DNA from: an uncultured Candidatus Saccharibacteria bacterium
GTDB lineage: Bacteria > Patescibacteriota > Minisyncoccia > Ryanbacterales > HO2-45-13
Assembly: GCA_964354975.1 (NCBI GenBank)
Contig: CAYHBS010000001.1
Location: forward strand, 56,282 to 120,281
DNA: 64,000 bases
Direction of reading: 5' to 3'
In this document: positions 1 through 64,000 of the stretch, piece after piece
How the letters are laid out: each line of letters begins with the position of its first letter
Numbering within the stretch: position 1 is the first letter of the stretch
Notes under the pieces: generated by a model
Told to the model about the DNA's origin: nothing
Databases searched by the model: none
The model's input: only the letters and a program-made list of their open reading frames with translations
Made by a program: the position numbers and the translations under genes

Positions 1-379
1 GGGCCCGTCTTGCCTTATGGAGACCGAATTTCTTGCGCTCCACTACGCGCGGATCACGCTTGAGATACCCCGCTTTCTTGAGCGCCGGACGAGTTTCTGC
101 GTCACGCTCAACAAGTGCGCGCGATATTCCAAGACGAATTGCCTCTGCCTGCGCATGCACTCCGCCACCTTTCACGACTGCAGTGATTTTTACCTTACCA
201 AGAATGCCCGCGGAATTGAGCGCATCGGTGATGATATTGCGCGTTTCATCGGTAGGAAAATACTTTTCGTGCGACTTTTTGTTCACCGTAATTTCGCCCT
301 TCGTATCAAACAAGCGCACACGTGCGGTTGCGGCCTTGCGGCGACCAATTGTTTCGATATATGTTGCTTCAGTTGCCAT
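1..379 (-). CDS. rpsI: 30S ribosomal protein S9 (3' end runs off window start)
   Basis: Not in ORF track (no in-window stop). Reverse complement from ATG at 377-379 reads MATEATYIETIGRRKAATARVRLFDTKGEITVN... and ends ...FGLHKARRA at the window edge, a typical S9 C-terminus. The start overlaps the rplM stop by 11 nt. Confidence 0.8.
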   Translation of the reverse strand, partial: MATEATYIETIGRRKAATARVRLFDTKGEITVNKKSHEKYFPTDETRNIITDALNSAGILGKVKITAVVKGGGVHAQAEAIRLGISRALVERDAETRPALKKAGYLKRDPRVVERKKFGLHKARRA

Positions 380-767
380 GTGCTTTGATAATCAGTTGGT
401 GTAATCGCGCCTTTTTTAATTTATTACGGGGAATCATTCCGGAAATTGCATTCATCATTGGTGTCGTTACGTCACGCGCTACCACATCGCGCATTTTTTT
501 GTGAAGCAGTCCACCTGGGTATCCGGTGTAATGTACATACGTTTTTGTGAGTGTTTTCGATCCCGAAAACTTCGCGCCGGCGACGTTAATGATCGTGACT
601 GATACGGGAATGATTTGATTGCGCTCATATGCGGGAGATTTCTTGCCCATTAAAATAGCCGCAGCTTGAGAGGCAACGCGTCCAACGGTCTTGCCCGCCG
701 CATCAATAACAATATCTTTTTTCCCCACTCCTTGTTTGACTGGTTTCTGCTTCATATGATTATACAA
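369..767 (-). CDS. rplM: 50S ribosomal protein L13
   Basis: 132 aa; standard rplM-rpsI order; L13-like sequence (KQGVGKKDIVIDAAGKTVGRVAS...). Confidence 0.9.
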   Translation of the reverse strand: MYNHMKQKPVKQGVGKKDIVIDAAGKTVGRVASQAAAILMGKKSPAYERNQIIPVSVTIINVAGAKFSGSKTLTKTYVHYTGYPGGLLHKKMRDVVARDVTTPMMNAISGMIPRNKLKKARLHQLIIKAHGN

Positions 768-1104
768 ATTCTATAAGCGCTACACGGGCGGCGTCCCCTC
801 CACGATTTCCCAGTTTCGTAATGCGCAAGTATCCGCCACTGCGATGCTCATACCCCTTTGCAACGGTCATCACCCGCGCAGCTGCACGCGCATTGAGCTG
901 CGAGCCTACCCGGCGTCGTGCGGTCAGAGTTTGTTTTTTTGCTGTGGTAATAATTGGCTCAAGGAATTTACGCACTTCTTTTGCGCGCGCCTCCGTTGTT
1001 TTCATCTTTCCATGGATGATGAGCGACGACGCTAATCCTGACAGAAGCGCGCGGCGCTGATCTGTCTCGCGTCCAAATTTTCGCCCCCGTCTCGCGTCTC
1101 GCAT
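760..1104 (-). CDS. rplQ: 50S ribosomal protein L17
   Basis: ORF 760..1146; an internal Met giving MRDARRGRKFGRETDQRRALL matches the L17 N-terminus (MRHRKSGRKLNR type). Downstream of rpoA as in the alpha operon. Confidence 0.85.
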   Translation of the reverse strand: MRDARRGRKFGRETDQRRALLSGLASSLIIHGKMKTTEARAKEVRKFLEPIITTAKKQTLTARRRVGSQLNARAAARVMTVAKGYEHRSGGYLRITKLGNRGGDAARVALIEFV

Positions 1105-1108
1105 ACTG

Positions 1109-2092
1109 TTAGTTTCGGTGTTCAATGGTAAATCCAAGCGTCCCAATGGCGCGCTGTACCTCGGTCAGCGCTTTCTCGCCAAAACCGTCAAACTCAAGAA
1201 GATCCTCGTGCGTATATTTGAGCAAATCACCAATCGTTGCAACCCCCGCTTTCGAGAGCGCATTAATGGTGCGCGATGACAGCTTCAGATCTTCAATTGG
1301 CGTGCTCATTGCATCGCTTGCTTCTTGGGAAACTGATTTTGCCTCTTCAAGAAACTCGCGGCGCACATCTTCTGCAACAGGGGCATCAATGATGTCCACC
1401 TCGGTATTAATGTGTTCAAGCTGTTTGAGCTGTGCGGTGAGAATGGATACGGCTTTTGTAAAGGCCTCGGAAGGCGCTATGGAACCATCCGTCTGAATGG
1501 TAAAAATAAGCTTGTTGTAGTTGGTTGAGGTCCCAACACGCATATTTTCGATGTCGTAGCGTACTTTTCGTACGGGCGTAAAAATTGCATCAAGTCCGAT
1601 CGTGCCAATCGCAACCTTGTCTTTTGAAAGCATTTCGCGGGGAATATACCCCACACCTGCTTCAATAGTCAGCTCCGCTTGAAATGTGGCTTTTGCGTTT
1701 GTGAGCGTTGCAATATGAAAATCGGGATTGATGACTTCCACGTTTGTCGGGCATTTGATATCGGACGCAAGAATCACACGCTCACCCTTTATATCAATGG
1801 TGACGGTTTGTGGTCCTTCGGTGTGCAATTTAAAGCGTACTTGCTTGAGATTGAGTAGTATTGCAAGCACATCCTCGAGCACCCCATCGATAGTGGAGAA
1901 TTCGTGTTTTGCACCTTCAATGCGCACGTGCGTGACCGCGGCTCCCGGAAGTGACGAGTGGAGCACGCGCTTCAGCGCATTGCCAAGCGTAATGCCGTAT
2001 CCCGGGTGCAACCCTTCGATTTCAATTGTTGCTTCATGCCCGGACTCACTCACAATGCGCGGAGATTTTGGAAGTAAAATTGCGTCCATCAT
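1109..2092 (-). CDS. rpoA: DNA-directed RNA polymerase subunit alpha
   Basis: 327 aa; N-terminal and C-terminal domain motifs of RpoA; located between rpsD and rplQ. Confidence 0.93.
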   Translation of the reverse strand: MMDAILLPKSPRIVSESGHEATIEIEGLHPGYGITLGNALKRVLHSSLPGAAVTHVRIEGAKHEFSTIDGVLEDVLAILLNLKQVRFKLHTEGPQTVTIDIKGERVILASDIKCPTNVEVINPDFHIATLTNAKATFQAELTIEAGVGYIPREMLSKDKVAIGTIGLDAIFTPVRKVRYDIENMRVGTSTNYNKLIFTIQTDGSIAPSEAFTKAVSILTAQLKQLEHINTEVDIIDAPVAEDVRREFLEEAKSVSQEASDAMSTPIEDLKLSSRTINALSKAGVATIGDLLKYTHEDLLEFDGFGEKALTEVQRAIGTLGFTIEHRN

Positions 2093-2095
2093 AAA

Positions 2096-2725
2096 TTAAC
2101 GTGAATAATATTCAATAATTGCTTTCAAGTTGTATGACGTGCCGACATCAGGTACCGATGGGCTCCCCACCACAGTTCCCGTTTGCTTCTCCACGTTCAA
2201 TTCCAACCAAAGCGGTGCTTTATGTTTTTTCAGGAGTGCATCTAAGTGTTTTCCAAGAGCTCCTTCGCGCGCGGTCGTTCCCAGTGTGACCACATCTCCA
2301 TCATCAGCTCGATACGAGGCGATCGTCACGCGCTTGCCGTTCACATACACATGCCCGTGACTTACCATTTGTGCCGCAAGCGAACGCGAGACGGCAAAGC
2401 CAAGACGGAATACAACGTTATCCAGACGGCGTTCGAGCGAGCTGACCAATGTACCAAGTACGTCTGATTTTGATTCCATTGCCTTTTCAACATACGTTTC
2501 AAACTGCCGCTCCATAACACCATAGGCATGCCGCATCTTTTGCTTCTCCTGTAATTGCGCGCCATATTCTGACTGTCGAGGCTTACGACCGCCTTTTTTC
2601 CCACCATGAATACCCGGAGCGTATGGCTTCCGAACAAGTGCGCACTTCGGTGAGAAACAGCGCTCCCCCTTGAGAAAGAGCTTCTCACCGGCACGGCGAC
2701 ATGTTTTACATTTTGTATCAGCCAT
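2096..2725 (-). CDS. rpsD: 30S ribosomal protein S4 (zinc-ribbon type)
   Basis: 209 aa; N-terminal CKTCRR...C..KC zinc ribbon and S4 domain; operon position. Confidence 0.93.
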   Translation of the reverse strand: MADTKCKTCRRAGEKLFLKGERCFSPKCALVRKPYAPGIHGGKKGGRKPRQSEYGAQLQEKQKMRHAYGVMERQFETYVEKAMESKSDVLGTLVSSLERRLDNVVFRLGFAVSRSLAAQMVSHGHVYVNGKRVTIASYRADDGDVVTLGTTAREGALGKHLDALLKKHKAPLWLELNVEKQTGTVVGSPSVPDVGTSYNLKAIIEYYSR

Positions 2726-2728
2726 ATG

Positions 2729-3172
2729 TTATACGCGACGTGGTTTCTTAAGTCTTGGGTGACCATGTGGAATTGGTGTTAAATCTTTGATAGCCGGAAT
2801 GGAAAATCCTCTCTGAACGAATACGCGGACAGCGGAATCTCGCCCGGCACCGATACCATTTACTTTCACAAGTACTTCTTTCAGACCCAGTGCTTGCGCA
2901 AATTCTCCTACAATTTCAGCGGCGCGAGATGCAGCATATGGAGTGCCCTTCTTCGATCCGCGAAAACCGAGTGCTCCGGATGACGATTGAAATATCGTGT
3001 TTCCCATATCGTCAGTAAGTGTAATGAGCGTGTTGTTATAGGAAGAGTGTACGTTCACAATGCCCTTATCAAACTTCTTTTTTGTTTGATTGGCCTTGGT
3101 GCGCGCAACCTGAAATAGTGTCTGCTCGTCGGCAGTCTCGGTTGCTTTTTTAATAATACGTTTCTTTCCCAT
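2729..3172 (-). CDS. rpsK: 30S ribosomal protein S11
   Basis: 147 aa; VNVHSSYNNTLITLTD...TPIPHGHPR..KRRV are S11 hallmarks. Confidence 0.93.
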   Translation of the reverse strand: MGKKRIIKKATETADEQTLFQVARTKANQTKKKFDKGIVNVHSSYNNTLITLTDDMGNTIFQSSSGALGFRGSKKGTPYAASRAAEIVGEFAQALGLKEVLVKVNGIGAGRDSAVRVFVQRGFSIPAIKDLTPIPHGHPRLKKPRRV

Positions 3173-3224
3173 GCTATTCAGTAAATCATTAAATCACGAA
3201 AACACGGGTGTCTCCCGAAAAATA

Positions 3225-3300
3225 GTGGTAGTTGTGCTCTTGTGATTTCATGATCATACGATCTCGTAATTTTATGTTCTTGTGCTCTTGTGTTTTTATG
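3225..3300. repeat. Degenerate ~16-nt tandem repeat array (mRNA sense AAAATCACGAGAACAT-like units) in the rpsM-rpsK spacer
   Basis: gatttcatgatcatacgatctcgtaattttatgttcttgtgctcttgtg; the same family occurs at 3771-3856 and 22055-22160. Confidence 0.6.
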
Positions 3301-3305
3301 ACCTT

Positions 3306-3692
3306 TTATTTCTTCTCTACTTTGCGCCGCCCCGAACCCATTGTTTTGCGAACATTCCCGCGCACGGTGCGAGTATTCGTTTTAGTGCGCTGACCGCGAA
3401 CCGGAAGGCGTTTCGCGTGACGCGTGCCGCGGTACGTCCCCGCATCCTTCAGGTGCTTGATGTTCATCATGATCTCCTTACGGAGCGCCCCTTCAACGGT
3501 AAGGCTCTTCTCAATAATATCGCGAAGTTTGTTTACTTCGTCTACAGTAAGCTCACGCGCGCGCTTGTTCATATCTACTTTCGCCTCAGCCAAAATTCGG
3601 TACGCCACCGTGCGTCCGATACCATAGATGTAGCAGAGTGAATATGGAATTTTCTTGTCATCGGGGATGTTGACCCCTGCAATACGTGCCAT
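3306..3692 (-). CDS. rpsM: 30S ribosomal protein S13
   Basis: 128 aa; MARIAGVNIP...GIG...RGQRTKTN S13 signature. Confidence 0.93.
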   Translation of the reverse strand: MARIAGVNIPDDKKIPYSLCYIYGIGRTVAYRILAEAKVDMNKRARELTVDEVNKLRDIIEKSLTVEGALRKEIMMNIKHLKDAGTYRGTRHAKRLPVRGQRTKTNTRTVRGNVRKTMGSGRRKVEKK

Positions 3693-3770
3693 ACAATCAT
3701 CAAATCATTACACCATTAAAACATGAAATCAAAATGCGATGAGACGTCGCGTGCGCCCGCATTATTGTGT

Positions 3771-3856
3771 GATGATCCCGTTGATTTATTGTTTTCATGT
3801 TTTTGTGATCTCGTGATTTAATGTTCTCGTGATTTTATGTTCTTATGCTCTCGTGA
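3771..3856. repeat. Degenerate ~16-nt tandem repeat array in the rpmJ-rpsM spacer (same family as 3225-3300)
   Basis: ttgttttcatgtttttgtgatctcgtgatttaatgttctcgtgattttatgttcttatgctctcgtgatt. Confidence 0.6.
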
Positions 3857-3970
3857 TTAACCCTGCCTCTGTTTATGTTTTGGCGTAGAACAAATCACTC
3901 GCACGCGTCCTCCACGGCGAATGACTTTGCATTTTGCGCAAATCTTTTTAACTGAAGATCGAACTTTCAT
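3857..3970 (-). CDS. rpmJ: 50S ribosomal protein L36
   Basis: Not in ORF track (37 aa). Reverse complement reads [37 protein letters not shown], a canonical L36, located between infA and rpsM as expected. Confidence 0.9.
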
Positions 3971-3973
3971 ATG

Positions 3974-4198
3974 TTACAAACGTTCAATGATTCGCCCGCG
4001 ATAGTTGTCGTACTCCGAAAACTCCACGCGCACACGATCGCCCAGCACGACTTTAATATAGTGCATGCGCATACGCCCAGAGAGATGGCAGAGTACTTCC
4101 CGCGCTCCTTCGTCGAGGCGAACGCGAAAAATGCCTCCCTTCAAGGGCTCTATAACTATGCCCTCGAGTATCTGTTTCCCATCGGCCCCTTTGGTCAT
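3974..4198 (-). CDS. infA: Translation initiation factor IF-1
   Basis: 74 aa; S1-like IF-1 sequence (GIVIEPLKGGIFRVRLDEG..HLSGRMR..IKVVLGDRV). Confidence 0.92.
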   Translation of the reverse strand: MTKGADGKQILEGIVIEPLKGGIFRVRLDEGAREVLCHLSGRMRMHYIKVVLGDRVRVEFSEYDNYRGRIIERL

Positions 4199-4256
4199 GC
4201 GATCATCATCATTGAGACTTGCTGAATACTACCAATACTGCTCATTCCCGTCAAGT

Positions 4257-5747
4257 CTAGGGGCTAAGCACTTCTATGTGAATTTTGGAGGTTCGCGAAG
4301 GAATTCTCCGCCACCACGAAGGGGTAAACCGCACATCGGCCGACTCGATAGCGCTATACCCGGAAAAGACGTCTTTAATCGTACTCACTTTGGCCTGTTG
4401 GATGTCTTCGGCAAGCTGATTTGCATCTGGCATGACCGCAATGCGGATGCTACCGGAAAGTTGAATGCTCGCTTGCTTCGCTTCGCTAAAATTGAGCACC
4501 GAAAATCCATCAAATGAGAGCGTGCGTAAACTGTTTTTTTCTGCAGGAAAATCTTCAAATAAAATTTCTTCGAGTATATTATTGAGATCCTCGGTGCGCA
4601 CAAGTACGCCCGATAGTGTGCCCGACATGGATATTTCAAATGATTCTGCTGGTTTTCCTACCACGGGATTTGATTCTGCCGCTCCGAGCGCTGGTGCACC
4701 GAACGGAATAAGTGTAAATCCTTCCGCCGCCGATGATGTGAGTTCGGCGGTAAGCACATCAGTGAGTTGCTGACGCAGCTCCGTAGAAGCGGCAGTGACG
4801 TCTTCAATTGCGACAATGCCGGACTCACCGATAAATCCCCCATCAATCACTCCTACAGATTCTCCATAGAATCCTTGATATTTCGGCGAGCCCTGAAATC
4901 CAGGAATCGTAAACTTCGTCGTGTCCGTGATATTGTATGCGGTTCCTGGTTGATCTGCATACACCGTCACCTCAATGCTTTTCGGAACAATCTTGCCACC
5001 TTCCGTTGTCGCGGCCGGGACAGTGACCGCTTCTTTAATGCGATATATATTCCCTGCCGGTGACATAAATCGCGTGCGTGCGGAGAGCGCCTGCGGGGAT
5101 GTGCCAAAATTATTCACGATCTTTATGCGCCCTGATGCGACGCTACGCACGGGTTGTTTTTTTGTGGCAGTGCGTGTCACAGAAACGGTCTTGTCCGCGC
5201 TCACTTTACTTCCCGCGAGCTCGAACACCGCGGGCTTTTCCAATTTGTACAGCTGTTCACGTGGAGTCACCACTACTACCATTGCACCAAAGGCATTCAT
5301 GGCGAACACGCCCCCAATAACGACCGCAATAAACGCAAGCCCCGTGAGCACTGCTGTGCGTGGACCTTTTCGGCGCGGCGTATTTCCTGCTGCGGTAGAC
5401 GCGGAGGTGGCCGCTGTTGACATCGATGCACTTTGCACTGGTTTGCGTGAAAAATATTGTTCAGCAATCACCTCTTTTTTCTGTGGAGCAGAAAGTGGTG
5501 GATGTGCTTGTTCATTTGGAGGACGCATGGCTCCAACCTGAATTTTTGACGTAGGCACGGCGGTGGGTGGGGGCGTGAGCGATGTGGGCATGGAACGAAG
5601 CGTCTTCGGTGAAGCGCTCGTACTTTTTACGGGGCGCTCAATGGGAGTCACTTGCGCGCGAGGAACAACTCTCTTTGTTGCCGGAGGAGTTTGAGGCGGA
5701 CTTTTTTTGGAGGTGTTTTTATTTGCTGGTCGTTTGATTCCGTCCAT
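4257..5747 (-). CDS. Bitopic membrane protein with Pro-rich cytoplasmic N-terminus and large extracytoplasmic domain (hypothetical; possible PilN/PilO- or divisome-type partner of the upstream actin-like ATPase)
   Basis: 496 aa; single TM (LTGLAFIAVVIGGVFAMNAFGAMVVVV) after a ~130-aa P/T/S-rich segment; tightly coupled (2-nt gap) downstream of the FtsA/PilM-like gene. Confidence 0.6.
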   Translation of the reverse strand: MDGIKRPANKNTSKKSPPQTPPATKRVVPRAQVTPIERPVKSTSASPKTLRSMPTSLTPPPTAVPTSKIQVGAMRPPNEQAHPPLSAPQKKEVIAEQYFSRKPVQSASMSTAATSASTAAGNTPRRKGPRTAVLTGLAFIAVVIGGVFAMNAFGAMVVVVTPREQLYKLEKPAVFELAGSKVSADKTVSVTRTATKKQPVRSVASGRIKIVNNFGTSPQALSARTRFMSPAGNIYRIKEAVTVPAATTEGGKIVPKSIEVTVYADQPGTAYNITDTTKFTIPGFQGSPKYQGFYGESVGVIDGGFIGESGIVAIEDVTAASTELRQQLTDVLTAELTSSAAEGFTLIPFGAPALGAAESNPVVGKPAESFEISMSGTLSGVLVRTEDLNNILEEILFEDFPAEKNSLRTLSFDGFSVLNFSEAKQASIQLSGSIRIAVMPDANQLAEDIQQAKVSTIKDVFSGYSAIESADVRFTPSWWRRIPSRTSKIHIEVLSP

Positions 5748-5748
5748 A

Positions 5749-6897
5749 TCACAGTGGCTTTCTTAATAGTAATGATAGTATACCAAAATCTCCCGCTCCT
5801 TCGAAGTGTTCATAACCCTTCACTTTGTCCTGGAATGCTTTTGGATCCATCTGATGCATTTGTGGAGGAATAATCATCTTTGTCATAATCTCAAGTGACA
5901 TAATGAGCGCCTGCACATCCGCCAGGAGCGCTCCGCCGCCTACAAGGAAAATATTTAACGATCGCTTACTCCCCGAGGGCATTTCTCGAAACGCCATCTC
6001 AAAATGCGGTTTCCAATTGATGACGATGGTGCGAAGAATTTCATCAATTTTCCCTTCTTCTCCGGGCTCAAGTCGATTGGCAATGTACTTGCGCCAAATG
6101 ACCTCTCCGCTTTCAAAGTCAATTCTGTAGAGACGCGCGATTTCTTCCGTAAGATCCAACACTCCCACGGGGAGTGTATATACATTTTGGATGATTCCTC
6201 CTTCCAAAATAACTATTTCAGAAAGCTCTCCACCAATATCAACAATCACTTGCACACCATGATCCAGAATATTTTCCTTAAACATATCCGCATAGAGTTG
6301 CGGAAACGTGTGAAGCACCGTTCTGACCTCCGTATGAAAACGCAGTGACAAATCCTGAAATCCATGGATGAGCATCTGGTGCGCCGCCGCGTAGCGCATG
6401 GTGAGCGCGAGCTCGGTGCCCGAGCGCCCAACAATATTATTAGTTGGGTACCCATTCAAAAATTGTTCAAGTGGGCGCACTTCAAACACCGCCACCGCAG
6501 ATGGGTGTTTAAAATGTTCAAGAAATGTATCTACGCCGCGCGCTTTGATATTTTCCATGTCATCCGCAGTGATGATGTGTGTTGCATCGAACGCCTGCCG
6601 TACTTTTACCGTCTCTGCAGTATAATAGGGCGCGGTGAGTCCGTAATGAATTTCTGTTGGCGAAAAATCTGGTAATTCTTTTTGAAGCGCCGTAAATAAA
6701 TCCTTAAGTTCATGCATAAGGCGCGATTGAAAATCGCGCACGTTACTGCGCACCGACGGAAGCCGGTGTCTGCGATAAATACCAAGTATATGTGGTATGT
6801 CCGTTTGGGAATATTCAACAGCAGCCATCAAGATGTTGGCTGTTCCTAAATCAATGAGCACCTGTTGGTTTCGCCGTCGGCGAGATATCTGTATCAT
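5749..6897 (-). CDS. Actin-like ATPase of the FtsA/PilM family
   Basis: 382 aa; N-terminal IDLGTANILMAAV (phosphate-1-like) and C-terminal LVGGGALLADVQALI (GGG adenosine motif) typical of FtsA/PilM/MreB-fold proteins. Confidence 0.7.
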   Translation of the reverse strand: MIQISRRRRNQQVLIDLGTANILMAAVEYSQTDIPHILGIYRRHRLPSVRSNVRDFQSRLMHELKDLFTALQKELPDFSPTEIHYGLTAPYYTAETVKVRQAFDATHIITADDMENIKARGVDTFLEHFKHPSAVAVFEVRPLEQFLNGYPTNNIVGRSGTELALTMRYAAAHQMLIHGFQDLSLRFHTEVRTVLHTFPQLYADMFKENILDHGVQVIVDIGGELSEIVILEGGIIQNVYTLPVGVLDLTEEIARLYRIDFESGEVIWRKYIANRLEPGEEGKIDEILRTIVINWKPHFEMAFREMPSGSKRSLNIFLVGGGALLADVQALIMSLEIMTKMIIPPQMHQMDPKAFQDKVKGYEHFEGAGDFGILSLLLRKPL

Positions 6898-6900
6898 TGG

Positions 6901-8685
6901 TTAATTCACAGATGCACGAATACGCCGGACACCCGCACTGGATGCCTCTTCCTTTAGTATAACGAATTTTCCGATTTCTGACGTGTGTGTAACGTGCGGC
7001 CCTCCGCAGAACTCTTTTGAAAATACATCTCCTGTTTTTTCGTCATGCACCGTATAGACGGAAACAATTTGGGGATATTTATCTCGGAAGAAATACAGCG
7101 CTCCGGAATCTTTTGCCACCTCATATGGCAGCTCTTCCGAAGTCATGATGTAATCATTTGTAACGACGCCGTTCACGAGTCGCTCCACTTCTGCAAGTTC
7201 CTCCGGTGATACTTTGCGGGGAAACGAAAAATCAAATCGCGTGCGCTCGGCGGTAATATCTGACCCCATTTGTTTTACTTCATCCCCCAGCACCTTGCGC
7301 AGTGCCGCCTGCATGAGATGCGTTGCAGTGTGCAAACGAATTACCTTCTGCATTTCCTCCTCATTTGCCGCTTTGAGTTCTCCGGTATTTAATATGAGGC
7401 CGTGTCCGCCGAACTTCTTTTCACTGCCCGCCTTTGATTTTTCTTGATGCTCCTGAAATTCCTTTTTAAATGATTGTTCATCCACATTGATGCCGCGCTC
7501 TGTGGCGAGCTCGCGCGTCAGCTCCATCGGAAATCCATAACTCTGATATAAATCAAACGCATTTTTCCCTGAAATATTTCCCCGCCCGACAATTTTTTCA
7601 AACTCGCTAATGCCGCGCGTGAGCGCCCTGTGAAATTTCTGGTGTTCATCAAATATCACTTTCTGAATATGCGCGATGTCTGCGCGAAGATTCGGGTAAG
7701 GGAGCGCGTAGATGTCAGCGACCGTTGAAATAAGTGTACCGAGCGTTTCATTGGTGATGTGCTGTTGATACATCATCCGGCTCACGCGACGAATTAAACG
7801 ACGGAGCACATATCCGCGCTCCGCGTTAGATGGCAGCACACCATCACCAACCAAAAATACCGACGCGCGGATATGATCGGCAATAATGCGACGCTCTCGT
7901 TCCGGGATCTCACTCACAATATTCATGAGCGGTGCAAATATATCTGTCTCGTAGCTCGAAGAAAATCCTCCCAGTACCATCAGGAGTCGCTCAAATCCCA
8001 TTCCGGTGTCTACGCCGGGTGTTGGTAATTGTTGAAGCTCTTTTCCAGGTGCGCGTGAAAGTAATTCATCTCTGGTGCCAGGATAGATATATTCGTTAAA
8101 CACCAGGTTCCAAATTTCAATTGCGTCTCCTTTTGCGTTTTTCACATATATTTCTGTTGTCGGTCCGCACGGCCCGGAGTTTCCCGTTGGCCCCCAAAAC
8201 ACATCGTCCATTCCTTGTTCGCGAATATCGGTCATACCAAGCGACGTCCAAATATCTCGCGACTCCGTATCCTTTGGTACAATGTCGGAGCCCTCAAAAT
8301 AGGTTACGTACGCGATGGATAACTTGAGTACTTGTGTAATGTAATCATGCGCAAACGTAATCGCTTCTTTTTTGAAATATGCGCCGAAACTGAAATTCCC
8401 CATCATTTCAAAAAAAGTATTGTGCGAGTCGTCTCCCACTTCCTCAATATCAGAGGTACGAAATGATTTTTGTATCGTCGCCGCGGCGAGCGTACCAAAG
8501 TCGCGCAGTGCGTCTGCGTCTCCGGTAAAATACGGCTTGAATTGTTGCATTCCCGCAGTAGTGAGGAGCACCGACGGATCGTCCGGAATCAAACTACTTG
8601 AGGCCACAATAGTGTGTCCTCGCTCTTTCATAAAATTGAGAAATCCATCTCGTACTTCCTGTGATGTCATATATTTATTCTGCAA
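6901..8685 (-). CDS. alaS: Alanine--tRNA ligase, short form (594 aa, lacks C-terminal C-Ala domain)
   Basis: N-terminus FLNFMKERGHTIVASSSLIPDDPSVLLTTAGMQQFKP is the class II AlaRS signature; editing-domain HTATHLM motif present. Confidence 0.88.
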   Translation of the reverse strand: MQNKYMTSQEVRDGFLNFMKERGHTIVASSSLIPDDPSVLLTTAGMQQFKPYFTGDADALRDFGTLAAATIQKSFRTSDIEEVGDDSHNTFFEMMGNFSFGAYFKKEAITFAHDYITQVLKLSIAYVTYFEGSDIVPKDTESRDIWTSLGMTDIREQGMDDVFWGPTGNSGPCGPTTEIYVKNAKGDAIEIWNLVFNEYIYPGTRDELLSRAPGKELQQLPTPGVDTGMGFERLLMVLGGFSSSYETDIFAPLMNIVSEIPERERRIIADHIRASVFLVGDGVLPSNAERGYVLRRLIRRVSRMMYQQHITNETLGTLISTVADIYALPYPNLRADIAHIQKVIFDEHQKFHRALTRGISEFEKIVGRGNISGKNAFDLYQSYGFPMELTRELATERGINVDEQSFKKEFQEHQEKSKAGSEKKFGGHGLILNTGELKAANEEEMQKVIRLHTATHLMQAALRKVLGDEVKQMGSDITAERTRFDFSFPRKVSPEELAEVERLVNGVVTNDYIMTSEELPYEVAKDSGALYFFRDKYPQIVSVYTVHDEKTGDVFSKEFCGGPHVTHTSEIGKFVILKEEASSAGVRRIRASVN

Positions 8686-9739
8686 TGATACCTCCTCCTA
8701 CCACAATGTGTTTATCTCCGATGCGCTCATAGACCACACATGACTGGCCTGCTGATGGTTTCGTCACCGGGGAAGCAAAATGGATAGTATTCGCATTGTC
8801 TAAATCCGCCGTTGCAGAAACGAGTGGCTGCCGATAGCGTATGCGCGCACTCAACTTCTCTATACCTGTTACTTTTTTATACCATGTCATCTGCTTCACC
8901 GATACCCCGTTTGCTTCACGTACGTTCTTTTCATTTGTACGGGCAACAACGAGTGTATTGGTAGCCATATCTTTTTGTACGACAAAATATGGCGTACCCC
9001 CGCCAATACCAAGTCCGTGGCGCTGGCCAATAGTGTAATACGCAGCACCGTCATGTGTGCCAACGCGTTCGCCACTGGTAGTAACCACTGCGCCTTCGCT
9101 CGGTGGAATATACGTTTGTAAAAATGATTTCATATCAAGTTCGCCGACAAAGCACACTCCCTGGCTATCTGGTTTTCTCGCAGTCACGAGTCCCGCTGCT
9201 TCGGCAATGTTGCGCACCTCTTCTTTGATGAGTCCACCGATGGGAAAATATACGTGCGCAAGAATTTCTGGTATAAGTCCCCAAAGAAAATATGTTTGAT
9301 CTTTTGCGGTATCTTTACTCGTTGAAAGATATGTCACACCATCCAGCGTGGTGGTAGTTGCGTAATGTCCCGTTGCAATCGCGTCAGCTCCGTGTTCCAT
9401 TGCCCATCTATAAAACACACCGAATTTAATATACGTATTGCACATCACATCAGGATTTGGTGTGCGACCCCTCGCATATTCGCTCACCAAATATTCCACC
9501 ACGTGCGTACGATAGTCTTCGCCGACATCAAGCACGCGAAATGGAATATCAAGCACTGCGGCCACGCGCGCGGCATCTTGTCTATCTTCCTCCCATGAAC
9601 ACTTCGCGCCAGGAGCTTTCCAGCCCTGCATAAATACGCCCGTGACGTTATGTCCCGCGCGTTTCAGGAGGAGTGCAGCAACCGACGAGTCCACGCCACC
9701 GCTCATTGCAACAAAAATGTTCTTTTTTGCACTGACCAT
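8675..9739 (-). CDS. mnmA: tRNA-specific 2-thiouridylase MnmA
   Basis: 354 aa; PP-loop VAMSGGVDSSVAA; MnmA-like body. Confidence 0.9.
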   Translation of the reverse strand: MVSAKKNIFVAMSGGVDSSVAALLLKRAGHNVTGVFMQGWKAPGAKCSWEEDRQDAARVAAVLDIPFRVLDVGEDYRTHVVEYLVSEYARGRTPNPDVMCNTYIKFGVFYRWAMEHGADAIATGHYATTTTLDGVTYLSTSKDTAKDQTYFLWGLIPEILAHVYFPIGGLIKEEVRNIAEAAGLVTARKPDSQGVCFVGELDMKSFLQTYIPPSEGAVVTTSGERVGTHDGAAYYTIGQRHGLGIGGGTPYFVVQKDMATNTLVVARTNEKNVREANGVSVKQMTWYKKVTGIEKLSARIRYRQPLVSATADLDNANTIHFASPVTKPSAGQSCVVYERIGDKHIVVGGGIIAE

Positions 9740-9780
9740 GCGAACAATTATGCCACGAAAATGTCTATATGAAAAGAGAA

Positions 9781-9811
9781 AGAGCGCGTTCCAGTATTTG
9801 GAACGCGCTCT
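9781..9811. terminator. Bidirectional rho-independent terminator (13-bp perfect stem agagcgcgttcca/tggaacgcgctct) flanked by A- and T-runs
   Basis: seen in sequence; follows the small ORF 9824-9952 on the minus strand. Confidence 0.7.
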
Positions 9812-9823
9812 TTTGTTTGTTGT

Positions 9824-9952
9824 TCATTCTCGAAGAAAGAGAATCCACATCATCCGCGCTGCGCAGTAAGTCACCGCAGCACCGTGCACCCAAGGGTGAA
9901 CGGAGAAGCACGTGATTCCCACCGCGATGAGGGTTGTGTAGAAGAAGCCCAT
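9824..9952 (-). CDS. Small hydrophobic protein (42 aa), hypothetical
   Basis: Not in ORF track. MGFFYTTLIAVGITCFSVHPWVHGAAVTYCAARMMWILFLRE* preceded by a strong SD (AAGGAGGATCAAGATG) and followed 10 nt later by the terminator hairpin. Confidence 0.45.
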   Translation of the reverse strand: MGFFYTTLIAVGITCFSVHPWVHGAAVTYCAARMMWILFLRE

Positions 9953-10075
9953 CTTGATCCTCCTTTTCCTGCGCACCTTTCGGTCGCGACTTATAGCTTG
10001 AACTTTCTGAAAACACTATAGCATGAATATACTATTTCGTCAAGCATTTTTTGCCTTACCTATCAACAATATTTA

Positions 10076-11032
10076 CTACCTCAAATACAACGCTTTATTT
10101 TGTTTATGCTCTTCAAATGTGCGCGCGTAGTATGGAGTTCCATCGCGACTATGTAAGTAATACCAATATGCCGATGCGGTAGGATGCAACGCAGCATCAA
10201 TCTGTTCAAGTCCCGGATTCCCTATCGGCCCCGGCGGGAGTCCTTTATATTCATAGGTATTATAGGGCGAATCTAAATTCAACTCTGCGTCTCCGAGATC
10301 CCTCGAAGCAAGTCCCGTGATGTACGTGAGCGTTGCATCAATCTGGAGCGGAAAATTATCCGCGAGACGATTTTGAATAATTCCCGAAATGATTTTTGCG
10401 TCTTGTTCCCCATTTGCTTCGCGAGCGAGGAGGGACGCAATAATCAGAATTTCACGAAGTGACTTTCCACTTGTCTCTGCTTCACGTACAAGATCCCTAG
10501 TACGCACGCGGAAATTATTTCTCATCAATGCTATTAACTCGTCCGCAGTAACATTGTCCGGGATTTCATAGGTATCTGGGAATAATTCACCTTCATAAAT
10601 AACAGCTTTTGCATAAAATTCCTCACTTTTCAGAATACCTCGCTCGGAAAGATATGCGGCGATGCGTCGCGAGTCCCACCCTTCAACGATCCGAATGGTG
10701 CGCGCCTCGGGAGTTGAGGTAAGTCGCGCAATCACGTCAAATACATTCGCAGATTTGGTGAACACATATGGTCCGGGACGCAGTGCGCGATCCTTTCTGG
10801 TAAGCTCTGCGGTGAGCACAAACGCATGCGTACTGCGAATGATACCTGCCGACTCCAACAGTGCGCCAATGTCCCAGGCGCTCGCTCCGGACGCGATGAC
10901 AATTTCTTTATGATCAACATTCATGCGGGGTGCAAACCACACACCCAAAAGCGTAAGCAAAAAGACCGCGGCAAACACGACCGCAATAGATACAAGAATA
11001 TATATTCGTTTAAAAAACAGCCCAAATGGCAT
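10076..11032 (-). CDS. mltG: Endolytic murein transglycosylase MltG (YceG-like)
   Basis: 318 aa; N-terminal TM then a YceG-like domain (EGWDSRRIAAYL ... YYLHSRDGTPYYARTFEEH). Confidence 0.85.
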   Translation of the reverse strand: MPFGLFFKRIYILVSIAVVFAAVFLLTLLGVWFAPRMNVDHKEIVIASGASAWDIGALLESAGIIRSTHAFVLTAELTRKDRALRPGPYVFTKSANVFDVIARLTSTPEARTIRIVEGWDSRRIAAYLSERGILKSEEFYAKAVIYEGELFPDTYEIPDNVTADELIALMRNNFRVRTRDLVREAETSGKSLREILIIASLLAREANGEQDAKIISGIIQNRLADNFPLQIDATLTYITGLASRDLGDAELNLDSPYNTYEYKGLPPGPIGNPGLEQIDAALHPTASAYWYYLHSRDGTPYYARTFEEHKQNKALYLR

Positions 11033-11064
11033 AGGGCTAGTATAGCAAACAATATGAGTAAGTT

Positions 11065-12000
11065 TTATTCGCCTCCCGTACGCTTGCTTGCCTCACGTGC
11101 AATATCAAGAATGCGTTCAAATATTTCGCGCTGTGCGGAGCGCTCTCGTACAAGTGACTCATAAATCTGTTGTAACTCTTTTGTACCAAGTGTTGCTGCG
11201 GTCGTGCTTGCAGTGATCGCGGCGAGACGCGTAGAAGACGAATCAATCAGGGCTTGTACACCATCAATCTTTGTAACAATGCCGGACATATCAACCCCGG
11301 ACGCAATATATGCCTCTGAAGCGGTACGCTGCTCGGTTACGCGCGCCTGCAGGGTGGCAAGAGATTGCCTACGCATCACGCCAATGTGCGCAAGCACCGT
11401 AAGGCGTCGTATATGCACCCGCGTAAACTCTTGTCTTTGTGTCAACAGCGTTTTGGTGATTTCTTTGATCATATCCACTGATTCCGCAGAGCGTACTTGC
11501 GTCTCAAAAGATCGCAGTGACGCAATGTCCGCGTTCACCAGTGCAGTGAACGATGTGAAAATGTCCTCGTCAATAAATGGCAATTGTTCCATTTGGGCGC
11601 GAAGGTACTCGTCGTATGAAATAAGCGCGCCAATATATTCGAGTAAATATTGCCGTTGATCGGTTACGGTGCGCTGTGAGGCCTTGAGCGACGTACGAGC
11701 GTAATTAAGCTGCACCAGTGATGAACTAAACTGGCTCTGTGTTTTTGATTCATTCACCGCGTCTCGAGAACGCTCAAGCACATGTTCAGAATCCTTGCGC
11801 TGTTCAATGCGTTCATACAATTTTCCGATAAGAGCCCGCGCGGACACGTGAAGACTTTCGGCGTCGTCCGATTGATCGTCCGCGTCCTCACGCGCAAACA
11901 CCGAGATACCAAACATGTTCCAATCAAAGAACGCTGAAGCGCGTGCCGGCGTTGCGATAATGGTGAGTATGATGATCAGTGGTAGTGCGAGTTTTTTCAT
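11065..12000 (-). CDS. Secreted coiled-coil protein, hypothetical
   Basis: 311 aa; signal peptide MKKLALPLIIILTIIATPARASA; heptad-rich body; downstream of the anti-sigma gene. Confidence 0.6.
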   Translation of the reverse strand: MKKLALPLIIILTIIATPARASAFFDWNMFGISVFAREDADDQSDDAESLHVSARALIGKLYERIEQRKDSEHVLERSRDAVNESKTQSQFSSSLVQLNYARTSLKASQRTVTDQRQYLLEYIGALISYDEYLRAQMEQLPFIDEDIFTSFTALVNADIASLRSFETQVRSAESVDMIKEITKTLLTQRQEFTRVHIRRLTVLAHIGVMRRQSLATLQARVTEQRTASEAYIASGVDMSGIVTKIDGVQALIDSSSTRLAAITASTTAATLGTKELQQIYESLVRERSAQREIFERILDIAREASKRTGGE

Positions 12001-12001
12001 A

Positions 12002-12670
12002 TTATTGTGTCAACTCCTGTTCGTATGACGTGAGCGCAATTTCATCGGCAACAAATGATTCAAATTGAGGAAATACGAGAACCGCCTCGGTCGCGGCAAT
12101 GGCATTCGGATCAAACGCGGCGGAATCGATTGGAGCAGAAGATTTTGCCGCCATCGTTGTCGATTCTGCTGGTGCAAGCGATGTATTCAGTCCCTCCGCA
12201 GGATAATCTCCGGCACTGTCGGTATTTCCTCCGACCGGAAGCTCATGGCGTGTTGCGATTGCATCCTCACCGGACGCAGGTGAGAGTTGCGTGACTTCCG
12301 TACCGGATTGATATTGAATGGAAGGAGCGGGTGCCGTGACCGTATTTACCGCGAGCACCGCAATAATAAGCACCGCGAGCACCGCTGCCGGCATACGTAC
12401 GGATGGACGTAAGAGAAAATCAAGCACTGCAACGGTACGCGACATACTGCGCGCCAGCGAATCGTGCGGAGAAAATGCAGCGCGCAGTTGTTCGCTCGGT
12501 ACTTCCGAAAGTTTTACGTCCTCAAGCATCAAAACGACTCCGAGCATTTCTTCAAGCTCGGCCTTATGCGCTGGGTACTTCGCGAGAATGTCCTCCACCG
12601 ACGCTCCCGCCCGCAGTGCGGTGACTGCGTTGTCAAAAATTTCTTCAATTTTCGGTGGTTTATGATTCAT
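12002..12670 (-). CDS. Putative anti-sigma factor (single-pass membrane protein)
   Basis: 222 aa; cytoplasmic N-domain, TM (AAVLAVLIIAVLAVNTV), 11-nt overlap with the upstream ECF sigma factor gene. Confidence 0.6.
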   Translation of the reverse strand: MNHKPPKIEEIFDNAVTALRAGASVEDILAKYPAHKAELEEMLGVVLMLEDVKLSEVPSEQLRAAFSPHDSLARSMSRTVAVLDFLLRPSVRMPAAVLAVLIIAVLAVNTVTAPAPSIQYQSGTEVTQLSPASGEDAIATRHELPVGGNTDSAGDYPAEGLNTSLAPAESTTMAAKSSAPIDSAAFDPNAIAATEAVLVFPQFESFVADEIALTSYEQELTQ

Positions 12671-13217
12671 ACGTTTGCATTTCTTCTTTCAGCGCTTTAA
12701 TCGCACGGTATTGCATTGCGCGAATGGCTGCGGGATTTTTCTTCATTGCAACGGCAATTTCATCGGTCGTGCGATCCTCTAAAAAGCGTAGCGTCACCAA
12801 TGTGCGCTGTTCGGCGCTAAGGACTGACATTGCGCGCTTCAACACTTGAACGTCATCGTGGATCTCCACTTGTGTGCTCGCAATGGGACGCGTATCCGGA
12901 ACCGCAGCAAAAAAAGTCTCTTCATCATCAATCCGCACATTACGTTTTTTCTTCCAATAGTCGATAACCGTATTTCTCGCGATGGTATATAACCATGATG
13001 AAAATACAACCGAACCTTCACGCATATTCGGCAGAGATTTCCAGGCCTTCATAAACACCGTTTGTGTCAGATCCTCTGCATCCTCTTTGTTGTTTACCCG
13101 GTACTGCACAAAGCGGTAAATCGGAGCTAAATGCTCCTGATACAGGGTCGAAAACGCCGCAGAATCTCCTTCTGCCGCTCGTTCTATCAGTCTAGCCATA
13201 TCCTGTTCATTCAACAT
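12660..13217 (-). CDS. RNA polymerase sigma factor, ECF (sigma-70 region 2 and 4)
   Basis: 185 aa; region 2 (DLTQTVFMKAWKSL, WLYTIARN) and region 4 HTH (TDEIAVAMKKNPAAIRAMQYRAIKALK). Confidence 0.88.
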   Translation of the reverse strand: MLNEQDMARLIERAAEGDSAAFSTLYQEHLAPIYRFVQYRVNNKEDAEDLTQTVFMKAWKSLPNMREGSVVFSSWLYTIARNTVIDYWKKKRNVRIDDEETFFAAVPDTRPIASTQVEIHDDVQVLKRAMSVLSAEQRTLVTLRFLEDRTTDEIAVAMKKNPAAIRAMQYRAIKALKEEMQTYES

Positions 13218-13247
13218 ATGGGACGAGGGATATCTCCCTGTGTGACG

Positions 13248-13721
13248 TTAGAGTAATGGCGCACCGGGCGTGACCGCTTCAATAGGTGCCACAAGAACGG
13301 GTTTTTCACCCTCTTTTGCCGCAAGTATCATGCCGTTGCTCTCTATGCCTTTCAGCGTACGCGCTGCCAAATTGGTCGTAAAGATGACGGTTTTGCCAAT
13401 CAAAAAATCCTTTTCATACCACGGCTTAATCCCCGAAACAATCGTGCGTGTTTCTGATCCGAAATTCACGGTGAGCTTGTAGAGCTTGTCCGATCCCTCA
13501 ATGTCTTCTGCGTTTTCGATTATGCCTGCTTGAATGTGCACGCGCTGGAGTTCTGCCAGCGAGATACGATCTTTCCCCGAAAACATACTGTCAAACACCG
13601 CCGAACAATCTGCGCAGATATGTTTTTTGGTCGCAACACCATCCTTTGGTACACCAAAATAAAGTGCTCCTGGGGCGTTGAGCTCTTTCTTACAAAAATT
13701 ATAAGTGATTTGAAGGCTCAT
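13248..13721 (-). CDS. Stand-alone tRNA-binding domain protein (Trbp111/CsaA/MetRS C-terminal-like OB fold)
   Basis: The C-terminal 110 aa (ISLAELQRVHIQAGII..DKLYKLTVNFG..IVSGIKPWY..LIGKTVIFTTNL..RTLKGIESNGMILAA) match the tRNA-binding arm. The ORF-track N-terminus (to 13940) overlaps tRNA-Trp and was trimmed to Met at 13721; an alternative start at 13586 gives a 112-aa protein. Confidence 0.65.
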   Translation of the reverse strand: MSLQITYNFCKKELNAPGALYFGVPKDGVATKKHICADCSAVFDSMFSGKDRISLAELQRVHIQAGIIENAEDIEGSDKLYKLTVNFGSETRTIVSGIKPWYEKDFLIGKTVIFTTNLAARTLKGIESNGMILAAKEGEKPVLVAPIEAVTPGAPLL

Positions 13722-13804
13722 GCGGGGAATAAGGGAATCGCAAGCACTATGAGGGCTTATAATTTTCGCGCTACAAACATATGCGATACACACGGCGATT
13801 CCGG

Positions 13805-13876
13805 CGGGAGTGCCAGGATTCGAACCTGGATAGCTGGTTTTGGAGACCAGAGTCTTAGCCGTTGGACGACACTCCC
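13805..13876 (-). tRNA. tRNA-Trp (anticodon CCA)
   Basis: Reverse complement GGGAGTGTCGTCCAACGGCTAAGACTCTGGTCTCCAAAACCAGCTATCCAGGTTCGAATCCTGGCACTCCCG: 7-bp acceptor stem, anticodon loop CTCCAAA, T-loop GGTTCGAATCC. Confidence 0.85.
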
Positions 13877-13941
13877 CTCTACACTCAAAGACAGCTTTTA
13901 GCTTATAGGTTTTAGTGCGGCACGCCAAGCCGCGTCTCACA

Positions 13942-13967
13942 CAAACGGCTCCATACGGAGCCGTTTG
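13942..13967. terminator. Perfect 11-bp stem-loop (caaacggctcc atac ggagccgtttg) between rpmG and tRNA-Trp; no clear U-tract
   Basis: seen in sequence; may be a processing/structural hairpin rather than an intrinsic terminator. Confidence 0.35.
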
Positions 13968-14063
13968 CTACTAAGTACACGTATTGCTTTCTCTGTAATC
14001 TCCGACGCATTTGGTCGGGTCCCGACTCCCATGAAAAGTAGAATATAACGTCGGGACTATCCG

Positions 14064-14222
14064 CTATTTCTTCATTTCCTTATGCGGAGTATGTGTTTTA
14101 CACCACTTGCAGTGTTTTTTGAGATCAATCTTGCGCTCAACTTTCTTTTTGTTTTTGCTGGACCAATAGTTAATACGCTTGCATTTGGTGCACTGCAGTT
14201 TTATCAGATTAGGTTGCGGCAT
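14064..14222 (-). CDS. rpmG: 50S ribosomal protein L33
   Basis: Not in ORF track (52 aa). MPQPNLIKLQCTKCKRINYWSSKNKKKVERKIDLKKHCKWCKTHTPHKEMKK*, a Cys4 zinc-ribbon L33. Confidence 0.88.
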   Translation of the reverse strand: MPQPNLIKLQCTKCKRINYWSSKNKKKVERKIDLKKHCKWCKTHTPHKEMKK

Positions 14223-14234
14223 ATCAGTAGAGTG

Positions 14235-14263
14235 ATAGTACACTGAACACGCTCAATAATCAA
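14235..14263 (-). promoter_or_regulatory. Sigma-70-type promoter for rpmG (TTGATT-17 nt-TACTAT on minus strand)
   Basis: seen in sequence; -10 ends ~12 nt upstream of the rpmG ATG, so the leader is very short. Confidence 0.5.
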
Positions 14264-14293
14264 GAACACGTGATCACCCGATTGCCAAAATTA

Positions 14294-14322
14294 TTGACAA
14301 GAGTGTGATTATATTGTACTAT
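14294..14322 (+). promoter_or_regulatory. Consensus sigma-70 promoter TTGACA-17 nt-TACTAT for the NUDIX gene
   Basis: ttgacaagagtgtgattatattgtactat; divergent from the rpmG promoter. Confidence 0.6.
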
Positions 14323-14362
14323 CGGTACAAATCTACTGCGCTCAGCGCAAGGAGAACGTACG

Positions 14363-14845
14363 TTGCAAGAAGAGTACATAAAACCTGAAAAACGTTTCTA
14401 CAATTGTGACCCTTGTGAGGATTGGTCTTCACTCGTCTTCGTGAGAGTTGTGGAACACGGTAGTTTACTTGGCTACGTATTTATTTACGAACCGCACCGT
14501 GGAGATCCGCGGCTCTACAAACTACCGGGAGGATCTAAGGAGGCGAATGAATCTCCGGTAGAGACCGCTCAACGGGAGCTCAAGGGAGAGACGGGTATTT
14601 CTCTTCCCTTGTCAATGTTCGAGTTCGTCGATAAGGAGTGGCGAGAAAAACCCTCGGAACACTGGCGCATCTACTTTCAGGTGGATATCACGGTCACTGA
14701 CCGCGACTGGATGCGAGATGACGCATCCGGAAACGAAGGAGAAGTTCCCGAATTCTTTACACCGCGGAGGTGGAGGGATCTTATCGCAAACGGAGGTTTT
14801 CTCGAGCCACATTTGCGCGTATTGAGCGCAAATGAACTGCTATAA
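14363..14845 (+). CDS. NUDIX hydrolase
   Basis: 160 aa; TTG start with SD AAGGAGA 7 nt upstream; Nudix box GGSKEANESPVETAQRELKGETGI. Confidence 0.8.
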   Translation: MQEEYIKPEKRFYNCDPCEDWSSLVFVRVVEHGSLLGYVFIYEPHRGDPRLYKLPGGSKEANESPVETAQRELKGETGISLPLSMFEFVDKEWREKPSEHWRIYFQVDITVTDRDWMRDDASGNEGEVPEFFTPRRWRDLIANGGFLEPHLRVLSANELL

Positions 14846-14889
14846 CAAAGCGCCCGTAACCACATTCGTGGTCGGGCGCTTTATATTTC

Positions 14890-15164
14890 TGGAGCCGTTG
14901 GCCGGAATTGAACCGGCGACCTACTCCTTCATTTACACCCCAATTTCGTAAAACATATATGGGGATTAGACTGTATCTTTGGCATATCCTTTCGGACGTA
15001 GCCACCCTTGTCAGTCGTTCGGGCCCTCGACTTCGCTCGGGCCACGGTCTTAACTCGATTTGAGTCTTTGACCGTAATTCGGGATTCATCTCAGAATTTC
15101 TTCTGAGATGGGCAGGGGCGTGTGGCCCCACCATGGAGTTGCTCTACCATCTGAGCTACAACGG
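14890..15164 (-). tRNA. tRNA-Thr (anticodon GGU inferred) interrupted by a 199-nt group I-like intron in the anticodon loop; CCA encoded
   Basis: 5' exon 15164..15129 GCCGTTGTAGCTCAGATGGTAGAGCAACTCCATGGT; 3' exon 14929..14890 AAGGAGTAGGTCGCCGGTTCAATTCCGGCCAACGGCTCCA; perfect acceptor, D, anticodon and T stems once 199 nt are removed. Confidence 0.75.
14930..15128 (-). ncRNA. Group I-like self-splicing intron (199 nt) inside the tRNA-Thr anticodon loop
   Basis: 5' exon ends in U (U-1), intron ends in G (omega-G); possible P1 between exon TGGT and intron GCCA; candidate P7 strands GACTG / CAGTC (ACGACTGACAAGG ... ACAGTCTAATCC); no ORF inside. Confidence 0.6.
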
Positions 15165-15217
15165 CACATGGGAACGAGTAACTCTGTATCCGCCAACCAG
15201 CGGAGCGCTACATGAGT

Positions 15218-15805
15218 TTATGGTAGCTCTGCGATGAACGCACACAGCTTATCACGAAGTTTTCGATTATTAAAGTGCACAGTGAGTACTCCATATTTCG
15301 CTTTATGTTTATAGTTGCCCACTCCTCGCGCCGGCGTGATAATCACTTTTTGAAACGCTGCCCGCGGAGCTGATATCTCACGCCTCCAATATGCGAGCGC
15401 AACCGATGGATTGGTGTCTGAAAATATTTGCAGGCCATATCTTAACTTCGCTTTATGTATACGAAATCGCTGTTCAAGAAATTTAAGAAAGTATCTAATG
15501 AGTTTTGGGTCGCTATTTCCAAGTCGCACTGAAGAAAGATTACGCTTTGTTCCTTCGCCCCAATATAAACCTATGCCTAAACCTTCCAAAAATGCTTCTT
15601 CTCGAATTTTAGGTGCAGCATATGAAAACGGATCACCTCCTGGGTTATGTTTAATATATACCGCATCCCGAATAGCACGTTTAGGAATTTCGTGCTTTTT
15701 TAGCCAATAATTAATGGTGCTTGTCCCTTTTTTCGTACGCTGGGCAATTTCCTTTGCCGACAACTGCTCACGTACATACATTTGCAACAGCGTTAATTTA
15801 TCCAT
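15218..15805 (-). CDS. HTH + LAGLIDADG-like (I-SceI-type GIGLxxGxG motif) homing-endonuclease-like protein, paralog of 29858-30487
   Basis: 195 aa; N-terminal HTH (LSAKEIAQRTKKGTSTINYWLKKHEI); EGLGIGLYWGEGTKRN resembles I-SceI EAGIGLILGDAYIRSR (from memory); stop codon 54 nt upstream of the intron-containing tRNA-Thr. Confidence 0.6.
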   Translation of the reverse strand: MDKLTLLQMYVREQLSAKEIAQRTKKGTSTINYWLKKHEIPKRAIRDAVYIKHNPGGDPFSYAAPKIREEAFLEGLGIGLYWGEGTKRNLSSVRLGNSDPKLIRYFLKFLEQRFRIHKAKLRYGLQIFSDTNPSVALAYWRREISAPRAAFQKVIITPARGVGNYKHKAKYGVLTVHFNNRKLRDKLCAFIAELP

Positions 15806-16061
15806 ACATCTAAATATATAAAATTACAAACTACACATTATTTAATTGATATACATTAATTTACCTGTAGTATAATAGTAACATATTAGGATATCGGTAC
15901 GCCACGCGTTCATGTGTGTGAGGAGTCTTGGAGTCATCGGGAATGATGAGATGAGTTAGAGGCACATATGTAATATAATATTTACGAGTGCACTGGTTCC
16001 CTGTACAGTATCAAGCACATACGTTAGTGGCCCCCTACACGGGACACTGATGATAAATAAT

Positions 16062-16145
16062 GCGTCGGTGGCGGAGTGGTCAATCGCACCAGACTGTAAA
16101 TCTGGCGGCCTTAGGCCTACGAAGGTTCGAATCCTTCCCGGCGCA
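16062..16145 (+). tRNA. tRNA-Tyr (anticodon GUA), long variable arm
   Basis: GCGTCGGTGGCGGAGTGGTCAATCGCACCAGACTGTAAATCTGGCGGCCTTAGGCCTACGAAGGTTCGAATCCTTCCCGGCGCA. Confidence 0.85.
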
Positions 16146-16304
16146 CACATTGCCAAAATCGGAGCACGGCTCCGGTTTTGTTGCTATGTGTAGTGATCGC
16201 GAGGGATTCGAAGGCGAGCACGCAAGGGTTCCATCAGTAGATGGAAACGTGCGAGCGTGGTCAGGCGGAGAAATGTTTCGACGGAAACATTTCGAGCGCT
16301 TGAC

Positions 16305-16324
16305 CGAATCCTTCCCGGCGCACA
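16305..16324 (+). repeat. Exact 20-nt direct repeat of the tRNA-Tyr 3' end (cgaatccttcccggcgcaca; first copy 16128-16147)
   Basis: seen in sequence; 157-nt spacer contains a 10-bp perfect hairpin gaaatgtttc gacg gaaacatttc (16270-16293). Confidence 0.8.
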
Positions 16325-16498
16325 ATATAAAAAATACTCGACATGCGTCGGGTGTTTTTTATATATCTCTTGAAAGTTGAATTCACCGTTTTTGAGCTTG
16401 ACTTCTTTCTAACCAATAATATGCTATTCTGTGCGAGGTATCGAGCTGGGTTAAAGTAGCTCGGTTATACATTTCAAACCCGAAACGGAGGTATAGTC

Positions 16499-16756
16499 AT
16501 GACGCAGTTCTTGCCAATCGCCACACTGCTAATGTCATTTGTGAGTTTCCTGTTTATGTTGTTGGTGACATTCGTCTCGCCTCTCGGCCAGTCCAAGTCG
16601 TTCTACTTCCTTTGTGGCGAGTCAGCTTTCATCACAGCGATCATCTTCGGAGCACTGTCGGTACATAAAGTCCACAGGTTCAACCCTTTCGAAACGATTC
16701 TCTGGTTCATCGTTGGTTCCATAATGTTTGCGTACTCGGCGTGGTTCACTAACTAA
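16499..16756 (+). CDS. Small membrane protein (3 predicted TM), hypothetical
   Basis: 85 aa; SD GGAGG 6 nt upstream; hydrophobic. Confidence 0.6.
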   Translation: MTQFLPIATLLMSFVSFLFMLLVTFVSPLGQSKSFYFLCGESAFITAIIFGALSVHKVHRFNPFETILWFIVGSIMFAYSAWFTN

Positions 16757-16862
16757 GGTCGGATATGTTCCGACCAACGGGCCCAAGGGGACATCAAATT
16801 CCACCTGGGCCTTTTTTCTTTTTAATTTATCCCTGTATGTGTCATATTTAATAGAACAAAAA

Positions 16863-16897
16863 GACGCCCACGCAATTGCGGGGCGTCCTTTTTTCTT
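16863..16897. terminator. Bidirectional rho-independent terminator (gacgccc acgcaattgcg gggcgtc + T-run)
   Basis: seen in sequence; directly follows the clpB stop (minus) and the + strand membrane protein gene. Confidence 0.7.
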
Positions 16898-19574
16898 AAT
16901 GCACTGCCGCTTTCTTTTGGTGATGCCGGGCATGCTGCTTTTTTCCAAGCACTTCGGTGTGTAGCTTACCATCCTTCACCGACACCTTCAGTGTACTCCC
17001 CGACTCTGCCTCCCCACTGACGATATGACCGGCAAGCGTGTTCAGCAGTGTATTTTGAATAAGTCGCTTGAGCGGGCGTGCGCCATACTGCGGACTATAT
17101 CCCTCTTTGGCAAGATATTCTTTTACGTCTTTCCCGATCATAATTTTCATTCCGCGGTCGGCAAGACGCTTTTCCACGCGCATCAGCTGAATATCCACAA
17201 TCTGCACGAGGTGCGTCCTCGTGAGATTATTGAATACCACAATTGCGTCAAAGCGATTGAGGAATTCCGGACGAAATCGATTTTCGAGCGTTTCAAAGAT
17301 TTTGCGCCGAATTTCATCGTCGTGAATTTTGTCTTTATCATCATTCTCGTTTGAGAGATCAAACCCTAGGGCTCCAGCTTCACGTACAAGTTCTGACCCG
17401 ATATTCGAAGCCATAATAATGACCGTATTCTTAAAGTTGACGTGCCTCCCTTTCGCATCGGTGAGTCGCCCATTATCAAGAATCTGAAGCATAATGTTAA
17501 ACACTTCGGGATGTGCTTTTTCAATTTCATCGAAAAGCACCACGGAGTATGGACGGTGACGAATGATTTCAGTCAGTTGGCCTCCCTCTTCAAATCCAAC
17601 GTACCCGGGAGGAGAGCCAATAAATTTTGATACCGCGTGCTTCTCCATGTATTCAGACATGTCGACGCGCACCAGCGATTTTTCATCGTTGAACATAAAC
17701 TCCGCGAGCGAACGTGCGAGTTCGGTCTTCCCCACGCCCGTTGCTCCGAGGAACATAAATGAACCAATGGGGTGATCTTCCTCTCCAATTCCGGCGCGGT
17801 TGCGTCGCACCGCGTTTGCGATTTCACGCACTGCTTCATCTTGACCGATGACACGCTTGCGCAGCACCTCTTCCATTTTCATGAGCTTCTTTGCCTCTTC
17901 CTCGAGCATGCGTTTTACGGGAATTCCTGTCCAGCGCGCAACTACCTCGGCGATCTCTTCGGCATCAATTTCTTCTTTGAGAATTTTGCGATTTGACTGC
18001 AGTCTGCGCAGGCGCTTTTCATCTTCGCGCAGTTGCTTCATGAGATCAGGAATGCGCGAATAACGAATCTCCGCTACTTTGGTGTAGTCTGAAACACGCT
18101 CGGCGTTTTCGGATTCAAGCCGGAGACGTTCAAGATCTTTCTTTGCCTCCTGCAAACGTGTAATAGTCTCCTTCTCATTATTCCATTTCAACTCAATAGA
18201 CTTCTCGCGCTCTTTGAGTTCCGCGAGTTGTCGCTCGATGGAGCGAATATCGCGTTTACGATCTTCCTCACGCTTCAGTGCCTCGCGTTCTATCTCAAGC
18301 TTCATAATATCCTTGCGAATCACCTCAAGATCTCGTGGCACGCTGTCAATTTCTAATCGCAGTGCGGACGCCGCTTCATCAACAAGATCGATGGCTTTAT
18401 CTGGTAAAAATCTATCGGAGATATATCTACTCGAAAGCTCTACCGCAGATTGAATCGCTTCATCAGTGATTTTAATTCCATGAAAGACTTCGTATTTTTC
18501 TTTCAGACCCCGAAGTATTGCCACTGCGTCGTCCGCCGTGGGCTCTTCTACATATACCGGCTGGAAGCGGCGCGCGAGTGCGGGATCTTTTTCGATGTGT
18601 CGCTGATATTCTTTGAGTGTGGTGGCACCAATCGCATGGAGCTCGCCACGCGAGAGCGCGGGCTTGAGTAAATTTGCTGCGTCCATCGCCCCTTCCGCGG
18701 CTCCCGCACCAACAATGGTGTGAATTTCATCAATAAATAATATGAAGTGATTTTTTGAACGCTCAATTTCGCGTAGTACCGCCTTCAATCGCTCTTCAAA
18801 TTCCCCCCGATACTTTGTGCCCGCAACGAGCGCGCCAAGATCAAGTGAGATGAGCTCTTTGCCACGGAGGCCTTCTGGAACTGTTCCTGCGACGATCCGC
18901 TGTGCGAGTCCATCGACAATGGCGGTCTTTCCTACTCCGGCCTCCCCAATAAGAATGGGGTTATTTTTTGTGCGACGAGAGAGCACCTGCATCACACGAC
19001 GAATTTCGTCCTCGCGACCAATGACCGGATCTAATTTATCTTGACGCGCAAACTCCGTGAGATTGCGCGCATATTTCTCGAGCACTTGATATTTCGATTC
19101 TGGCTCTGCATCGGTCACTCGCTGTGAACCGCGAATACTTGCAAGCACTTTCAGCACAGTTTCCTTATCAACTTGGAATCGCTCAAGAATTTCCTTCGTT
19201 TTTGACGGTGTCTCCAAAAATCCAAGAAACAAATGCTCGGTTGAAATATATTCATCTTGTAGTGACGCGGCTGCTTTGTGCGCCTCTTCCAGTACGCGTG
19301 CGAGCTCTGGTGTTAAATAGAATTGCTGGGATGGTGTGACCACTTGTCCGCCCTTCCTGGAGTCGAGCGCGTCAAGCACATAATCAGTGAATTGTTGATA
19401 ATCAATTCCCAGCTTTTCAACCAGCGGGATAATCATCCCCTCGTCTTCTTGCAGGAGCAGTGCCCCAAGCACGTGGAGTGCGTCGAGCGATGTTTGCCCG
19501 CGCTCAAGCGCAAGTTCATGTGCCTTGCGAAGCGCTTCTTGTGCTTTGATAGTGAAATTCTGAAATGGAGGCAT
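16896..19574 (-). CDS. clpB: ATP-dependent chaperone ClpB
   Basis: 892 aa; Clp_N, two AAA+ modules ([22 protein letters not shown]) and long coiled-coil M-domain. Confidence 0.93.
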
Positions 19575-19606
19575 ATGGGTAGTATAACGATTTAGGTAAG
19601 TATTTT

Positions 19607-20857
19607 CTACTGCTGAAATTCGGTAAGAATGGCACGTATCGTAAGGGTTTCTGTCCCCCTTAGCAATACAATGGAGACGGCATCTCCCGGAGCACGCGCC
19701 TGGATGAGATCCGACAAACGATGTTCGGAATTTACCGCGACGCCATGGAATGTGCGAATAATATCTCCCTCTTTAATACCGGATTTTGCTGCGGGAGAAT
19801 TTGGTATCACGCCAGGATCCCCGGCGGTACCAAGCACAAGTGCCCCTTCTGTGACAGTGAGACCGCGACTACGCGCAATATCTGCGGTGATGTCGGTGTA
19901 GCGTACACCGAGATACGGATAAATAATACGTCCTGATGATTGTATCGATGCGAGATCGCGTTTGAGCAAATTAATGGGAAGTGCAAAGCCAACATTTTCC
20001 GCCCCCGTAGCAACCGCTGTGTTTATACCGATAACATTCCCCTGAATATCAATGAGGGGGCCGCCCGAGTTTCCTGGATTAATTGCGGCGTCTGTTTGAA
20101 TCACGGAACGCAACTGCTCCGTCTCCCCCTGTGAGCTCGCAGTAATAGTGCGCGAAAGTCCAGAAATAATCCCCACAGAAACACTATTTTGAAATTCGCC
20201 TAGTGCATTTCCGATTGCGATGACGGAAGTGCCAATTTGGAGCGTGTCAGAATCTCCTAGCGGTATCGACGAAATACCGAGATTAGCAACCTTGAGTACT
20301 GCGAGGTCCTGAAACGGATCCCGCGCAAGCACCGTAGCGGTAAGTGTTTTGCCATCACTCGTATTTATATAATATGTAGCGTCAGCATCGGCAACAACAT
20401 GCTTGTTGGTTGCAATAAGCCCATCTGAAATGACAAATCCTGTTCCCGCAGATACTTGGCGTTCTTCCGTCCCGTTCTGGCATAATTGCGGATTAAATAA
20501 ATCAGGAAACATGCGCCCAAAAAAATCGTTTGGACTTGATGGAGACTGGCATTGCGTATATGTAGAAACATTTTTTTTGGCAATGACGCTCACCACCGAC
20601 GGTGAATACTTCTGCACAATATTTGCAATTCGGTTCTCTCTGTCTTCAATGGTCACGGGAGCTCCCATGGGCACATTGTTTGTCGTAATTGCTGGCGTCG
20701 TTGTTGGTGAGGCGTTTAGTGCAGCAAACAATGCCTCCCCGCTACGAGATCCAATAACGAATGAAGTCGTTGCAGAAGAAACGACTGCCGAGATAAGCGC
20801 GGCAGTCGCGACAACAACGATAAATTGATGTCGATCCATATAATAACTATTTCTCAA
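19607..20857 (-). CDS. HtrA/DegP-family serine protease with PDZ domain
   Basis: 416 aa; TM/signal, trypsin-like catalytic motifs (GTGFVISDGLIATNKHV, GNSGGPL) and a C-terminal PDZ. Confidence 0.88.
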   Translation of the reverse strand: MRNSYYMDRHQFIVVVATAALISAVVSSATTSFVIGSRSGEALFAALNASPTTTPAITTNNVPMGAPVTIEDRENRIANIVQKYSPSVVSVIAKKNVSTYTQCQSPSSPNDFFGRMFPDLFNPQLCQNGTEERQVSAGTGFVISDGLIATNKHVVADADATYYINTSDGKTLTATVLARDPFQDLAVLKVANLGISSIPLGDSDTLQIGTSVIAIGNALGEFQNSVSVGIISGLSRTITASSQGETEQLRSVIQTDAAINPGNSGGPLIDIQGNVIGINTAVATGAENVGFALPINLLKRDLASIQSSGRIIYPYLGVRYTDITADIARSRGLTVTEGALVLGTAGDPGVIPNSPAAKSGIKEGDIIRTFHGVAVNSEHRLSDLIQARAPGDAVSIVLLRGTETLTIRAILTEFQQ

Positions 20858-20887
20858 AAATAACGATGATAAGAAAAACGCGTGATG

Positions 20888-21133
20888 TTACTCGACCGCT
20901 TCAACGCGGTCAATCCCATTGATGCGCTCCTTGAGGATCATCTCGATTCCTTCCTTGAGCGTCAGCTCCGAAAGTGGGCAACCTTTGCACGTTCCGAGCA
21001 GGCGCACGTATATAACGCCGTCTTCAAACTTTACATATTCCACTTTACCTAAATGCCGCCCCACCATGGGATTGATTTCATCTTGAATAACACGCTCTAT
21101 TTCTTGTTGGTATAACGTTGTGGTTGCGTCCAT
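20888..21133 (-). CDS. NifU C-terminal-like (Nfu) Fe-S carrier domain protein
   Basis: 81 aa; CKGC motif (LLGTCKGCPLS). Confidence 0.75.
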   Translation of the reverse strand: MDATTTLYQQEIERVIQDEINPMVGRHLGKVEYVKFEDGVIYVRLLGTCKGCPLSELTLKEGIEMILKERINGIDRVEAVE

Positions 21134-21135
21134 AG

Positions 21136-21405
21136 TTACGGATAGAGTTGCTGATCCTGATCATCAAACACGGAAATCGCGCGCGTAGGGCATGATTTTG
21201 CGGCAAGCAGAATGGTGTCTGCGTCCGCGCCATCAACGGATAGAACGGTTGCCTTGTTATCATCATCGAGCACAAACACACCGGGCGCGATAGCCACGCA
21301 TGACGCGGCGCCGATGCACAGTTCGCGGTCGATAATAATTTTACTGATTTTTGGTGGGATATTATCCATAGTATTTTTCAGTGTAAAAACGAACGAGCTC
21401 TTCAA
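21136..21405 (-). CDS. Small ferredoxin-like protein (single [4Fe-4S]-type Cys cluster)
   Basis: 89 aa; CIGAASC...AAKSCP Cys pattern; start may be the internal Met at 21369. Confidence 0.6.
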   Translation of the reverse strand: MKSSFVFTLKNTMDNIPPKISKIIIDRELCIGAASCVAIAPGVFVLDDDNKATVLSVDGADADTILLAAKSCPTRAISVFDDQDQQLYP

Positions 21406-22021
21406 TAGCTGGTGTGGCTTCGGGTGAACCCACCCCGACTTTCAATTTTTGCTGCACCTCCTCGAGCGTACGCGCGCCTTCAAGCACTGCTTCCTCGATA
21501 TCTTTATCCGTGATATTCAATGTTGCGTCAATCACTTTAGAACCTTCTACCATTATACGGTCGTACTGACCGATAGATCGGAAATAATTGTTAATGGTTT
21601 TGTGAAATGCCTTGTCCGCCAGCACCGAGCAATGAATCTTGCGATCCGGAAGCCCCCCGAGACGTTCCATAATATCCTGCGGGCGTACCTTCACGGCGTC
21701 CGAAATCGCCATACCGCCGTTTTCCGTAAGCATGACCGAATACATGCTTGTTGCCGCAATGGCAGATCCACAACCAAATGTCTTCCATTTGAGATCAATA
21801 ATACGCTCCGTACTGGAATCAATTTTCACCCACATGCGCATCATATCTCCACAGGCGGGAGATCCCACTTCGCCGATTGCGTCATACGATCCTTCTGCGG
21901 GCTCTTCAAGAAGCAAATTACGTGGATGAAAGAAGTGGTCTTTAACAATATCGGAATACACCCACCCCTGCCCGGTGTGTGTGTTCACAACTTCATATTT
22001 TCCTTTTGGTATTGGTTGCAT
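21362..22021 (-). CDS. Fe-S cluster assembly scaffold, NifU/IscU N-terminal domain protein
   Basis: 219 aa; GSPACGDMMRMWVKI, KTFGCGSAIA, HCS motifs. Confidence 0.85.
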   Translation of the reverse strand: MQPIPKGKYEVVNTHTGQGWVYSDIVKDHFFHPRNLLLEEPAEGSYDAIGEVGSPACGDMMRMWVKIDSSTERIIDLKWKTFGCGSAIAATSMYSVMLTENGGMAISDAVKVRPQDIMERLGGLPDRKIHCSVLADKAFHKTINNYFRSIGQYDRIMVEGSKVIDATLNITDKDIEEAVLEGARTLEEVQQKLKVGVGSPEATPAIEELVRFYTEKYYG

Positions 22022-22054
22022 AAGTGTAAGTTGATGTTGTTTGTTGTTTTAATG

Positions 22055-22160
22055 TTTGAGTGATTTCATGAGCTTGTGATTATTGTTTTCATGATCTCGT
22101 GTTCTAGTGATTTTATGATTTTATGTTCTCGTGTTTTCATGATTTTATGATCTTCTGTTT
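22055..22160. repeat. Degenerate ~16-nt tandem repeat array (same family as the rps-operon spacers) in the nifS-nifU spacer, overlapping the nifS stop
   Basis: ttgttttcatgatctcgtgttctagtgattttatgattttatgttctcgtgttttcatgattttatgatc. Confidence 0.6.
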
Positions 22161-23441
22161 TTTTGCTTTCTGCTCCCAATGTGGCATACCCTGTCCCGCG
22201 AATGCCGCGCGCGATGCGATGCCAGTGCCGTCGGTTGGGAGTGATATCGGCGATATCTTTCGGAGTGTTGTAGTGATTCCTGGCATGACGCTAAGCACAT
22301 AATCGATATCTTCCTTGGTTGTATGTCTCCCAAGCGTAAATCTAAGCGACGCATGCGCGTATTCATATGGACGCCCCAGTGCAAGAATCACATGTGACGG
22401 ATCTAATGTGACCGAGTCACAGGCCGATCCCGTGGACGCCTCGATGCCCTTGTGATCGAGATACAAGAGATACGCCTCTCCCTCGATATCGAGAATTGAA
22501 ATATTGACGTTGTTTGGAATTCGTCTTTCGCCAAGCCCTTGAGAGGGGTCGGGACCATTGAGCACAATTTTAGGAATGATGTTGAACAGTTCGGAAATAA
22601 AATAATCACGTAATACGGTGAGCCGCTTCCCTTCCGTATCTCTCATTTCTTGAGTAATCTTCAGCGCTTCGGCAAATCCAACAACTCCCGCAACATTTTC
22701 TGTTCCACTGCGCAGACGATTTTCTTGACCTCCCCCGTGCCACAACGGTGAGAGGAGAATACCTTTCCGCACATAGAGCGCACCAATCCCTTTTGGACCG
22801 TAAATTTTGCTGCCATTCATGGTCATCAGATCCACACCAAGTTCACGCACATTTAAAGGGAGATACCCCGCAGCTTGGCACGCGTCAGTATGAAAATATA
22901 TTGGACGCGTTTCTCCTGTTTGCTTGCGTCGCTCTCGTTCCATCTTAATCGCGCGAGCGATATCTGCCATTGGCGCAATCGTCCCGGTTTCGTTGTTTGC
23001 ATACATAATGGAAACGAGTGTCGTTTCCGATGTAATGGCGGTTGCGAGTTCGTCGATTTTTACGAATCCATCTCGGTCCACTCCCACATACGTTACGGAC
23101 ATTCCGTCCTTTTCGAGTTGGCGCGCATTATTGAGTATTGCGTGATGCTCGGTGGTAGCCGTCACCAATGCACCTCCGTGCTTTCGTAGTACACCAAAAA
23201 GCGCAAGTGCATTTGCTTCGGTGCCGCTTCCAGTAAAAATAATTTCTTCGGGTTTTGCTCCAAGGATTCCCGCAACGGTAGCGCGTGCGTCCGCAAGCGC
23301 AGTTTTTGCGGTGCGCCCCGATAAATATATTGCGGATGGATTTCCGAACGAATCCGAAAGATACGGCATCATTGCGGTCAGTACGCGCTCATTAAGCGGC
23401 GTGGTTGCTGCGTGATCTAAAAATACGTGTCTTGTGCTCAT
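22137..23441 (-). CDS. Cysteine desulfurase NifS/IscS family
   Basis: 434 aa; class V aminotransferase fold (HAATTPL; active-site Cys in STGSACDS); the extra Lys-rich C-terminal tail is encoded by the repeat region. Confidence 0.88.
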   Translation of the reverse strand: MSTRHVFLDHAATTPLNERVLTAMMPYLSDSFGNPSAIYLSGRTAKTALADARATVAGILGAKPEEIIFTGSGTEANALALFGVLRKHGGALVTATTEHHAILNNARQLEKDGMSVTYVGVDRDGFVKIDELATAITSETTLVSIMYANNETGTIAPMADIARAIKMERERRKQTGETRPIYFHTDACQAAGYLPLNVRELGVDLMTMNGSKIYGPKGIGALYVRKGILLSPLWHGGGQENRLRSGTENVAGVVGFAEALKITQEMRDTEGKRLTVLRDYFISELFNIIPKIVLNGPDPSQGLGERRIPNNVNISILDIEGEAYLLYLDHKGIEASTGSACDSVTLDPSHVILALGRPYEYAHASLRFTLGRHTTKEDIDYVLSVMPGITTTLRKISPISLPTDGTGIASRAAFAGQGMPHWEQKAKKQKIIKS

Positions 23442-23710
23442 GGTTTGATTGGTGCGCTAAACACTCCACATCCCACGCACGGATGCGCGGTATTATAGGT
23501 ATAGACAACTTGACGCCCGGTTTGAGCACGAGCAATCACTCCTTTTGAAAGTAAAATATGGAGATGATGCGACACCGTTGGTTGCGTAAGTTCCATGTGG
23601 TTGGTGATTTCAGTCACTGTACGAGGAGATGCTTGGAGCAGGCGCAAAATACGGAGTCGGGATGAGTCCGCAAGCGCCTTAAAACAGTGTGTGCACGATG
23701 TTCCCGCCAT
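23438..23710 (-). CDS. ArsR/SmtB-family transcriptional regulator
   Basis: ORF 23438..23761 trimmed to Met giving MAGTSCTHCFKALADSSRLRILRLL...; winged HTH; heads the nifS-nifU cluster. Confidence 0.75.
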   Translation of the reverse strand: MAGTSCTHCFKALADSSRLRILRLLQASPRTVTEITNHMELTQPTVSHHLHILLSKGVIARAQTGRQVVYTYNTAHPCVGCGVFSAPIKP

Positions 23711-23773
23711 AATATATAGATGAGTATCTATGAATGGCGTGGGAAAGTCAATACTACACATTGAATATATATC

Positions 23774-23815
23774 AAAAAAACCTCAAGCAGAACGTGTGTC
23801 TGCTTGAGGTTTTTT
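23774..23815. terminator. Bidirectional rho-independent terminator (A7 - cctcaagcaga acgtgtg tctgcttgagg - T6)
   Basis: seen in sequence; terminates the hypothetical gene 23849-24112 and insulates it from arsR. Confidence 0.8.
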
Positions 23816-23848
23816 GGCGGGCCGGACGCATTCTAGACGGGCGTGTGG

Positions 23849-24112
23849 CTACCGTAATCCGAAGACGAAATTCGTCTCGAAAACGTTCAATGTTCCACTG
23901 TCGCCAGGACAATGATACTTTTTCCTGGACTCCACTGTCTTTATGGAAGTGACAGAGTATCCGTCCCTCTCGAACTCTCTGATCAGGTTATTTACCCTAC
24001 CCTCGTGAACCTTCTTGGTCTTGTCCCGATCCCAGATTTGCCAGGAGTTGGTTTCCAGGCTCTTTACTACGGTCTGCTGCTTCTTGGGCCCGCTTTGAGT
24101 TGCTTCCGTCAT
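23849..24112 (-). CDS. Hypothetical small protein (87 aa)
   Basis: Strong SD GGAAGGAGG 10 nt upstream of the ATG; bracketed by terminators. Confidence 0.55.
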   Translation of the reverse strand: MTEATQSGPKKQQTVVKSLETNSWQIWDRDKTKKVHEGRVNNLIREFERDGYSVTSIKTVESRKKYHCPGDSGTLNVFETNFVFGLR

Positions 24113-24231
24113 AACTCTTTAGCCTCCTTCCTAGATAGTGTACTATTATCGAGCTAGGTTCTCGATTATTTCACCGTCATTGTATTAACATAACTGTTTC
24201 TGTAAGTCAACAATACATATAATTTATATAG

Positions 24232-24256
24232 AAAAAAGGACCGCGCTAGGCGGTCC
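24232..24256 (-). terminator. Rho-independent terminator for the LOG-like gene (ggaccgc gctag gcggtcc followed by T6 on minus strand)
   Basis: seen in sequence. Confidence 0.7.
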
Positions 24257-24282
24257 ATGAGAGTGAAACTGCGAGTTGGAGA

Positions 24283-24762
24283 TCAGGCCAAAAATGCTTT
24301 CACACCATCTATTGATCGTGTGAAAACGACTTCACGCCCAGTGGGCTCAACTTGTTTGATGTATGCTGCCATCTCTGGCGTACCCCCAATGATGAGTAAA
24401 GGGCGCCGCTGCTGAATTGCGAAGGCAATCTCAGATAAAGTACCGGAAGACCAGGGGCCGATAGCAATAACGATTTTTGAAGAAAGAATGTTGATGAAGT
24501 TCCTCGCGCCACGTATTCCTGTAACAATCGGAATGTCAACGTCCGCACACATATCATCAGCGTTGTCAGTGGGACAAATACCCACCACCAGACCGCCCGC
24601 ATCTTTAGCACCTCGACATGCTTCGGCCATTGTTCCTTTCATTCCCCCTGAAAGGAGCGTATGGCCACGCTCTGCCACGGCCTTCCCGATTTGGTATGCA
24701 ATTTTCAGTTGTTCCGCCGTTGCAGTTGCCCCGGGGCCCATAACACCAACAATGAATTTCAT
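24283..24762 (-). CDS. TIGR00725/LOG-family Rossmann-fold protein (lysine-decarboxylase-like)
   Basis: 159 aa; MKFIVGVMGPG...LLSGGMKGTMAEA...PLLIIGG pattern. Confidence 0.7.
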   Translation of the reverse strand: MKFIVGVMGPGATATAEQLKIAYQIGKAVAERGHTLLSGGMKGTMAEACRGAKDAGGLVVGICPTDNADDMCADVDIPIVTGIRGARNFINILSSKIVIAIGPWSSGTLSEIAFAIQQRRPLLIIGGTPEMAAYIKQVEPTGREVVFTRSIDGVKAFLA

Positions 24763-24937
24763 TTTTTCCTCCCTATATCGACGTCGTATGCTGCGCTTTC
24801 TGTGTCTTTGTTACCATAAAACATACATCCTTATCAAGTGTTGAGAAAATCTTATTACTCATGCACTAATGCAAACAAGCGCTGATATTCTCAAATGTGT
24901 TATGATCTAGGATAGAAAATATGGAGGTATCGTAACC

Positions 24938-25162
24938 ATGCCTTCTTCAAAAAAAGCAAAGATCGATCGCGCCACTTCCAAGGACACCGCCGTGGAAAGA
25001 GCTTTGAAAAAACGAAAGCGTAATATCGCCAAGCACCTCGCAGCGGCAGAAGAAAATATAAAGCAAGGTCGAGTGCACGGCCCGTTTACCACAACCGAAG
25101 AGCTCTTCGCTGCTGCGCGTAACTTTCAAACATCTGAAACAACGACAAGGAGGAAGAAATGA
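24938..25162 (+). CDS. Small basic protein, hypothetical (74 aa)
   Basis: SD GGAGG 8 nt upstream; Lys/Arg-rich; ATGA overlap with the next gene. Confidence 0.5.
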   Translation: MPSSKKAKIDRATSKDTAVERALKKRKRNIAKHLAAAEENIKQGRVHGPFTTTEELFAAARNFQTSETTTRRKK

Positions 25163-25533
25163 TCAATCCTGAAATCCGAGATGTTGAAGCCGAAAGAGGC
25201 GTGCTCACTTTCATACTGCCCGACGCGCGAGTAATCGTTCAAGATTTCGTGGCGCAGAATCCTGCATTTCAATCGAACTGTGTATTCAACGATCACGGAC
25301 CGCGTCCCCGAATACTACTTGAGATTTGGAGACCGAACATGCACACGCTGAATACTGAGGAACAGAAGAGCATCGCTACATGCGTGTTGCGCATCGTGCA
25401 ACTCAAACCTCCTGGTGAGCTTGAGTATGTACGATCTCTCCACCCTATGGGCGTAGCCTACTTCCGTATCACATCGAACGCGAAAACCATCGTGCGTAAA
25501 GGCCCGGAACACGGACCAGAAAAAGTGTACTAA
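25159..25533 (+). CDS. Hypothetical protein (124 aa)
   Basis: SD AAGGAGGAAG upstream; translationally coupled to 24938-25162; followed by a hairpin. Confidence 0.5.
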   Translation: MINPEIRDVEAERGVLTFILPDARVIVQDFVAQNPAFQSNCVFNDHGPRPRILLEIWRPNMHTLNTEEQKSIATCVLRIVQLKPPGELEYVRSLHPMGVAYFRITSNAKTIVRKGPEHGPEKVY

Positions 25534-25539
25534 ACCACC

Positions 25540-25563
25540 CCCCGGACTCTCGTGAGTCCGGGG
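25540..25563 (+). terminator. Stem-loop ccccggact tcgtg agtccgggg after the two-gene + strand cassette (weak U-tract)
   Basis: seen in sequence. Confidence 0.45.
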
Positions 25564-25583
25564 AATATTGTTATGTACTAGAC

Positions 25584-25979
25584 CTACTGAAACCGCACCT
25601 GAAAGTTGTACATTCCCATACTACAGAGACCCTTGAGCACGTATCCAGACTTTTGAGGAGGTAGTTCTATTTCAGCTGTTCCTGATGGTGGAAGATTTTT
25701 TCGATAATTGATCGAAGGAATCACGAGCGCGGACGAACAATCAAATGTACCTGATGTGCGCACGCGTATCGTCGTGGGCATTCCGGCGGCAGCAGTCGTC
25801 ATGCGAGGCGCGTATCCTCCCTTTGCGCCGATTTCAATAATTTGTTTTCCGTCCACCATCAACACATTCTGCCCATCGCGCGGAAGTGGTGTATTGGCGC
25901 TCGGCTGATTTCGGCTGAACATAATCGCCCCACCGATAATGAGTGCGGCAACAAGAATAGAAACTGTAGTTGAGTTCAT
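25584..25979 (-). CDS. Membrane-anchored exported protein in copper cluster, hypothetical (possibly cupredoxin-like)
   Basis: 131 aa; N-terminal TM; last gene of the csoR-copA operon. Confidence 0.5.
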   Translation of the reverse strand: MNSTTVSILVAALIIGGAIMFSRNQPSANTPLPRDGQNVLMVDGKQIIEIGAKGGYAPRMTTAAAGMPTTIRVRTSGTFDCSSALVIPSINYRKNLPPSGTAEIELPPQKSGYVLKGLCSMGMYNFQVRFQ

Positions 25980-25987
25980 GCGGAAAA

Positions 25988-27007
25988 TTACAACGTGTAG
26001 AGCGGAGGAATAATTCCTTGTGCCATCAGCGCGTTGAGTAAGTTAATGATACCAAAAAACAACACTATCATTCCCGCTGTTTTATAAAATACTCCCGTCT
26101 GCAGTTTTGAGTGCACTCCGAGTGAGCTAAAACTGATCAGTGCGAGCACCGGAAATGTGCCCGCGGCGAACGCGGTCATCAACAGCCCGCCCGCGAAAAA
26201 ATCACCAACACCGAGCGTGTAGAGTTGCATCGATTGTGTAAACCCGCAGGGGAGAAAAAAAGTAACAATACCCACAAGAAGTGGAGTGAGTATGTGGTTA
26301 ACGTTTTTAAGTGCGTGCATGTGGCTGGCAATCCATCTCGGGAGCGTCAGCTGGAGTGATTTCGCGCGGGGAAATATATCAAGCAAATTAATGCCTAGTA
26401 TCAGGAGCACAAGCGCCACGGCCATACTTAACAGAAACGTGCCGGTATTCCCAAGTTGGAGTCCTGCTCCAAACGCACCGATGGCTCCACCAAGTATAAA
26501 AAATGCCACAAATCTCCCGATGTGAAATAAGATTTGTGGACGGATCGCATCTCCTTCTTTTGCAAAATTTGCTGACATAGAAAGCACCACTCCCCCCACT
26601 ACCGCCATACACGTCGAGACTGAAGCAATCAGTCCGAGAATAAATGCGGTACTGTAACTCACTTCTGAAGCGGTTACGAGATTTACGATGCCAAGTTTTT
26701 GGAGAACGATAAAAAATAAAATGAACACGGTGGCAATGGGCAAGGCGTAGTGAAACTCATTCCATTTTGAGTTGTGCGTCTGTTGTGCAACCGAAAGTGT
26801 GTAGCCGTGTGGACGCAACGGCTCGCTCAAATCTCGAGCAATATGTTCCGCGCGTTTATCCCCAAAATCGCCCGTTACATGCACATTGAACTTTGCGAGC
26901 GAAGCACGCACGGTGCTCACTTCCGCAACATCCCGAAGCGTATGTTCAATTAATGCCACACACGAGTTGCAATGCATGCCCCCAACGTGAAAGGTGTAGC
27001 TCTGCAT
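25988..27007 (-). CDS. HMA (heavy-metal-associated) domain fused to a polytopic membrane domain with conserved Cys (CcdA/DsbD- or permease-like)
   Basis: 339 aa; N-terminal GMHCNSC metal-binding motif; about 7 TM with Cys in TM segments (STCMAV, FFLPCGF). Confidence 0.65.
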   Translation of the reverse strand: MQSYTFHVGGMHCNSCVALIEHTLRDVAEVSTVRASLAKFNVHVTGDFGDKRAEHIARDLSEPLRPHGYTLSVAQQTHNSKWNEFHYALPIATVFILFFIVLQKLGIVNLVTASEVSYSTAFILGLIASVSTCMAVVGGVVLSMSANFAKEGDAIRPQILFHIGRFVAFFILGGAIGAFGAGLQLGNTGTFLLSMAVALVLLILGINLLDIFPRAKSLQLTLPRWIASHMHALKNVNHILTPLLVGIVTFFLPCGFTQSMQLYTLGVGDFFAGGLLMTAFAAGTFPVLALISFSSLGVHSKLQTGVFYKTAGMIVLFFGIINLLNALMAQGIIPPLYTL

Positions 27008-27011
27008 ATTG

Positions 27012-29303
27012 CTAAATCTTTTTGGTCTTTAATCGAAGTGAATTTCCCACCACCGAGACGCTAGAAAACGCCATCGCAAGCCCTGCAAATACCGGATTGA
27101 GTAAAATTCCAAACGCCGGGTAGAGCACTCCTGCAGCAATGGGAATTCCCACAACGTTGTAAATAAACGCCCAAAACAGATTCTGCTTGATACCGCGCAT
27201 GGTCAATTTTGAAAGCCGAACGGACGCTACGAGTTTCGAAATATCCCCGTGGAGCAGTGTGATGCCGGCGGTCTCTATCGCAACGTCGGTTCCTGTGGCC
27301 ATAGCAATGCCGACGTCTGCGCGCGCAAGCGCCGGTGCGTCGTTGATACCGTCTCCCGCCATTGCAACAATATGGCCGTCACGTTGCAATTCCTGAATCT
27401 TACGTAACTTATCGTCTGGAAGTACTTCTGCAACTACTTCATCAATGCCCACCTCCCGAGCGATTGCCTCGGCGGTGCGCTTTTGATCCCCGGTGAGCAT
27501 CACGGTACGAATGCCCATGCGGTGTAGTGCACGTATTGCTTGAATGGCTTCCGGCTTGATCGCGTCAGCAACCATTGCAATCGCGAGTACTGCCTCGGCG
27601 GACGCGATAATAATTGGCGTATGTCCAAGCGAAGCACCGACATTGATGCGCTCTTGGTCAACGGAAAGTCCCCGCTCCGTCATCAGTGTAGTGTTTCCCG
27701 CAACATACTCTTTCCCATCAATGGTGCCACGCACCCCCTTCCCCTTTATCGCGGAAAAATTCGTCACGGTGCGCTCGGAAATACTCTTTGTTTTTGCATA
27801 CGTAAGCACCGCTGAAGCGAGCGGGTGCTCTGACTTTCGCTCTAGTGCATACGCGATTGAAATGACCTCATCATCCGAAAGTTTTGACATATTGGTAAAT
27901 TGGACAACCTCTGGTTTTCCTTTTGTGATTGTTCCGGTTTTATCCATCACGATCGTATCTACCTGATGCAACTTCTCGAGCGTTGCGGCGTCTTTAATCA
28001 GAATTCCGGACCGTGCGCCTTTCCCCACTCCCACAATAATTGCCGTCGGAGTCGCAAGTCCAAGTGCACAAGGACACGCAATCACGAGTATACCCACAAA
28101 CGACATCAGCCCATACGACAACGCTTTTGAAAAACCAAATGCGGGCGTTCCAAATAGCAGCCAAACTCCCAAGGTGACCACCGCAAGTGCAAGAACTACC
28201 GGCACAAAAATTCCGGATATTTTGTCAGCGAGCGCTTGAATAGGAGCCCGACTTCCTTGGGCGTCTTCCACCATTTTAATAATATGCGCCAGTAATGTTT
28301 CATTACCCACCTTTGTTGCGCGCATCGTTACTGCGCCCGTGGTATTCATGGTGCCTCCCACTACCGCATCCCCCGTTTTTTTACCTGCCGGCATGGGCTC
28401 TCCGGTGACCATAGATTCATCGATGTGCGTTTCGCCCTCGGTGATCACTCCATCAACCGGAATACGCGCGCCGGGTTTAATCACTAGCAGATCCCCATGC
28501 ACAACCTGCGTGATGGGAATTTCGACTTCGGTACCATTTTTGATGATCAGTGCAGTTTTTGCTTGTAAATTGAGTAATTTTTCAATCGCGTCTCCCGTTT
28601 TTATTTTTGCGCGCGCTTCTAAATACTTCCCGAGCGTGATAAATGCAATCACAACAATGGTGACGTCGTAATAGGTGCTCCCAACGTCTATGAAAGAACG
28701 GAGTGAATCTTCAAATGCGGTGACGATAAAGCTATAAAAAAATGCCACCGACGTTCCAATACCAATCAACGTGTCCATGTTCGCGCTTCCATATCGAAAA
28801 AAACGGTACACGCCGAGCAGATATGGCTTTCCCACGACGAACAACATATAGGTCGCCATAATGGGAAGCAGATGGTGAAAAAACTCTTCGAGCATCATCG
28901 ATGGCGCTCGCACCATAGAAAATTCCACAAGCATATCCCACGTCAAGATAAGAATACTCACAAGCGTGAGCGGGATTGAGGCGAGCACCTTGTTTTTCAT
29001 ATCCGCCACTTCGGCAAGTTTTTCCTGCTTCGATACGCCAAGCCCTGTGTGCGCCGCGTGCTCACTTGCGCTCATCCCCATTGACTCCGCTGACTGCTGC
29101 ACCAGCGAATATCCCAACGGAGAGATGAGTTCTGAAAGTGCGCCGGCATTCGTAGCGCTTGGGTCATACGCAATCTTTGCGGTTTCGGTACCGTAGTTGA
29201 CCTCCACCGCGTGCACTCCTTTATTTTTTTTCAGTGCTTTTTCAATGTTGATTGCGCAAGAGGCGCAGTGCATTCCTTTGACGGTAAATAATTCCGTGTT
29301 CAT
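27012..29303 (-). CDS. copA: Copper-translocating P1B-type ATPase
   Basis: 763 aa; N-terminal HMA GMHCASC, TM CPC motif (ACPCALGLATP), DKTGT phosphorylation site, GDGINDAP. Confidence 0.93.
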   Translation of the reverse strand: MNTELFTVKGMHCASCAINIEKALKKNKGVHAVEVNYGTETAKIAYDPSATNAGALSELISPLGYSLVQQSAESMGMSASEHAAHTGLGVSKQEKLAEVADMKNKVLASIPLTLVSILILTWDMLVEFSMVRAPSMMLEEFFHHLLPIMATYMLFVVGKPYLLGVYRFFRYGSANMDTLIGIGTSVAFFYSFIVTAFEDSLRSFIDVGSTYYDVTIVVIAFITLGKYLEARAKIKTGDAIEKLLNLQAKTALIIKNGTEVEIPITQVVHGDLLVIKPGARIPVDGVITEGETHIDESMVTGEPMPAGKKTGDAVVGGTMNTTGAVTMRATKVGNETLLAHIIKMVEDAQGSRAPIQALADKISGIFVPVVLALAVVTLGVWLLFGTPAFGFSKALSYGLMSFVGILVIACPCALGLATPTAIIVGVGKGARSGILIKDAATLEKLHQVDTIVMDKTGTITKGKPEVVQFTNMSKLSDDEVISIAYALERKSEHPLASAVLTYAKTKSISERTVTNFSAIKGKGVRGTIDGKEYVAGNTTLMTERGLSVDQERINVGASLGHTPIIIASAEAVLAIAMVADAIKPEAIQAIRALHRMGIRTVMLTGDQKRTAEAIAREVGIDEVVAEVLPDDKLRKIQELQRDGHIVAMAGDGINDAPALARADVGIAMATGTDVAIETAGITLLHGDISKLVASVRLSKLTMRGIKQNLFWAFIYNVVGIPIAAGVLYPAFGILLNPVFAGLAMAFSSVSVVGNSLRLKTKKI

Positions 29304-29315
29304 ATTGCGAGTATA

Positions 29316-29582
29316 TTATTTTCGTTTTAATTGATACACCTTCATCATTTCTTTCGTCGCTTTTTGCGTCTCGCCGGACGTGATCTGCTTGATAATACAA
29401 GTACCAAGATGTCCTTCAAGTAGTGCGTCTTCAACGCCCGAAAGCGCCTGCTTTACTGCAGAGGTTTGTGTAATTATATCAATACAGTATTTATCACTAC
29501 TCACCATTTCCTGGAGTGCGCGTACCTGTCCTTCAATAATTTTTAACCGCCGAAGTGCTCGTGTTTTATTTGTAGACTTCAT
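29316..29582 (-). CDS. csoR: CsoR/RcnR-family metal-sensing repressor
   Basis: 88 aa; DUF156-like helical bundle (RLKIIEGQVRALQEMV...C..H..C). Confidence 0.8.
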   Translation of the reverse strand: MKSTNKTRALRRLKIIEGQVRALQEMVSSDKYCIDIITQTSAVKQALSGVEDALLEGHLGTCIIKQITSGETQKATKEMMKVYQLKRK

Positions 29583-29593
29583 ATGATGCCATC

Positions 29594-29614
29594 ATATACC
29601 CCCTAGGGGTATAT
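29594..29614. promoter_or_regulatory. Candidate CsoR operator: 9-bp perfect inverted repeat ATATACCCC-cta-GGGGTATAT 12 nt upstream of csoR
   Basis: seen in sequence; matches the GC-core pseudo-palindrome TACCC-N-GGGTA typical of CsoR boxes (established knowledge). Confidence 0.65.
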
Positions 29615-29663
29615 GCAAGTGGATATCTCAAAATAGGAAACCCGCACATGCATGCGGGTGTAT

Positions 29664-29738
29664 TGGAGCCACCTCTCGGATTTGAACCGAGGACCCACGC
29701 TTTACAAAAGCGTTGCTCTACCACTGAGCTAAGGTGGC
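29664..29738 (-). tRNA. tRNA-Thr (anticodon UGU), CCA encoded
   Basis: GCCACCTTAGCTCAGTGGTAGAGCAACGCTTTTGTAAAGCGTGGGTCCTCGGTTCAAATCCGAGAGGTGGCTCCA. Confidence 0.85.
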
Positions 29739-29852
29739 AAATTTTTTCGAACGTCGGGATTCCGACTTCATTATTTATATACCAGATAGTGCGTCAGAGC
29801 AAAACAGTTGCGGCATTTACCCCACATCACGCGCAGCGTTGGTGGGGGGGGC

Positions 29853-29881
29853 CTGAGCTAAGGTAGCAAATTTTTCGAACG
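29853..29881. repeat. Direct repeat (29/30 nt, 1 mismatch + 1 indel) of the tRNA-Thr(UGU) 5' end plus 14 nt of its upstream region (first copy 29724-29753)
   Basis: ctgagctaaggtagcaaatttttcgaacg vs ctgagctaaggtggcaaattttttcgaacg; contains the stop codon and last codons of the adjacent homing-endonuclease-like gene. Confidence 0.8.
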
Positions 29882-30487
29882 ATATTCGTCAATCCAGTAG
29901 TTCAATCGATCCAGCAATAATACGTCCGAATACCGCACTGAAACTGTACCATACGCCGATAATCTTTTGTAGCTTCCGCGCGAAGTATTGTGAATTCGCG
30001 ATTTACTGAATTGTGTCAGTGGAATTTGCACCGTACGCGCCCAGAATTCTTTCAATTCTCTCTCTGATTGATGTGGGTAATAGTGCATCAAAATCCTCAA
30101 GCGAGTCTCATCAATTCCACAAATCTTCCTTAAGAAACGTACAAACAGTAATATGAGGTCCGGATCGCTATTTGAAAGCGCCACTGAGGTTCCCGACTTC
30201 GTGCCCTCACCCCAATACAACATAATCCCTGCAACGCTCAACAACGTCTCCTCCCGCGACATATTCACCTTTACCGAATGTGCCTTCTTGTGATGCTTTG
30301 TTCTATGTAACTCCCGTGCAGCAGCTGAAGTGTCTCTGCGTGAAATTTTTGAATCAATTAAAGTGGTGCGCACCCGATACGGCGTCATCTTTAAAGCTTC
30401 TGCAATCTGCTGGACTGACAACTTTTGCTCAGTGTATAGTCCTATAATTTTAGCTCGCTCGGTCCGCACCAGTTCTTCTCGCCTCAT
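29858..30487 (-). CDS. HTH + LAGLIDADG-like homing-endonuclease-like protein, paralog of 15218-15805
   Basis: 209 aa; HTH (LSVQQIAEALKMTPYRVRTTL); SVAGIMLYWGEGTKSGTSVALSNSDPDLILLFVRFL aligns with EGLGIGLYWGEGTKRNLSSVRLGNSDPKLIRYFLKFL of the other copy (about 35% identity overall). Confidence 0.6.
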   Translation of the reverse strand: MRREELVRTERAKIIGLYTEQKLSVQQIAEALKMTPYRVRTTLIDSKISRRDTSAAARELHRTKHHKKAHSVKVNMSREETLLSVAGIMLYWGEGTKSGTSVALSNSDPDLILLFVRFLRKICGIDETRLRILMHYYPHQSERELKEFWARTVQIPLTQFSKSRIHNTSRGSYKRLSAYGTVSVRYSDVLLLDRLNYWIDEYRSKNLLP

Positions 30488-30623
30488 ATCACTATGATAT
30501 CACGCGCTAACTGTTTTATACTAGTTAGTCTGTGTATATATTTTGGGTTGCGTAGTTAAAGAAACTGAAGCCGTGGTAAGTATAAAGCTACCTGTGTAAC
30601 AAGAATATTAAATATGTTTGAAT

Positions 30624-31061
30624 CTACTTGAGTGGATGATGCGACACGTCCTGATCTGTTTCAGGAAGCGCCGTTGCATTTGGATCCTCTGCGACTCCCT
30701 TCTCTTCCTTGCGCCAGTGTGAAATGGTGCGCCAATAGAGCGATTCTCTCGGTTGTGCCTGTGATTTACGAAATAATGCGCGACGAGCCTTCAGTGCACG
30801 CGTATTCACCTGTTGCGCACCGCGCTCAATGAGTACCATGAGCTTTGATACAATCGAAACAAAAAAAGGAAATATGTGCGTGGTGAACCACACCTCGATG
30901 CGATCCGCCCCCATTGTAATCAGCGCAAGCGTCGCGCGGCCATTCGCTTCGGGAACTGCAAGGGAGGTTTTTGGGCCGTGCTGTGTTTTTGGCATGTGCC
31001 GAAGTAACATAAACGCCATACCAAAAATGGAGATGGAAAATACTGTCGCGAGGTAGAGCAT
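30624..31061 (-). CDS. Hypothetical membrane protein (145 aa)
   Basis: ORF only; two hydrophobic segments; 1-nt overlap with the tsf start. Confidence 0.4.
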   Translation of the reverse strand: MLYLATVFSISIFGMAFMLLRHMPKTQHGPKTSLAVPEANGRATLALITMGADRIEVWFTTHIFPFFVSIVSKLMVLIERGAQQVNTRALKARRALFRKSQAQPRESLYWRTISHWRKEEKGVAEDPNATALPETDQDVSHHPLK

Positions 31062-31516
31062 TATGAAAGAGACATACGGGTAAAGCTGTCGATCTCCACA
31101 CGCTCGCCAAATTTTGATGTGAGTCCAGAAATGATCTCTTTGACCGTTTTGGTCGGATCGGTCATGATGGGTTCTGCAAGTAATACTTCTACGCTTTCCG
31201 TTCCCATAGCGGCAATGTGCATTGCAATCTGATGAATGGCTTGCTGAAACTCTGGATTATTCGCAACAAAATCAGTTTCCGTTTTTACTTTCATCATCAC
31301 GCCAACTTGCTTGTTGTGATGAATATATGCATCGATAACTCCCGCATTAATTTCGCGAGTCGCTTTTTTTTCTGAAATTTCTTCTCCCATGCGCCCGAGC
31401 ACTTCGAGTGCACGCGCTTCGTTACCATCCGCTTCCACAAGCGCTTTACGCACGAGCATCATTGACATCCCCGTTTTGTCACGGAGCGCTTTTACCTGAT
31501 CTGCAGAAATTTCCAT
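31061..31516 (-). CDS. tsf: Elongation factor Ts, short form (151 aa)
   Basis: N-terminal UBA-like ISADQVKALRDKTGMSMMLVRKALVEADGNEARALEVL; downstream of rpsB. Confidence 0.85.
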   Translation of the reverse strand: MEISADQVKALRDKTGMSMMLVRKALVEADGNEARALEVLGRMGEEISEKKATREINAGVIDAYIHHNKQVGVMMKVKTETDFVANNPEFQQAIHQIAMHIAAMGTESVEVLLAEPIMTDPTKTVKEIISGLTSKFGERVEIDSFTRMSLS

Positions 31517-31554
31517 ATAAAAATCAAAAAGAAATAATACAAAACACGGGGGTA

Positions 31555-32319
31555 TTATCCCACAGTGGGCGTAGCAACGGCAACTTGTGGTGCATCTACC
31601 GCAGGGGCTCGCGTGAGACCCACGAGATACGCATCCTTTAATCGCATGAGAATATGTTCAATACTCCGCTGGGCATTGTCGTTTGCAGGAATTGGAAACT
31701 TCACGCCCGATGGATCACAGTCCGAGTTCATAATACCGATGATTGGAACGCCGGTTTTGCGTGATTCCGAAAGTGCAGTGCTTTCTTCATTGACATCTAC
31801 AATCACTACTACATCTGGCATGCGTGCGAGTGATCGCACCGAACCAAATGATTGATTCATTTTTTCAATTTCTTCACCCTTGCGCATGCGCTCGTGTTTG
31901 CGATATTTTTCAAACTCCCCTCGATCTCGCTGTGCCTCAAGCGACTCGAGATATGCAATGCGTGTCTTGATAGTACGAAAATTCGTGAGTGTACCTCCAA
32001 GCCATCGTCGGCTCACATATGGATGTTTCAATTCGGTACCAATAGCAGTAATTGCCTGCTCCGCGGCTGGTTTTGTACCTACCCACATCACCACTTTTTT
32101 CCCCTCTCCGAGGAATTCAAGGTGTGCACATGCTGCGGTAATTTGTTCATCTACCTTATCAAGATGAAATATTTCAACGTTACTTTTTACGCCCGCAATA
32201 AATGGGCGCATTTTGGGGTGTCGGCGCGTTTTGCGATATGCGACATGTGCTCCTGCGTGAAAAAGCGCCTCTATTTCGGGCGTAATTTGCTCTTCTGGCT
32301 GTAGCGTCGTTTCTGACAT
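31555..32319 (-). CDS. rpsB: 30S ribosomal protein S2
   Basis: ORF 31555..32388 trimmed to [12 protein letters not shown]...; S2 body (HFGH-like [27 protein letters not shown]). Confidence 0.88.
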
Positions 32320-32405
32320 GCACACAGTGTATAGAAGGGGGTGAGATATTGCAAGACCTAGAGAGTCGTGGTATATTGAACCCCACACATATTGCTCTAT
32401 ATCTT

Positions 32406-32675
32406 ATGAAAAAAGATCTCCACCCAATATATTTTGAAAACGCAGTTATTCAATGCGCCTGCGGAAACATCGTTCACGCCGGAGCGACAAAGGAGAAGAT
32501 TGCCGTAGAAATTTGCAGTAAATGCCATCCATTCTACACAGGAAAAGAAAAGCTGGTAGACGCAGGGGGCCGTATTGTGAAATTCAAAGCACGCTTGGAG
32601 AAGCGAGGTGCGATAGGTGCAAAACCAAAGAAAATCAAAGCGCCGTCAGTAAAAAAATCTCGAAAGATTGCATGA
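32406..32675 (+). CDS. rpmE: 50S ribosomal protein L31
   Basis: ORF trimmed to [21 protein letters not shown]...[11 protein letters not shown] (Cys4 L31). Confidence 0.88.
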
Positions 32676-33388
32676 GTGGTGTGGTGCTAGAAATTCGCGC
32701 AGGAGCGGGAGGCGATGAGGCCTCCCTCTTTGCTGCGCGCCTTCGTGATATGTACTCCAAATACGCTGAAAAACGTGGATGGCAAGTACGCCAGGTGAGT
32801 GAATCGCTCTCCGAGCTTGGCGGACTCAAAGAAGGTGTGTACGAAATCCACGGTGAAGGAAGTGACAAGGCACTGAAATATGAAAGCGGCGTACATCGCG
32901 TTCAACGCGTCCCTGCGACAGAAAAGACAGGACGTATTCATACCTCTACGGCAAGTGTGGCGGTACTCCCCCTCGTAGAGGCGTCCGTATTTGAGCTCAA
33001 TAAGTCTGATGTAGTGATAGAATTTTCCCGCGCGGGGGGGAAAGGAGGACAAAATGTCAATAAAGTAGAAACTGCGGTGCGTGTGGTACATACACCCACT
33101 GGCATTATGGTGCGATCCACTTCACAGCGTTCACAACTACAAAATAGGGAACGCGCAATGGAAATCCTCCGCGCCAAGCTCTATGACCTTCACGTACACG
33201 GGGAAGCGAGCGCGGTTGCGGAAGAGCGGAGATCACAGATTGGAAACCAAGATCGATCTGAAAAAATTCGCACGTACAACTTTTTGCAAGATCGTATCAC
33301 CGATCACCGCATCAAGAAGTCGTGGCATCATATGGACAAAATTCTTGCGGGAGACTTCGATAAAATCGCAAAAGCGTTTGAGAAATAA
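32672..33388 (+). CDS. prfA: Peptide chain release factor 1, N-terminally truncated (lacks domain 1), ATGA-overlapped with rpmE
   Basis: 238 aa from Met at 32672; RF1-type tripeptide region [16 protein letters not shown] and GGQ motif [18 protein letters not shown]; the longer ORF-track N-terminus would overlap rpmE out of frame. Confidence 0.8.
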
Positions 33389-33401
33389 ACGCCAAAATAA
33401 T

Positions 33402-34715
33402 TTATCGCACACTCGCAGTGATAATATTGATTTGTTCTTGATACACTGCAGCTTTTTCGAGCACTTGGCTTGCGTATCTCCGTCCCAGTGATCCATTCCA
33501 GTTTCCCCCCGCAAAATATCGTCCCGCCGCTTCGCGTTCACCAGTGACAGTACTTGCACCTAAATCTCCAAGATACACCGCGCTCGCCATAAATGCGTCC
33601 TCTGGATCCCACGGGTTTGGTGGGTTATGTCCGGTAAGCGCAGCAATTTTTCCCTTCATCAGTTGCCAAGTGGAAGGGATAAATTGTGCAGGCCCCATTG
33701 CGCCTCCCCATCCCACGCCTTGTGGACATGAAAGCGGCATTGCTTCTGGATCGAGTCCGAGTTCCGCGGTAATTTGCTTGTATGGCTCAATATCGCGCGA
33801 AGGCTTCATGATTGCTTGCCATCGGTATTGCGGGGGGTCGGTGGGAAGATTGCACTGCCCAATATTGCGCCCTAAATCAGTTTCCTGCGCAAGAATACCA
33901 AGAATAAATGCGACGCGCACTCCAGTACTCGCAGATGCACGCTCCGCAAAAAGCACCGCCTTTTCAAATGAAATCGCGGCAGACCCTTGAAGTTTAAACA
34001 GTTCTGCACGAATCGTTGTCGCGTCCCGCCTACGGGCGGTGACCACCTTTTGATACGTTGCCTCTACGCCTTTCGTATCCTTGAGCAACTTTTGTCGTTC
34101 CCGTTCTTTCGATTCCAGTCCTTGTCTTTCAATCGCAAGTAGCGCGCGCGCCTCAACTTGCTCTTCGCGCTCGCCTGCGTATTCATTTTTGAGCGTCACC
34201 TCCTCGTCTCGCGTGCTACGTAAATTGAAGAATTGTTTTTGGAGCGAGTCCTGCACCACATCAATCGCGTCCACGTCATTAAAATAGTCTGACAGTTTCG
34301 CATTTGAAAGCATCACCTCCACCATAGATGCATCGTCATACTCGTGGAGCTTTTTAATACTTTCCGCAAGTGATAACTTTTGCTCGTCGATGGTTGATGA
34401 AATATGCGTAATCGACTGTTCTTTTTCTTTAATCTGCGCGCTTAATTTAGAGATAATGAGTTCCAAGCTTTGCATCTCAAGCTTTGTTTTTTTTATCTGC
34501 GCGTCGAGTATCGAAATATCACGCTGGAGTGACGCGGCCTCGGAGCGTTTCCCATCTATCAATACTTGATACGTGCTGATTTCTTTTTCAATTGTGGCAA
34601 GATCCGCTTCGAGTTGTTTCCGGCGTTCAACGACCGCGTCAGAAAGTTCCTGTGCGCGCGCAACAGGAGAGAGCACGAGATAAAGGAAAGCGCCGATGAG
34701 TAAGGCGGTCCTCAT
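33402..34715 (-). CDS. Secreted coiled-coil protein with C-terminal lytic transglycosylase (SLT-like) domain
   Basis: 437 aa; signal peptide; about 250 aa of heptad repeats; the C-terminal GPAQFIPSTW motif is an SLT/MltB-type signature. Confidence 0.7.
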   Translation of the reverse strand: MRTALLIGAFLYLVLSPVARAQELSDAVVERRKQLEADLATIEKEISTYQVLIDGKRSEAASLQRDISILDAQIKKTKLEMQSLELIISKLSAQIKEKEQSITHISSTIDEQKLSLAESIKKLHEYDDASMVEVMLSNAKLSDYFNDVDAIDVVQDSLQKQFFNLRSTRDEEVTLKNEYAGEREEQVEARALLAIERQGLESKERERQKLLKDTKGVEATYQKVVTARRRDATTIRAELFKLQGSAAISFEKAVLFAERASASTGVRVAFILGILAQETDLGRNIGQCNLPTDPPQYRWQAIMKPSRDIEPYKQITAELGLDPEAMPLSCPQGVGWGGAMGPAQFIPSTWQLMKGKIAALTGHNPPNPWDPEDAFMASAVYLGDLGASTVTGEREAAGRYFAGGNWNGSLGRRYASQVLEKAAVYQEQINIITASVR

Positions 34716-35389
34716 TCTTCATCAGCTGATTTGTCTGCTTCTTCCTCTTCTTTCGGCGGCTTCTCAACTGCGTCCTGAATTGCGTCAAAATCGATTGCCG
34801 TATCCCCAGAGGTTTCTGCTTGCAACTGCTCTTCCGTCTTCGGAGGTTCTACGAGTGCCACCATGTGTGACTCATCTGCGGTTGCCTTCACTCCTTTTGG
34901 CATTGCAATGCTTCCGATCGTGATGTGATCCGTAAATGTGGCGAGTGATGAAATATCTACTTCAATTTCGTGAGGAAGTGCGTCCGGGAGTGCCTCGATT
35001 TCAATCTCGTGCATCGTTTTGACGAGTACCCCGCCGAGCACTTTTTCTGCGGGAGCTTCGCCAACGAACTTCAGATGTACGTGCACACGAATGGGCTTTG
35101 AAATATCCACTTCATAAAAATCTACGTGGCGCGGCGTATGCTTTACCGGATCACGATCAATACCGTGAATAAGCACCTTTCGCTTGGTTGATCCCTCCAC
35201 CGCGAGCTCGATGAGTGTAGACTCTCCGGCCTCGTGGAATACGCGAGAAAATTCCTTCAATGAAATACTGATGGGAAGAGCGGTTTTGAGTTTTGGGCCA
35301 TACACAATAGCAGGCACGTTCCCTGCCGATCTTACTTCGGAAAGTTGCTTCCCGAATGTACTACGCGTTGTTGCCTGAATGGCTAGCAT
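34712..35389 (-). CDS. rplY: 50S ribosomal protein L25 / general stress protein Ctc
   Basis: 225 aa; L25 beta-barrel N-domain plus acidic C-terminal tail. Confidence 0.85.
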   Translation of the reverse strand: MLAIQATTRSTFGKQLSEVRSAGNVPAIVYGPKLKTALPISISLKEFSRVFHEAGESTLIELAVEGSTKRKVLIHGIDRDPVKHTPRHVDFYEVDISKPIRVHVHLKFVGEAPAEKVLGGVLVKTMHEIEIEALPDALPHEIEVDISSLATFTDHITIGSIAMPKGVKATADESHMVALVEPPKTEEQLQAETSGDTAIDFDAIQDAVEKPPKEEEEADKSADEE

Positions 35390-35457
35390 ATCGTTATAAA
35401 TAGTTGTGACGAGTCAATAAAATATGTATGACTATTCTACTGAAATACACAGGAAAA

Positions 35458-36444
35458 TCAAGCCTCCGGTGGGTATGGCACCTGCTGGGGCGCCGGTGAG
35501 CCCGAAAGAACAGCGATAATGTTGCGCGCAGCCATGAGAGCCATTTCCGCTCGCGCCTCCACGGTTGCAGATGCCGTATGTGGCGTTACCACTACATTTT
35601 GAAGGGCCCCAAGTCCCTCGGTGAGCACGGGCTCCCGCTCAAACACGTCAAGCGCCGCGCCACGAATCGTGCCCGCAGAAAGAGCACGCACAAGTGCATG
35701 TTCATCAATCACTGGTCCGCGAGACGTGTTTACGAGATATGCGGTACGCTTCATGAGTGCAAATTGCGTGTCAGAAAACAAATGTGTGGTAGTGGGAAGT
35801 AACGGCACGTGGATACTTACGAGATCGCACACAGGTAACAACTCCGCCAAATTTTTATAAAAGGTCGCGTTCACTGACTTTTCAAACTCCGCATTTTGTT
35901 GCACATCGAAGTACACCACATGCATACCAAATCCATGATGTAAAATTTCTGCGACGCGAGAACCGATGCGCCCAAGACCTACAATGCCCACGGTTTTCCC
36001 GCGAACCGCACTCCCAAGTAATAATTCTGGTGCCCATGCGGTGTATGATCCTGCGCGCATGAATGCATCGGACTCCACAATACGACGCATGATCGCAAGT
36101 GCAAGGGTAACGGTGTGCTCCGCAACCGCGTCGGTGAGCACTCCAGGAGTATTTGAGACAATCTTCCCCAGTTTCTTCGCTGCTTTCATATCAATATTGT
36201 CATATCCGACCGCATAGTTTGCATAAATTTTTACTTGCGGCCCTGCCGCTTCCATGAGTTCAGCGGTAATTTTGTCTGTAAGTAAACAAAGAACCGCATC
36301 ATATTGCTTTGCAGTGAGTGCAGAAGTTAATTCATCAAGGGAGAGCACGCGATCTTCCACGCTACTATCAACCCGGTGACCCGCCGCGATGAGCGCATCA
36401 ACGCCTGCTGCGGGAATTTTTCTTGTGATGTATATGTTTGCCAT
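35458..36444 (-). CDS. D-isomer-specific 2-hydroxyacid dehydrogenase (glyoxylate reductase / phosphoglycerate dehydrogenase family)
   Basis: 328 aa; NAD-binding GIVGLGRIGSRVA and a catalytic His/Glu/Arg pattern. Confidence 0.85.
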   Translation of the reverse strand: MANIYITRKIPAAGVDALIAAGHRVDSSVEDRVLSLDELTSALTAKQYDAVLCLLTDKITAELMEAAGPQVKIYANYAVGYDNIDMKAAKKLGKIVSNTPGVLTDAVAEHTVTLALAIMRRIVESDAFMRAGSYTAWAPELLLGSAVRGKTVGIVGLGRIGSRVAEILHHGFGMHVVYFDVQQNAEFEKSVNATFYKNLAELLPVCDLVSIHVPLLPTTTHLFSDTQFALMKRTAYLVNTSRGPVIDEHALVRALSAGTIRGAALDVFEREPVLTEGLGALQNVVVTPHTASATVEARAEMALMAARNIIAVLSGSPAPQQVPYPPEA

Positions 36445-36449
36445 ACATG

Positions 36450-37328
36450 TTAAAGAACTGCGCGGCCGCTCGCGCCAAAGACAGTAATAATATGTGCGAC
36501 TTCTTCTTTCACTGCGTCTCGCACCGACTTCTCGTATTTATATGAAGCGACTTCGTCGGGATGTTCTTTGAGCGATCGCTCGAGAGCGCTTCGATAAATC
36601 ACGCGCACATTTGTGCTCACATGAATATTACTAATACCCGCCGCAATCGCATCGGTAAATTGTTTATCAGAAAGACCCGATCCACCGTGGAGCACGAGAC
36701 AGATATCTTCCGGCACGGCCGCGCGAATATTCGCGATGCGTTTATTATCAATCTTCTTTTTATTAGCAGCAATCCCATGATGTTCTCCTACGGCAATGGC
36801 AAGACGGTGAACGCCCGTTGCCTCGATAAATGACTGTGCTTCTTCCGGTGTGGTGAGTGTTTTTTCAGGCACCTCAATGACTTCGTTATAAATTTTCGAA
36901 GAGTCGGTGACAATACTTCCAATTTCACCTTCCACACTGACGTGTTCTCCGATCAGTTTACTCATTATAACAACCTCTTTTACCCCTGCGACATTTTCAT
37001 CATACGAAAGTTTTGAAAGATCGATCGCCAGTGAGCGATATCCGTGATCGATCGCGCCGCGTGCACGCTCCACGCTGTGATAATGATCTGCATTGAGGAA
37101 TAACGGCACATGATACGTTTCCGCGACCGATCGGACAAGCGGAGTAGTGAGCGCTTCTCCAAAAAAATCCGCCTCGCTCTCCGACGTACCAATCATGATC
37201 GGTGCGGAAAGCTCACGCGCAGCCTCCGCAATTGCTTGCAGTTGCAGAAAATTTGATACATTTATATGCGGCACCGCCCAGTGCTCCACCGAGGCGGCGC
37301 GTAAATATTCTGATAACGTCATACCCAC
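36450..37328 (-). CDS. fba: Class II fructose/tagatose-bisphosphate aldolase
   Basis: 292 aa; LNADHYHSVE, LVLHGGSG, GEHHGIAANK-like zinc-ligand motifs. Confidence 0.85.
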   Translation of the reverse strand: MGMTLSEYLRAASVEHWAVPHINVSNFLQLQAIAEAARELSAPIMIGTSESEADFFGEALTTPLVRSVAETYHVPLFLNADHYHSVERARGAIDHGYRSLAIDLSKLSYDENVAGVKEVVIMSKLIGEHVSVEGEIGSIVTDSSKIYNEVIEVPEKTLTTPEEAQSFIEATGVHRLAIAVGEHHGIAANKKKIDNKRIANIRAAVPEDICLVLHGGSGLSDKQFTDAIAAGISNIHVSTNVRVIYRSALERSLKEHPDEVASYKYEKSVRDAVKEEVAHIITVFGASGRAVL

Positions 37329-37366
37329 AGCATATCACATTGCACGGGAGTGAAGTATGGCACACT

Positions 37367-38359
37367 ATGTGTATGCAGCATATTGAATTTCTCTCAATGG
37401 GCGATATCACTACTGATGCATTTATTCGATTAGTAGACGCTGATACGCATATGAATCACGGAACCCAGGAGCTCTGTATGCGCTTTGGTGATAAAATCCC
37501 ATATGAATCTGTGGATATTGTGCGCGCCGTTGGAAATAGCGGCAATGCGGCCGTCGCAGCGGCGCGGCTAGGGCTTCATGCTGCGTTCGTAACGAATGTT
37601 GGCGCAGACGAGAATGGAAAAGAGTGTATTGATGAGCTAAAAAAAAATAATGTTGCCGTTGATTTTGTCCGTACCCATCATGGCAAGGCGACAAATTATC
37701 ATTATGTACTCTGGTACCAATCAGAGCGCACCATACTCATTAAACATGAGAAATATGATTATTTTTTACCAGATATTGGAAGTCCGAAGTTAATCTATTT
37801 GTCATCTCTTGGTGAAGCGTCACGTGTATTTCACAAGGAGATGGCTACATATCTTTTATCCCATCCGGATGTGCTTCTCGCGTTTCAACCGGGGACGTTC
37901 CAAATGAAGATGGGATATGAAGAACTGAAAGATATTTATGCTCGTACGTACATTTTTTTCTGCAATAAGGAAGAAGCACAGCGCATTCTTGGTATTACAT
38001 CTCCCGATATTATCAGTCTCCTAAAAGCAATGCATGAACGTGGGCCGCGTATTGTCTGCATCACCGACGGCCCACGTGGAGCACATGCGTACGACGGCGA
38101 GCATATCTGGCAAATGCCCATGTACCCCGACCCAGCACCTCCACTTGAACGCACTGGTGCGGGAGATGCTTTTTCTGCAACGGTTGCGGCGGCACTCATA
38201 AAAGGAAAATCACTTCCGGACGCACTCGCGTGGGGCCCGATTAATTCAATGTCGGTGGTGCAACGTATCGGCGCGCAAGCGGGACTGCTCTCGGAAGCCG
38301 CGCTACAGCAATACCTCACAAACGCCCCTGCAGACTACACAGCAAAAGAAATCAAATAA
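37367..38359 (+). CDS. PfkB-family carbohydrate kinase (ribokinase-like)
   Basis: ORF 37202..38359 trimmed to MCMQHIEF... to avoid overlap with fba; GG motif (VGNSGNAAVAAARLG) and the C-terminal GAGDAF signature. Confidence 0.8.
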   Translation: MCMQHIEFLSMGDITTDAFIRLVDADTHMNHGTQELCMRFGDKIPYESVDIVRAVGNSGNAAVAAARLGLHAAFVTNVGADENGKECIDELKKNNVAVDFVRTHHGKATNYHYVLWYQSERTILIKHEKYDYFLPDIGSPKLIYLSSLGEASRVFHKEMATYLLSHPDVLLAFQPGTFQMKMGYEELKDIYARTYIFFCNKEEAQRILGITSPDIISLLKAMHERGPRIVCITDGPRGAHAYDGEHIWQMPMYPDPAPPLERTGAGDAFSATVAAALIKGKSLPDALAWGPINSMSVVQRIGAQAGLLSEAALQQYLTNAPADYTAKEIK

Positions 38360-39358
38360 TTATTTTCGTGATACTGCGCGCTCGGCCGCGACTACAATGT
38401 GACTCACGCCCATACCGAAATGTTCAATGAGTTCTTTCGGTTCTCCTGACTCGCCAAATCGGTCTTTCACGCCAATAAATTCCATCGGCACCGGATGATT
38501 GGCCGCAAGCACTTCTGCAACTGCAGACCCAAGTCCTCCCGCGATTTGATGTTCTTCGACACTCACTACTGCGCCAGCGCGACGCGCAACGTCAACAATT
38601 GTACGTATATCTAGTGGTTTAATCGTGTGCACATTCACCACGATTGCGCGGTGTCCTTTTTTTTCAAGCTCCACTGCGGCAAGCAACGCATTATGGAGCA
38701 GTGGGCCACATCCGATGAGGGCGACATCTGCGCCCCCGGGTGATTCATAAAATATTTCTGCCTTCCCTATTTCAAATGGAGAACCTTCGGTCGTAAACAC
38801 TGGAGTTTTTTCACGGGTGAGTCGTATATATGTTGGTGATGATGTCTTCGCTGCAGCGATCGTGGCCTTGCGTGCCTCAATCATGTCACAGGGCACCAGC
38901 ACCTGCATACGCGGAAGGACGCGCGTGATTGCAATATCTTCGATCGCTTGATGCGTCGCACCGTCCGGACCCACCGATACCCCTGCGTGAGATCCTACTA
39001 TTTTAACCGGCATGTCGTTATAACAAATGGTCGTGCGCACTTGCTCCCATGATCTCCCTGGGCTAAACATTGCGTAACTTGCAATAAACGGAATCTTCCC
39101 CGCACGTGCAAGCCCCGAAGCAACCGAAGCAAGATTCTGCTCCGCAATCCCCGCTTCAATAAAGCGCTTTGGATATTTACGCGCAAAGAGCTCCATGCGC
39201 GTCGACTCCGTGAGATCCGCGCAGAGCGCAACGACGCGTTCATCATTATCGCCAGCAATTACCAGCCCCTCACCAAATCCACTACGGGTGGGCTGCTGAT
39301 CAATGGTTTGTATATCAAGCGCATGCGGCGCTAATTTTGCGGAGAGTTGAACGGGCAT
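38360..39358 (-). CDS. Transketolase, C-terminal (pyrimidine-binding + C-terminal domain) subunit
   Basis: 332 aa; FIEAGIAEQNLASVASGLA, HAGVSVGPDGATHQAIEDIA. Confidence 0.88.
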   Translation of the reverse strand: MPVQLSAKLAPHALDIQTIDQQPTRSGFGEGLVIAGDNDERVVALCADLTESTRMELFARKYPKRFIEAGIAEQNLASVASGLARAGKIPFIASYAMFSPGRSWEQVRTTICYNDMPVKIVGSHAGVSVGPDGATHQAIEDIAITRVLPRMQVLVPCDMIEARKATIAAAKTSSPTYIRLTREKTPVFTTEGSPFEIGKAEIFYESPGGADVALIGCGPLLHNALLAAVELEKKGHRAIVVNVHTIKPLDIRTIVDVARRAGAVVSVEEHQIAGGLGSAVAEVLAANHPVPMEFIGVKDRFGESGEPKELIEHFGMGVSHIVVAAERAVSRK

Positions 39359-39361
39359 GGG

Positions 39362-39514
39362 TTACCGCAACGCAATATAACTTGCTGGATCTAATGAAAC
39401 AATTTGCCCAGTAAAATCCACAGACGCACCAAGCATCATTCCGAGGATGAGCCCAAACATAAATGCACCAGAAACTGCAAATAGCATCTTAAAATGTTCT
39501 GTAATAAATAACAT
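39362..39514 (-). CDS. Possible small membrane protein (50 aa) between the transketolase halves
   Basis: C-terminal portion of ORF 39362..39688 not overlapping the tkt N subunit: MLFITEHFKMLFAVSGAFMFGLILGMMLGASVDFTGQIVSLDPASYIALR. Confidence 0.25.
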   Translation of the reverse strand: MLFITEHFKMLFAVSGAFMFGLILGMMLGASVDFTGQIVSLDPASYIALR

Positions 39515-39515
39515 A

Positions 39516-40403
39516 TTACTGGTGTTCACTGGTAATTTTCCCCTGTAACGTTCGTAGTTTGTGTAAAAATATTTTCTCTTGATCCTTTTTTGCAATTGGC
39601 GCGTCCGGCCCCTTCCCGGGGGGCACTCCATGCCACCGGTAATCAAATTCAATTTCTGGAATTCCTTTTCCTGGAATGGTGTGCGCAATAATCATTGTTG
39701 GTTTTTCATATATTGCCGCTGCTTCATCAAATGCATTCGCAATACTTTCAATATTGTGTCCGTCCACTTCAATGACGTGCCAATTGAACGCTTCATATTT
39801 TGCGCGCATTGGTTCGAGCGGCATAATATCTTCTGTCATACCATCAATCTGAATATTATTACGGTCAATAATTGCCGTAATATTTGAAAGTCGGTATTTC
39901 CCCGTAAACATCATCGCTTCCCATACTTGTCCAGCATTTTGTTCGCCGTCTCCCATGAGACAGTAAAAACGCTCCTTTCCTCCGTCCATGCGCGCTCCAT
40001 ACGCCATCCCTGCGGTTTGTGAGAGTCCTGATCCAAGAGGGCCCGATGAGGTTTCAATACCTGGAAGCCTTTCACGATGTGGATGCCCTTGGAGACGTGT
40101 ACCAAATTTGCGTAGTGTGAGCAACTCTGCTACAGGAAAGTATCCCGCATGAGCCATTGTGGCATATTGCACAGGGCAAATATGGCCGTTTGAGAGAATA
40201 ACGCGATCGCGACCTTCCATCTCGGGATGTTGAGGATCGTGACGTAATGTATGAAAATAGAGCACCGTAAAAATATCGGTCATACCAAGGGGACCTGCGG
40301 TGTGTCCTGACCCCGCCGCGACCAACATTTCAACAATAGACTGACGGATTTTCCCGGCAGTTTCTTCTAGTTGTTTGATGTTGTCATCGTGGATGTGTCC
40401 CAT
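39516..40403 (-). CDS. Transketolase, N-terminal (TPP-binding) subunit
   Basis: 295 aa; GSGHTAGPLGMTDI, GDGEQNAGQVWEA motifs. Confidence 0.88.
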   Translation of the reverse strand: MGHIHDDNIKQLEETAGKIRQSIVEMLVAAGSGHTAGPLGMTDIFTVLYFHTLRHDPQHPEMEGRDRVILSNGHICPVQYATMAHAGYFPVAELLTLRKFGTRLQGHPHRERLPGIETSSGPLGSGLSQTAGMAYGARMDGGKERFYCLMGDGEQNAGQVWEAMMFTGKYRLSNITAIIDRNNIQIDGMTEDIMPLEPMRAKYEAFNWHVIEVDGHNIESIANAFDEAAAIYEKPTMIIAHTIPGKGIPEIEFDYRWHGVPPGKGPDAPIAKKDQEKIFLHKLRTLQGKITSEHQ

Positions 40404-41485
40404 GTAGGAAGTGGTTGAAAATATGCATTAAAATTAAGTTCGTTGATGGTGTACGCCTTGATCTGCCTGTCAATAATAGTAAGTTCGAGCAGTAATCCTT
40501 TTGATGTATCCTCGGAAAATCGTTGATCGAACACAAAGTTTCCAAGACTGTATGCAATAAGAGCTCCACGATATTCCTCTACTTCTTGTCCGACATGAGG
40601 ATGGTGCCCGATAACTGCGTCAGCTCCTGCGTCAACCGCAACATACGCAAGCGCGCGCTGACGCGCATTTGCGGTTGTCTGATATTCCTCACCAAAGTGG
40701 AAGGATACGAGTAGTATATCAACTTGTGCGCTTGCCTGCCGGACGATCCTGTCGATATCCTCTTCGCTCGCAATATTGATCCCAGGGCGCTCGCTCGTTG
40801 CCTTGAGCCAGTTCGGCCCAACATCGGAAAATCCAATAAAGCCTATCCGTGTTCCTCCAATGTCCCGTACCACAGGACGCTCCGCCGCGTCCGCGGTCAT
40901 TCCTGCGCCCGTAAGCCCCACGCGCGATCCAGTAAAACGGCGTAGCGTATCGGTAAACGCATCGATATTCCAATCTCCCACGTGGTTGTTTGCAAATGAG
41001 AAAACATCAAACCCCACATCTTCGAGTACGCGTACATTTTCAATTGGCATGCGAAAGGAATAGATGCTCCCAACATTATTACCCATATCAGATACCGGCC
41101 CTTCAAGATTACCAAACGCAATGTCCGCAGGCGAGATAATGTTACGTATGTGTGCAAATGGGAAATAAGGATCTCCGTCGCCCGCTTTCCCCACAATAAA
41201 CTTTACACCGCGATCAAGCATAATGTCCCCCACCGCAATAACACGGATGGAATCATTTTGTGTACGCGCCGCGTCACTTCCCGTCGACGCAACTGCGGCC
41301 ACAAATGGCCGCAATGCTTCCCTACGCTCGCTTCCTTGATAAGAAACCACATCGGCAAACGAGGGTATATATGACACATCGCTGACAAAAAAAGCGAGCG
41401 CATACCCGATTCCTACTATGAACAATGCCCCAATAAATGTGCGGGGTGAATTACGAGCGTGCGAATGACGCGATAAGCGAGTCAT
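40367..41485 (-). CDS. CapA/PGA_cap-family metallophosphatase-like protein (poly-gamma-glutamate capsule synthesis-like)
   Basis: ORF 40367..41578; AVGDIMLDRG, HHPHVGQEVE, LGNFVFDQ motifs; start uncertain (trimmed to Met at 41485; still overlaps rpe by 35 nt). Confidence 0.7.
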   Translation of the reverse strand: MTRLSRHSHARNSPRTFIGALFIVGIGYALAFFVSDVSYIPSFADVVSYQGSERREALRPFVAAVASTGSDAARTQNDSIRVIAVGDIMLDRGVKFIVGKAGDGDPYFPFAHIRNIISPADIAFGNLEGPVSDMGNNVGSIYSFRMPIENVRVLEDVGFDVFSFANNHVGDWNIDAFTDTLRRFTGSRVGLTGAGMTADAAERPVVRDIGGTRIGFIGFSDVGPNWLKATSERPGINIASEEDIDRIVRQASAQVDILLVSFHFGEEYQTTANARQRALAYVAVDAGADAVIGHHPHVGQEVEEYRGALIAYSLGNFVFDQRFSEDTSKGLLLELTIIDRQIKAYTINELNFNAYFQPLPTWDTSTMTTSNN

Positions 41486-42119
41486 ATTGTGTACGAATAG
41501 ATGATCCAGAGAGTAAGTACGATGCGGAGACGAATCGAGACGCTCCATGTGATGCGCAGGCATGTATAGTGTCCGCATTCACGCCACCGTCAATAGCAAT
41601 GGGAAGCGTGGGATAGAGACGCAGAGACTGTGTGATTTTTTTAGTGGTTCCGTTGTCCATCTGCTGTCCGGATGAACCCGGGGACACCGCGAGGAGCTGC
41701 ATCACATCGAGGAGCCTTGCATCGTCCCCCAGCACCTCAAGGCGAGTGCTCGGAGCGAGACTGAATCCAAACTCCTTCCCGATGCGCTTTGCGGACGCAG
41801 CAATGCTTCGTGATTTCTCGCACCCCTCAAATTGCACAATATATCTCCCGACGTGCGGTCGCAACCAATACGAAAATCGTGTGTCTATGTTGTCCAACAT
41901 TAAATGTAGTTCAATCTGAAATACAGACGTAAGATTGTCGAGATCTTTTGGATCGTGCCAAAGCACATTTGGCGTCAGCGTTCCATCTGCAACATCGATA
42001 TGCACGTGCGTGGGTGCGTGCGGATGATCTTTCAGCTCTCGCTCTACGCGGCGCACTACGTTCAGCACTTCACTAAATGTGCTCGCGTTAACGGCGGGGA
42101 TAATTTGTACCGATTTCAT
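41451..42119 (-). CDS. rpe: Ribulose-phosphate 3-epimerase
   Basis: 222 aa; HIDVADGTLTPNV and AIDGGVN motifs. Confidence 0.85.
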   Translation of the reverse strand: MKSVQIIPAVNASTFSEVLNVVRRVERELKDHPHAPTHVHIDVADGTLTPNVLWHDPKDLDNLTSVFQIELHLMLDNIDTRFSYWLRPHVGRYIVQFEGCEKSRSIAASAKRIGKEFGFSLAPSTRLEVLGDDARLLDVMQLLAVSPGSSGQQMDNGTTKKITQSLRLYPTLPIAIDGGVNADTIHACASHGASRFVSASYLLSGSSIRTQYDSLIASFARS

Positions 42120-42583
42120 GCGCGAGATTGGTGCAATGAAATTTTTTTAATGCGCCGGACATGCCGCGCATCACGAGAAAATGGAGTGCGCAACCATATG
42201 CGCACCGCGTCAAGCGCTTCAGATTCTTTAAGAAATCTTGCACCGAGTGAAAGAACGTTTGCATCATTATGTTCTCGTGAGAGACGAAGGATATCTATAC
42301 TCCCTCCATAATATACTGTGGCACGAATGCGGTTATATTTATTCGCGACAATCGCTTCTCCTTGTCCTGATCCACCAAGCACAACCCCCATTGCCGCTGC
42401 GGAGGCGTCAAGATCGTTCTGCAGTCCGACCATGCACGCGCCTACTATATCTGGATAATCATCCTCACGGTTGAGTTCGTGCGCGCCATAATCGAGACAC
42501 TCGTGACCTTCAGCGATCAGATGAGTTTTTAAATATTCCTTTAGCACGAACCCCGCGTGGTCCGATGCAATGTGAATACGCAT
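42116..42583 (-). CDS. rpiB: Ribose-5-phosphate isomerase B (RpiB/LacAB family)
   Basis: ORF trimmed to MRIHIASDHAGFVLKEYL... Confidence 0.85.
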   Translation of the reverse strand: MRIHIASDHAGFVLKEYLKTHLIAEGHECLDYGAHELNREDDYPDIVGACMVGLQNDLDASAAAMGVVLGGSGQGEAIVANKYNRIRATVYYGGSIDILRLSREHNDANVLSLGARFLKESEALDAVRIWLRTPFSRDARHVRRIKKISLHQSRA

Positions 42584-42623
42584 AGCACTATGATGCCACA
42601 CACGGTGAAGTAAAACAAAAAAA

Positions 42624-42644
42624 CACCCCCGCTACGCGGGGGTG
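42624..42644 (-). terminator. Rho-independent terminator for the giant gene (cacccccgc tac gcgggggtg followed by T7 on minus strand)
   Basis: seen in sequence. Confidence 0.75.
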
Positions 42645-42709
42645 CTTACCCACACACGCCAGCCTGCCCGATGGTTGGCGGGCGTGTGGGCACGCAGCGC
42701 TTTCGTATC

Positions 42710-45700
42710 TTACTGCGCGAGTATTAACTGTAACTGACGCTGGAGTTCGAGTAACCGTTCACGAAGCGACTCAATCTGTGTGGGAGTAGAGGAGCTCGTA
42801 AGTCCGGGAGGTGGAGCACCGGAGCCTGCACATTGACCAACGGTGGCGCCACTTGCAAGTGCGGCTCTCGTACGCGGTCCCACTCCCCCATGTCCGGTGG
42901 TGGTGGGGTCTCCGCTACATACGCCAAGGCGTTCACATTGGTACCGTTTGAGTGCACGCTCGGTGAGTGCGCCAAAGTAGTCAGATTCCTCGCCGGGTGC
43001 TCCGGGACCGGAGGAAGCGACGGTATGTCCAATCTTGTTCAGGTACTGTTGGAGCGAGTGTACATCAGCCCCAAATTCGCCAAAGACGAGCCAGCGCGTG
43101 ATTGTGATACCGGGTGTGGTGACACTGCAGACTCCGGGATACGCAGATCCCGGTCCTTCAGTAATAATTTCTGATCCATCACTGTTGTAGTTTGCAGAAG
43201 GGCGCGTTGCGACTGTGGGGAGAGAAACATTTCCATGCACATCAAGCGCAAAGATGGCGTAAAAGGTATTGGGCACTGTAACTGCTCCGTCCACAATGGC
43301 TGTCATGGGACCTTCATATATAATCGCGGATCCATCAGCCCCGGAGGCACTCGTCGGGGCGTTTCCTGCTTTCCGCAAAATCCGCACACGCGAGAAATCA
43401 GAATCAGAAGGATTTACCCAGTGGAGTGTCGCAGTGCCATCGCCGTTCTGAACCGCGCTAAATGCAGTCGGTGAGAGTGGAGCGATATAGTCGGAGGTTC
43501 CTCCTCCACTCCCAACACTTCCTCCTCCGACAGTACCTGTGATGGTGCCGGGAAGAATGCGATATGAGATGAATTCTGGGTCAGAAAAAGTTCCTTCATC
43601 ATCGTATGTGAATACCGTGTAGTAGTACGCCGTGCCCACAACTGCAGAGGTGTCCGTATAGGTGGTTCCGGTGATGTCTGCGAGCGCAGTAGCGCGCGAT
43701 GGAGTGAGGATGAAATCGGTGTCGCTTCGCATCACAATGGTTCCTGCATAAAATTCATACTCCGTTGGATTATTCCAGCGTAGAATAATGGAACCACTTG
43801 AAGCGGTGAGCTCCGTGACCTTCGGGGATTTCGGGAGACGTGCAACCGTGTACGTACCTATAATGCTGGAGGTGCGCGTATTTCCAGCGGCATCTCTCGA
43901 TGATACTTGGACGTAATAGATGGTCTTGCGGTCGAGGTTATGAATGGTAACGGTGTGGGACGTCACATACCTCGGATCTTCTTCAGTGAGCTCCCCGAGA
44001 TCTCCGCTGGTACCATATGCCACTCGAGAGGTTGCGGGTTCATTCGTCGTCCATGTGACCACTAGCTGGTCGCCGCGCGAGGAGTCTGCCAAGAGATTCG
44101 AAATGGTAGGCGCGGTGGTATCAGTGATGACGGGGTCTGCTTCACTGTCGTCCGTGGCACTCGTGCATCCGGGGTCGTTGGAGGTAGCAGTGCCGTAGTC
44201 AATCTTGCCGTCTCCGTCATTGTCGATGCCATCCGCACACGCCACCGGGATCACGATATTCACAACAACACTGTCCGTGGACGCGACTGCGCCGGCTTGA
44301 TAGCACGTAAGAGCGTAGGTGGTAGCTTGGATGAGCGTAGGAGTGGTTTGCGTACCAGCAGTCCCCGTCCATGCAGTTCCGGAGGGGTTTGACACCACGG
44401 TGCAAGAACCTGCGTTTGTAGACGACCACTGAATAGCGGCCGTGGTACCGGTGTTGAGTGAAATAGAACCTCCGGTGTATGTGCCGCTGTTTGAGGGACG
44501 CGCCTTGATATCAGCAGTGCTCACGGGATTGATCTCACTGGTGTCGGTGGCACTTGTGCATCCAAAGTCTGCCGGATAGTCGATCTTGCCGTCACTGTCA
44601 TTGTCGAGACCGTCTGCGCAGACTGCGAGCGGCGCGTTGTATTCGTCGTTGTCGGTGCTCGAGGAGCATCCGAGATCAGCGAGATCAATCTTCCCGTCTC
44701 CGTCATTGTCGAGACCGTCGGAGCAGGTATATACAGGAGGTGGTGCGTTGTATTCATCGGTGTCGGTGAGACTCGTGCATCCGGGGTCGTTGTTTGTTCC
44801 GGTGCCAAAGTCAATCTTGGTGTCTCCGTCATTGTCGAGGCCGTCGGAGCAGGCGGGAGGTGGTGCGGTGACAATGGTGAGGCCATCTTGTATGGACCAA
44901 CCGTCAGCGCCAGATGCAAAATCAATATTCCACCACCAAAATGGAGTCCCACTGAAGACGGCGTACTTGGGTCCTGCAATTACCGTTCCATTTTGATTGT
45001 CGAGTTGATCCCCGATATCCGTACCCCCGGGGATGTCGCGCACGTTCAGGAATGTTGTTGTCGTGACTTTCACGGCGTTCCCAATCGCAAACTTCGTACT
45101 CACGGGGGTGGGATTGGATTCATCGTTGTCGGTTGCGAGCACACATCCATAGTCCGCCATGTCTACTTTTCCATCGCCGTCATCATCGATGCTGTTGGCG
45201 CAGAGTGCCGCTACAGGAGGAGGCGTCGTCACACTTACATTACAGCTCGCGCTCGTACTGTTTGACGTGACCGAAACACTCTTAGTGCCGGTGGTGCTGT
45301 AGGTAGTCGAGAATGTTGCTCCCGTGCCTGTGGAAGGAGTGCCTCCGGTCGCAGTCCAGGAGTAGGTGCCGTTTCCATTTGCGGCGGTAAATGAGGCGGA
45401 GGCGCTGGTGTATACCGACTGGGTTGTGGGACTGCAGGTCACTGGGGATATAGGAGATGGTGCGTTGTATTCATCATTGTCGGTGAGACTCGTGCATCCC
45501 GGGTCATTGCTCGCCCCTGTACCGTAGTCGATCTTGGTGTCTCCGTCATTGTCGAGGCCGTCGGAGCAGGCGGCTATGGGTGCGTTGTATTCATCCGTAT
45601 CAGTTGAAGATGAGCAACCAGGATCTGTCGGATAGTCTGTTTTCCCGTCGCCGTCATTGTCGATGCCGTCTGCGCAGACGGCAGGGGGAGGAGGAGTGGT

Positions 45701-48700
45701 GCCCTCGCTCATCGTCACTGTTTTGGTGGACATGTCGTAGGTGACGGTGCGACCATCTACCACAATGCGCAGAACGTTTCCGGAGACAATAGGACTTCCC
45801 ACGACAGGGGCAACTCCGGTTGCGGAGGGATAGAGGAGGGTGACCTGGACAAATCGATTTGACTCGGCATTTGTGGAGAGTTCCACATAGCGGTCAAGCA
45901 CTGCTTCTTCACTTCCGGCTGCAGCGTTCAGTGTTGTTGGACCGCGCAACGTCATCGCTTGATTCGAGTAGACGGTGTTGATGAAGACTTTATTGGTAGT
46001 TCCTGGTTTCGTGAGCGTGAGATTGTTGCCTCCGGGAAGTGAGGGGGTCACGTCTGCGGAATAGTGGTGGCGCTGCTGCCAACGTCGAGCCACGGAACTC
46101 GCGAGATCGTCAATGATCACATAAAATCCATCACTGTTACTCTTGCGCGCAAAGACAAAGTGGCGATCAGCATCAGTGATGGTATCAGGATCAATGGAAC
46201 CATCCGCAAATTCGCCGTGTCGTCGATATGCTTCCCCCAGATCTCCTGCAACGTGGTACATATTCCCCACTCGTTCGTTTTGCGTAATGGAAGCGACTTG
46301 TGGAGAATAACCTTGTAATGTTGGGTTGGAATTATGCTGATACCCCGTTGAATGACATGCGGAAAGTGTGCTATTACACGCCATCACTGGGTTGTGCGCT
46401 CGGCTGGACTGCAAATAAGCATACCCACTACTGTCATATCCTCCGGTGTTGAAGAAGGTGTCCGTAAGAAAGCGTACGCCAAAGGCGTTCAGGATATATC
46501 CTCCCTCATCAGAGTGGCCATGGAATCCACCATGGTTGCCTACCTTTGAAACTAATTGAATATCATTCGTCTGTTCAAATCCGGTGCGCATAAATATTTG
46601 TCCAGATCCTCGTGTTCCAGGATCCACTCCTGGGGCATTGTGTACGCGCACAAAGTCGAGCTCTCCTGCGGGCGCGTTCGATGGCCTCACTTCGGGAATC
46701 GATTTCCCCCACAGCATGATGGTGAGTAGGTCGTCAGTTTCGTAGTCCGCGCGAATATTTGTGGTGGTCATGGCGCCAATTCTTCTCCGATCCATTTCAT
46801 TCCAGTACCACATTGCAGCGCCATCGTTGTAGTACGCGGCGTTCATCGCGTAGGAGGCACGCTTTGAGAGTCCATCGCGACCGTCACCAAACCCAGCTGC
46901 ATTATTAAGATTTGGTGCGGTAATGTGCATGGTATATTCACCAAAACGTTGCAAGATCGGCTTTCCATTAATAATTCGGTATCGGAACAAATCTACACCA
47001 GCATAGTTATTAAGTATGTGGTGCCAGAGATACATATTACTTGTAACTACCGACTGGGTGTAATTGTACGGTTCATACTCGGACCCGGTTGGATCAATAT
47101 TATAGTTCAAGAAATATTTCATCATCGCTTCCCCCTTTGTGATGAGTGATGCGGGCGTGGGACCAGATCCATATCGTGTATAGTTTTTGAGCAGAGTCCC
47201 TGCGCCGTACACCGAACCTACCGCGTGGTACCATTTATTCCCCTTTCCTCTGGGCTGCGAGAGATCTCCCCAGAAATAATCTGTGGACACACTCACCGCT
47301 TCCGCATAAAACAAATCTTCGAGCCGATTACGAATAGAGAGCTCTGATGATGTGGTAAACGAATCGTATGCAATATCCATTGCAACAACCATAGGACTAA
47401 ACACCCCGAGTTCGTGGAGATCAATCAAATTTGGATCCGATGCAGTCGGTTGATTAGGAAACGCGCTGTAGTTGGAGAATCGCGTGAGGGCCGCTTTCAC
47501 CGCAGACATCATTGACGCATCATTTGCAATCGTTGCGCAGATTGCGACGTCACGTACTTTCGGAGCATCATAGAATCCATCGCGTACTGAATATCCAGAG
47601 CCAAATCCACTTGCCGGAAACACTGAATTTTGTACTGCAGATTTCTGACTATCGCAGTCAGCCTTAAACGCAAGCCAATATTTGTTGTTGACTAATGCGC
47701 TGTTGTTGACTTTTGCACGGATATCTACGAGATCTTGATCAGTAAATAACAAATACGGATGGTTTCCGCCATTTCCATTATTCCCTCCTCCCGTCACGGG
47801 TGGTGTAGACACACTCACACTGCAACTTGCGGTCGTGCTGTTTGAAGTCACGGAAACACTCTTGGTACCCGTCGTACTATATGTAGTTGAGAAAGAAGCG
47901 CCAGATCCCGTGGAAGGAGTACCTCCGGTGGCGGTCCAGGTGTAGGTGCCGTTGCCGTTTGCGGCCGTAAACGTAGCAGAAGCACTGGTGTATACCGACT
48001 GTGTTGCGGGACTGCAGGTCACTGGGGATGCGGGAGGAGGAGGATTGTATTCATCAGTATCGGTGAGACTCGTGCATCCGGGGTCGTTGTTTGTTCCGGT
48101 GCCGTAGTCAATCTTGGTGTCCGCGTCATTGTCGAGACCGTCAGCGCAGGCAGTAGGGGGAGGAGGCGCGGTGACTACGGTGAGTCCGTCCTGTATAGAC
48201 CATCCATCTGGAGCATTCGTGTAGTCAATATTCCACCACCAATAGTTCACGCCGCTATAGACGGCAAATTTAGGACCTTCCACTACGGTACCTGTAGCAC
48301 CAGATGGTTGTCCGGTGCCATCACCGACACTCGCTCCTCCTGCGGGCATGCGCACATTCACACCAGCGGTGTTGCTCACGCGAACGGTATTCCCCACCGA
48401 AAATTTCGTGCTCACGGGAGTCGGATTCGATTCACTCGTATCTGCGGGACTTGCACATCCCGGGTCTGCCATATCGATGAGGGTGTCTTCTCCGTCTGTT
48501 CCGTCCACTCCATCGGAGCAATTTGTGGTGGTCACTGGAGGCGTACTCACACTCACACTGCAACTTGCGGTCGTGCTGTTTGAAGTCACGGAAACACTTT
48601 TGGTACCGGTACTCGTATATGTAGTCGAGAAAGAAGCACCTGATCCGGTTGATGGAGTTCCACCGGTAGCAGTCCAGGCGTAGGTACCATTCCCATTTGA

Positions 48701-51244
48701 TGCGGTGAACGATGCAGACTGTCCGGTAATGACTGATTGTGACGTGGGACTACATGCGACGGGAGACGCGGGAGGTGGTGCGTTGTATTCATCATTGTCG
48801 GTGAGACTCGTGCATCCGGGATCGTTTGAGGTTGCTGTACCAAAGTCAATCTTGGTGTCTCCGTCATTGTCGAGGCCGTCAGAACAGGCGGCGGGGGGTG
48901 TTGTTCCTCCACCACTCATCGTTATCGTTTTTGTGGATTGGTTATAGGTAACGGTTCGTCCCTCAACGGTGAGACTGATGGAGCTCCCTGAAATAACAGG
49001 TTCAGGAACGGTTGGTGCAACACCAGTCGCCGATGGGTAGAGTAGTGTCATTTGGACAAAACGACCGGAAGAATTATTGGTGGTGAGTTCTACGTAGCGG
49101 TCAAGCACCGATTTTTCACATCCACCTCCGGAACAATTCAACGTCGTCGGCCCCCTCATGGTCATTGATTGATTTGCATAGATGGCGTCAATAAACACTT
49201 TGTTCGACGTGCCATTTTTGGTGAGCGTAAGTTTATTTCCTCCCGGAAGTGTGGGGGTGACGTCTTCTGAATAATGCTGTCGCTGTTGCCAACGACGCGC
49301 CACGGAACTTGTGAGGTCATCGATAATTACATAAAATCCATCGCTACTACTTTTGCGAACAAAGACGAAGTGGCGATCTGCGTCGGTAATGGTGTCGGGG
49401 TCAATAGTGGTGAGCCCATCTTCACCGTGACGCCGGTATGCCGCCCCAAGATCTGCCGCAACATGATACATATTTCCCGAGCGTTCATTGAGCGTGATGA
49501 CCGCGTCGGGTGCAGAATACCCTTGAATTTGCGGATTAGAATTGAGTCTATATCCGCTCGCATGGCATTCGGTGAGGTCACTACTGCATGCCATCACGCC
49601 GTTATGCGCTTTACTGCTCTGCAGATAGTAGTATCCACTACTATCATACCCGCCGGTATTGAAGAAGGTGTCGGTGAGAAATCGTGCCCCAAATGCGTTC
49701 AGAATATATGCGCCTTCGTCGGAGTGTCCGTGAAAGCCATTATAATCTCCCGCTTGTGAGGCAAGTTTAATATCATTTATACCTTCAAATCCGGTGCGCA
49801 TAAAAATATGCCCAGAACCCCATTGTCCTTGCGCAGAGCCCGCTGAATCATACGCTTTTACCAGGTCAATCTCGCCTGCCGGCGCACTACTTGGTCGTAC
49901 TTCAGAAATTTCTTTCCCCCAGAGCGCAATAGGGAGGATGTCGGTGGTTTCATATTCTCGAAGAATATTTGTGGTCGTGAGGGCTCCGACCGTTCGGCGA
50001 TCCATTTCTTTCCAGAACCACATCGCCACGCCGTCGTTATATTCAACCGCATTCATTGCATATGGTAGGCGACTCAACAAGACGTCGCGTCCATCTCCAA
50101 ATCCTATGGCGTGCTCCAAATCGGGAGCGGTCACATGCATCGCATACTCGCCGAATCTCTGAAGAATTGGCTTTCCATCGACGACGCGGTAACGCGCGAG
50201 GTCCGTTCCGGAATAGTTTTTGAGGATACGCTGCCAAAGATAGAGGTTACTAATGACCACGGATTGTGTATAGTTGTATGGTTCATATTCCGATCCATCA
50301 GGATCGAAGTCCTTGTCGAAGAAATATTTCATCATCGCCTCCCCCTTGGCAGTCAACTGTGCGGGAGTCAGCCCCGATCCATATCGTGTATACCCTTTGA
50401 GCAAGGTACCGGTGCCGTACACGATGCTCATGTATCCCATCCAGTGATTCCCCTTCGATCTTCCAAGAGACATGTCTGCGTAGGTTGTGTTGAGCACATT
50501 TATTGTCTGCGCGTACAACAAATCTTCGAGTTTATTCCGCGTGGTGAGATCGGTCGCAAGTGAATCATATGCAATATCCATCGGGATGATCATCTGACTG
50601 AACGCTCCAACATCGTAGAGTTCTATCTGTCCGTCCGTATCCACAATGGGGCGATAATTGGAAAACCGAGTGAGCGCGGCTTTTACGGCCGACATCATGG
50701 ACGCATCATTTGCAATCGCGGCACATACCGCAACATCAGTCACCTTGAGTGAGTCTTGATACCCACGAGACGTTGAATACCCCGATCCAAACCCACCCGT
50801 TGGAAACACCGAATTTTGCACTTCGGATTTTAGTCCGTCGCAACGAGATTTGAATGCGAGCCAAAATTTGTTGTTGATTGTTGAGGTGTCATTTACTTTA
50901 GCTCGAATACCTACGAGCTCTGCATCCGTGAACAAGAGATATGGATGATTCCCACCGTTCCCTTGATTTCCACCAGAGGTAGTTTGCGCCACCGCACCAC
51001 CTGCAAAGAAACCCTGAATAGCACCGAGCACTCGTTCAAGAATAGAGACGGTTGAGGCGATCATGTCGATCGTTGCTACGTCCGTGATTGCCGCGCGTGC
51101 GACGTTGGGAGGTACGGTGATCGAAATAATCGAGAGAACGAGTAAAAAAGAAAACAGCGCACGCGAGATGTGCCCGTGAGATGTGCTATTCATAAAAAAC
51201 AGTGAGTAATGTGGCGCTAATAATGTATATATTGTAGCAAGCAA
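42710..51244 (-). CDS. Giant secreted multidomain protein (2844 aa): two heparinase II/III-like polysaccharide-lyase modules, Cys-bracketed Asp-rich Ca-binding-type repeats, three Thr/Ser-rich Ig-like repeats, FN3-like domain, C-terminal peptidoglycan-binding domain
   Basis: Signal peptide. Each lyase module shows NHPYLLFTD...FHGHSDEG.YILNAFG..FLTDTFF.TGGYDSSGY.YLQSS.AHN.VMAC (Hepar_II_III-like). CxDGxDNDxDxKIDxxxxxxxDPGCTSxTDxDEYN repeats occur at least 9 times. C-terminal ALTERALKRYQCERLGV is PG_binding_1-like. Confidence 0.85.
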   Translation of the reverse strand: MLATIYTLLAPHYSLFFMNSTSHGHISRALFSFLLVLSIISITVPPNVARAAITDVATIDMIASTVSILERVLGAIQGFFAGGAVAQTTSGGNQGNGGNHPYLLFTDAELVGIRAKVNDTSTINNKFWLAFKSRCDGLKSEVQNSVFPTGGFGSGYSTSRGYQDSLKVTDVAVCAAIANDASMMSAVKAALTRFSNYRPIVDTDGQIELYDVGAFSQMIIPMDIAYDSLATDLTTRNKLEDLLYAQTINVLNTTYADMSLGRSKGNHWMGYMSIVYGTGTLLKGYTRYGSGLTPAQLTAKGEAMMKYFFDKDFDPDGSEYEPYNYTQSVVISNLYLWQRILKNYSGTDLARYRVVDGKPILQRFGEYAMHVTAPDLEHAIGFGDGRDVLLSRLPYAMNAVEYNDGVAMWFWKEMDRRTVGALTTTNILREYETTDILPIALWGKEISEVRPSSAPAGEIDLVKAYDSAGSAQGQWGSGHIFMRTGFEGINDIKLASQAGDYNGFHGHSDEGAYILNAFGARFLTDTFFNTGGYDSSGYYYLQSSKAHNGVMACSSDLTECHASGYRLNSNPQIQGYSAPDAVITLNERSGNMYHVAADLGAAYRRHGEDGLTTIDPDTITDADRHFVFVRKSSSDGFYVIIDDLTSSVARRWQQRQHYSEDVTPTLPGGNKLTLTKNGTSNKVFIDAIYANQSMTMRGPTTLNCSGGGCEKSVLDRYVELTTNNSSGRFVQMTLLYPSATGVAPTVPEPVISGSSISLTVEGRTVTYNQSTKTITMSGGGTTPPAACSDGLDNDGDTKIDFGTATSNDPGCTSLTDNDEYNAPPPASPVACSPTSQSVITGQSASFTASNGNGTYAWTATGGTPSTGSGASFSTTYTSTGTKSVSVTSNSTTASCSVSVSTPPVTTTNCSDGVDGTDGEDTLIDMADPGCASPADTSESNPTPVSTKFSVGNTVRVSNTAGVNVRMPAGGASVGDGTGQPSGATGTVVEGPKFAVYSGVNYWWWNIDYTNAPDGWSIQDGLTVVTAPPPPTACADGLDNDADTKIDYGTGTNNDPGCTSLTDTDEYNPPPPASPVTCSPATQSVYTSASATFTAANGNGTYTWTATGGTPSTGSGASFSTTYSTTGTKSVSVTSNSTTASCSVSVSTPPVTGGGNNGNGGNHPYLLFTDQDLVDIRAKVNNSALVNNKYWLAFKADCDSQKSAVQNSVFPASGFGSGYSVRDGFYDAPKVRDVAICATIANDASMMSAVKAALTRFSNYSAFPNQPTASDPNLIDLHELGVFSPMVVAMDIAYDSFTTSSELSIRNRLEDLFYAEAVSVSTDYFWGDLSQPRGKGNKWYHAVGSVYGAGTLLKNYTRYGSGPTPASLITKGEAMMKYFLNYNIDPTGSEYEPYNYTQSVVTSNMYLWHHILNNYAGVDLFRYRIINGKPILQRFGEYTMHITAPNLNNAAGFGDGRDGLSKRASYAMNAAYYNDGAAMWYWNEMDRRRIGAMTTTNIRADYETDDLLTIMLWGKSIPEVRPSNAPAGELDFVRVHNAPGVDPGTRGSGQIFMRTGFEQTNDIQLVSKVGNHGGFHGHSDEGGYILNAFGVRFLTDTFFNTGGYDSSGYAYLQSSRAHNPVMACNSTLSACHSTGYQHNSNPTLQGYSPQVASITQNERVGNMYHVAGDLGEAYRRHGEFADGSIDPDTITDADRHFVFARKSNSDGFYVIIDDLASSVARRWQQRHHYSADVTPSLPGGNNLTLTKPGTTNKVFINTVYSNQAMTLRGPTTLNAAAGSEEAVLDRYVELSTNAESNRFVQVTLLYPSATGVAPVVGSPIVSGNVLRIVVDGRTVTYDMSTKTVTMSEGTTPPPPAVCADGIDNDGDGKTDYPTDPGCSSSTDTDEYNAPIAACSDGLDNDGDTKIDYGTGASNDPGCTSLTDNDEYNAPSPISPVTCSPTTQSVYTSASASFTAANGNGTYSWTATGGTPSTGTGATFSTTYSTTGTKSVSVTSNSTSASCNVSVTTPPPVAALCANSIDDDGDGKVDMADYGCVLATDNDESNPTPVSTKFAIGNAVKVTTTTFLNVRDIPGGTDIGDQLDNQNGTVIAGPKYAVFSGTPFWWWNIDFASGADGWSIQDGLTIVTAPPPACSDGLDNDGDTKIDFGTGTNNDPGCTSLTDTDEYNAPPPVYTCSDGLDNDGDGKIDLADLGCSSSTDNDEYNAPLAVCADGLDNDSDGKIDYPADFGCTSATDTSEINPVSTADIKARPSNSGTYTGGSISLNTGTTAAIQWSSTNAGSCTVVSNPSGTAWTGTAGTQTTPTLIQATTYALTCYQAGAVASTDSVVVNIVIPVACADGIDNDGDGKIDYGTATSNDPGCTSATDDSEADPVITDTTAPTISNLLADSSRGDQLVVTWTTNEPATSRVAYGTSGDLGELTEEDPRYVTSHTVTIHNLDRKTIYYVQVSSRDAAGNTRTSSIIGTYTVARLPKSPKVTELTASSGSIILRWNNPTEYEFYAGTIVMRSDTDFILTPSRATALADITGTTYTDTSAVVGTAYYYTVFTYDDEGTFSDPEFISYRILPGTITGTVGGGSVGSGGGTSDYIAPLSPTAFSAVQNGDGTATLHWVNPSDSDFSRVRILRKAGNAPTSASGADGSAIIYEGPMTAIVDGAVTVPNTFYAIFALDVHGNVSLPTVATRPSANYNSDGSEIITEGPGSAYPGVCSVTTPGITITRWLVFGEFGADVHSLQQYLNKIGHTVASSGPGAPGEESDYFGALTERALKRYQCERLGVCSGDPTTTGHGGVGPRTRAALASGATVGQCAGSGAPPPGLTSSSTPTQIESLRERLLELQRQLQLILAQ

Positions 51245-51410
51245 AAAAACAATAATTTTTTCATTTCACAATATTTTTTTGCACACTAAATTGCAAAAAG
51301 TTGCAAAAAAATAGGGCTGATAAACCTTGATAAATATTTTGGCATTCTTGTTCATAACTTGTGCATATCTATCAAGGTGTAGTAATGCGTTATTGTTTGT
51401 TCACAAATAT

Positions 51411-51432
51411 AAAACCGCCTTGAGGCGGTTTT
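51411..51432. terminator. Bidirectional terminator hairpin aaaaccgcc ttga ggcggtttt downstream of gap
   Basis: seen in sequence. Confidence 0.65.
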
Positions 51433-51570
51433 ATATTTGTAATTATTCACAGGTTTCTTCCACATCACTTTCTTCTATGAGAAAGTGATGTGGAATTTAT
51501 CCTTCAATTTGCATTATATACAGAAACTTTTCATGAATATTTTATCAGGAAACCTAAAATTGGTGCGAGA

Positions 51571-52572
51571 CTATTTCAAAAACTGTGCGAGCGATTCTAC
51601 GTGCTTAATGAGCATCGCGCAGTATCCCCATTCATTGTCGTACCACGCGCATACTTTGACCATATTTCCATCTACCACGCGCGTAAGCGATAGATCAACA
51701 ATTGAACCAAAGGGAGATCCAATAATATCAGATGACACCAGTGGTTGTTCTGCAACGGTGAGAATACCACTCCACTCACGCGACGCTGCGGCCTTGGACA
51801 GAATTGCATTCACCTCCGCTACGGTCGTTGTGCGGCGAGAAAGAAATGTAAAGTCGATAATAGAACCCGTGGCCACTGGCACTCGCATTGCAATGCCGTC
51901 AAACTTTCCTTTTACTTCCGGCAACACATGCTCTACCGCCTCTGCGGCTCCAGTGGACGTTGGGATAATATTCATAGCCCCTGCGCGTCCTCTCGCAAAA
52001 TCTTTTGCGTCGGGACCATCGACGATTTTTTGTGTAGCGGTATATCCATGCACCGTAGTGAGCATCCCCTTCTCAATACCAAGTTCCTTCATCAGTACCG
52101 CAACGATCGGATTTGTGGCGTTTGTAGTGCAGGACGCATTTGAAGAAATATTACTGCGCGAGAGTGCCTGAAAATTTAAATTCGGAGTTGCGGTCGGTGT
52201 GTCGTCACGCGCGGGAGCCGAAATAACAACTCGTTTCGCTCCTGCGCGAGTATGGGCAGACGCCTCATCTTGCGTCATGAATACGCCGGTGGACTCAATC
52301 ACCACGTCCACACCAAGTTGTTTCCAGGGAAGTTTTTCCGGTTCCTTTTCGTGAAGCACCGCGATCTTTTGCTTCCCTACCACAAGCATGTCTCCCTTCA
52401 CGCTCACCGATTGTTCATACGTTCGGTATACCGAATCATACTTTAGCAAGTACGCGAGGTTATAAATTTCCCCAAGATCATTAATTCCCACTATAGTGAT
52501 CCCCTTCTTCCCGTACGCCTGACGGAAAAATGTGCGCCCAATACGTCCAAAACCATTGATCGCTATATTCAT
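51571..52572 (-). CDS. gap: Glyceraldehyde-3-phosphate dehydrogenase
   Basis: 333 aa; NGFGRIGR Rossmann motif, active site SNASCTTN, WYDNEWGY. Confidence 0.93.
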   Translation of the reverse strand: MNIAINGFGRIGRTFFRQAYGKKGITIVGINDLGEIYNLAYLLKYDSVYRTYEQSVSVKGDMLVVGKQKIAVLHEKEPEKLPWKQLGVDVVIESTGVFMTQDEASAHTRAGAKRVVISAPARDDTPTATPNLNFQALSRSNISSNASCTTNATNPIVAVLMKELGIEKGMLTTVHGYTATQKIVDGPDAKDFARGRAGAMNIIPTSTGAAEAVEHVLPEVKGKFDGIAMRVPVATGSIIDFTFLSRRTTTVAEVNAILSKAAASREWSGILTVAEQPLVSSDIIGSPFGSIVDLSLTRVVDGNMVKVCAWYDNEWGYCAMLIKHVESLAQFLK

Positions 52573-52576
52573 ATGA

Positions 52577-53536
52577 TTAGTGCTGCTCTTTAGGCGCTGC
52601 TGCGGGACTTACTTTTTCTATCGAAAGCAAATAATTGTACGCCGAAAGCGCAGCTTTTACGGCGTCCCCACATGAAATGTTATTTTGTTTGTACAATTCG
52701 TCCGTCACGTCCCCCGCCGAAAAGACTCCCAGGCAACTCGTTGCGGCAGTACGATGATCAATGATTATTTCACCATGTGGATTAATATCCACGAGTCCTT
52801 TCGCGATTTCTGAATTTGGAATAGATCCGATTTCAACAAATACTCCTTGTACGGCTAGTGATTTTTCTTTATTGGTACGCGTATCGGTGTATATAAGCGC
52901 GCTCACCATTTTTTCACCCTCAATACGCGCGGTCTTGGCATTCGTGATAATTGATACTTTCTTGTCTCCCTTTAATTTTTCAAGCGTGATCGGATCTCCC
53001 TTTGGAGCGTCACCATATTCAATAATGCTGATAGTTTTTGCAAATGGGATCAGGTCCACGGCGGCTTCGAGTCCCGCGTTTCCCCCTCCCACCACCGCAA
53101 CGTCCATCCCGGAAAATATCGGAGCGTCGCAGGTGGAACAGTACGCTACACCCGTGCCTTCAAATTTATCCTCTCCCGGCACATTCAGCTTTCTCCGGCG
53201 CGCGCCTGAAGCAATAATAACCGAGCGCGCTTTGTAGGTTTTCCCCTTGTCTGTTTCCACAAGAAAATCGCCGTTTCCTTTTTCAATTTTAATCACCCGT
53301 TCGGGCATACGAATTTCAAGATTTGGTTGCGCGCGCATGTGCGCCTCTAGCGCCTTCGCGAGGTCATAGCCAGATATTGACGGGGTTCCTATCCAGTTTT
53401 GTACATCTGCGCTTACGATGGACTGCCCACCGATACTTTCGGTAATCACCACCGCTTTCATTTGTTTGCGAGCAACATATACGCCAGCCGCTGCAGCCGC
53501 GGGTCCGCCGCCAATCACAATAACGTCATATTCCAT
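52577..53536 (-). CDS. trxB: Thioredoxin-disulfide reductase
   Basis: 319 aa; FAD motif VIVIGGGPAAAAAG, redox-active CSTCD, NADPH motif VVGGGNAGLEAA. Confidence 0.88.
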   Translation of the reverse strand: MEYDVIVIGGGPAAAAAGVYVARKQMKAVVITESIGGQSIVSADVQNWIGTPSISGYDLAKALEAHMRAQPNLEIRMPERVIKIEKGNGDFLVETDKGKTYKARSVIIASGARRRKLNVPGEDKFEGTGVAYCSTCDAPIFSGMDVAVVGGGNAGLEAAVDLIPFAKTISIIEYGDAPKGDPITLEKLKGDKKVSIITNAKTARIEGEKMVSALIYTDTRTNKEKSLAVQGVFVEIGSIPNSEIAKGLVDINPHGEIIIDHRTAATSCLGVFSAGDVTDELYKQNNISCGDAVKAALSAYNYLLSIEKVSPAAAPKEQH

Positions 53537-53580
53537 ATGATTCTATTTTCCCATGTATTAATGACCCGAGCAAACTATAT

Positions 53581-56500
53581 TCACCGAGGTGTATATAATT
53601 TATCGGGTCGGATCGCAAATTCGATATCAATGGTATTTTGTTTGCTACAACCCACATAATCGGCACCGCACGCTCCGTCCCATCCGACGAGCTTGACACC
53701 GTAGCGACCGGGAAGTACCGAAGCGTCCAAAATAGTAATCGTCACGGTATCATTTAAATCAGTATCGAAAATTAGACCTTCGGTGGATCCGCTTGAGAAC
53801 CGTGCTTCATATTCGGAAGATTGCAACGTTGAAAATTCAGCGTCCGAGCACGTCACTTCATCATCAACGCACTTCACGTACACGCTATCTACCTTTAGCT
53901 TGATGTCCCCCGTAAACCCTCCGAGACGAGTCGCGGTTACTTCAATCGTATTTGTTTTCCAGTTACCAGTACCCGACTCATCCACCGGCTTTACTACCGC
54001 AAATGTAGTTTCGTTTGATGTGACTTCAAGCTCGAACGCGGGACCAACTTTGCGAAGTAGCACACACATTCCCCAGAAGGTATTTTCAAATGCGTTATAT
54101 TCATTGTTGTCAGTGACGGATGAGCATCCTGGATCATTACTACTTCCTTCTCCATAGTCTTTATAGGTGTCCACGTCATTGTCGACGCCGTCGTTGCAGG
54201 CATAAGCCGCTGGTGGTGCTCCTGGCTTATTGCCTGGATCTGTACCGTCAGTAGGAAATACATCTCCACTTTGGTCGAGTTCCGAAAATAATTTATGTGA
54301 AAACCTCGCGCTCACCGCATCTACCGGCAAGAAGAAGTTCGTGTTGACGCGATCGGTGGTAATAATATTATTTGGCACGTAGTCCGGAATATCAGTGGTA
54401 GGAGACGAGCCTCCGATGCGATTCCCCTGTGGAGTCGCTTCAAATGAAAACCCGGGTGTGGTGGATGCGGCGTTATACAGCTCGATATACGCCGATTCAT
54501 CTTTCTGGTACCACCCCTCGCCGCTACCACCATGGGCGTCATATATTTGCAGCCAGATGTCGTAATATCCGGAAGGAACGGGTGTGGGAAATGTGGCGGC
54601 GGTTGTTGTCGCCTCAAGAATTATTGCCCCACCATGCCGCGAGTTTAGACGCCGATCGGAATCCGCTTTCCTAACCCCATTTGTACTACTATCGGTCTCA
54701 CCTGTTGCGAGGAGAAAATCAAGTACGTACTCTCCATTCTCGGGATCGTCTTTCCAGTCACACGCTATTTCAAATGTGACGAGGGATGCACATCCGTCTT
54801 CTGCCCCAGTCACTTGATACTGGAGCGTACTATACGTCGCGCCTGAAAAACTAATCCATCCGAGAATGTCGCCTCCCCATGCCCAGCCACTGTAATTACA
54901 ATCGCTAATCGTGACGCCGTACTGAATAGACTCATTTGCCTGCTTGCTCAAACTAATCCAGCCGTCCCATCCTCCCGGATGATCTGCAGCAGTTGCGCAC
55001 GTACCGGGAATTTCGTTTGAAGCGGTCGCGGTACCAAGACATGCACGCGCCCAGCCCGTCACCTTCCCTGTTGAGGTTGCGACCCTTGCCTCACACAGTC
55101 CCGCCGGACATTGCCCGAGTTGACTCTTATTAAACGAGATCCAGCCAATGTTTTCATTCCATGCATATCCCGAAATGAGCCCCGTGGGATCTACATTGAG
55201 TCCATAATCATTTGAGGGATTCGGGTCTGCAAAACTAATCCACCCCACCGTTTCGCTCCATGCCCATCCCGTAATTTCACGCAGCGCACTATCCTCACTG
55301 CGATCGGAAAGTGATACACATCCTGTGTCCGATCCAAAATCAGTTTGCCCGTCTCCATCATTGTCTATTTTATCCTCGCACTGTACGGCCACACGTGAGC
55401 ATGTTTCGCAGGTATACCCGTCAGTTCCGCGATAAGAAATACCGGGATATTCTGCAGGAGGTGATCCGGGAGCCGGGTCCCAATCCACTTCCCAGAACCA
55501 CGCACCTTTCCCGTACTGTCCCGTATTGCTGTTGTCGGCGTATATAGGATCACTATTTAGCGCGGTACCAATGACATTCTTGGGTACACCAAGAAAGTGC
55601 TCATGGTTATCTCCTGGTCCCGTGCATCCCATATCTGCAGAATAATCAATGATGCCATCACCATCATTATCAATATTGTCTTCACATGCGTCGAGCCCTG
55701 CTACTGTGTTCACCTCCGTTGTATCCGCGGCAGAACTACATCCCGTGTCGGAAGAAAAATCAATCGCGCTGTCCCCATCATTATCTATGCCATCATTGCA
55801 ACCATTTGGCACACTTCCATTGTGATAACACACTCCTTTTCCTGTGCCGGGATGAATAAAGCATCCTCTCTTATACACCGTAGTACTGTTTGAGATAGGA
55901 TCATCAGGATCGGACATAATTCTACTCCCCGCCGTGTGCGTGGTGGAAACACGGTTGAGTTCGCTATCATCATCTGCATACGCGCATCCCGGATCATATC
56001 TGTCTTTATATCCGTCCCCATCATTGTCCACCGTATCGTTACACGCGGCAGAAGCGTCTGGATTACTTTCCACGTCACTTTCATCGTTGTCGCTCGTTGA
56101 ACTACATCCAACGTCATTGAGGTCAATATAAGTGTCTGTATCATTATCTTGCCCGTCATTGCACTGCGCAGGAAGAATGAGATTTCCGTCCGCTGCCCAT
56201 CCATCGGTGCCAGAATCAAAATTTACTCTCCAGTACCACGCACCTCCTTCGTAGCTTGGCGCACCTATAAATCCATAAGTTGGTGTGGACAGGGTAACCG
56301 CTCCCCCCGCATTTAGCACTTGAGACCCGCTCGGCGTCATACCACTCGTGGGTGAAAGCGCCCCTGCCGAAATAGGGTACACACTTGCGCTCGCCACGCC
56401 CACGACTATTCGCTGCCCATTTGAAAATGTAGTTGGCGGTATCTCATCCGACTCGTTATTGTCGGATGATCCTCCACACCCCGGATCTGCAGCGTCTATG

Positions 56501-58551
56501 TAACCATCAGTGTCGTCGTCCCCGCTATTTGCACATTGCGCTGGAGCCGCTCCTGATGGCGGCACTGCAACTGCAATATGTACGGTACGATTATACGTTC
56601 CGAGGTGGTTCCAGTGCATGCTGGTATTCCCGATGCTGCCTGCTGCTTTAGTGCTCACACCAAATTGTAAATAGTATGTTCCACCGTTTGTTGTTCGATG
56701 TATTTCAGTTTGCGAGGGATCTGCGGTCGCTACATTGGTAATTTGCCCCGTCATAAACGCATCAACGACTAAACTGTTTGCAGTACTCACACTCACGGTC
56801 ACATCTTTGATTTCACAGGCAGTCGGCCAACAGGGTGTGCCTTCATCTGACGCACTTGGAGCATCGGCTGCTCCCGAAAGTAACACCGCAGAAGCCGACT
56901 TTCCAGGCACTGACCCATTCCAAGTAATCACCACATTGCTGGTTCCCGCGGGTGGATCAGTCACATACCACGTGGACACACAACTATTCCAGCCGGATTG
57001 TTTTGTTGTTGTGGCAACCGCCCGTTGTGGAGTGCTTGCCCCATATGTCACTGAATTGACCGCACACCCCACTGCGTTATTTCTTTCGGCATACGTAGAA
57101 ATAATAAGCAGTTGATCGACGGAAGCACTCGGTACGGTGAATGGGAACGTGGCGGAGCTTGAAGTAGTAGCGGTAAATGTATTTGCCGTACCATACGGAT
57201 TGTCGTAGCGGTAATCGGAGGAGACAACGGAGGGGGGAGATGAGGGTGGCGCATTATATTCATCAGTGTCGGTGGAAGAAGTACAGCCCGGGTCACCTCC
57301 AGAAAAATCAATGAAACCATCGGCTGGGCTATCGTCCTCTTGTCCGTTGTTACATTCGACGGCAGCCGATAGGTTCGCCGCATTCACCCATCCATCAGTG
57401 CCTGCATCAAAATTCACTCTCCAATACCATACTCCTCCGCCATAACTTGGGGCACCGGTAAATCCATACGTTGGTGTAGCAACATTGATTACTCCTTTTG
57501 CATCTTGGGACTGCGTGCCACTCGATGTCATATTGCTTGTCGGAGCAAGTGCCCCCGCAGCAATTGGGTAGAGATTCGTGCTAGCCACTCCCACAACTAT
57601 GCGCTGTCCATTTGTAAACGTTGTGGGTGGTGTATGTGATTCGTCGTTGTCGGATGACGCTCCGCACCCCGGATCTGCGGCATCAATAAGAGAGTCTCCA
57701 TCATCATCTCCGCCATTTTCACACGCAAATGCCGGAGGCACCACAACTGCAACGTGCGCGGTACGGTTGTAGGTATAATTCAGCGGATCATCACTCCAAC
57801 TCATGGTGATGTTCCCGGGAATAGTGCTGACTTCCGTGCTCACGCCAAACCGCAATGTACTATTGGTACCAAGATTTGTTTGATTATGAATTGGGGTCTG
57901 ATTCGCCCCCACCTCGGGTGTGGTATTGAGTATTCCTGTCACAAATGAACCGAGCACTAAACTGTTTGCCGTACTCACGCTCACGGTCACGTCCTTGATT
58001 TCACAGCCGCTCGGCCAACAGGGGGTGCCCTCATCTGACGCACTTGGAGCATCGGCTGCCCCAGAGAGAAGCACTGCGGATGCCGCACTTCCCAATATTC
58101 CGCTCGTCGTCCATGTAATAACCACATCATATGTTCCTGCGGCAGGAAAAGAGGCGCCGTCGAGATACCGTGTATCAACACACGTATTTAATGATGATGT
58201 GTTTTTCGTTGTCGTCGCGACGGCTGCGAATAGTGGCGTGCCGTTATATGTAATGCTCTGCACGGTACACCCCTCAACATTAATGCGCCTACCATATGCA
58301 GAGACAAGGAGGAGTTGGTCTGCAACTGGGCCTGTGACTGTGACTGGGAATGTTGCTGATGTAGTCGTTGTTGCACTAAACGTATTTGCCGTACCGTAGG
58401 GATTGTCGTAACGGTAGTCGGAGGAGACAACGGAGGGGGGAGGGACGGCTTGCGCAGATGTCGATGGACTGTCGAATATCAATACTGCTCCTGCGATGAG
58501 CATGAGCAGTATGAGCGAAGCGGCGTAGTGATGCTTCTGAATTTTTGGCAT
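53581..58551 (-). CDS. Giant secreted surface protein (1656 aa): two tandem ~430-aa N-terminal modules, multiple Cys-bracketed Asp-rich repeats, and a four-unit GWISF repeat domain shared with 59459-62779
   Basis: Signal peptide. Duplicated VPPPSVVSSDYRYDNPYGTANTF...CENGGDDDGDSLIDAADPGCG modules. CNDGxDNDxD repeats. ITGWAWSETVGWISF / ISGYAWNENIGWISF / GGWDGWISL / YSGWAWGGDILGWISF repeats. Confidence 0.8.
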   Translation of the reverse strand: MPKIQKHHYAASLILLMLIAGAVLIFDSPSTSAQAVPPPSVVSSDYRYDNPYGTANTFSATTTTSATFPVTVTGPVADQLLLVSAYGRRINVEGCTVQSITYNGTPLFAAVATTTKNTSSLNTCVDTRYLDGASFPAAGTYDVVITWTTSGILGSAASAVLLSGAADAPSASDEGTPCWPSGCEIKDVTVSVSTANSLVLGSFVTGILNTTPEVGANQTPIHNQTNLGTNSTLRFGVSTEVSTIPGNITMSWSDDPLNYTYNRTAHVAVVVPPAFACENGGDDDGDSLIDAADPGCGASSDNDESHTPPTTFTNGQRIVVGVASTNLYPIAAGALAPTSNMTSSGTQSQDAKGVINVATPTYGFTGAPSYGGGVWYWRVNFDAGTDGWVNAANLSAAVECNNGQEDDSPADGFIDFSGGDPGCTSSTDTDEYNAPPSSPPSVVSSDYRYDNPYGTANTFTATTSSSATFPFTVPSASVDQLLIISTYAERNNAVGCAVNSVTYGASTPQRAVATTTKQSGWNSCVSTWYVTDPPAGTSNVVITWNGSVPGKSASAVLLSGAADAPSASDEGTPCWPTACEIKDVTVSVSTANSLVVDAFMTGQITNVATADPSQTEIHRTTNGGTYYLQFGVSTKAAGSIGNTSMHWNHLGTYNRTVHIAVAVPPSGAAPAQCANSGDDDTDGYIDAADPGCGGSSDNNESDEIPPTTFSNGQRIVVGVASASVYPISAGALSPTSGMTPSGSQVLNAGGAVTLSTPTYGFIGAPSYEGGAWYWRVNFDSGTDGWAADGNLILPAQCNDGQDNDTDTYIDLNDVGCSSTSDNDESDVESNPDASAACNDTVDNDGDGYKDRYDPGCAYADDDSELNRVSTTHTAGSRIMSDPDDPISNSTTVYKRGCFIHPGTGKGVCYHNGSVPNGCNDGIDNDGDSAIDFSSDTGCSSAADTTEVNTVAGLDACEDNIDNDGDGIIDYSADMGCTGPGDNHEHFLGVPKNVIGTALNSDPIYADNSNTGQYGKGAWFWEVDWDPAPGSPPAEYPGISYRGTDGYTCETCSRVAVQCEDKIDNDGDGQTDFGSDTGCVSLSDRSEDSALREITGWAWSETVGWISFADPNPSNDYGLNVDPTGLISGYAWNENIGWISFNKSQLGQCPAGLCEARVATSTGKVTGWARACLGTATASNEIPGTCATAADHPGGWDGWISLSKQANESIQYGVTISDCNYSGWAWGGDILGWISFSGATYSTLQYQVTGAEDGCASLVTFEIACDWKDDPENGEYVLDFLLATGETDSSTNGVRKADSDRRLNSRHGGAIILEATTTAATFPTPVPSGYYDIWLQIYDAHGGSGEGWYQKDESAYIELYNAASTTPGFSFEATPQGNRIGGSSPTTDIPDYVPNNIITTDRVNTNFFLPVDAVSARFSHKLFSELDQSGDVFPTDGTDPGNKPGAPPAAYACNDGVDNDVDTYKDYGEGSSNDPGCSSVTDNNEYNAFENTFWGMCVLLRKVGPAFELEVTSNETTFAVVKPVDESGTGNWKTNTIEVTATRLGGFTGDIKLKVDSVYVKCVDDEVTCSDAEFSTLQSSEYEARFSSGSTEGLIFDTDLNDTVTITILDASVLPGRYGVKLVGWDGACGADYVGCSKQNTIDIEFAIRPDKLYTPR

Positions 58552-58575
58552 TAGCGAGTGCTTATAATGGTGTTG

Positions 58576-59088
58576 TTATAAACTTTGCAACTCTCTCCAA
58601 TCGGCTGCGTTATTACACCCCGCAGAAAGTTCGCATAGATTGAATTTGTTCGAGGTAGTGTTAAAAAGAATAGTTCCTTGCACAGCAGAAATCGCATCTC
58701 GCTGGTACTCCTCCATTTTTGGCACAATTACACCCCCCTTAGCATTAGTTGTGATTGACAGCGCGCCATTACTTTCATCTATGTATACATCGGGTGTAGC
58801 CGCACCATTGTAGAATCCTATAGATCCTTCGACGGTCAAATCTCCAAACACATCAAGACAGAGACCTCCAAAGCCAGCGCATAGCCCAAGAGGCCCATTT
58901 TTCGACTGCAACACCGGACCCGTATTCAGTGGAGCATATATTTTTACAGTATTGTCATATCCAGGCGGCTCATCGTCCGGATAGATGAATGCCGACACTG
59001 AAAAAGCTGCGGCCACCACTGCACCGCAAACAAGTGCGACCGTAATATAAAATAATTCTCGTGTAGGTTTCATATAATTACAAACCAA
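58576..59088 (-). CDS. Secreted/membrane-anchored hypothetical protein (170 aa)
   Basis: N-terminal hydrophobic anchor; overlaps the upstream gene by 11 nt (operon member). Confidence 0.55.
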   Translation of the reverse strand: MVCNYMKPTRELFYITVALVCGAVVAAAFSVSAFIYPDDEPPGYDNTVKIYAPLNTGPVLQSKNGPLGLCAGFGGLCLDVFGDLTVEGSIGFYNGAATPDVYIDESNGALSITTNAKGGVIVPKMEEYQRDAISAVQGTILFNTTSNKFNLCELSAGCNNAADWRELQSL

Positions 59089-59455
59089 ATCTTTTTAACT
59101 GCTCCTGTTCTCTCTGAAAAGTGTCTTCTGTTGGTAGCTCGTAACTTTCATTTTCAAATCGTTTTTTTTGGTCAATTAATCGTTGCTCTGCTTCTTCTTG
59201 TGGCAACATGTACGACCCTTCACGCAACCGCTGTTCCTGCTCAAGTCTTGCTTTCAAAAGCTCCTCACGGCTTGGCTCTGCATCACGAGTTACTACATAA
59301 AACATACCAATCACGAGGGCGATGAGTGCAACAAGTGCAATTGCCGTGACCACCGCGCCCTCACGCGTGAGCACATATGCTTTGATTTTTTGAAGAACTT
59401 CGTATCTTCGCTCGGCACTATGCCATTTCGGAAGTTGCGGGGTGTCCATATACAC
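59078..59455 (-). CDS. Single-pass membrane protein with charged coiled-coil tail, hypothetical (125 aa)
   Basis: TM AVVTAIALVALIALVIGMFYVV then E/R/Q-rich segment; 3 nt downstream of the 1106-aa gene. Confidence 0.55.
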   Translation of the reverse strand: MYMDTPQLPKWHSAERRYEVLQKIKAYVLTREGAVVTAIALVALIALVIGMFYVVTRDAEPSREELLKARLEQEQRLREGSYMLPQEEAEQRLIDQKKRFENESYELPTEDTFQREQEQLKRFGL

Positions 59456-59458
59456 CTG

Positions 59459-62400
59459 TTACTGTTCCCCGAGACTTTCACGTTCGTCTATGAGATAGGC
59501 AGGAATTAAGAGTATTTTATCTGCACAGGATCCTACAGTATCTTCAGCGCGAAGGCGCATAGTGAATTCACCAACTGGTTGGGTGCGAGAGTTGTCCAAC
59601 GTGAGGGTTATACGGAATGATCCGGAGCCAAGTGGAGTTGTTGTCTGATTTGCAATACGCATTGGTGCAGTATCTGACCCAATGATCACATCAGTGTCGA
59701 AGGAGAGATTGAGATTATTTGGATCAAATCCATTGAGACTAAGCACCACGTCTACCGAAAACGTATTTTGTGAATTGTTATCTTGCAAAATGAATGCCGC
59801 GGTCGGAGTTGTTCCTCCGACGAAGTTGAAGTTGTCAAAACATTGAACGGTATTGAGCGTAAGTGTATGTGTGTCACTTGTTTCTTCGCTGCCCGCCGTA
59901 CAGTTGATGGTATAGGTGACACTTGGTCCAGAAGAAGGTGCGGTGACACCAATGGTGTCATTCCCTGGTACGTTTGGATCGAATGTTTGATTCACTCCAC
60001 CTCCGGTGAGCGTACAACTTGCTCCCGTTGTGGGGCCATCGTAATTCACATCGAGATCAAAATCCTCACCCTGATCAACACTTCCAGGTCCATCAAGGTC
60101 TACGTCCGTGTAGACATCAACGTCAATCGTGTCCGAAACGGATGCGCCGCCGGATGCGCTCGTACAGGTAATAGTGTAGGTGCGATCCACGGTAATGGCC
60201 GAGAAGGAGTGTGTCCGCACTGTATTTTTGCTCCATGTACTACCAGAGCTTGAATCGAGCACACACGTTGCGGTGATGTCTGTTGTTCCCGTTGTTACGT
60301 TTCGCACGGTCCAGCGAAGGTCTGCTCCGGTTCCAACAATAATGCGTACGGGTCCATCAGTATATATACCACTCGATCTCGGTCTTCCCTGTAATGAAAC
60401 GCTAATCGGATCTGGCGGAGTTGCACTAATGTTCACTACAAATTTATCTATGGCGGGATTCCCGCTTATAAGCGTATTTGCATTGTCACACGTCAGAGTG
60501 AAGGTGGTGTCTGTGGTGAGTGCACCGGTGACGTATGTTCCACTATTTCCCGGAGTGCCAAAATCGACTCCGTCCGATGAGAGTTGGCAGGACTCGGCAT
60601 CAACAGACCCCCATGTAAGATCCACCGTGCTACCAGATGGAACCGTAATTGGACCATTAACATAATTGTATGCGGTTGGAGGGTCAGTTGGCTTGGGGGT
60701 CTTCCTTCCGTCGAGCATTGCAAGCGGACCATTGACATCAACCGTAATCGTGAAGTTCCCGCATTTATGTGTATTCGTCGAAGCTATGCCGGCAGCAGAG
60801 TTACCAATTGACCTCACACACACTTGGCCAGTATATGTGCCATCAGGAACGATCGCACCAACCGTGAGATCAAGAGGTCTAGTGCAGCGAAGTGGGTTGC
60901 CTGATGGAAGACAGCTGACAGTAGAATCATAATCAGCATTAATGCCCGCGGAAGCGATTGGGCTCGTTGGAAATGTCACACTTACCATGCGTACCCGCTC
61001 CACCGCCGAAAGTGGAGAAAGCCATGTGATGACAACGTTAGATCTCACTGAAGTGCCCCCATATGACGTGACTGTTGCAGGAGTCGAAGGAACTACGGTG
61101 AAATTGACACCCGGAGCAGGAGGATTATCAATGGTGAGTATAAACGTATCATTTGCCGTTCTCCCCCCAGCTGCCTGGGTGTTGACGCGAAGCGTGTGCG
61201 TACCCACCGGAGCGGCAGACGTGATAGTGAGCACGCGAGCGATCTGACAAGTCGGAGATGGTCGACACAGCTGTCCGATCAATGCCGAAGCGGAAATACT
61301 TGAAGGTAGTGATGTGTTGTCTGCAAAAGTAACACTCGTGATACGCACGTCTTCGCTTGTGCCGGCGGTTCGAGTGATGAGAATCGGAATATTTTGAGTT
61401 ATAGAACCAGATGAAGGGCGAGTTACGGTGGTTTCCGCATTTGGCGCATCAACTGTGTAATTAAATGTGCTGCAGAAATTCACGCAGAGTTGAACGGTAG
61501 TATTGCGTATTGTTGACCCATTCACACCACGTACATTTACCGTGTATGGTCCGTCGGGCATACCTGATGGCACCGTGACATTCATTCGCAAGACGCACGA
61601 GCCCGTGCTTGGAATACAGGAGGTGGAGGGTGAAAATGCCGTGGTAATTGTGCTGACTGTCGCGCCCGATGAATTCGTTACTGTTGCTGAAAGATTCACA
61701 CTCGCCGCAGTACCTGCGGTGCGTGTGACAGTGATATCAGAATACTTGGTGGCGGGCGCAGTATATGGTATCGATATTGGATTTCGAGAGAGCGAGAAAT
61801 CAAATGTTGGCGCATCTTGCACCGTAAGCGTAGTAGTATCTGATTTCAGAATTCCTGTTGCGCTACGCGTGTTGGTCGTGAGCGTATACGTTCCTGCAGT
61901 CGCGCCCGATTCGATATCGATTAACCCGGTTGTAACGCATGGCGTACCAGAAATTGGCGTACATGAAGCGCCTGCCCATGATGGGTTTATTGCTGATGAA
62001 GCGGGAGAAACTGTGATGCTTGTGATAGTGACTACTTCATTTGTACTGCCCGAAGTCTTGGTGATGGTGACGGGAAGTGGTTCCGTAATGGATCCTGAAG
62101 CCGCCTTCACCACCGTAATCGCCGTTGGGGCAGCAATCGAATAGTTATATGGCGCAACACATGCGTCCCCGGTTCCGACTATTCCATAAGGGGATCCATT
62201 GGTTGCCGAATCCATAAAATTAATCCAGCCGAAGTCATCACTCCACGCGTACCCAGACCACTGACACGCGGACACGGAGACACCATATACAGCACCAGTG
62301 GTCGCAGTCCCACGAAGGCGCACCCATCCTCCATTTGGCAGTTCACTACCTAAGATGAAACGGGCCCATCCGGTAACTTGACCGGTAGATTTGTTTAACG

Positions 62401-62779
62401 CTGCCTGACAATTTGGTGCCGTCGGGCAAGTCGATGTATCAATAGAATTAAACGAAAGCCAGCCAATATTGTCCGTTTTTGTTATTGAATTTGTGGCCAT
62501 CCATGGAGATAACATCGCTCCTGCATTCGTATCTTCCGGGTTTGCCCATGCATACCCACTGATAACTCCCGTAGACGATACTTTCACTCCATAACCAGCG
62601 CCGCCCGTTGGTGGATCGGTATCATTAAAACTGATCCATCCGATAGTCTCTGACCAGGCAAAACCGGACAGATTATCAGTGGTTGCTGCAGAAGCCGGCT
62701 GAAACGCAAACATCGCAAGCGCAGCGAGCGCAAGCGTCCCGATGAAGAACCATTTATACTGTTTAACGGCAAGTATCAC
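59459..62779 (-). CDS. Large secreted surface protein (1106 aa): N-terminal GWISF four-repeat domain followed by a long Thr/Ser-rich array of Ig-like domains
   Basis: Signal peptide. LSGFAWSETIGWISF, ISGYAWANPED...NIGWLSF, GWVRLRG, WSGYAWSDDFGWINF repeats match the domain in the 1656-aa protein. Confidence 0.8.
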   Translation of the reverse strand: MILAVKQYKWFFIGTLALAALAMFAFQPASAATTDNLSGFAWSETIGWISFNDTDPPTGGAGYGVKVSSTGVISGYAWANPEDTNAGAMLSPWMATNSITKTDNIGWLSFNSIDTSTCPTAPNCQAALNKSTGQVTGWARFILGSELPNGGWVRLRGTATTGAVYGVSVSACQWSGYAWSDDFGWINFMDSATNGSPYGIVGTGDACVAPYNYSIAAPTAITVVKAASGSITEPLPVTITKTSGSTNEVVTITSITVSPASSAINPSWAGASCTPISGTPCVTTGLIDIESGATAGTYTLTTNTRSATGILKSDTTTLTVQDAPTFDFSLSRNPISIPYTAPATKYSDITVTRTAGTAASVNLSATVTNSSGATVSTITTAFSPSTSCIPSTGSCVLRMNVTVPSGMPDGPYTVNVRGVNGSTIRNTTVQLCVNFCSTFNYTVDAPNAETTVTRPSSGSITQNIPILITRTAGTSEDVRITSVTFADNTSLPSSISASALIGQLCRPSPTCQIARVLTITSAAPVGTHTLRVNTQAAGGRTANDTFILTIDNPPAPGVNFTVVPSTPATVTSYGGTSVRSNVVITWLSPLSAVERVRMVSVTFPTSPIASAGINADYDSTVSCLPSGNPLRCTRPLDLTVGAIVPDGTYTGQVCVRSIGNSAAGIASTNTHKCGNFTITVDVNGPLAMLDGRKTPKPTDPPTAYNYVNGPITVPSGSTVDLTWGSVDAESCQLSSDGVDFGTPGNSGTYVTGALTTDTTFTLTCDNANTLISGNPAIDKFVVNISATPPDPISVSLQGRPRSSGIYTDGPVRIIVGTGADLRWTVRNVTTGTTDITATCVLDSSSGSTWSKNTVRTHSFSAITVDRTYTITCTSASGGASVSDTIDVDVYTDVDLDGPGSVDQGEDFDLDVNYDGPTTGASCTLTGGGVNQTFDPNVPGNDTIGVTAPSSGPSVTYTINCTAGSEETSDTHTLTLNTVQCFDNFNFVGGTTPTAAFILQDNNSQNTFSVDVVLSLNGFDPNNLNLSFDTDVIIGSDTAPMRIANQTTTPLGSGSFRITLTLDNSRTQPVGEFTMRLRAEDTVGSCADKILLIPAYLIDERESLGEQ

Positions 62780-62799
62780 AAATATATGCGATTAGCCGA

Positions 62800-63627
62800 T
62801 TAGAGTGCCGACCACTTAGGCGCTCCTCCTACATTCTTACAAATATACGCAGTATCGTTCGACCCACCCACGAGAATAATTTTACCTCGCCATTGATTAC
62901 TGCAATTGCTCCCCGCCGCAGCACCGACTGCAAAGTCATTAATTTGCTGAGCGTCTGCTGTAGTGACTACTCCATCTCCATCAACATCAGCGCGGCGATA
63001 TTCGGACATACCAACTCCAACAGTTCCAGCTGCGATTTGTAGCGCACGCTGGCTGTCCAGTACAGTAATGGTTTTATCATTATTAACGTCTCCAACCATT
63101 CCAATAGCAAGCTCTGATCCGTAGACAAGCTGCTCTGCTTTCTCTTTTGGCTGACCAACGGCTCGCTGCATAATAATGAGCGCATCGGCAATATTTACTA
63201 CTCCATTACCATCAACGTCGTGAGCCGCATATTCAGCCTTAGAGACAAAATTATATTGGTTATCGAGATAACGAACGACACGTAGCGCATCTGTCGCGGT
63301 AGTTTTATCTGCTCCTTCAGTATAAATTGATCCGTCGATGTAAATTGATCCGTTAATATCAACCTGTGCTCGCAATACGTCCGTTCCGGTGTTAAATCCA
63401 GCCTTCCCCGCTGCTACGACAAACGAATTTTGATTTATCGTGGCTGTTCCTCCAACAATAAGACCTCCGGCCTTCATCTGCGCTATGTTGCTTTTATTAA
63501 TCGGCGCCTCTGGATTACATCCTGGAGGTGCACAGGCGGGCGGGGCCGCAAGCATTTCAGAAACTCCTGTAACAAACAACACCCCGAGCACAATGACCGC
63601 AATCTGTTTTATGAACGTAGACTTCAT
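62800..63627 (-). CDS. Secreted protein with three dockerin-like Ca-binding repeats (275 aa)
   Basis: Signal peptide; HDVDGNGVVNIADALIIMQRAVG, GDVNNDKTITVLDSQRALQIAAG, ADVDGDGVVTTADAQQINDFAVG fit the dockerin DxDxDGxVNxxDxxxxxR pattern. Confidence 0.7.
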   Translation of the reverse strand: MKSTFIKQIAVIVLGVLFVTGVSEMLAAPPACAPPGCNPEAPINKSNIAQMKAGGLIVGGTATINQNSFVVAAGKAGFNTGTDVLRAQVDINGSIYIDGSIYTEGADKTTATDALRVVRYLDNQYNFVSKAEYAAHDVDGNGVVNIADALIIMQRAVGQPKEKAEQLVYGSELAIGMVGDVNNDKTITVLDSQRALQIAAGTVGVGMSEYRRADVDGDGVVTTADAQQINDFAVGAAAGSNCSNQWRGKIILVGGSNDTAYICKNVGGAPKWSAL

Positions 63628-63649
63628 ATCTTTATATTAAATAATTAAA

Positions 63650-63895
63650 TTATTCACCGCTCTCTTCAGCAGGAGCAGTGTTCATTGAAAGTAATAATTC
63701 GTAATAATCGCCCAACGTATCCGAGGATTCCGTATTCATAGAAGCAAGTAACTCGTCATATTCCCCCTTTTCAGAAAGCTTGCCTCCTACTGAACGACCA
63801 TCTTGAGTGAGCCACCCGACCATACCCCACACCATTACCAAAAATATCACAATCATGCCCAAAAATTGCTTGGTCGTGAGCTTCTGGTTTTGCAT
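63650..63895 (-). CDS. Small membrane protein with acidic C-terminal tail (81 aa), first gene of the surface-protein operon
   Basis: TM GMIVIFLVMVWGMVGWL; 22 nt upstream of the dockerin-repeat gene. Confidence 0.5.
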   Translation of the reverse strand: MQNQKLTTKQFLGMIVIFLVMVWGMVGWLTQDGRSVGGKLSEKGEYDELLASMNTESSDTLGDYYELLLSMNTAPAEESGE

Positions 63896-64000
63896 ATATC
63901 TAGTGTACAGCCGAATGCGCCCACGCGCGCGAGTTGATGTGGATAAATAGCGCGCGTCGGCAATGTCTAATTCCTAATGACCAATCATAAAAGCACAAAA

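Follow-up and report, generated by a model that had tools for sequence, protein, structure and literature searches.

What interrupts the anticodon loop of a tRNA-Thr gene in the window analysed here, a 64,000-nt stretch of a contig from Hainich groundwater (0.1-um fraction), and is this gene one from which a functional tRNA could still be made? Run in intron mode, ARAGORN reported a single gene, tRNA-Thr(ggt), at 14890..15165 on the minus strand, with a mature product of 76 nt, an intron length of 200, an insertion position of 36-37 and the junction atggt-Intron-aagga. The first-pass annotation, made from the sequence alone, had recovered a complete cloverleaf once an insert was taken out of the anticodon loop, and ARAGORN agrees with it on this, on the 36/37 insertion point, on the exon ends (AUGGU and AA), and on the loop (AUGGUAA) and anticodon (GGU) of the spliced tRNA, which also has a 7-bp acceptor stem, D and T arms, a TTCAATT T loop and an encoded CCA. 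Two of its figures are corrected here: the insert measures 200 nt (15129..14930) rather than 199, the earlier count having left out one base at the 5' end, and G1 of the tRNA lies at 15165 rather than 15164. The split gene is laid out as follows.

14890..15165, minus strand: whole split tRNA-Thr(GGU) gene, 276 nt, CCA encoded (ARAGORN -i and sequence)
15130..15165, minus strand: 5' exon, tRNA positions 1-36, ending ...ACUCC AUGGU (sequence, ARAGORN)
15130, minus strand: U36, the U-1 of the 5' splice site ([A/U]UGGU before the intron in every homologue)
14930..15129, minus strand: probable group I intron, 200 nt, ORF-less (ARAGORN, structure counts, ORF check)
14930, minus strand: terminal G (omega-G), predicted to set the 3' splice site (G in 117/117 complete tRNA-Thr homologues)
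14890..14929, minus strand: 3' exon, tRNA positions 37-76, starting AAGGAGU (ARAGORN)

Both exons are intact. The 3' exon opens with AAGGAGU and forms the anticodon stem together with ACUCC in the 5' exon; across 80 homologues this stem is fully (100%) paired, and 5/5 of its pairs show compensatory changes. Just one ORF spans the insert (14781..15134, 117 aa); it continues through the 3' exon and a downstream hairpin and has no Pfam match, and the intron is therefore ORF-less, as had been proposed. When folded, the 200-nt insert is more stable than its shuffles (z = -4.2, 0/200).

On its downstream side the gene faces a convergent NUDIX gene, with one further feature between the two.

14847..14882, no strand assigned: long inverted repeat in the NUDIX-tRNA interval, with U-rich tracts after it on each strand (sequence), probably a bidirectional terminator

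A promoter and terminator scan of 14700-15900 returned no convincing sigma-70 promoter before the tRNA and no terminator call; tRNA-Thr may share a transcript with the 195-aa gene upstream of it, or have a promoter of a kind outside the scan. This is the single tRNA-Thr(GGU) gene seen in the window, and a tRNA-Thr(UGU) lies elsewhere in it, as does a tRNA-Tyr with a long variable arm (Rfam). Homologues of neighbouring proteins are named Paceibacterota, Parcubacteria, Adlerbacteria and Sungbacteria and, judged by such sequence matches, the host is an ultra-small member of the Patescibacteria of Parcubacteria/Paceibacteria type.

Searching GTDB species genomes with an intron-core pattern, we obtained matches in at least 120 genomes, of which 120 were fetched. 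In 116 of these 120 loci the intron was again present, in the tRNA and at the position found in the window; nearly all are from Patescibacteria (CPR MAGs), and the junctions (...[A/U]UGGU-intron...G-AA...) are shared. The U before the 5' splice site and the G at the intron end, to which the first-pass annotation had drawn attention, are thus present in the window copy and kept across homologues, the terminal G being counted in 118 parsed regions, less one chance match (L101), which leaves 117 complete tRNA-Thr homologues. Three pattern matches (L068, L101 and L109) fell in coding sequence and were rejected as chance. Reached independently via the neighbouring protein gene, 6/7 related lineages carried the split gene; one relative with the same locus (L008) is intronless. 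The shortest-form variant that we note, L046, is a natural 158-nt intron without P9. A tRNA-Thr intron was also seen in Niastella populi, a cultured member of the Bacteroidota, beside an integrase. This copy, from strain CCTCC AB 208238, lies on NZ_LWBP01000002.1 (L062:5227-5424).

A complete P1-P9 model can be drawn for the intron, P3-P7 and P4-P6 included, so that the failure to fold a group I core, which had been named as evidence against a group I intron, did not occur. The elements of the model, 5' to 3', are these.

15115..15129, minus strand: P1 extension hairpin GGGGC CACAC GCCCC, stacked above the splice site (MFE and compensatory changes)
15111..15113, minus strand: internal guide sequence GCC, modelled to pair with exon G34 G35 U36 (15132..15130) as P1 (80-homologue counts)
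15087..15110, minus strand: P2, a 10-bp hairpin with an L2 GAAA tetraloop at 15100..15097 (double changes at 9/10 pairs)
15081..15083, minus strand: P3 5' strand CCC, pairing with GGG 15007..15005 in a pseudoknot with P7 (100% paired)
15044..15075, minus strand: P4 (ACGGUC/GACCGU), A-rich J4/5 (AAA), P5 hairpin and J5/4 (AA) (80-homologue counts)
15022..15043, minus strand: P6 hairpin GGCCC...GGGCC (double changes at 4/5 pairs)
15012..15021, minus strand: J6/7 (CGAAC) and P7 5' strand GACUG, 15016..15012 (invariant in all homologues)
15005..15007, minus strand: P3 3' strand GGG (80-homologue counts)
14980..15004, minus strand: P8 hairpin with a GAAA loop; its asymmetric internal loop, GCUACG/AUAUGC, resembles the 11-nt receptor (double changes at 4/4 pairs)
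14969..14979, minus strand: J8/7 (AAGAUA) and P7 3' strand CAGUC (sequence; resembles the RF00028 consensus AAGAUAUAGUC)
14965..14966, minus strand: J7/9 dinucleotide AU, forming P9.0 with AU 14932..14931 just 5' of the terminal G (covariation)
14938..14964, minus strand: P9 hairpin CCCCA...UGGGG (double changes at 5/5 pairs)

Pairs were counted in 80 diverse homologues aligned with MAFFT, without fitting the alignment to the structure. The model left 93.1% of cells paired, against 75.9% when shuffled, and gave a covariation score of 0.473 against 0.158, with 0/500 shuffles scoring as high and slid controls at 0.07-0.12. Double changes occurred at 39 pairs, and compensatory changes in P2, P3, P5, P6, P8, P9 and P9.0, consistent with the canonical helix order P1-P9 and the P3/P7 pseudoknot. 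P1 and P4 are nearly invariant and P7 fully so, and these helices therefore give no covariation evidence; the strands of P4 and P7 are complementary but unvarying, P4 differing only by U·G/C-G. For P1 covariation is impossible because its exon strand is the anticodon, and its three pairs were G-C in 80/80, G-C in 80/80 and, for the pair next to the splice site, a U36·G wobble in 79/80. The invariance of P7 is largely fixed by the search pattern, although J6/7 and P7 are also kept in three synteny-derived homologues outside the full pattern, which differ from it in J8/7 only; a P7-independent core pattern is, for example, CCCGAATWACGGT...AGACCGT. The complementary GACUG (15016..15012) and CAGUC (14973..14969) segments picked out in the first pass are present as described, and the reading of them as P7 is supported.

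Among the remaining helices, P3 changes from C-G to U-A in four of the 80 aligned sequences and reads CUC/GAG in L259; a fourth P3 pair (U56/U136) was considered and is unsupported in the window copy. P5 shows double changes in four pairs, and the compensatory changes of the P1 extension fall in a region poorly aligned by MAFFT. L2 is a GNRA loop in 111/112 unique introns, and a GAAA L2 co-occurs with a receptor-like P8 (Fisher p = 2e-8), which makes P8 the probable receptor for L2. P9.0 covaries (pair one GC 44/AU 31 and pair two CG 40/UA 30 among the 80 homologues) and is Watson-Crick at both pairs in 96/112 introns (GC/GC 38, AU/AU 26, GU/AC 19, AC/GU 13). The spacing is tight, with 0 nt from P3' to P8 and 4 nt from P7 to P3'. 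P10 does not qualify as a conserved feature: the 3' exon can form at most 2-3 bp with the bases preceding the guide G, and these show no covariation with exon changes. Separately, 73/112 introns, against 38 when permuted, show complementarity between the L1 loop and the final three bases of the intron, the terminal G among them. The count is drawn from two tail classes only and confounded by relatedness, and the pairing is absent from the window copy; where present, it could be an alternative to P9.0 and so serve as a switch in folding or in the order of the steps.

Annotation tools largely pass over this family. Default ARAGORN and the Rfam tRNA model missed the split tRNA-Thr gene in the window, and Rfam matches around it were limited to a T-arm fragment assigned to tmRNA and noise. 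The covariance-model search proposed by the first-pass annotation was run with RF00028 (Rfam Intron_gpI, gathering score 50 bits): there was no match at the gathering threshold in the whole window and none even at E<=10 in 14700-15400 (701 nt), and across 17 homologous loci none at the gathering threshold, Rfam returning tRNAs only. As a positive control, RF00028 scored 59-122 bits on classical tRNA-Leu introns. A score below threshold, which had been counted in advance against a group I intron, thus did occur, yet it does not refute that reading because a blind spot of RF00028 for tRNA-Thr introns is documented (Nakagawa et al., PMC13011429). ARAGORN, for its part, assigns many of the family to Arg(gcg), His(gtg), Pro or Leu, though all have UGGU-...G-AA junctions.

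In the opposite direction, a covariance model of the Thr-family core found 0 introns in 80 classical tRNA-Leu(UAA) intron loci, its matches there being chance (E>=0.15), with the best (L193) off the intron-pattern site; no profile link to IC3 is therefore shown. A scan of viral contigs returned no classical IC3 core. Given no significant profile match, homology to canonical group I introns rests on architecture and on short motifs: J3/4-P4, J4/5, J6/7-P7 and J8/7-P7' all resemble the RF00028 consensus, and the J8/7-P7 strand AAGAUACAGUCUAAUC is nearly identical to its counterpart gAAGAUAUAGUCuaauc.

These results argue strongly for a group I ribozyme intron, compact and ORF-less, that would be removed from tRNA-Thr(GGU) by splicing. 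From the sequence, the intact exons, the covarying structure, the family-wide U-1 and omega-G and the host range, all observed directly, we infer catalysis, independence from protein and the roles of individual nucleotides as follows. The pre-tRNA transcript would carry the intron between U36 and A37, and the exon end G34-G35-U36 would pair with the guide GCC directly 5' of P2 to form P1, in which the wobble U36·G would be the reactive pair. The core would fold through the P3/P7 pseudoknot, P4-P6 with its A-rich J4/5, and P8, with the GAAA of L2 docked on the receptor-like P8. Free guanosine held in P7, presumably by the pair G15016-C14969, would attack after U36; P9.0 (AU/AU) would next bring the terminal G (14930) into the same site, and the 3'-OH of U36 would attack after G14930, joining exons that the anticodon stem should already have kept together and restoring the loop AUGGUAA. 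Until then the anticodon loop would be disrupted, so that neither ThrRS recognition of the anticodon nor A37 modification should be expected before splicing.

One variant of this picture keeps the group I descent and denies the intron efficient self-splicing, making it dependent in vivo on a host protein such as a maturase or chaperone-like cofactor. The core is indeed minimal, with a 3-bp P3, a 3-bp P1, no P5abc and no clear P10, the family has diverged enough to escape RF00028, and the splicing assays of PMC13011429 covered Asn and Asp introns only. We nevertheless consider such dependence improbable: the intron has no ORF, Patescibacterial proteomes are strongly reduced, and the GNRA L2, receptor-like P8 and P9.0 are kept, as in the protein-independent Azoarcus ribozyme.

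It might further be argued that the insert is inactivating, a dead intron or the remnant of a small mobile element, and that tRNA-Thr(GGU) is a pseudogene, given that standard tRNA finders and Rfam leave the gene uncalled and that the window holds a tRNA-Thr(UGU) elsewhere. Inspection of the locus found neither terminal inverted repeats nor a target duplication, which speaks against a MITE. Moreover, the exons and their covarying anticodon stem are kept over 80 species, the helices of the intron covary as well, U-1 and the terminal G do not vary within the family, and the element is held at one site in >110 species genomes, a pattern unlike that of a decaying insert; the pseudogene reading is therefore effectively refuted, and we give it very little weight. 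Least probable of all is a bulge-helix-bulge intron of archaeal or eukaryal type, spliced by proteins, or a group II intron. The anticodon-loop location would fit, but the site is 36/37 and not the canonical 37/38, no bulge-helix-bulge can be drawn at the junctions, which lie in P1 and after P9.0, and the host is bacterial by its long-armed tRNA-Tyr and Patescibacterial neighbour genes; a group II intron would be far larger than 200 nt and would not have a P1-P9 fold, and Rfam gave no group II match.

The locus bears on how these genomes are read. The split tRNA is probably the sole G34-anticodon reader of ACC and ACU in such tiny genomes, and a gene that default finders and Rfam miss or mislabel (as Arg, His, Pro or Leu) distorts estimates of both the tRNA complement and genome completeness in Patescibacteria. 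That a ribozyme is kept in an essential tRNA gene of a genome-reduced lineage, over hundreds of species, suggests that the intron is very old and difficult to lose, or that it brings some benefit. The family offers >110 natural variants of a group I core of ~160-260 nt for the study of minimal ribozymes, and the cultured host of the Niastella populi copy would make in vivo tests possible.

Outside the Thr family, a known intron of similar layout is that of the Azoarcus sp. BH72 pre-tRNA-Ile(CAU), reportedly of subgroup IC3 and ~205 nt long. Both interrupt the anticodon loop at 36/37 after a U, measure ~200 nt, have a 3-bp P1 with the guide abutting P2, and have P9.0, and neither has an ORF or P5abc. 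The Thr intron shows the compact IC3-like architecture, with a GNRA L2 on P2, a P8 receptor, P9.0 and no P2.1, P5abc or P7.1/7.2, and the docking of the Azoarcus GAAA L2 on a P8 receptor (PMC4333387) matches the L2/P8 correlation of the Thr introns. At the profile level, in contrast, there is no likeness to Azoarcus or IC3, RF00028 missing the Thr introns and the Thr-core model missing those of tRNA-Leu, and the Thr P3 has just 3 bp. The cyanobacterial and plastid tRNA-Leu(UAA) intron (IC3, 34/35) belongs to the same class and also sits in an anticodon loop, although in a different tRNA and at a different site; short core motifs (AAU-P4-AAA and AAGAUAnAGUC) are common to both, whereas RF00028 gives 59-122 bits there and nothing for the Thr intron. 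Dependence on exon pairing in the anticodon stem would be a further likeness (Zaug et al. 1993, as relayed by a citing paper). These comparisons leave a distinct ultra-compact group I lineage, neither typical IA nor IC3 and escaping both RF00028 and profiles of classical introns, as a tentative and rather doubtful assignment for the tRNA-Thr(GGU) introns. Observations that point towards such a lineage are its restriction, throughout most Patescibacteria, to a single tRNA and a single site in it, the 158-nt L046, the L1-loop/tail complementarity and the Niastella populi copy.

The hallmark of subgroup IA is a pair of extra helices, P7.1/P7.2, between P3' and P8, reportedly seen also in the Twort structure. 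The Thr intron has no room for them, as its P3' (15007..15005) directly abuts P8 (15004..14980). In PMC13011429, CM-based classification places Thr introns with IA and not IC, and the intron tree groups them, on a long branch, with Patescibacterial Asn and Asp introns, the sole Patescibacterial tRNA introns shown there to self-splice in vitro. The latter share the phylum and differ in site and tRNAs; they are RF00028-detectable and some carry HNH endonuclease genes, whereas the Thr intron is RF00028-invisible.

The first-pass annotation rightly placed tRNA-Thr(GGU) outside the four classical hosts of bacterial tRNA introns, though such introns had already been reported for Patescibacteria (PMC13011429); its view that site 36/37 is unusual does not hold, this being the classical site of tRNA-Arg(CCU) and tRNA-Ile(CAU) introns (PMC13011429; Williams 2020, which labels the sites 'Arg.5Ug, Ile2.5Ug'). 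Table 1 of Nakagawa et al. (mSystems 2026, PMC13011429) lists 'divergent group I introns' at tRNA-Thr(GGU) 36/37 in three Patescibacterial genomes (GCA_001029635.1, GCA_016700375.1 and GCA_030583745.1), detected by tFind (Williams 2020, bioRxiv 10.1101/2020.01.27.920355). These and the window copy agree in tRNA, anticodon, site and phylum, are ORF-less, ~200 nt and RF00028-invisible, and share the ARAGORN Arg(GCG) 34/35 artefact, which we reproduced, including in a complete Wolfebacteria genome (L059). We found no essential difference: the window intron is another, ordinary member of a kind already described (reported 2020, 2025 and 2026), real and not new. What the present analysis adds is a covariation-supported P1-P9.0 model, of which we found none in the accessible text of PMC13011429, and a survey in which the Thr-intron family, listed before in 3 complete genomes, grows to 116 GTDB species genomes.

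On the minus strand, the order GCCGUUGUAGCUCAGAUGGUAGAGCAACUCCAUGGU, then 200 nt, then AAGGAGUAGGUCGCCGGUUCAAUUCCGGCCAACGGCUCCA (5' to 3') constitutes a tRNA-Thr gene that is interrupted in its anticodon loop. With introns allowed, ARAGORN called one gene, tRNA-Thr(ggt), across window 14890..15165 and described its insert as "Intron Length: 200; Insertion Position (36-37)"; once spliced, the tRNA measures 76 nt, carries an encoded CCA and the anticodon loop AUGGUAA, and has an acceptor stem of 7 bp and normal D and T arms. This confirmed the split tRNA-Thr(GGU) with an anticodon-loop insert proposed in the first-pass annotation and corrected two of its figures: G1 of the tRNA lies at 15165, one base beyond the 5' coordinate given there, and the intron (15129..14930) measures 200 nt instead of 199. 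Neither default ARAGORN nor the Rfam tRNA model called a tRNA at the split gene. The intron RNA folds 4.2 sd more stably than shuffles, and it is ORF-less, since the sole ORF across it (14781..15134) also covers the 3' exon and the hairpin downstream of it, and matched no Pfam family. The window holds no second tRNA-Thr(GGU), only a Thr(UGU) at 29664-29738; it is very probable that the split gene is needed and must be spliced.

The same split gene occurs at the same place in the closest relative (L005, neighbour protein 80% identical), where the intron is 226 nt long, with a core identical to that of the window and with P2, P5, P6, P8 and P9 rewritten; in a more distant relative (L008), the tRNA-Thr(GGU) at the syntenic place is uninterrupted. 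Searching GTDB species genomes with a P7-J7/3-P3'...J8/7-P7' pattern (GACTGACAAGG N12-42 AGATACAGTC), we found at least 120 loci with this core, and ARAGORN -i detected a split tRNA in 117/126 regions, labelled Thr, Arg(gcg), His(gtg), Pro(ggg) or Leu(gag). Every junction reads ...[A/U]UGGU, then an intron ending in G, then AA and the anticodon-stem complement, indicating that the non-Thr labels are boundary shifts. Among the matches listed, 116/120 loci carry the same intron in tRNA-Thr(GGU) at site 36/37, the ones left out being three coding-sequence loci that matched by chance (L068, L101, L109) and a non-tRNA element (L060). The unique introns among the matches listed (n = 112) span 158-266 nt, with a median of 193, and the hosts among these matches are nearly all CPR MAGs, including Parcubacteria-type groups, Saccharibacteria, Peregrinibacteria, Komeilibacteria, Moranbacteria, Uhrbacteria and others. 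Synteny look-ups, which are independent of the pattern, found the intron in L253, L254, L256, L259 and L262, and it is present in 7/8 sampled lineages around the window organism.

We counted a secondary-structure model on A1, a MAFFT alignment of 80 diverse precursors that was not fitted to any structure.

Elements of the precursor (window positions, minus strand)
Anticodon stem: exon-exon pairing
15132-15130 with 15113-15111: P1
15129..15115: P1 extension
15110..15087: P2, with L2 = GAAA
15083-15081 with 15007-15005: P3
15075..15044: P4/P5
15043..15022: P6
15016-15012 with 14973-14969: P7
15004..14980: P8
14966-14965 with 14932-14931: P9.0
14964..14938: P9
14930: terminal G

Across A1 (n = 80), 93.1% of cells were paired, compared with 75.9 +/- 0.4% after shuffling, and 39 pairs changed on both sides. 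The covariation score of 0.473 (0.158 shuffled) was reached by 0/500 shuffles, and dropped to 0.07-0.12 when partner strands were slid. Double changes occurred in 5/5 pairs of the anticodon stem, 9/10 of P2, 4/5 each of P5 and P6, 4/4 of P8, 2/2 of P9.0 and 5/5 of P9; P3 changes from C-G to U-A, with an additional compensatory change (CUC/GAG) in the syntenic locus L259, and both P9.0 pairs are Watson-Crick in 96/112 unique introns, via four dinucleotide combinations. P1 (GGU/GCC, U·G in 79/80) cannot covary because the anticodon is its exon strand, and P4 and P7, being invariant, are neutral on the model. P7 is largely fixed by the search pattern, and is unchanged in three synteny-derived copies that lie outside the full pattern, departing from it in J8/7 only.

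The group I reading of the insert is supported by this architecture and by short core motifs. The check proposed in the first-pass annotation, a search with the Rfam Intron_gpI model (RF00028), found nothing in the window copy with the threshold relaxed to E<=10, and nothing in 17 homologous loci; as a positive control, RF00028 scored 59-122 bits on classical tRNA-Leu(UAA) introns from metagenomes. R1, a covariance model of the Thr-intron family core, scored 106.7 bits on the window and found no intron among 80 tRNA-Leu intron loci. The Thr and tRNA-Leu introns are mutually invisible at the profile level, and class membership consequently rests on the architecture and the following motifs.

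Core motifs of the RF00028 consensus and of the window intron
J3/4-P4: consensus gAAUUGCGGgAAA; window GAAUUACGGUCAAA
J5/4-P4': consensus uAAuCCGCA; window UAAGACCGU
J6/7-P7: consensus aAGACUAAA; window CGACUGACAA
J8/7-P7': consensus gAAGAUAUAGUCuaauc; window AAGAUACAGUCUAAUC

Subgroup IA typically has P7.1/P7.2 helices; the window intron lacks them, as zero nt separate P3' from P8, and its layout resembles that of compact IC3 tRNA introns. In the CM-based classification of Nakagawa et al. (mSystems 2026; PMC13011429), the Thr introns of Patescibacteria nevertheless fall with IA, where they sit on a long branch.

We propose that the intron follows standard two-step group I splicing. Guanosine would attack the bond 3' of U36, a base of the P1 wobble pair; P9.0 would then bring the terminal G to the P7 site, allowing exon ligation. 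A conserved P10 helix was looked for and none was found; P10 appears dispensable, as the anticodon stem would pre-align both exons.

L2 is a GNRA loop in 111/112 unique introns. Where it is GAAA, P8 contains an asymmetric loop resembling the 11-nt receptor (GCUAAG...UAUGC; GCUACG...AUAUGC in the window), and introns whose L2 is GUAA, GCAA or the like have a plain helix as P8. The strict receptor motif accompanies 20/47 GAAA loops vs 1/65 others (Fisher p = 2e-8). These counts support a putative L2-P8 tertiary contact, and the correlation agrees with the way L2 docks on P8 in the Azoarcus ribozyme (PMC4333387).

In many members of the family, the P1-extension loop includes a stretch complementary to the final three bases of the intron, terminal G included. 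When A1 columns 11-27 were compared with 284-287 (window 15129..15115 and 14932..14930), loop CGC went with tail GCG in 37/45 cases and loop CGU with tail ACG in 20/21, and the overall count was 73/112 vs 38 permuted, in counts that ignore the kinship of the sequences. The same two tail bases serve the J7/9 strand in P9.0, such that an intron could switch between the two pairings. No such complement is present in the window copy (loop CACAC, tail AUG).

Directly upstream of tRNA-Thr(GGU), on the same strand in all syntenic loci examined (L005, L008, L253, L254, L256, L259, L262), lies a gene for a conserved 195-aa protein without a Pfam family (window 15218-15805, minus). As 52 nt alone separate the two genes in the window, co-transcription is possible. 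Every named homologue of this protein, among ~1200, is from Patescibacteria (Paceibacterota, Parcubacteria, Adlerbacteria, Sungbacteria, Doudnabacteria), and the protein also occurs on the contig ERZ1292623 Hain_H51_01um (Hainich groundwater, 0.1-um fraction). The tRNA-Tyr of the window has a long variable arm of the bacterial type; the host belongs to the Patescibacteria (CPR). Between the convergent NUDIX gene (14363-14845, plus) and the tRNA-Thr gene, a long inverted repeat at 14847-14882 (AAAGCGCCCG...CGGGCGCUUU, inner ACCAC/GUGGU), read from the sequence and followed by U-rich tracts on both strands, is likely a bidirectional terminator by prediction; a simple terminator scan gave no call there.

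Elsewhere in the window, the longest ORF for a tRNA_bind-domain protein (13248-13940, minus, 230 aa) spans tRNA-Trp (13803-13876, minus), an over-extension given that gene calls on sister contigs yield 157 aa. In one relative, the locus L259 carries at 1-107 (minus) a gene whose faint similarity to LAGLIDADG_3 may mark a homing endonuclease of another intron; the 198-aa homologue lies ~1.4 kb downstream of this gene.

One member of the family, a 158-nt intron (L046:5915-6089, plus; contig CAZCNP010000001.1, 386 kb, of a MAG labelled Gammaproteobacteria), is without the P9 hairpin, keeps P9.0 and ends ...CAGUCUAGCCAAAAGCG before AA; it would rank with the smallest group I introns in nature, its length being well under the 184 nt that the excerpted PMC13011429 gives as the minimum. 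The same intron also interrupts tRNA-Thr(GGU) of Niastella populi CCTCC AB 208238 (L062:5227-5424, minus; NZ_LWBP01000002.1), a cultured Bacteroidota isolate that could serve as a culturable system for splicing tests. The genes directly flanking this copy (L062:430-5331) encode a tyrosine recombinase, a serine recombinase and a coupling protein of the TraD type. They point to an integrative element that sits at the tRNA gene or carries it, through which the intron may have left Patescibacteria. Outside any tRNA, a group I-like core in a Lachnospiraceae MAG (L060:2724-2903, minus; CANSUS010000023.1), downstream of a 421-aa ORF, has ACGACUGACAAGG...GAGAUACAGUCUG in common with the Thr family; scoring 20.3 bits with R1 (E = 0.0055) and only 18 bits with RF00028 (E = 0.063), it may be another group I element that evades RF00028.

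About half of the tRNA-Thr(GGU) genes in loci L013-L132 were mislabelled by ARAGORN -i, as Arg(gcg), His(gtg), Pro(ggg), Leu(gag) and others, because the last intron bases (CG, UG or AG before AA) can replace anticodon bases. Automated CPR tRNA censuses will therefore carry spurious isoacceptors and overlook Thr(GGU).

The first-pass annotation had called tRNA-Thr(GGU) a non-classical host and the apparent insertion point, 36/37, unusual. The excerpted text of PMC13011429 (preprint July 2025) already lists three complete Patescibacteria genomes whose tRNA-Thr(GGU) carries an intron at 36/37, and gives 36/37 as a classical site, that of tRNA-Arg. There the three introns were "not detected" by RF00028 and were detected by tFind, ARAGORN miscalled 2/3 as Arg(GCG) 34/35, and Patescibacterial Thr introns are termed "highly divergent", the term "divergent group I introns" being credited to Castelle et al. 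2018. Williams 2020 (bioRxiv 10.1101/2020.01.27.920355), the source of tFind and its bacterial tRNA-intron model, raised the number of known intron/tRNA settings from 4 to 21. We reproduced the ARAGORN boundary artefact, including in the complete Wolfebacteria genome L059 (CP011209.1), which may be one of the three. Measured against these excerpts, the family size, strict site specificity, covariation model, L2-P8 correlation, 158-nt P9-less variant and Niastella populi copy may go beyond published accounts. In practice, the family is of interest to annotators and to those who need natural variants of a minimal ribozyme. The window intron is a further member of this already described family, each of its properties agreeing with the published Patescibacterial tRNA-Thr(GGU) 36/37 introns.

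Follow-up and report, generated by a model that had tools for sequence, protein, structure and literature searches.

Results

The tRNA-Tyr locus and its duplicated 3' end

The locus lies in a window of 64,000 nucleotides (the whole stretch of DNA that was analysed) from an uncultured Candidatus Saccharibacteria bacterium, whose population was sampled in Hainich groundwater (0.1 um fraction). Here, a tRNA-Tyr gene is followed on the same strand by a terminator-like hairpin (T1), a segment imperfectly complementary to the tRNA 3' end (the 5' arm, X'), a core of two predicted stem-loops (P4 and P5), an exact copy of the tRNA 3' end (the 3' arm, X2) and a second terminator-like hairpin (T2). The coordinates of these features are collected in Table 1.

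Table 1. Features of the tRNA-Tyr locus, in positions of the window
Feature	Coordinates	Strand	Basis and remarks
tRNA-Tyr (anticodon GTA)	16062-16146	+	ARAGORN; Rfam RF00005, 62.1 bits; CCA not encoded
Repeat copy 1 (X1)	16128-16147	+	Exact 20-mer; place within the tRNA from alignment
T1, terminator-like hairpin directly behind the tRNA	16152-16184	+	Fold, -17.7 kcal/mol, z = -4.0
Whole unit	16188-16326	+	Covariance model R1 (17 homologues), 110.3 bits, E = 7e-30
5' arm (X')	16189-16209	+	MFE folds; imperfect complement of the tRNA 3' end
P4 stem-loop	16214-16256	+	Alignment A2, alifold, pair counts
P5 stem-loop	16259-16305	+	GGUCAGGCG/CGCUUGACC, second tandem G.A loop, distal hairpin
Repeat copy 2 (X2), 3' arm	16305-16324	+	Exact 20-mer; folds; pairs with the 5' arm, closing a three-way junction
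T2, strong intrinsic-terminator-like hairpin	16325-16364	+	Fold, -20.6 kcal/mol, z = -8.9

The repeat, CGAATCCTTCCCGGCGCACA, has two exact copies on the plus strand with a period of 177 nt, and no further site was found when up to 3 mismatches were allowed. X1 runs from C56 of the T-loop through the 3' strands of the T-stem and the acceptor stem to the discriminator, plus 2 nt. Dinucleotide shuffles (n = 100) contained the sequence at a mean count of 0.01 and reached two copies in 0/100; thus, the exact 20-nt duplication of the tRNA-Tyr 3' end, originally pointed out in a sequence-only reading of this DNA, is real. The spacer was also rightly described there as strongly structured: the segment 16147-16370 folds at -108.2 kcal/mol (z = -9.2), and none of 200 shuffles folded as well. 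Both stems named in that reading are present, the first (gaaatgtttc/gacg/gaaacatttc) at 16270-16293 and the second (cggagc/acg/gctccg) at 16160-16174, although the latter is better described as the core of the terminator-like hairpin right behind the tRNA. On the other hand, what had been taken for a weak hairpin past the second repeat copy is the strong terminator-like T2, followed by six U.

The GC stem of T1 (16160-16174) has AAAAU on one side and GUUUU on the other, and equivalent hairpins stand behind the tRNA in nearly all related units. T2 consists of a stem (16336-16353) and a six-U run (16355-16360) with flanking A and U tracts, and its AATATAAAAAA prefix resembles the tRNA-Tyr terminators of locus L059. 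No promoter-like site is present between T1 and the 5' arm. Because a credible terminator, T1, stands between the two genes' worth of sequence formed by the tRNA and the unit, expression of the unit would depend on read-through.

Anatomy and predicted fold of the unit

Folded alone, the unit reaches -67.3 kcal/mol (z = -6.2), with the helix of the 5' arm and X2 enclosing P4 and P5. The 5' arm provides the 5' strand of P1 (16189-16199), where 3-bp blocks are separated by single unpaired bases, and that of P3 (GAGGGAUUC, 16201-16209). The base of P4 carries an invariant tandem G.A motif (GC-GA-G...C-GA-GC), and the distal P4 pairs show compensatory changes in 8/8. In P5, the distal hairpin of 10 bp (16270-16293) has a conserved GACG loop, and the last base pair involves C16305, which is also where repeat copy 2 starts; a population SNP in this stem-loop, C16288T, turns a G-C pair into G.U and keeps the pairing. 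An alternative fold, X1-T1-X', joins the 5' arm to the real tRNA 3' end in one 85-nt hairpin (-48 kcal/mol, z = -7.6). The functional fold is therefore ambiguous, because the 5' arm could just as well pair with the real tRNA 3' end across T1.

Conservation and covariation of the core

Homologous cores, which we refer to as subfamily A, were found 16 times in metagenomes and once in a Patescibacteria MAG. The metagenome pattern scan returned 120 matches, mostly chance hits in GC-rich DNA that were discarded, and true units were sorted from chance matches by the TTGAC/TTGGC tail, by an upstream tRNA and then by CM score. The conserved core reads GAAGGCGAG...CGAGCGUGG..AGGCGGAG...CGAGCGCUUGAC with covarying P4 and P5, all of which the window unit has, and its score with model R1 (Table 1) falls among those of the 17 other matches (83-138 bits). 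In alignment A2 (17 sequences), compensatory changes occur in 18/30 alifold pairs; 84% of cells form pairs, versus 31-44% when the partners are slid, and the covariation score is 0.405 versus 0.166 in shuffled alignments, which exceeded it in 0/500. Covariation thus supports the predicted P4/P5 fold. Furthermore, core pairs include 44 G.U against 5 A.C, an excess that places the structure on the tRNA strand, with one G.U pair present in 17/17 sequences. Folds have z values down to -6 to -9, and the unpaired core motifs are under strong purifying selection while the helices covary.

These data bear on the proposal that the repeats are an attL/attR footprint of site-specific integration with most of the element lost. 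The anatomy agrees with it, in that an intact tRNA gene is accompanied by a displaced direct 3' fragment beginning in the T-loop. The loss of most of the element is not supported, as the 157-nt spacer contains a full-length member of a conserved family (110 bits) with covarying helices, which sets it apart from the chance remnant that a vanished prophage would leave.

One core behind many tRNAs

The subfamily A core was found behind at least 14 different tRNA species: His, Glu, Asp, Ser (GGA, GCT), Gly (GCC, TCC), Arg (GCG, CCT, TCG), Leu (CAA), Trp, Ala and Tyr. The distance from the tRNA end to the core motif is 82-120 nt in all 16 units with enough upstream sequence. Among 16 A-type units, the 3' arm is an exact copy of 19-22 nt of the local tRNA end in 6 and recognisably derived from it in the rest, and the 5' arm forms a mean of 14.2 contiguous pairs with its cognate tRNA, compared with 7.6 for non-cognate tRNAs. 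By sequence comparison, the units are always linked to a tRNA, and both arms match the local one, whatever its identity. In many related units the 3' arms are truncated or interrupted, a pattern expected from decaying selfish DNA rather than from an essential RNA.

Across 80 Patescibacteria clpB loci, 20/169 tRNAs are followed by a copy of their own 3' end; exact copies spanning 13 nt or more were found 18 times downstream and never upstream. Of the tRNA-Tyr loci beside clpB, about 14/43 carry a unit, with differing core types, so that the presence of the unit varies among relatives and is not a constant part of the tRNA-Tyr transcript in all of them. Several core types exist besides A, all following the same arm logic, and in the B type the pair N/N' covaries in 9/9 sequences. 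Signs of mobility include tandem arrays (three units in L043, two in L042), mixed arrays (D+A in L191, A+B in L196), nested debris (L128) and turnover at orthologous sites (L128 versus L183). No empty alleles were found in the same species, where every contig recovered via two flanking ORFs carries the unit; this gives no evidence for recent excision. Taken together, the comparative analysis reveals a widespread, so far uncatalogued family of structured elements of about 115-160 nt that stand immediately 3' of tRNA genes in Patescibacteria (CPR) and uncultured relatives.

Comparison with the RtT element of Escherichia coli

The closest architectural parallel is RtT (RF00391) of the E. coli tyrT operon. 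Both RtT and the unit lie directly downstream of a tRNA-Tyr gene on the same strand, with similar periods (about 178 nt in RtT, 177 nt here), and both end in the last 19-20 nt or so of the tRNA, starting inside the T-loop, this end being AATCCTTCCCCCACCACCA in E. coli RtT units and the exact 20-nt tRNA copy here. In both, an upstream complementary segment pairs with the tRNA-end copy and closes a multi-stem core. The closing helix of the Rfam RtT consensus is GgGaaGGAU/AUCCuuCcC, and a corresponding outer helix was recovered in the present family by folds and pair counts (columns 14-21/123-130). Tandem repetition is possible in both RtT and CPR units, and both have given rise to the call of a spurious small ORF spanning the unit (tpr in E. 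coli; 106 aa in L226). Conversely, CPR units are separated by intrinsic-terminator hairpins, which are absent between E. coli RtT units; they occur with cognate arms behind many tRNA species, whereas RtT is confined to Tyr; and, unlike RtT, they display several distinct core types.

The RtT model (gathering score 45 bits) gave no RtT match in the window, also when run at E <= 10 on 15800-16600, and none in 11 CPR loci or, at E <= 10, in 5 loci, while E. coli RtT units score 121-134 bits. Reciprocally, model R1 did not match the E. coli tyrT locus. With no covariance-model match in either direction, the kinship with RtT is architectural only and homology is not claimed. Common GA-rich strings such as GGGUGAGGAGCGA were considered as a link and set aside, their complexity being too low to count. 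To our knowledge, no function has been accepted for RtT since 1991; Rfam places it in the cis-regulatory class, and a stringent-response phenotype has been reported for it. The annotation of RtT, like PMC3318445 (citing Bosl and Kersten 1991), describes it as a processing product of the tyrT transcript.

Searches for mobile-element and RNA relatives

The intact tRNA gene with a displaced 3' fragment is the signature by which tRNA-integrated elements are mapped (the Islander principle, PMC4383910), and phage Ms6 has its att core in the T-loop (PMC1762012). Tandem accretion at one tRNA is common to such islands (PMC4383910, PMC1762012) and to the units described here. Islands and prophages of this kind share with our locus the intact tDNA and a direct 3' fragment with identity from the T-loop to the 3' end; however, islands span kilobases, whereas the interval here measures 157 nt, is wholly taken up by T1, X' and the core, lacks an integrase and cargo genes, and contains one spurious ORF, which overlaps the tRNA. 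Also unlike islands, the interval is itself a conserved structured unit with an inverted copy of the att-like segment. An integrase elsewhere, which the sequence-only reading had proposed to look for, was not found among the 10 mid-size window ORFs tested, all of which are housekeeping genes. HTH-LAGLIDADG-like ORFs were noted next to tRNAs.

BLAST against phage and plasmid collections retrieved nothing relevant, and viral contigs gave 0 matches to the A-type pattern, 0 to the first B-type pattern and 19 to a looser B-type pattern, 18 of them chance. The single real match (L208) is an array lying at the end of a contig, and nothing clearly ties it to a phage. The Rfam scan of the window and of 11 + 5 CPR loci returned tRNAs and noise only, with no ribozyme or tmRNA.

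The units resemble integron arrays and attC sites, CIMEs and MITEs in being small and non-coding, with imperfect inverted repeats containing unpaired bases, a strand-specific fold, serial arrays at a fixed site and many decayed copies. In contrast, the units have no linked integron integrase or transposase; their arms change with the host tRNA, unlike the fixed terminal repeats of MITEs; and their core has RNA-type conserved motifs. A MITE does not fit, the inverted arms varying by unit with the adjacent tRNA and the duplication being about 19-20 nt rather than short. Further candidates were discarded as well. The 5' arms complement genomic sequence past the discriminator and include CCA only where it is gene-encoded (L083), so the idea of a retroviral-type primer-binding site was rejected. 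Judged by eye, loop sizes and motifs of the junction and G.A loops do not fit a hammerhead or a k-turn, and in the Ala unit (L179) the G3.U70 of an aminoacylatable minihelix is not kept in the arm.

Discussion

Our results lean towards 16188-16326 being an intact mobile, RtT-like structured RNA module capped by a tRNA end, a reading that we hold as probable by a modest measure. The fallback of the sequence-only reading, a tRNA-derived small RNA or mini-element, is thus the one favoured by the evidence. Each unit comprises, in order, a terminator hairpin, a 5' arm complementing the last 19 nt or so of the tRNA, a conserved P4/P5 core with tandem G.A motifs, the tRNA-end copy and usually a terminator. 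It would be transcribed by read-through from the tRNA-Tyr promoter, and since the acceptor-like helix ends at the discriminator position of the tRNA, enzymes that trim tRNA ends could release a stable small RNA. At the DNA level, the unit may arise by semi-selfish mobile or duplicative insertion at the segment of tRNA genes from the T-loop to the 3' end, in which case the upstream repeat copy would keep the tRNA intact and T1 would supply its terminator.

RNAs freed by tRNA-processing enzymes via a tRNA-like end include mascRNA/MALAT1 and engineered tRNA scaffolds. An acceptor-like helix at the discriminator could likewise recruit RNase P, RNase Z and CCA-adding activities, which would define and stabilise the cargo RNA. 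Compared with mascRNA-type systems, the predicted mimic here consists only of an acceptor/T minihelix of about 17-19 bp, with the cargo in the T-loop position. The tRNA-like domains of bacterial Y RNAs are another such case (PMC4201824), and release as a small RNA has been reported for rtT RNA.

A more speculative possibility, to which we give a low probability, is that the units form a hitherto overlooked class, be it of mini-mobile elements that can be retargeted or, just as well, of natural tRNA-minihelix scaffolds carrying diverse small RNAs, in which the conserved core moves between tRNA genes and both arms are re-templated from the local tRNA end. The re-templating might take place through template switching across the hairpins or through insertion at the T-loop guided by base pairing.

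Among the alternatives, we regard as unlikely, yet worth serious consideration, a purely DNA-level mini-element, whose single-stranded arms would mimic the tRNA gene from the T-loop to the 3' end and be inserted by a recombinase acting in trans, RNA being incidental. Folded single-stranded DNA serves as a recombinase site in integron attC sites and in CTX-phage attP(+). Such an element would be consistent with several features of the units: in mixed arrays it is the newer ones that stand closest to the tRNA (L191 versus L123), the T-loop part of the 3' arm is where nested fragments and short insertions accumulate, the imperfect 5' arm has single unpaired bases, transcription of the unit would be blocked by T1, and the strand bias (G.T over A.C) fits one DNA strand as well as RNA. 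The direct repeat also begins in the T-loop, like T-loop att sites (PMC1762012, PMC4383910). Nevertheless, no recombinase was found beside any unit examined or in the 10 window ORFs tested, the invariant tandem G.A and the tetraloop-like GACG are typical of RNA tertiary or protein-binding motifs, and the E. coli analogue, RtT, accumulates as RNA. Moreover, retargeting to at least 14 tRNAs requires a change in both arms, and we know of no integrase system that does this.

The ambiguity of the 5' arm would also suit a cis switch on the tRNA precursor, where the arm pairs either with the real tRNA end, so that the T1 hairpin is misfolded or lengthened, or with the decoy copy, and a core-bound factor chooses between them, thereby tuning maturation. 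The two exclusive folds are both very stable (-48 kcal/mol with z = -7.6 for X1-T1-X', -67 kcal/mol for X'-core-X2), some relatives (L095, L188 and L083) combine a degenerate downstream copy with a 5' arm that complements the tRNA end perfectly over 17-23 nt, and RtT is itself classed as cis-regulatory in Rfam. We consider this role improbable, however, given that the termination decision at T1 comes before synthesis of the 5' arm, that multi-copy arrays and decayed forms occur, that a compensatory change in L160 (CAG/CTG) favours pairing of the 5' arm with its own 3' arm over the tRNA, and that no ligand or protein partner is known.

Quite improbable too is a decaying, functionless tandem tRNA duplicate, a pseudo-tRNA that has lost its D and anticodon arms and expanded its T-loop. 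Indeed, the unit can be read as acceptor 5' strand, optional hairpin, T-stem 5' strand, insert, T-loop 3' half and tRNA 3' end, and some 5' arms retain a wobble base of the 5' acceptor strand of the tRNA (L024, L105); but the same core is common to unrelated tRNAs, its unpaired motifs are under strong purifying selection while its helices covary, and one architecture would not arise repeatedly by independent decay.

The weakest candidate is the initial attL/attR interpretation, a large prophage or island of which nearly all has been deleted: it would account for the intact tDNA with a direct 3' fragment beginning in the T-loop and for the resemblance of T2, but not T1, to the native tRNA-Tyr terminator of the clade, yet the interval is complete and covarying and occurs behind many tRNAs with constant layout and length, random deletion would not yield the same 135-nt structure each time, and neither integrase remnants nor relevant phage or plasmid BLAST hits were found, so that we judge it highly improbable and, on the comparative sequence evidence of the family, effectively refuted.

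Our literature searches found no account of such elements in CPR. The units recur in the minimal genomes of Patescibacteria as a structured-RNA or mobile-DNA component that lacks annotation. They have practical consequences, as they are mis-called as small proteins and disrupt short-read assemblies, and island finders that treat every tDNA fragment as an element edge will be misled by them. Should the arms be re-templated or guide-like, the units would constitute a new way to target tRNA genes, and if they are in fact retargetable, E. coli RtT would represent a single surviving branch within a very broad superfamily. The diversity of elements with RtT architecture offers a comparative handle on RtT itself, through the G.A motifs, the modular helices and the obligatory tRNA-end identity, and shows that the RtT principle extends beyond tyrT and beyond enterobacteria.

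Anatomy of the unit behind tRNA-Tyr

Exactly two copies of the 20-mer CGAATCCTTCCCGGCGCACA lie in the 64-kb window: copy 1 at 16128-16147 (+) and, with a period of 177 nt, copy 2. No further site was found in the window at up to 3 mismatches, and two copies were reached in 0 of 100 dinucleotide shuffles, which bears out the exact duplication of the tRNA-Tyr 3' end proposed by the sequence-only reading. Copy 1 corresponds to the 3' end of tRNA-Tyr(GTA), its first base being C56 of the T-loop in the Rfam tRNA-model alignment. The intervening spacer, already read as strongly structured, folds at -108 kcal/mol (z = -9.2), far above chance, and both hairpins named earlier were found in it (16160-16174 and 16270-16293); the "weak hairpin" after copy 2 is actually a strong terminator-like stem with a run of six U (T2).

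Features of the unit and its closest neighbours
Feature	Position	Strand	Basis or remark
tRNA-Tyr(GTA)	16062-16146	+	ARAGORN; Rfam, 62.1 bits
T1, terminator-like hairpin after the tRNA	16152-16184	+	folds
5' arm	16189-16209	+	folds
Junction GAA, between 5' arm and P4		+	folds
P4, core stem-loop	16214-16256	+	folds
P5, core stem-loop, including the perfect 10-bp hairpin with a GACG loop	16259-16305	+	folds
Copy 2 of the tRNA end	16305-16324	+	exact 20-mer
T2, terminator-like stem then run of six U, 3' of copy 2		+	-20.6 kcal/mol, z = -8.9
ClpB	16896-19574	-	housekeeping neighbour

Within the 5' arm, GAGGGAUUC pairs with GAAUCCUUC of copy 2, followed by three 3-bp blocks with single unpaired bases between them; the unit is thus a three-way junction in which the 3' strand of the closing helix repeats the T-stem and acceptor 3' strand of the tRNA itself. 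In an alternative fold, the 5' arm pairs leftwards with the real tRNA end across T1, forming one 85-nt hairpin (-48 kcal/mol, z = -7.6).

Public gene calling places a 106-aa protein over tRNA-Tyr and the whole unit (window 16060-16380 (+); positions 2426-2746 of the compared locus L226), a call that is almost certainly spurious and has a parallel in "tpr", an ORF formerly annotated within the RtT repeats of E. coli. Independent short-read assemblies of this species also break here, with three Logan contigs starting at 16300, two at 16118 or 16120, and one ENA contig ending at 16293, where the perfect hairpin has its base; short-read assembly at the unit is impaired by the repeat and hairpins.

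Conservation of the fold

Units sharing the core of the window unit were designated type A, and 17 of them were aligned. RNAalifold recovered P4 and P5 with compensatory changes in 18 of 30 pairs, all eight distal P4 pairs covarying, and the covariation score was 0.405, as against 0.166 +/- 0.014 in shuffles (0/500 as high). With the arms included, 84% of cells were paired, compared with 31-44% when partners were slid by 1-3 columns. The invariant unpaired or non-canonical positions were GA/GA at the P4 base, GA/GAG in P5, and the GACG loop. Among core pairs, G.U outnumbered A.C by 44 to 5, one G.U pair being retained in 17/17 sequences; hence, the fold belongs to the tRNA strand, either as RNA or as that single DNA strand. 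Two population variants were detected: C16288T (two samples) turns a G-C pair at the P5 tip into G.U, and G16226T (one sample) alters a G invariant in the alignment. In type B units, the N/N' pair in AAAG-N-CGGAG...GAG-N'-CGGGG covaries in 9/9 sequences, and since the junction and the G.A-based P4 foot are common to both types, A and B appear related.

Type A units in metagenomes

A single search of metagenomes for a degenerate pattern of the core gave 120 loci, of which 16 carried true type A units; most of the pattern loci were chance matches in GC-rich DNA and were set aside. A covariance model built from type A units (R1) recovered every pattern-derived unit and new ones in loci L128 and L183; it scored the window unit at 110 bits and found no second unit in the 64-kb window. 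Wherever the sequence extends far enough upstream, the type A unit follows a tRNA that ends 82-120 nt before the core motif, the hosts being His, Glu-CTC (two units), Asp, Ser-GGA, Ser-GCT, Gly-GCC (two units), Gly-TCC, Arg-GCG, Arg-CCT, Leu-CAA, Trp and Ala-GGC, with Arg-TCG (L128) added by the model. What follows ...CGAGCGCUUGAC is always the 3' end of the local tRNA from C56 onward; this 3' arm is exact over 19-22 nt in six units (L123, L128, L134, L179, L082 and the window), and interrupted or partly decayed in the remainder. The longest Watson-Crick/G.U run of the 5' arm with the cognate tRNA end was 8-19 (mean 14.2), compared with 7.6 for non-cognate ends; by this predicted pairing, the 5' arms are specific for their cognate tRNA.

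The sole true match in viral contigs was a degenerate array of B-type units at 2840-3319 of L208 (IMG/VR contig, 34.7 kb), within ~200 nt of the apparent contig end; it might mark a provirus boundary at a tRNA.

A family of units in CPR clpB loci

Across 80 Patescibacteria (CPR) clpB loci plus the window, ARAGORN identified 169 tRNAs, 20 of which had their own last ~15 nt copied (≤2 errors) ~100-400 nt downstream: Tyr (9/43), Leu-TAG (4/14), Cys (4/29) and Trp (3/23). A count of exact tRNA-end copies of at least 13 nt gave 18 downstream and none upstream, with 2 or 0 for the reverse strand. Inspection of tRNA-Tyr trailers revealed further units with a truncated 3' copy, bringing occupancy to ~14/43 tRNA-Tyr loci. 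All units follow one plan. A terminator comes first, then the 5' arm, in some cases followed by an additional hairpin (P2), then the T-arm complement GGAUUCGAA, a pair of helices and, last, the tRNA-end copy. Sorted by eye, the cores fall into at least four types (A to D); the window unit is type A, as is that of L082, which follows tRNA-Trp. Arrays also occur, with three identical 142-nt units in L043, two units in L042, and two differing units in L075. The window unit belongs, as an intact copy, to a widespread family that is uncatalogued and built like RtT.

In the 5' arms of L037 (9851-10075), L032, L115, L046, L024 and L208, an optional hairpin module of nearly constant sequence (GCAAGCAAACUGCUUUGCUUGC and variants) separates the acceptor-like part from the T-like part, across different core types and behind different tRNAs. 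L026 holds a weak type A model match (11779-11925 (-), 20 bits, E = 0.012) on the strand opposite a nearby tRNA-Trp.

Turnover and possible mobility of units at tRNA ends

The orthologous tRNA-Tyr site carries different core types in different species. Some tRNAs have cores of more than one type behind them: L191 has a D-type followed by an A-type unit and its relative L123 an A-type only, behind tRNA-Ser; in L196 (1746-1950), a B core directly follows an A core. Two A units in L128 (965-1610), behind adjacent tRNA-Arg-TCG and tRNA-Gly-GCC, have 60 identical core nucleotides in common and differ in arms, T1 hairpins and P5 tips, which suggests concerted evolution or recent core copying within one genome; between them (~1196-1300) lie fragments of further units nested at the T-loop junction. 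In the syntenic L183, the tRNA-Arg gene lacks a unit and the orthologous tRNA-Gly-GCC is followed by one of type B (7233-7363). Short insertions/deletions recur in the T-loop/T-stem part of the 3' arm (L183, L176, L115, L026 and L152; e.g., CGA[AAAGCGTACTCGCTGG]TTCTCC), and could be footprints of nested insertion/excision or a way to break the direct repeat.

The window T2 resembles the tRNA-Tyr terminators of L059 and T1 does not, which weakly suggests that T1, 5' arm and core were inserted between tRNA-Tyr and its native terminator. The sequence-only reading had proposed searching relatives for the spacer; it proved to hold the family core, with varying occupancy among loci, and all same-species contigs retrieved carry the unit, which counts against recent mobility at the window locus.

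Genomic neighbourhood

The other neighbours of the unit (an HtrA-like protease, a sigma factor and a NUDIX protein) are all housekeeping, and RpoA, MnmA, ribosomal protein S2 and RF-1 lie farther out. No GTDB species representative exceeds 70% identity to ClpB, the best matches all being Patescibacteria/CPR MAGs, and across the 6.6 kb compared the window is identical to a contig from the 0.1-um fraction of Hainich groundwater. The site lies on the chromosome of an uncultured CPR bacterium.

Two window ORFs, 15218-15805 (-) and 29858-30487 (-), are paralogues (31% identity) with an N-terminal helix-turn-helix and a LAGLIDADG-like motif, G(L/I)xLYWGEGTK; their Pfam LAGLIDADG_3 match is weak (E = 0.077), and PHROG "HNH endonuclease" matches span the helix-turn-helix only. 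One adjoins tRNA-Tyr and the other tRNA-Thr, and a homologue (L025, 8807-9340) adjoins tRNA-Tyr; they may be free-standing homing-endonuclease-like genes favouring tRNA neighbourhoods. No consistent link between these ORFs and the units was found. The minus strand also holds three very large ORFs, 42710-51244 (2844 aa), 53581-58551 (1656 aa) and 59459-62779 (1106 aa). The longest ORF of a tRNA-binding-domain protein, 13248-13940 (-), overlaps tRNA-Trp (13803-13876 (-)); since public calls differ (157 aa with a shorter start in L226, the full 230 aa in L227), its true start is probably downstream of tRNA-Trp.

Discussion

The closest known system is RtT of the E. coli tyrT operon, where three units score 121-134 bits against Rfam RF00391, each ending in AATCCTTCCCCCACCACCA, the tRNA-Tyr 3' end. 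The RF00391 consensus is closed by GgGaaGGAU pairing with AUCCuuCcC, so that its logic is the same as that of the window unit, and the likeness extends to the period (~178 nt in RtT, 177 nt here), the tRNA-end cap and the complementary 5' arm. RF00391 had no match in the window or the CPR loci even at E ≤ 10, nor did R1 match the E. coli tyrT locus; as the models match in neither direction, RF00391 membership was rejected and the element is regarded as working like RtT. By its annotation, RtT is a processing product of the tyrT transcript (PMC3318445, citing Bosl and Kersten, 1991), and how it acts is described as still unknown (bioRxiv 10.1101/2024.07.17.603846). The likeness to MITEs and attC sites is only partial.

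For the family, a strand-specific conserved fold, obligatory linkage to tRNA genes and arms following the local tRNA were shown. We lean, at somewhat better than even confidence, towards a combined reading, in which a read-through RNA folds into the three-way junction and the module is mobile or duplicative at tRNA ends. Read-through past T1 would transcribe the unit, and because the closing helix ends at the tRNA's discriminator position, the tRNA end-processing machinery could release a stable small RNA; such release is reported for E. coli rtT, and for the window unit we infer it. At the DNA level, the module may move or duplicate in the part of tRNA genes that runs from the T-loop to the 3' end, where the upstream copy would keep the tRNA intact and the module would bring its own terminator. 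The arms might match the tRNA through pairing of the T-arm complement (conserved among tRNAs) in the manner of a guide, with compensatory change to follow; through template switching across T1 and the core hairpins, as in quasipalindrome correction, the tRNA end being copied first in inverse and then in direct orientation; or through gene conversion.

A purely DNA-level mini-element, with which a fold of the single tRNA strand as DNA would agree, is unlikely. A cis-acting switch on tRNA maturation, in which the leftward 85-nt hairpin would be one of two competing folds, is very improbable, and a decayed tRNA duplicate is slightly less likely again. The main claim of the sequence-only reading, a tRNA integration footprint, is only partly right. 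It stands in form, as a tDNA left whole and followed by a 3' fragment that begins in the T-loop is the tRNA-island signature (PMC4383910, PMC1762012), but integrase and island body are absent, and a classic att scar is the least credible explanation; the alternative of that reading, a tRNA-derived small RNA or mini-element, came closer.

These results generalise a 35-year-old E. coli oddity to many tRNAs and a distant phylum, reveal modular cores whose arms follow the tRNA, and make questions of function and mobility testable.

Follow-up and report, generated by a model that had tools for sequence, protein, structure and literature searches.

The region described here lies on the minus strand of a window of 64 kb (the whole stretch of DNA that was analysed), and comprises a tRNA-Thr(UGU) gene, a spacer, a truncated second copy of the 5' end of this gene and an open reading frame (ORF) of 209 amino acids. 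The features are as follows:

29664 to 29738, minus strand: functional tRNA-Thr(UGU) gene, with the full cloverleaf recognised by ARAGORN and Rfam RF00005 (71.6 bits)
29724 to 29753, minus strand: repeat copy 1, delimited by sequence comparison, consisting of a 15-nt 5' leader (cgttcgaaaaaattt) and tRNA nt 1-15 (GCCACCTTAGCTCAG)
29754 to 29852, minus strand: spacer of 99 nt, with a C8 run (29844-29851), promoter-like blocks and a leader hairpin
29853 to 29867, minus strand: pseudo 5' stub of tRNA-Thr, nt 1-15 (GCTACCTTAGCTCAG), without a tRNA call
29868 to 29881, minus strand: 14-nt tail cgttcgaaaaattt, the flank part of repeat copy 2, which encodes R-S-K-N-(L) of the ORF
29858 to 30487, minus strand: 209-aa ORF with an N-terminal helix-turn-helix (HTH) and a C-terminal LYWGEG..NSDP domain, a putative site-specific nuclease or selfish gene
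30488 to 30501, minus strand: gatatcatagtgat, a remnant of the earlier tRNA promoter/leader, which matches the sequence 5' of the stub or tRNA +1 in the related loci L105 and L113

On the plus strand the direct repeat reads CTGAGCTAAGGTGGCAAATTTTTTCGAACG at 29724-29753 and CTGAGCTAAGGTAGCAAATTTTTCGAACG at 29853-29881. The two copies of 29/30 nt, which start 129 nt apart as an earlier note on this DNA had stated, differ by one substitution and a single-base indel in an A/T run. Their 23-nt core pattern has exactly two matches in the 64-kb window, and two matches occurred in none of 100 dinucleotide shuffles. Similarity ends abruptly on both sides, at -15 and +15, beyond which the flanks align no better than shuffled sequence, and local alignment of the two repeat neighbourhoods recovers the 29-30 nt and nothing further. 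As judged from these alignments, the repeat is a self-contained block. It is not the margin of some longer tandem repeat, and the idea that a 129-nt unit had been duplicated in tandem was ruled out on the same grounds. No third copy or distant att partner is found in the window, even when three mismatches are allowed. At least 12 contigs, assembled independently from several Hainich groundwater samples and from other runs, show the identical structure, metagenome assemblies forming the evidence base throughout.

Repeat copy 1 coincides with the genuine 5' end of the tRNA gene, as had been proposed, and both ARAGORN and Rfam place the tRNA-Thr(UGU) at 29664-29738. The flank repeated along with it had been described as promoter-proximal; it corresponds to the transcribed leader, the predicted promoter itself lying inside the spacer. 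Repeat copy 2 consists, on the minus strand, of cgttcgaaaaattt followed by GCTACCTTAGCTCAG, after which a G and the C8 run occupy the place where the rest of the D-loop is expected. With nt 1-15 alone being present, no tRNA model matches at 29853-29881 in ARAGORN or Rfam, even at E<=10. The earlier view of this copy as a truncated start fused to the end of the neighbouring gene is borne out, as the TAG stop codon of the ORF (29858-29860) is formed by stub nt 8-10. The last seven codons and the TAG are supplied by repeat copy 2, giving the protein the C-terminus ...W-I-D-E-Y-R-S-K-N-L-L-P-stop.

Orthologous loci were reached via three diverged homologues of the 145-aa neighbour gene (L113, L110 and L105), and a further locus (L126), the 3' half of whose spacer is homologous to that of the window, was found via a hairpin scan. 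Their arrangements are:

L113 (neighbour identity 82%): stop of the 145-aa gene, 41 nt, intact tRNA-Thr (to the contig end)
L110 (neighbour identity 64%): 63 nt, tRNA-Thr, CsoR
L105 (neighbour identity 71%): 40 nt (ending in gatatcatccagtgaac), stub GCCACCTTAGC with a 40-nt palindromic insert and TCAGTGG, spacer, tRNA-Thr, CsoR; ORF absent
L126 (different genomic context): stub GCCACCTTAGCTC with a 16-nt hairpin and GGCAGAGT, 160-nt spacer, tRNA-Thr(UGU)

The stub, spacer and tRNA of the window are thus common to L105, where the ORF is absent, and to L126, where no family ORF was seen on a contig with just 55 nt available upstream of the stub. Because of this, the tRNA part of the duplication appears to be old and not to have been made by the window ORF copy; nor is it fixed, since L113 and L110 have a promoter and a plain tRNA with neither stub nor ORF. 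Occurrence of the same structure in all relatives, including those lacking the gene, had been named beforehand as evidence against insertion and repair. A relative lacking the gene (L105) and one in which none is seen (L126) do carry the stub and spacer, so that this test is half fulfilled, whereas the plain tRNAs of L113 and L110 go against it. The fusion of the adjacent gene to the stub is likewise real, whereas a causal link to this particular gene copy is weaker than had been assumed. Exact look-ups of the neighbouring proteins gave no ORF-less allele in the same population, every contig that reaches far enough containing the ORF.

Upstream of the ATG of the window ORF, gatatcat-agtga matches the sequence directly 5' of the stub or tRNA +1 in L105 and L113, which places the ORF between the former tRNA promoter and the former tRNA start. 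Upstream of the stub in L105 and L126, the 14-nt tail of copy 2 is missing. In the window this tail is 14/15 identical to the window's own leader despite a difference of ~30% in leader sequence between lineages. This flank part of the repeat is confined to the window lineage, and it is either of recent origin, copied via an unobserved intermediate, or homogenised by gene conversion between the 30-nt repeats. Several schemes for one-step recombination from the L105-type to the window arrangement were considered and rejected, as all of them call for an unobserved intermediate such as an allele in which the ORF immediately precedes the live tRNA.

Within the spacer, a promoter scan identified a -35 element, CTGACG (29797-29792), separated by a gap of 16 nt from a -10 element, AATAAT (29775-29770). 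The spacer sequence ATAATGAAGT and these blocks are conserved in L105 and L126, the -35-like element reading cTGACg, tGGACg and tAGACa in the window, L105 and L126, respectively, and the ATAAT of the -10 block being retained. Downstream of the -10 block, all three share an invariant GAAGT and then a hairpin that is kept with a changed base pair. In the window this hairpin (GTCGGAATCCCGAC on the minus strand) is at 29753-29766, where GTCGGGATTCCGAC had been correctly recognised beforehand; the G run of the spacer, given earlier as nine nucleotides, is eight long (29844-29851). From the conserved -35 and -10 blocks, the GAAGT and the maintained hairpin, the spacer is read as the promoter and leader of the live tRNA, an assignment made by conservation. 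The window and L105 spacers share 79% identity, and matches to the spacer are limited to this population, the L105 lineage and L126 (3' half only).

Homologues of the window ORF are restricted to the Patescibacteria/CPR (80 matches in the first search), with none found in phage genomes. The family comprises at least 574 loci confirmed in species-representative genomes and 1142 clusters at 50% identity (E<=1e-30). Pfam, NCBIfam and PHROGs recognise the N-terminal helix-turn-helix as the sole known part of the window protein. Residues L83, Y91, W92, E94, G95, N106, W149 and G180 are invariant in the family and K97 is nearly so, giving the motifs LYWGEGxK and NSDP, with E94 at the end of a helix spanning residues 78-94. 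The ..AGIMLYWGEG.. stretch that ends the first helix of the C-terminal domain resembles the LAGLIDADG motif without being diagnostic of it. AlphaFold predicts the structure with confidence, at pLDDT 93.7 over the full length and 92.8 over the C-terminal domain. The top 50 Foldseek matches in the PDB are without a LAGLIDADG enzyme, the best being OmpA-like (TM about 0.4); annotated LAGLIDADG endonucleases top the weak matches in the viral model library BFVD (E 1.5e-3, TM 0.24). Pfam LAGLIDADG_1/2/3 do not match the window ORF at the gathering score, while its paralog in the window scores below the cut-off against LAGLIDADG_3 (E 0.077, 13.7 bits; cut-off 22.5). LAGLIDADG models are not among the 25 most-matched families across 44 scanned members, match none of ten larger relatives, and hhalign gave no match to I-CreI, for which an approximate sequence was used. 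The GIY-YIG catalytic domain is also absent from the window ORF (Pfam). LAGLIDADG membership is consequently a lead and not a result, and the label of homing-endonuclease-like gene that the ORF had been given is unproven, the Pfam and PDB fold searches having yielded no such assignment.

These genes are associated with tRNAs throughout the family. At the 80 top-ranked genomic loci (L020-L099) out of at least 574, matches were extended to the stop codon and ARAGORN was run. In 59 of 79 cases the family ORF terminates at or within a tRNA 5' end on the same strand (-110 to +20 nt), compared to seven of the 695 other long frames at these loci (Fisher 8e-63). Approximately nine further ORFs abut tRNA stubs or tRNAs missed by ARAGORN that contain an intervening sequence of roughly 200 nt, and in about eight loci the order is reversed, with the tRNA just upstream of the family ORF. 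The closest homologues abut tRNA-Thr(UGU), where the stop codon is supplied by the TAG of TAGCTCAG (offset -9) or by the anticodon-loop TAA in TTGTAA (offset -37). A more distant subfamily abuts tRNA-Tyr(GUA), and other members abut tRNA-Thr(GGU), tRNA-Thr(CGU) or tRNA-Lys, such that the tRNA concerned changes with the protein subfamily (Thr-UGU, then Tyr, then Thr-GGU). In the conserved CPR cluster Thr(GGU)-Tyr-Thr(UGU)-Trp, the ORF precedes one tRNA, precedes another or is absent, depending on the genome. Sporadic presence at a precise conserved site is characteristic of homing genes, and is found here in the fixed tRNA offset and the empty sites of L113, L110 and L105. The family is distributed as a site-specific selfish insertion would be, and unlike a housekeeping gene. 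For the window ORF, the canonical -9 offset applies with respect to the stub instead of the live tRNA. Most members of the family have their stop codon within a tRNA that can be processed; in the window, L042, L083 and L096 it lies inside an unprocessable stub.

The order of ORF, stub, spacer and tRNA is independently repeated in L042, in L083/L096 and at the paralog locus of the window. In L042 the stub GCTGCTATAGTTCAG ends at nt 15 and is followed by 9 nt and the tRNA, and in L083 and L096 approximately 11 nt of leader and 13 nt of tRNA are duplicated around a spacer of 40-50 nt. The paralog locus and its surroundings contain:

15218 to 15805, minus strand: paralogous ORF of 195 aa (31% identity, E 1e-24), upstream of another tRNA
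15179 to 15217, minus strand: decayed tRNA 5' stub, with the 16-nt hairpin TCCGCTGGTTGGCGGA in its D-loop (15189-15204)
14890 to 15165, minus strand: tRNA-Thr(GGU), read from the sequence, with a group I-like intervening sequence of roughly 200 nt after anticodon nt 36
16128 to 16324, plus strand: duplication of a tRNA-Tyr 3' end (16128-16147 and 16305-16324), with a spacer of 157 nt

Downstream of the paralog, the stop codon of the ORF is followed by the decayed stub, 22 nt and the tRNA-Thr(GGU). The tRNA-Tyr duplication, to which the earlier note had likened the tRNA-Thr repeat, was found as described, with 20/20 nt identical.

More recent events can be discerned within the Hainich population itself. 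In L019 the tRNA-Thr of the window is interrupted after nt 13 by a block consisting of TCCGCCGGCTGGCGGA, GGTAGAGC, 23 nt, a different complete tRNA-Thr(UGU) and 16 nt, and resumes at about nt 44. The insertion (hairpin, 31 nt, different tRNA-Thr and 16 nt) thus replaces nt 14-43 of this tRNA. L014, from another sample, has the right-hand junction in common with L019 and contains an extra 64-nt insertion with a hairpin variant in the T-loop remnant. The junctions share 6-12 nt with the flanks, which is too short for k-mer chimeras, and the two assemblies concur on the right-hand junction. For these reasons the sequences of L019 and L014 are provisionally accepted as representing real, nested, newer insertions. 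Breakpoints in all cases fall at tRNA nt 11-18. Together with the differing relatives and the stubs in unrelated lineages, these nested insertions uphold the earlier suggestion of recurrent insertion and repair at tRNA genes.

The hairpin that marks these insertions is widely distributed. A scan of JGI metagenome contigs for TAGCTC followed by TCCGCYGGYTGRCGGA returned 29 loci, nearly all of which have the identical 16-nt hairpin after nt 13 of a truncated 5' tRNA copy. The tRNA concerned is Asn, Arg, Thr, Val, Asp or Ile, and an intact copy occurs 50-310 nt downstream. In the tRNA-Asn loci the interval encodes a protein of ~80 aa with a GIY-YIG domain (PF01541, E 1e-16). The frames of these mini GIY-YIG ORFs (from loci L114-L140) run into the tRNA and stop on the TAG of nt 8-10, at offset -9, in all nine loci checked. 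The layout is stub, ORF and tRNA, and the stop geometry is that of the HTH-LYWGEG family, to which they are unrelated. Other hairpin loci (L126, L133, L115, L119, L127 and L129) have no ORF, L117 has two tandem hairpin-bearing stubs before the live tRNA, and in L130 a normal tRNA-Asn stands next to a full-length copy whose D-loop contains the hairpin. Most simply, the recurring 16 nt may represent the left terminus of a D-loop-inserting cassette that brings along either a substitute for the 5' part of the tRNA or an entire tRNA.

The locus is best explained by scars of recurrent breaks or insertions, centred on the D-loop, at tRNA genes parasitised by nuclease-like ORFs. This explanation, to which we give reasonable credence, involves two layers and builds on the observed anatomy, the conserved promoter of the spacer, the fixed geometry of ORF and tRNA in two unrelated families (the GIY-YIG family having a known nuclease domain), the sporadic occupancy, the D-arm breakpoints and the nested newer event. 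The repeat would represent the junction pair of a duplicated tRNA-Thr(UGU) 5' end, of which the upstream copy is a dead 15-nt stub, with the live tRNA, 129 nt downstream of it, being transcribed from its own promoter in the 99-nt spacer. The first layer (stub, spacer and tRNA) would be older than this genome, being common to relatives without a visible ORF, and may have originated in a D-loop-centred (nt 11-18) insertion or break repair that brought in a promoter and a fresh 5' tRNA part. The second layer would be a selfish ORF without a stop codon of its own (HTH and LYWGEG), situated, as is the rule in its family, between the tRNA promoter and tRNA +1. Such an ORF would read into the tRNA and end on the TAG of U8-A9-G10, here in the stub and not in the live tRNA, and the window ORF would have brought or copied the 14-nt leader with it.

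Under the same explanation, the HTH-LYWGEG ORFs and the GIY-YIG minis are putative site-specific nucleases that would have the 5' regions of tRNA genes as their recognition sites. A break at or close to the D-loop may be repaired from a misaligned or diverged template, or may receive a cassette; either way the old 5' end would be left as a stub, and the gene would be rebuilt around a new promoter and 5' part. Expression of the ORFs would probably start from tRNA promoters. A stop codon situated in a processable tRNA would be lost upon RNase P cleavage, whereas one situated in a stub would be retained. Counting against this explanation, the D-arm of the live tRNA is intact and would therefore confer no obvious immunity to a D-loop-cutting enzyme.

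A wider reading, which we put forward tentatively and consider somewhat doubtful, is that CPR tRNA genes serve as homing sites for promoter-less, stop-less selfish cassettes from at least two unrelated ORF families. The HTH-LYWGEG and mini GIY-YIG ORFs would insert between the tRNA promoter and +1, be expressed from this promoter and terminate on the U8-A9-G10 TAG, so that RNase P processing would strip off the stop codon. Associated cassettes, tagged by the invariant 16-nt hairpin TCCGCCGGCTGGCGGA, would enter the D-loop and rebuild the gene with a promoter and a new 5' part or with a whole replacement tRNA. The 129-nt unit of the window may then be a relic of a cassette without hairpin and ORF.

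Among the rival explanations, a local duplication that followed the arrival of the ORF fares best, and is nonetheless unlikely. The ORF would have abutted the live tRNA, as it does in the majority of the family, and a break in the D-loop of this ORF-bearing allele would have been repaired by re-copying the leader and nt 1-15, capturing ~99 nt of filler. The relatives lacking the ORF would later have gained the stub and spacer by recombination, with the left crossover inside the 5' part of the tRNA. The sharp ends of the repeat at -15 and +15, the 29/30 identity of its copies and the canonical -9 geometry of the ORF-stub junction all agree with such a course, as does the native-looking junction of promoter and stub in L105, which would be expected of a D-loop insertion into a plain tRNA. 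However, continuing gene conversion would be required, as the spacer and leader share 79% and ~70% identity, respectively, between the window and L105, yet the window copies are 97% identical. For this lineage, in addition, no ORF-bearing relative was found with the simple arrangement of the ORF directly before the live tRNA. As to the order of events, arrival of the spacer before the ORF is modestly favoured over the reverse.

It is quite improbable that the stub and spacer form a functional RNA device kept by selection, for example a stop codon that RNase P cannot remove and a 3' end for the ORF mRNA, or an insulation of the tRNA from ORF expression. The location of the ORF stop in an unprocessable stub here and in L042, L083 and L096, set against its location mostly in a processable tRNA elsewhere, would fit such a device, as would the conserved promoter and hairpin of the spacer. 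Nevertheless, a structured RNA in this region was rejected, as folding of the stub and spacer is no better than that of shuffles (z = -1.4) and no Rfam family matches there, and the stub sequence decays freely in other lineages. Selection for uncoupled expression of ORF and tRNA may help such arrangements persist.

Partial tRNA duplications are a classic signature of integrative elements, and the tRNA-Tyr 3' duplication in the same window resembles this type. As in att duplications, where the inserted DNA carries a partial tRNA, the gene at the tRNA-Thr locus stays intact and the displaced partial copy forms a direct repeat. An attL/attR-type duplication left by an integrase-driven element, since decayed to about 100 nt, is nonetheless very improbable. 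To our knowledge, tRNA att duplications affect the 3' part of the gene and require a recombinase of the tyrosine or serine type, whereas in the window the 5' part is duplicated, 99 nt separate the copies and the inserted DNA supplies a promoter. There is no recombinase ORF at or next to the repeat, the flanking ORFs encoding the HTH protein, a CsoR-type repressor, a copper ATPase, EF-Ts and a hypothetical protein, and the spacer has the character of a conserved promoter/leader and not of decaying element DNA. Chance similarity or an assembly artefact, for which the short length of the repeat and nothing else speaks, can be set aside as practically negligible, in view of the shuffles and because the same structure recurs in the independent contigs.

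Of the known systems, the one nearest to the window ORF is SegB, a free-standing GIY-YIG homing endonuclease encoded in the tRNA gene cluster of T-even phages, the breaks of which drive segmental amplification, with microhomology between the 3' end of segB and a tRNA 5' end (PMC2330249; PMC13096335). Both are selfish, nuclease-like genes among tRNA genes (the nuclease character of the window ORF being putative), with a statistically strong tRNA association across many genomes, and the SegB amplification junction pairs the 3' end of the endonuclease gene with a tRNA 5' end, the same pair that is fused in the window. SegB, however, is phage-borne, contains a GIY-YIG domain, has its own stop codon and shows no fixed tRNA offset, whereas the window ORF is located on a CPR chromosome, combines an HTH with an unassigned domain and reads into the tRNA, its cleavage activity being putative.

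The nearest counterparts from the same hosts are LAGLIDADG homing endonucleases, which are found in the rRNA insertion sequences of CPR bacteria, in an account in which tRNA is nowhere mentioned (PMC11270868). They share with the window family the host group, the single-domain size of ~180-210 aa and the sporadic, site-specific occurrence in conserved RNA genes. Unlike the window family, which lies outside and 5' of the tRNA and matches no LAGLIDADG model above threshold, they reside inside rRNA introns or insertions and match Pfam LAGLIDADG_1/2/3. In the literature searched, nothing was found on the 16-nt hairpin motif, its arrangement or a tRNA-flanking endonuclease family in CPR, and the borrowing of a tRNA promoter and TAG by two ORF families, together with hairpin-tagged stubs, appears to be undescribed there.

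If the proposed explanation is correct, the essential single-copy tRNA genes of genome-reduced CPR bacteria would be repeatedly invaded, broken and rebuilt, with selfish genes taking both promoter and stop codon from the tRNA. Homing-type parasitism would extend from CPR rRNA introns and phage tRNA clusters (SegB) to the 5' flanks of chromosomal tRNAs, and would explain tRNA stubs and many of the contig breaks at tRNA loci in CPR metagenome bins. Processing of the tRNA would be coupled to expression of the parasite, as RNase P cleavage would yield a non-stop mRNA. The two families would furthermore provide new candidate sequence-specific DNA-binding or DNA-cleaving proteins with predictable targets, namely the 5' ends of tRNA genes.

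Group I introns in tRNA anticodon loops are likewise mobile insertions that tolerate residence in a tRNA gene, and a group I-like example stands beside the window paralog. Unlike these introns, which are excised from the transcript, the stub and spacer are unspliced, and the tRNA would be rebuilt at the DNA level by the duplicated 5' exon. The interrupted tRNA-Thr(GGU) arrangement is found in seven other loci; the window copy was missed by ARAGORN and Rfam, and the Rfam Intron_gpI model gave no match at 14890-15165 even at E<=1. By eye, the insert has a U at the 5' splice site, a G at the 3' end and R/S-like core motifs.

A paralog of the 209-aa ORF and a decayed tRNA stub lie on the minus strand beside an interrupted tRNA-Thr(GGU) gene, and are arranged as follows:

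15218-15805, minus strand, paralog of the 209-aa ORF (stop codon 15218-15220)
15179-15217, minus strand, decayed tRNA 5' stub, between the paralog ORF and the intron-bearing tRNA-Thr(GGU)

The paralog ORF ends 52 nt upstream of the tRNA 5' end (15165), and the D-loop of the decayed stub contains a 16-nt hairpin, TCCGCTGGTTGGCGGA. The tRNA-Thr(GGU) gene itself (14890-15165, minus strand) is split after anticodon nt 36 by an intervening sequence of approximately 200 nt, which carries the group I-like core motifs gaacgactgacaagg and aagatacagtctaa and is bounded by a U just before it and a G as its last nucleotide. Neither this tRNA nor its intron was called at 14890-15165 by ARAGORN or Rfam, even at E<=1. 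tRNA-Thr(GGU) genes interrupted in this way are also found at seven loci of 209-aa ORF homologues (L038, L080, L083, L084, L085, L087 and L094), and a tRNA-Tyr-like gene with a comparable interruption is present in L090.

Duplication also occurs at tRNA 3' ends. In the window, the 20 nt of tRNA-Tyr extending from the T-loop to the CCA-proximal end are perfectly repeated (16128-16147 and 16305-16324, plus strand) 177 nt apart; the spacer contains a terminator as well as an inverted piece that resembles a T-arm (GGGATTCGAAGG). Comparable 3'-end repeats follow tRNA-Tyr or tRNA-Thr at six homologue loci (L027, L041, L067, L071, L089 and L090), sometimes as exact tandem units of 110-174 nt in two to three copies.

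In the JGI/ENA metagenome contigs retrieved by the hairpin scan (L114-L142), an invariant hairpin, TCCGCCGGCTGGCGGA, follows nt 13 in truncated copies of tRNA 5' ends, with many different tRNAs represented. At the tRNA-Asn loci the hairpin is followed by a GIY-YIG ORF of approximately 80 aa, the stop codon of which is the tRNA-Asn's own TAG (offset -9) in nine of nine loci checked. Two tandem stubs occur in L117, and in L130 the hairpin is located within the D-loop of a full-length tRNA-Asn.

Variants of the window tRNA-Thr locus are present among contigs of the same population. In L019 (1-365) and L014 (1-170) a different, complete tRNA-Thr(UGU) is inserted in the window-type tRNA, and the T-arm remnant in L014 holds an additional 64-nt insertion. 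In L002 (5719-5884) the tRNA 3' end differs (GAGAGGCGGCTCA) and is followed by unrelated sequence which pairs with it to form a long hairpin; this arrangement could represent a chimera or a further population variant. At the junction of stub and spacer (29844-29851), the C8/G8 homopolymer shows an apparent 1-base length difference among contigs of this population (L012 and L007), read from a one-base gap in alignments identical elsewhere. Many short-read contigs of this population end within the tRNA-Thr gene (L003-L009, L011, L013 and L015-L018), with left-hand contigs ending at nt 24-41 and right-hand contigs starting at nt 44-53, which fits an assembly graph split by a tRNA core common to haplotypes or species. 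Such breakage within the tRNA gene provides a practical reason for the under-representation of these loci in bins.

Beyond the tRNA terminator, a palindrome precedes a csoR-copA-type operon:

approximately 29596-29618, minus strand, palindrome atatacccctagggggtatat, upstream of the gene for the CsoR-type repressor (29316-29582)

This palindrome is probably the operator of the CsoR-type repressor, and is kept in two of the relatives that have the orthologous locus (L105 and L110).
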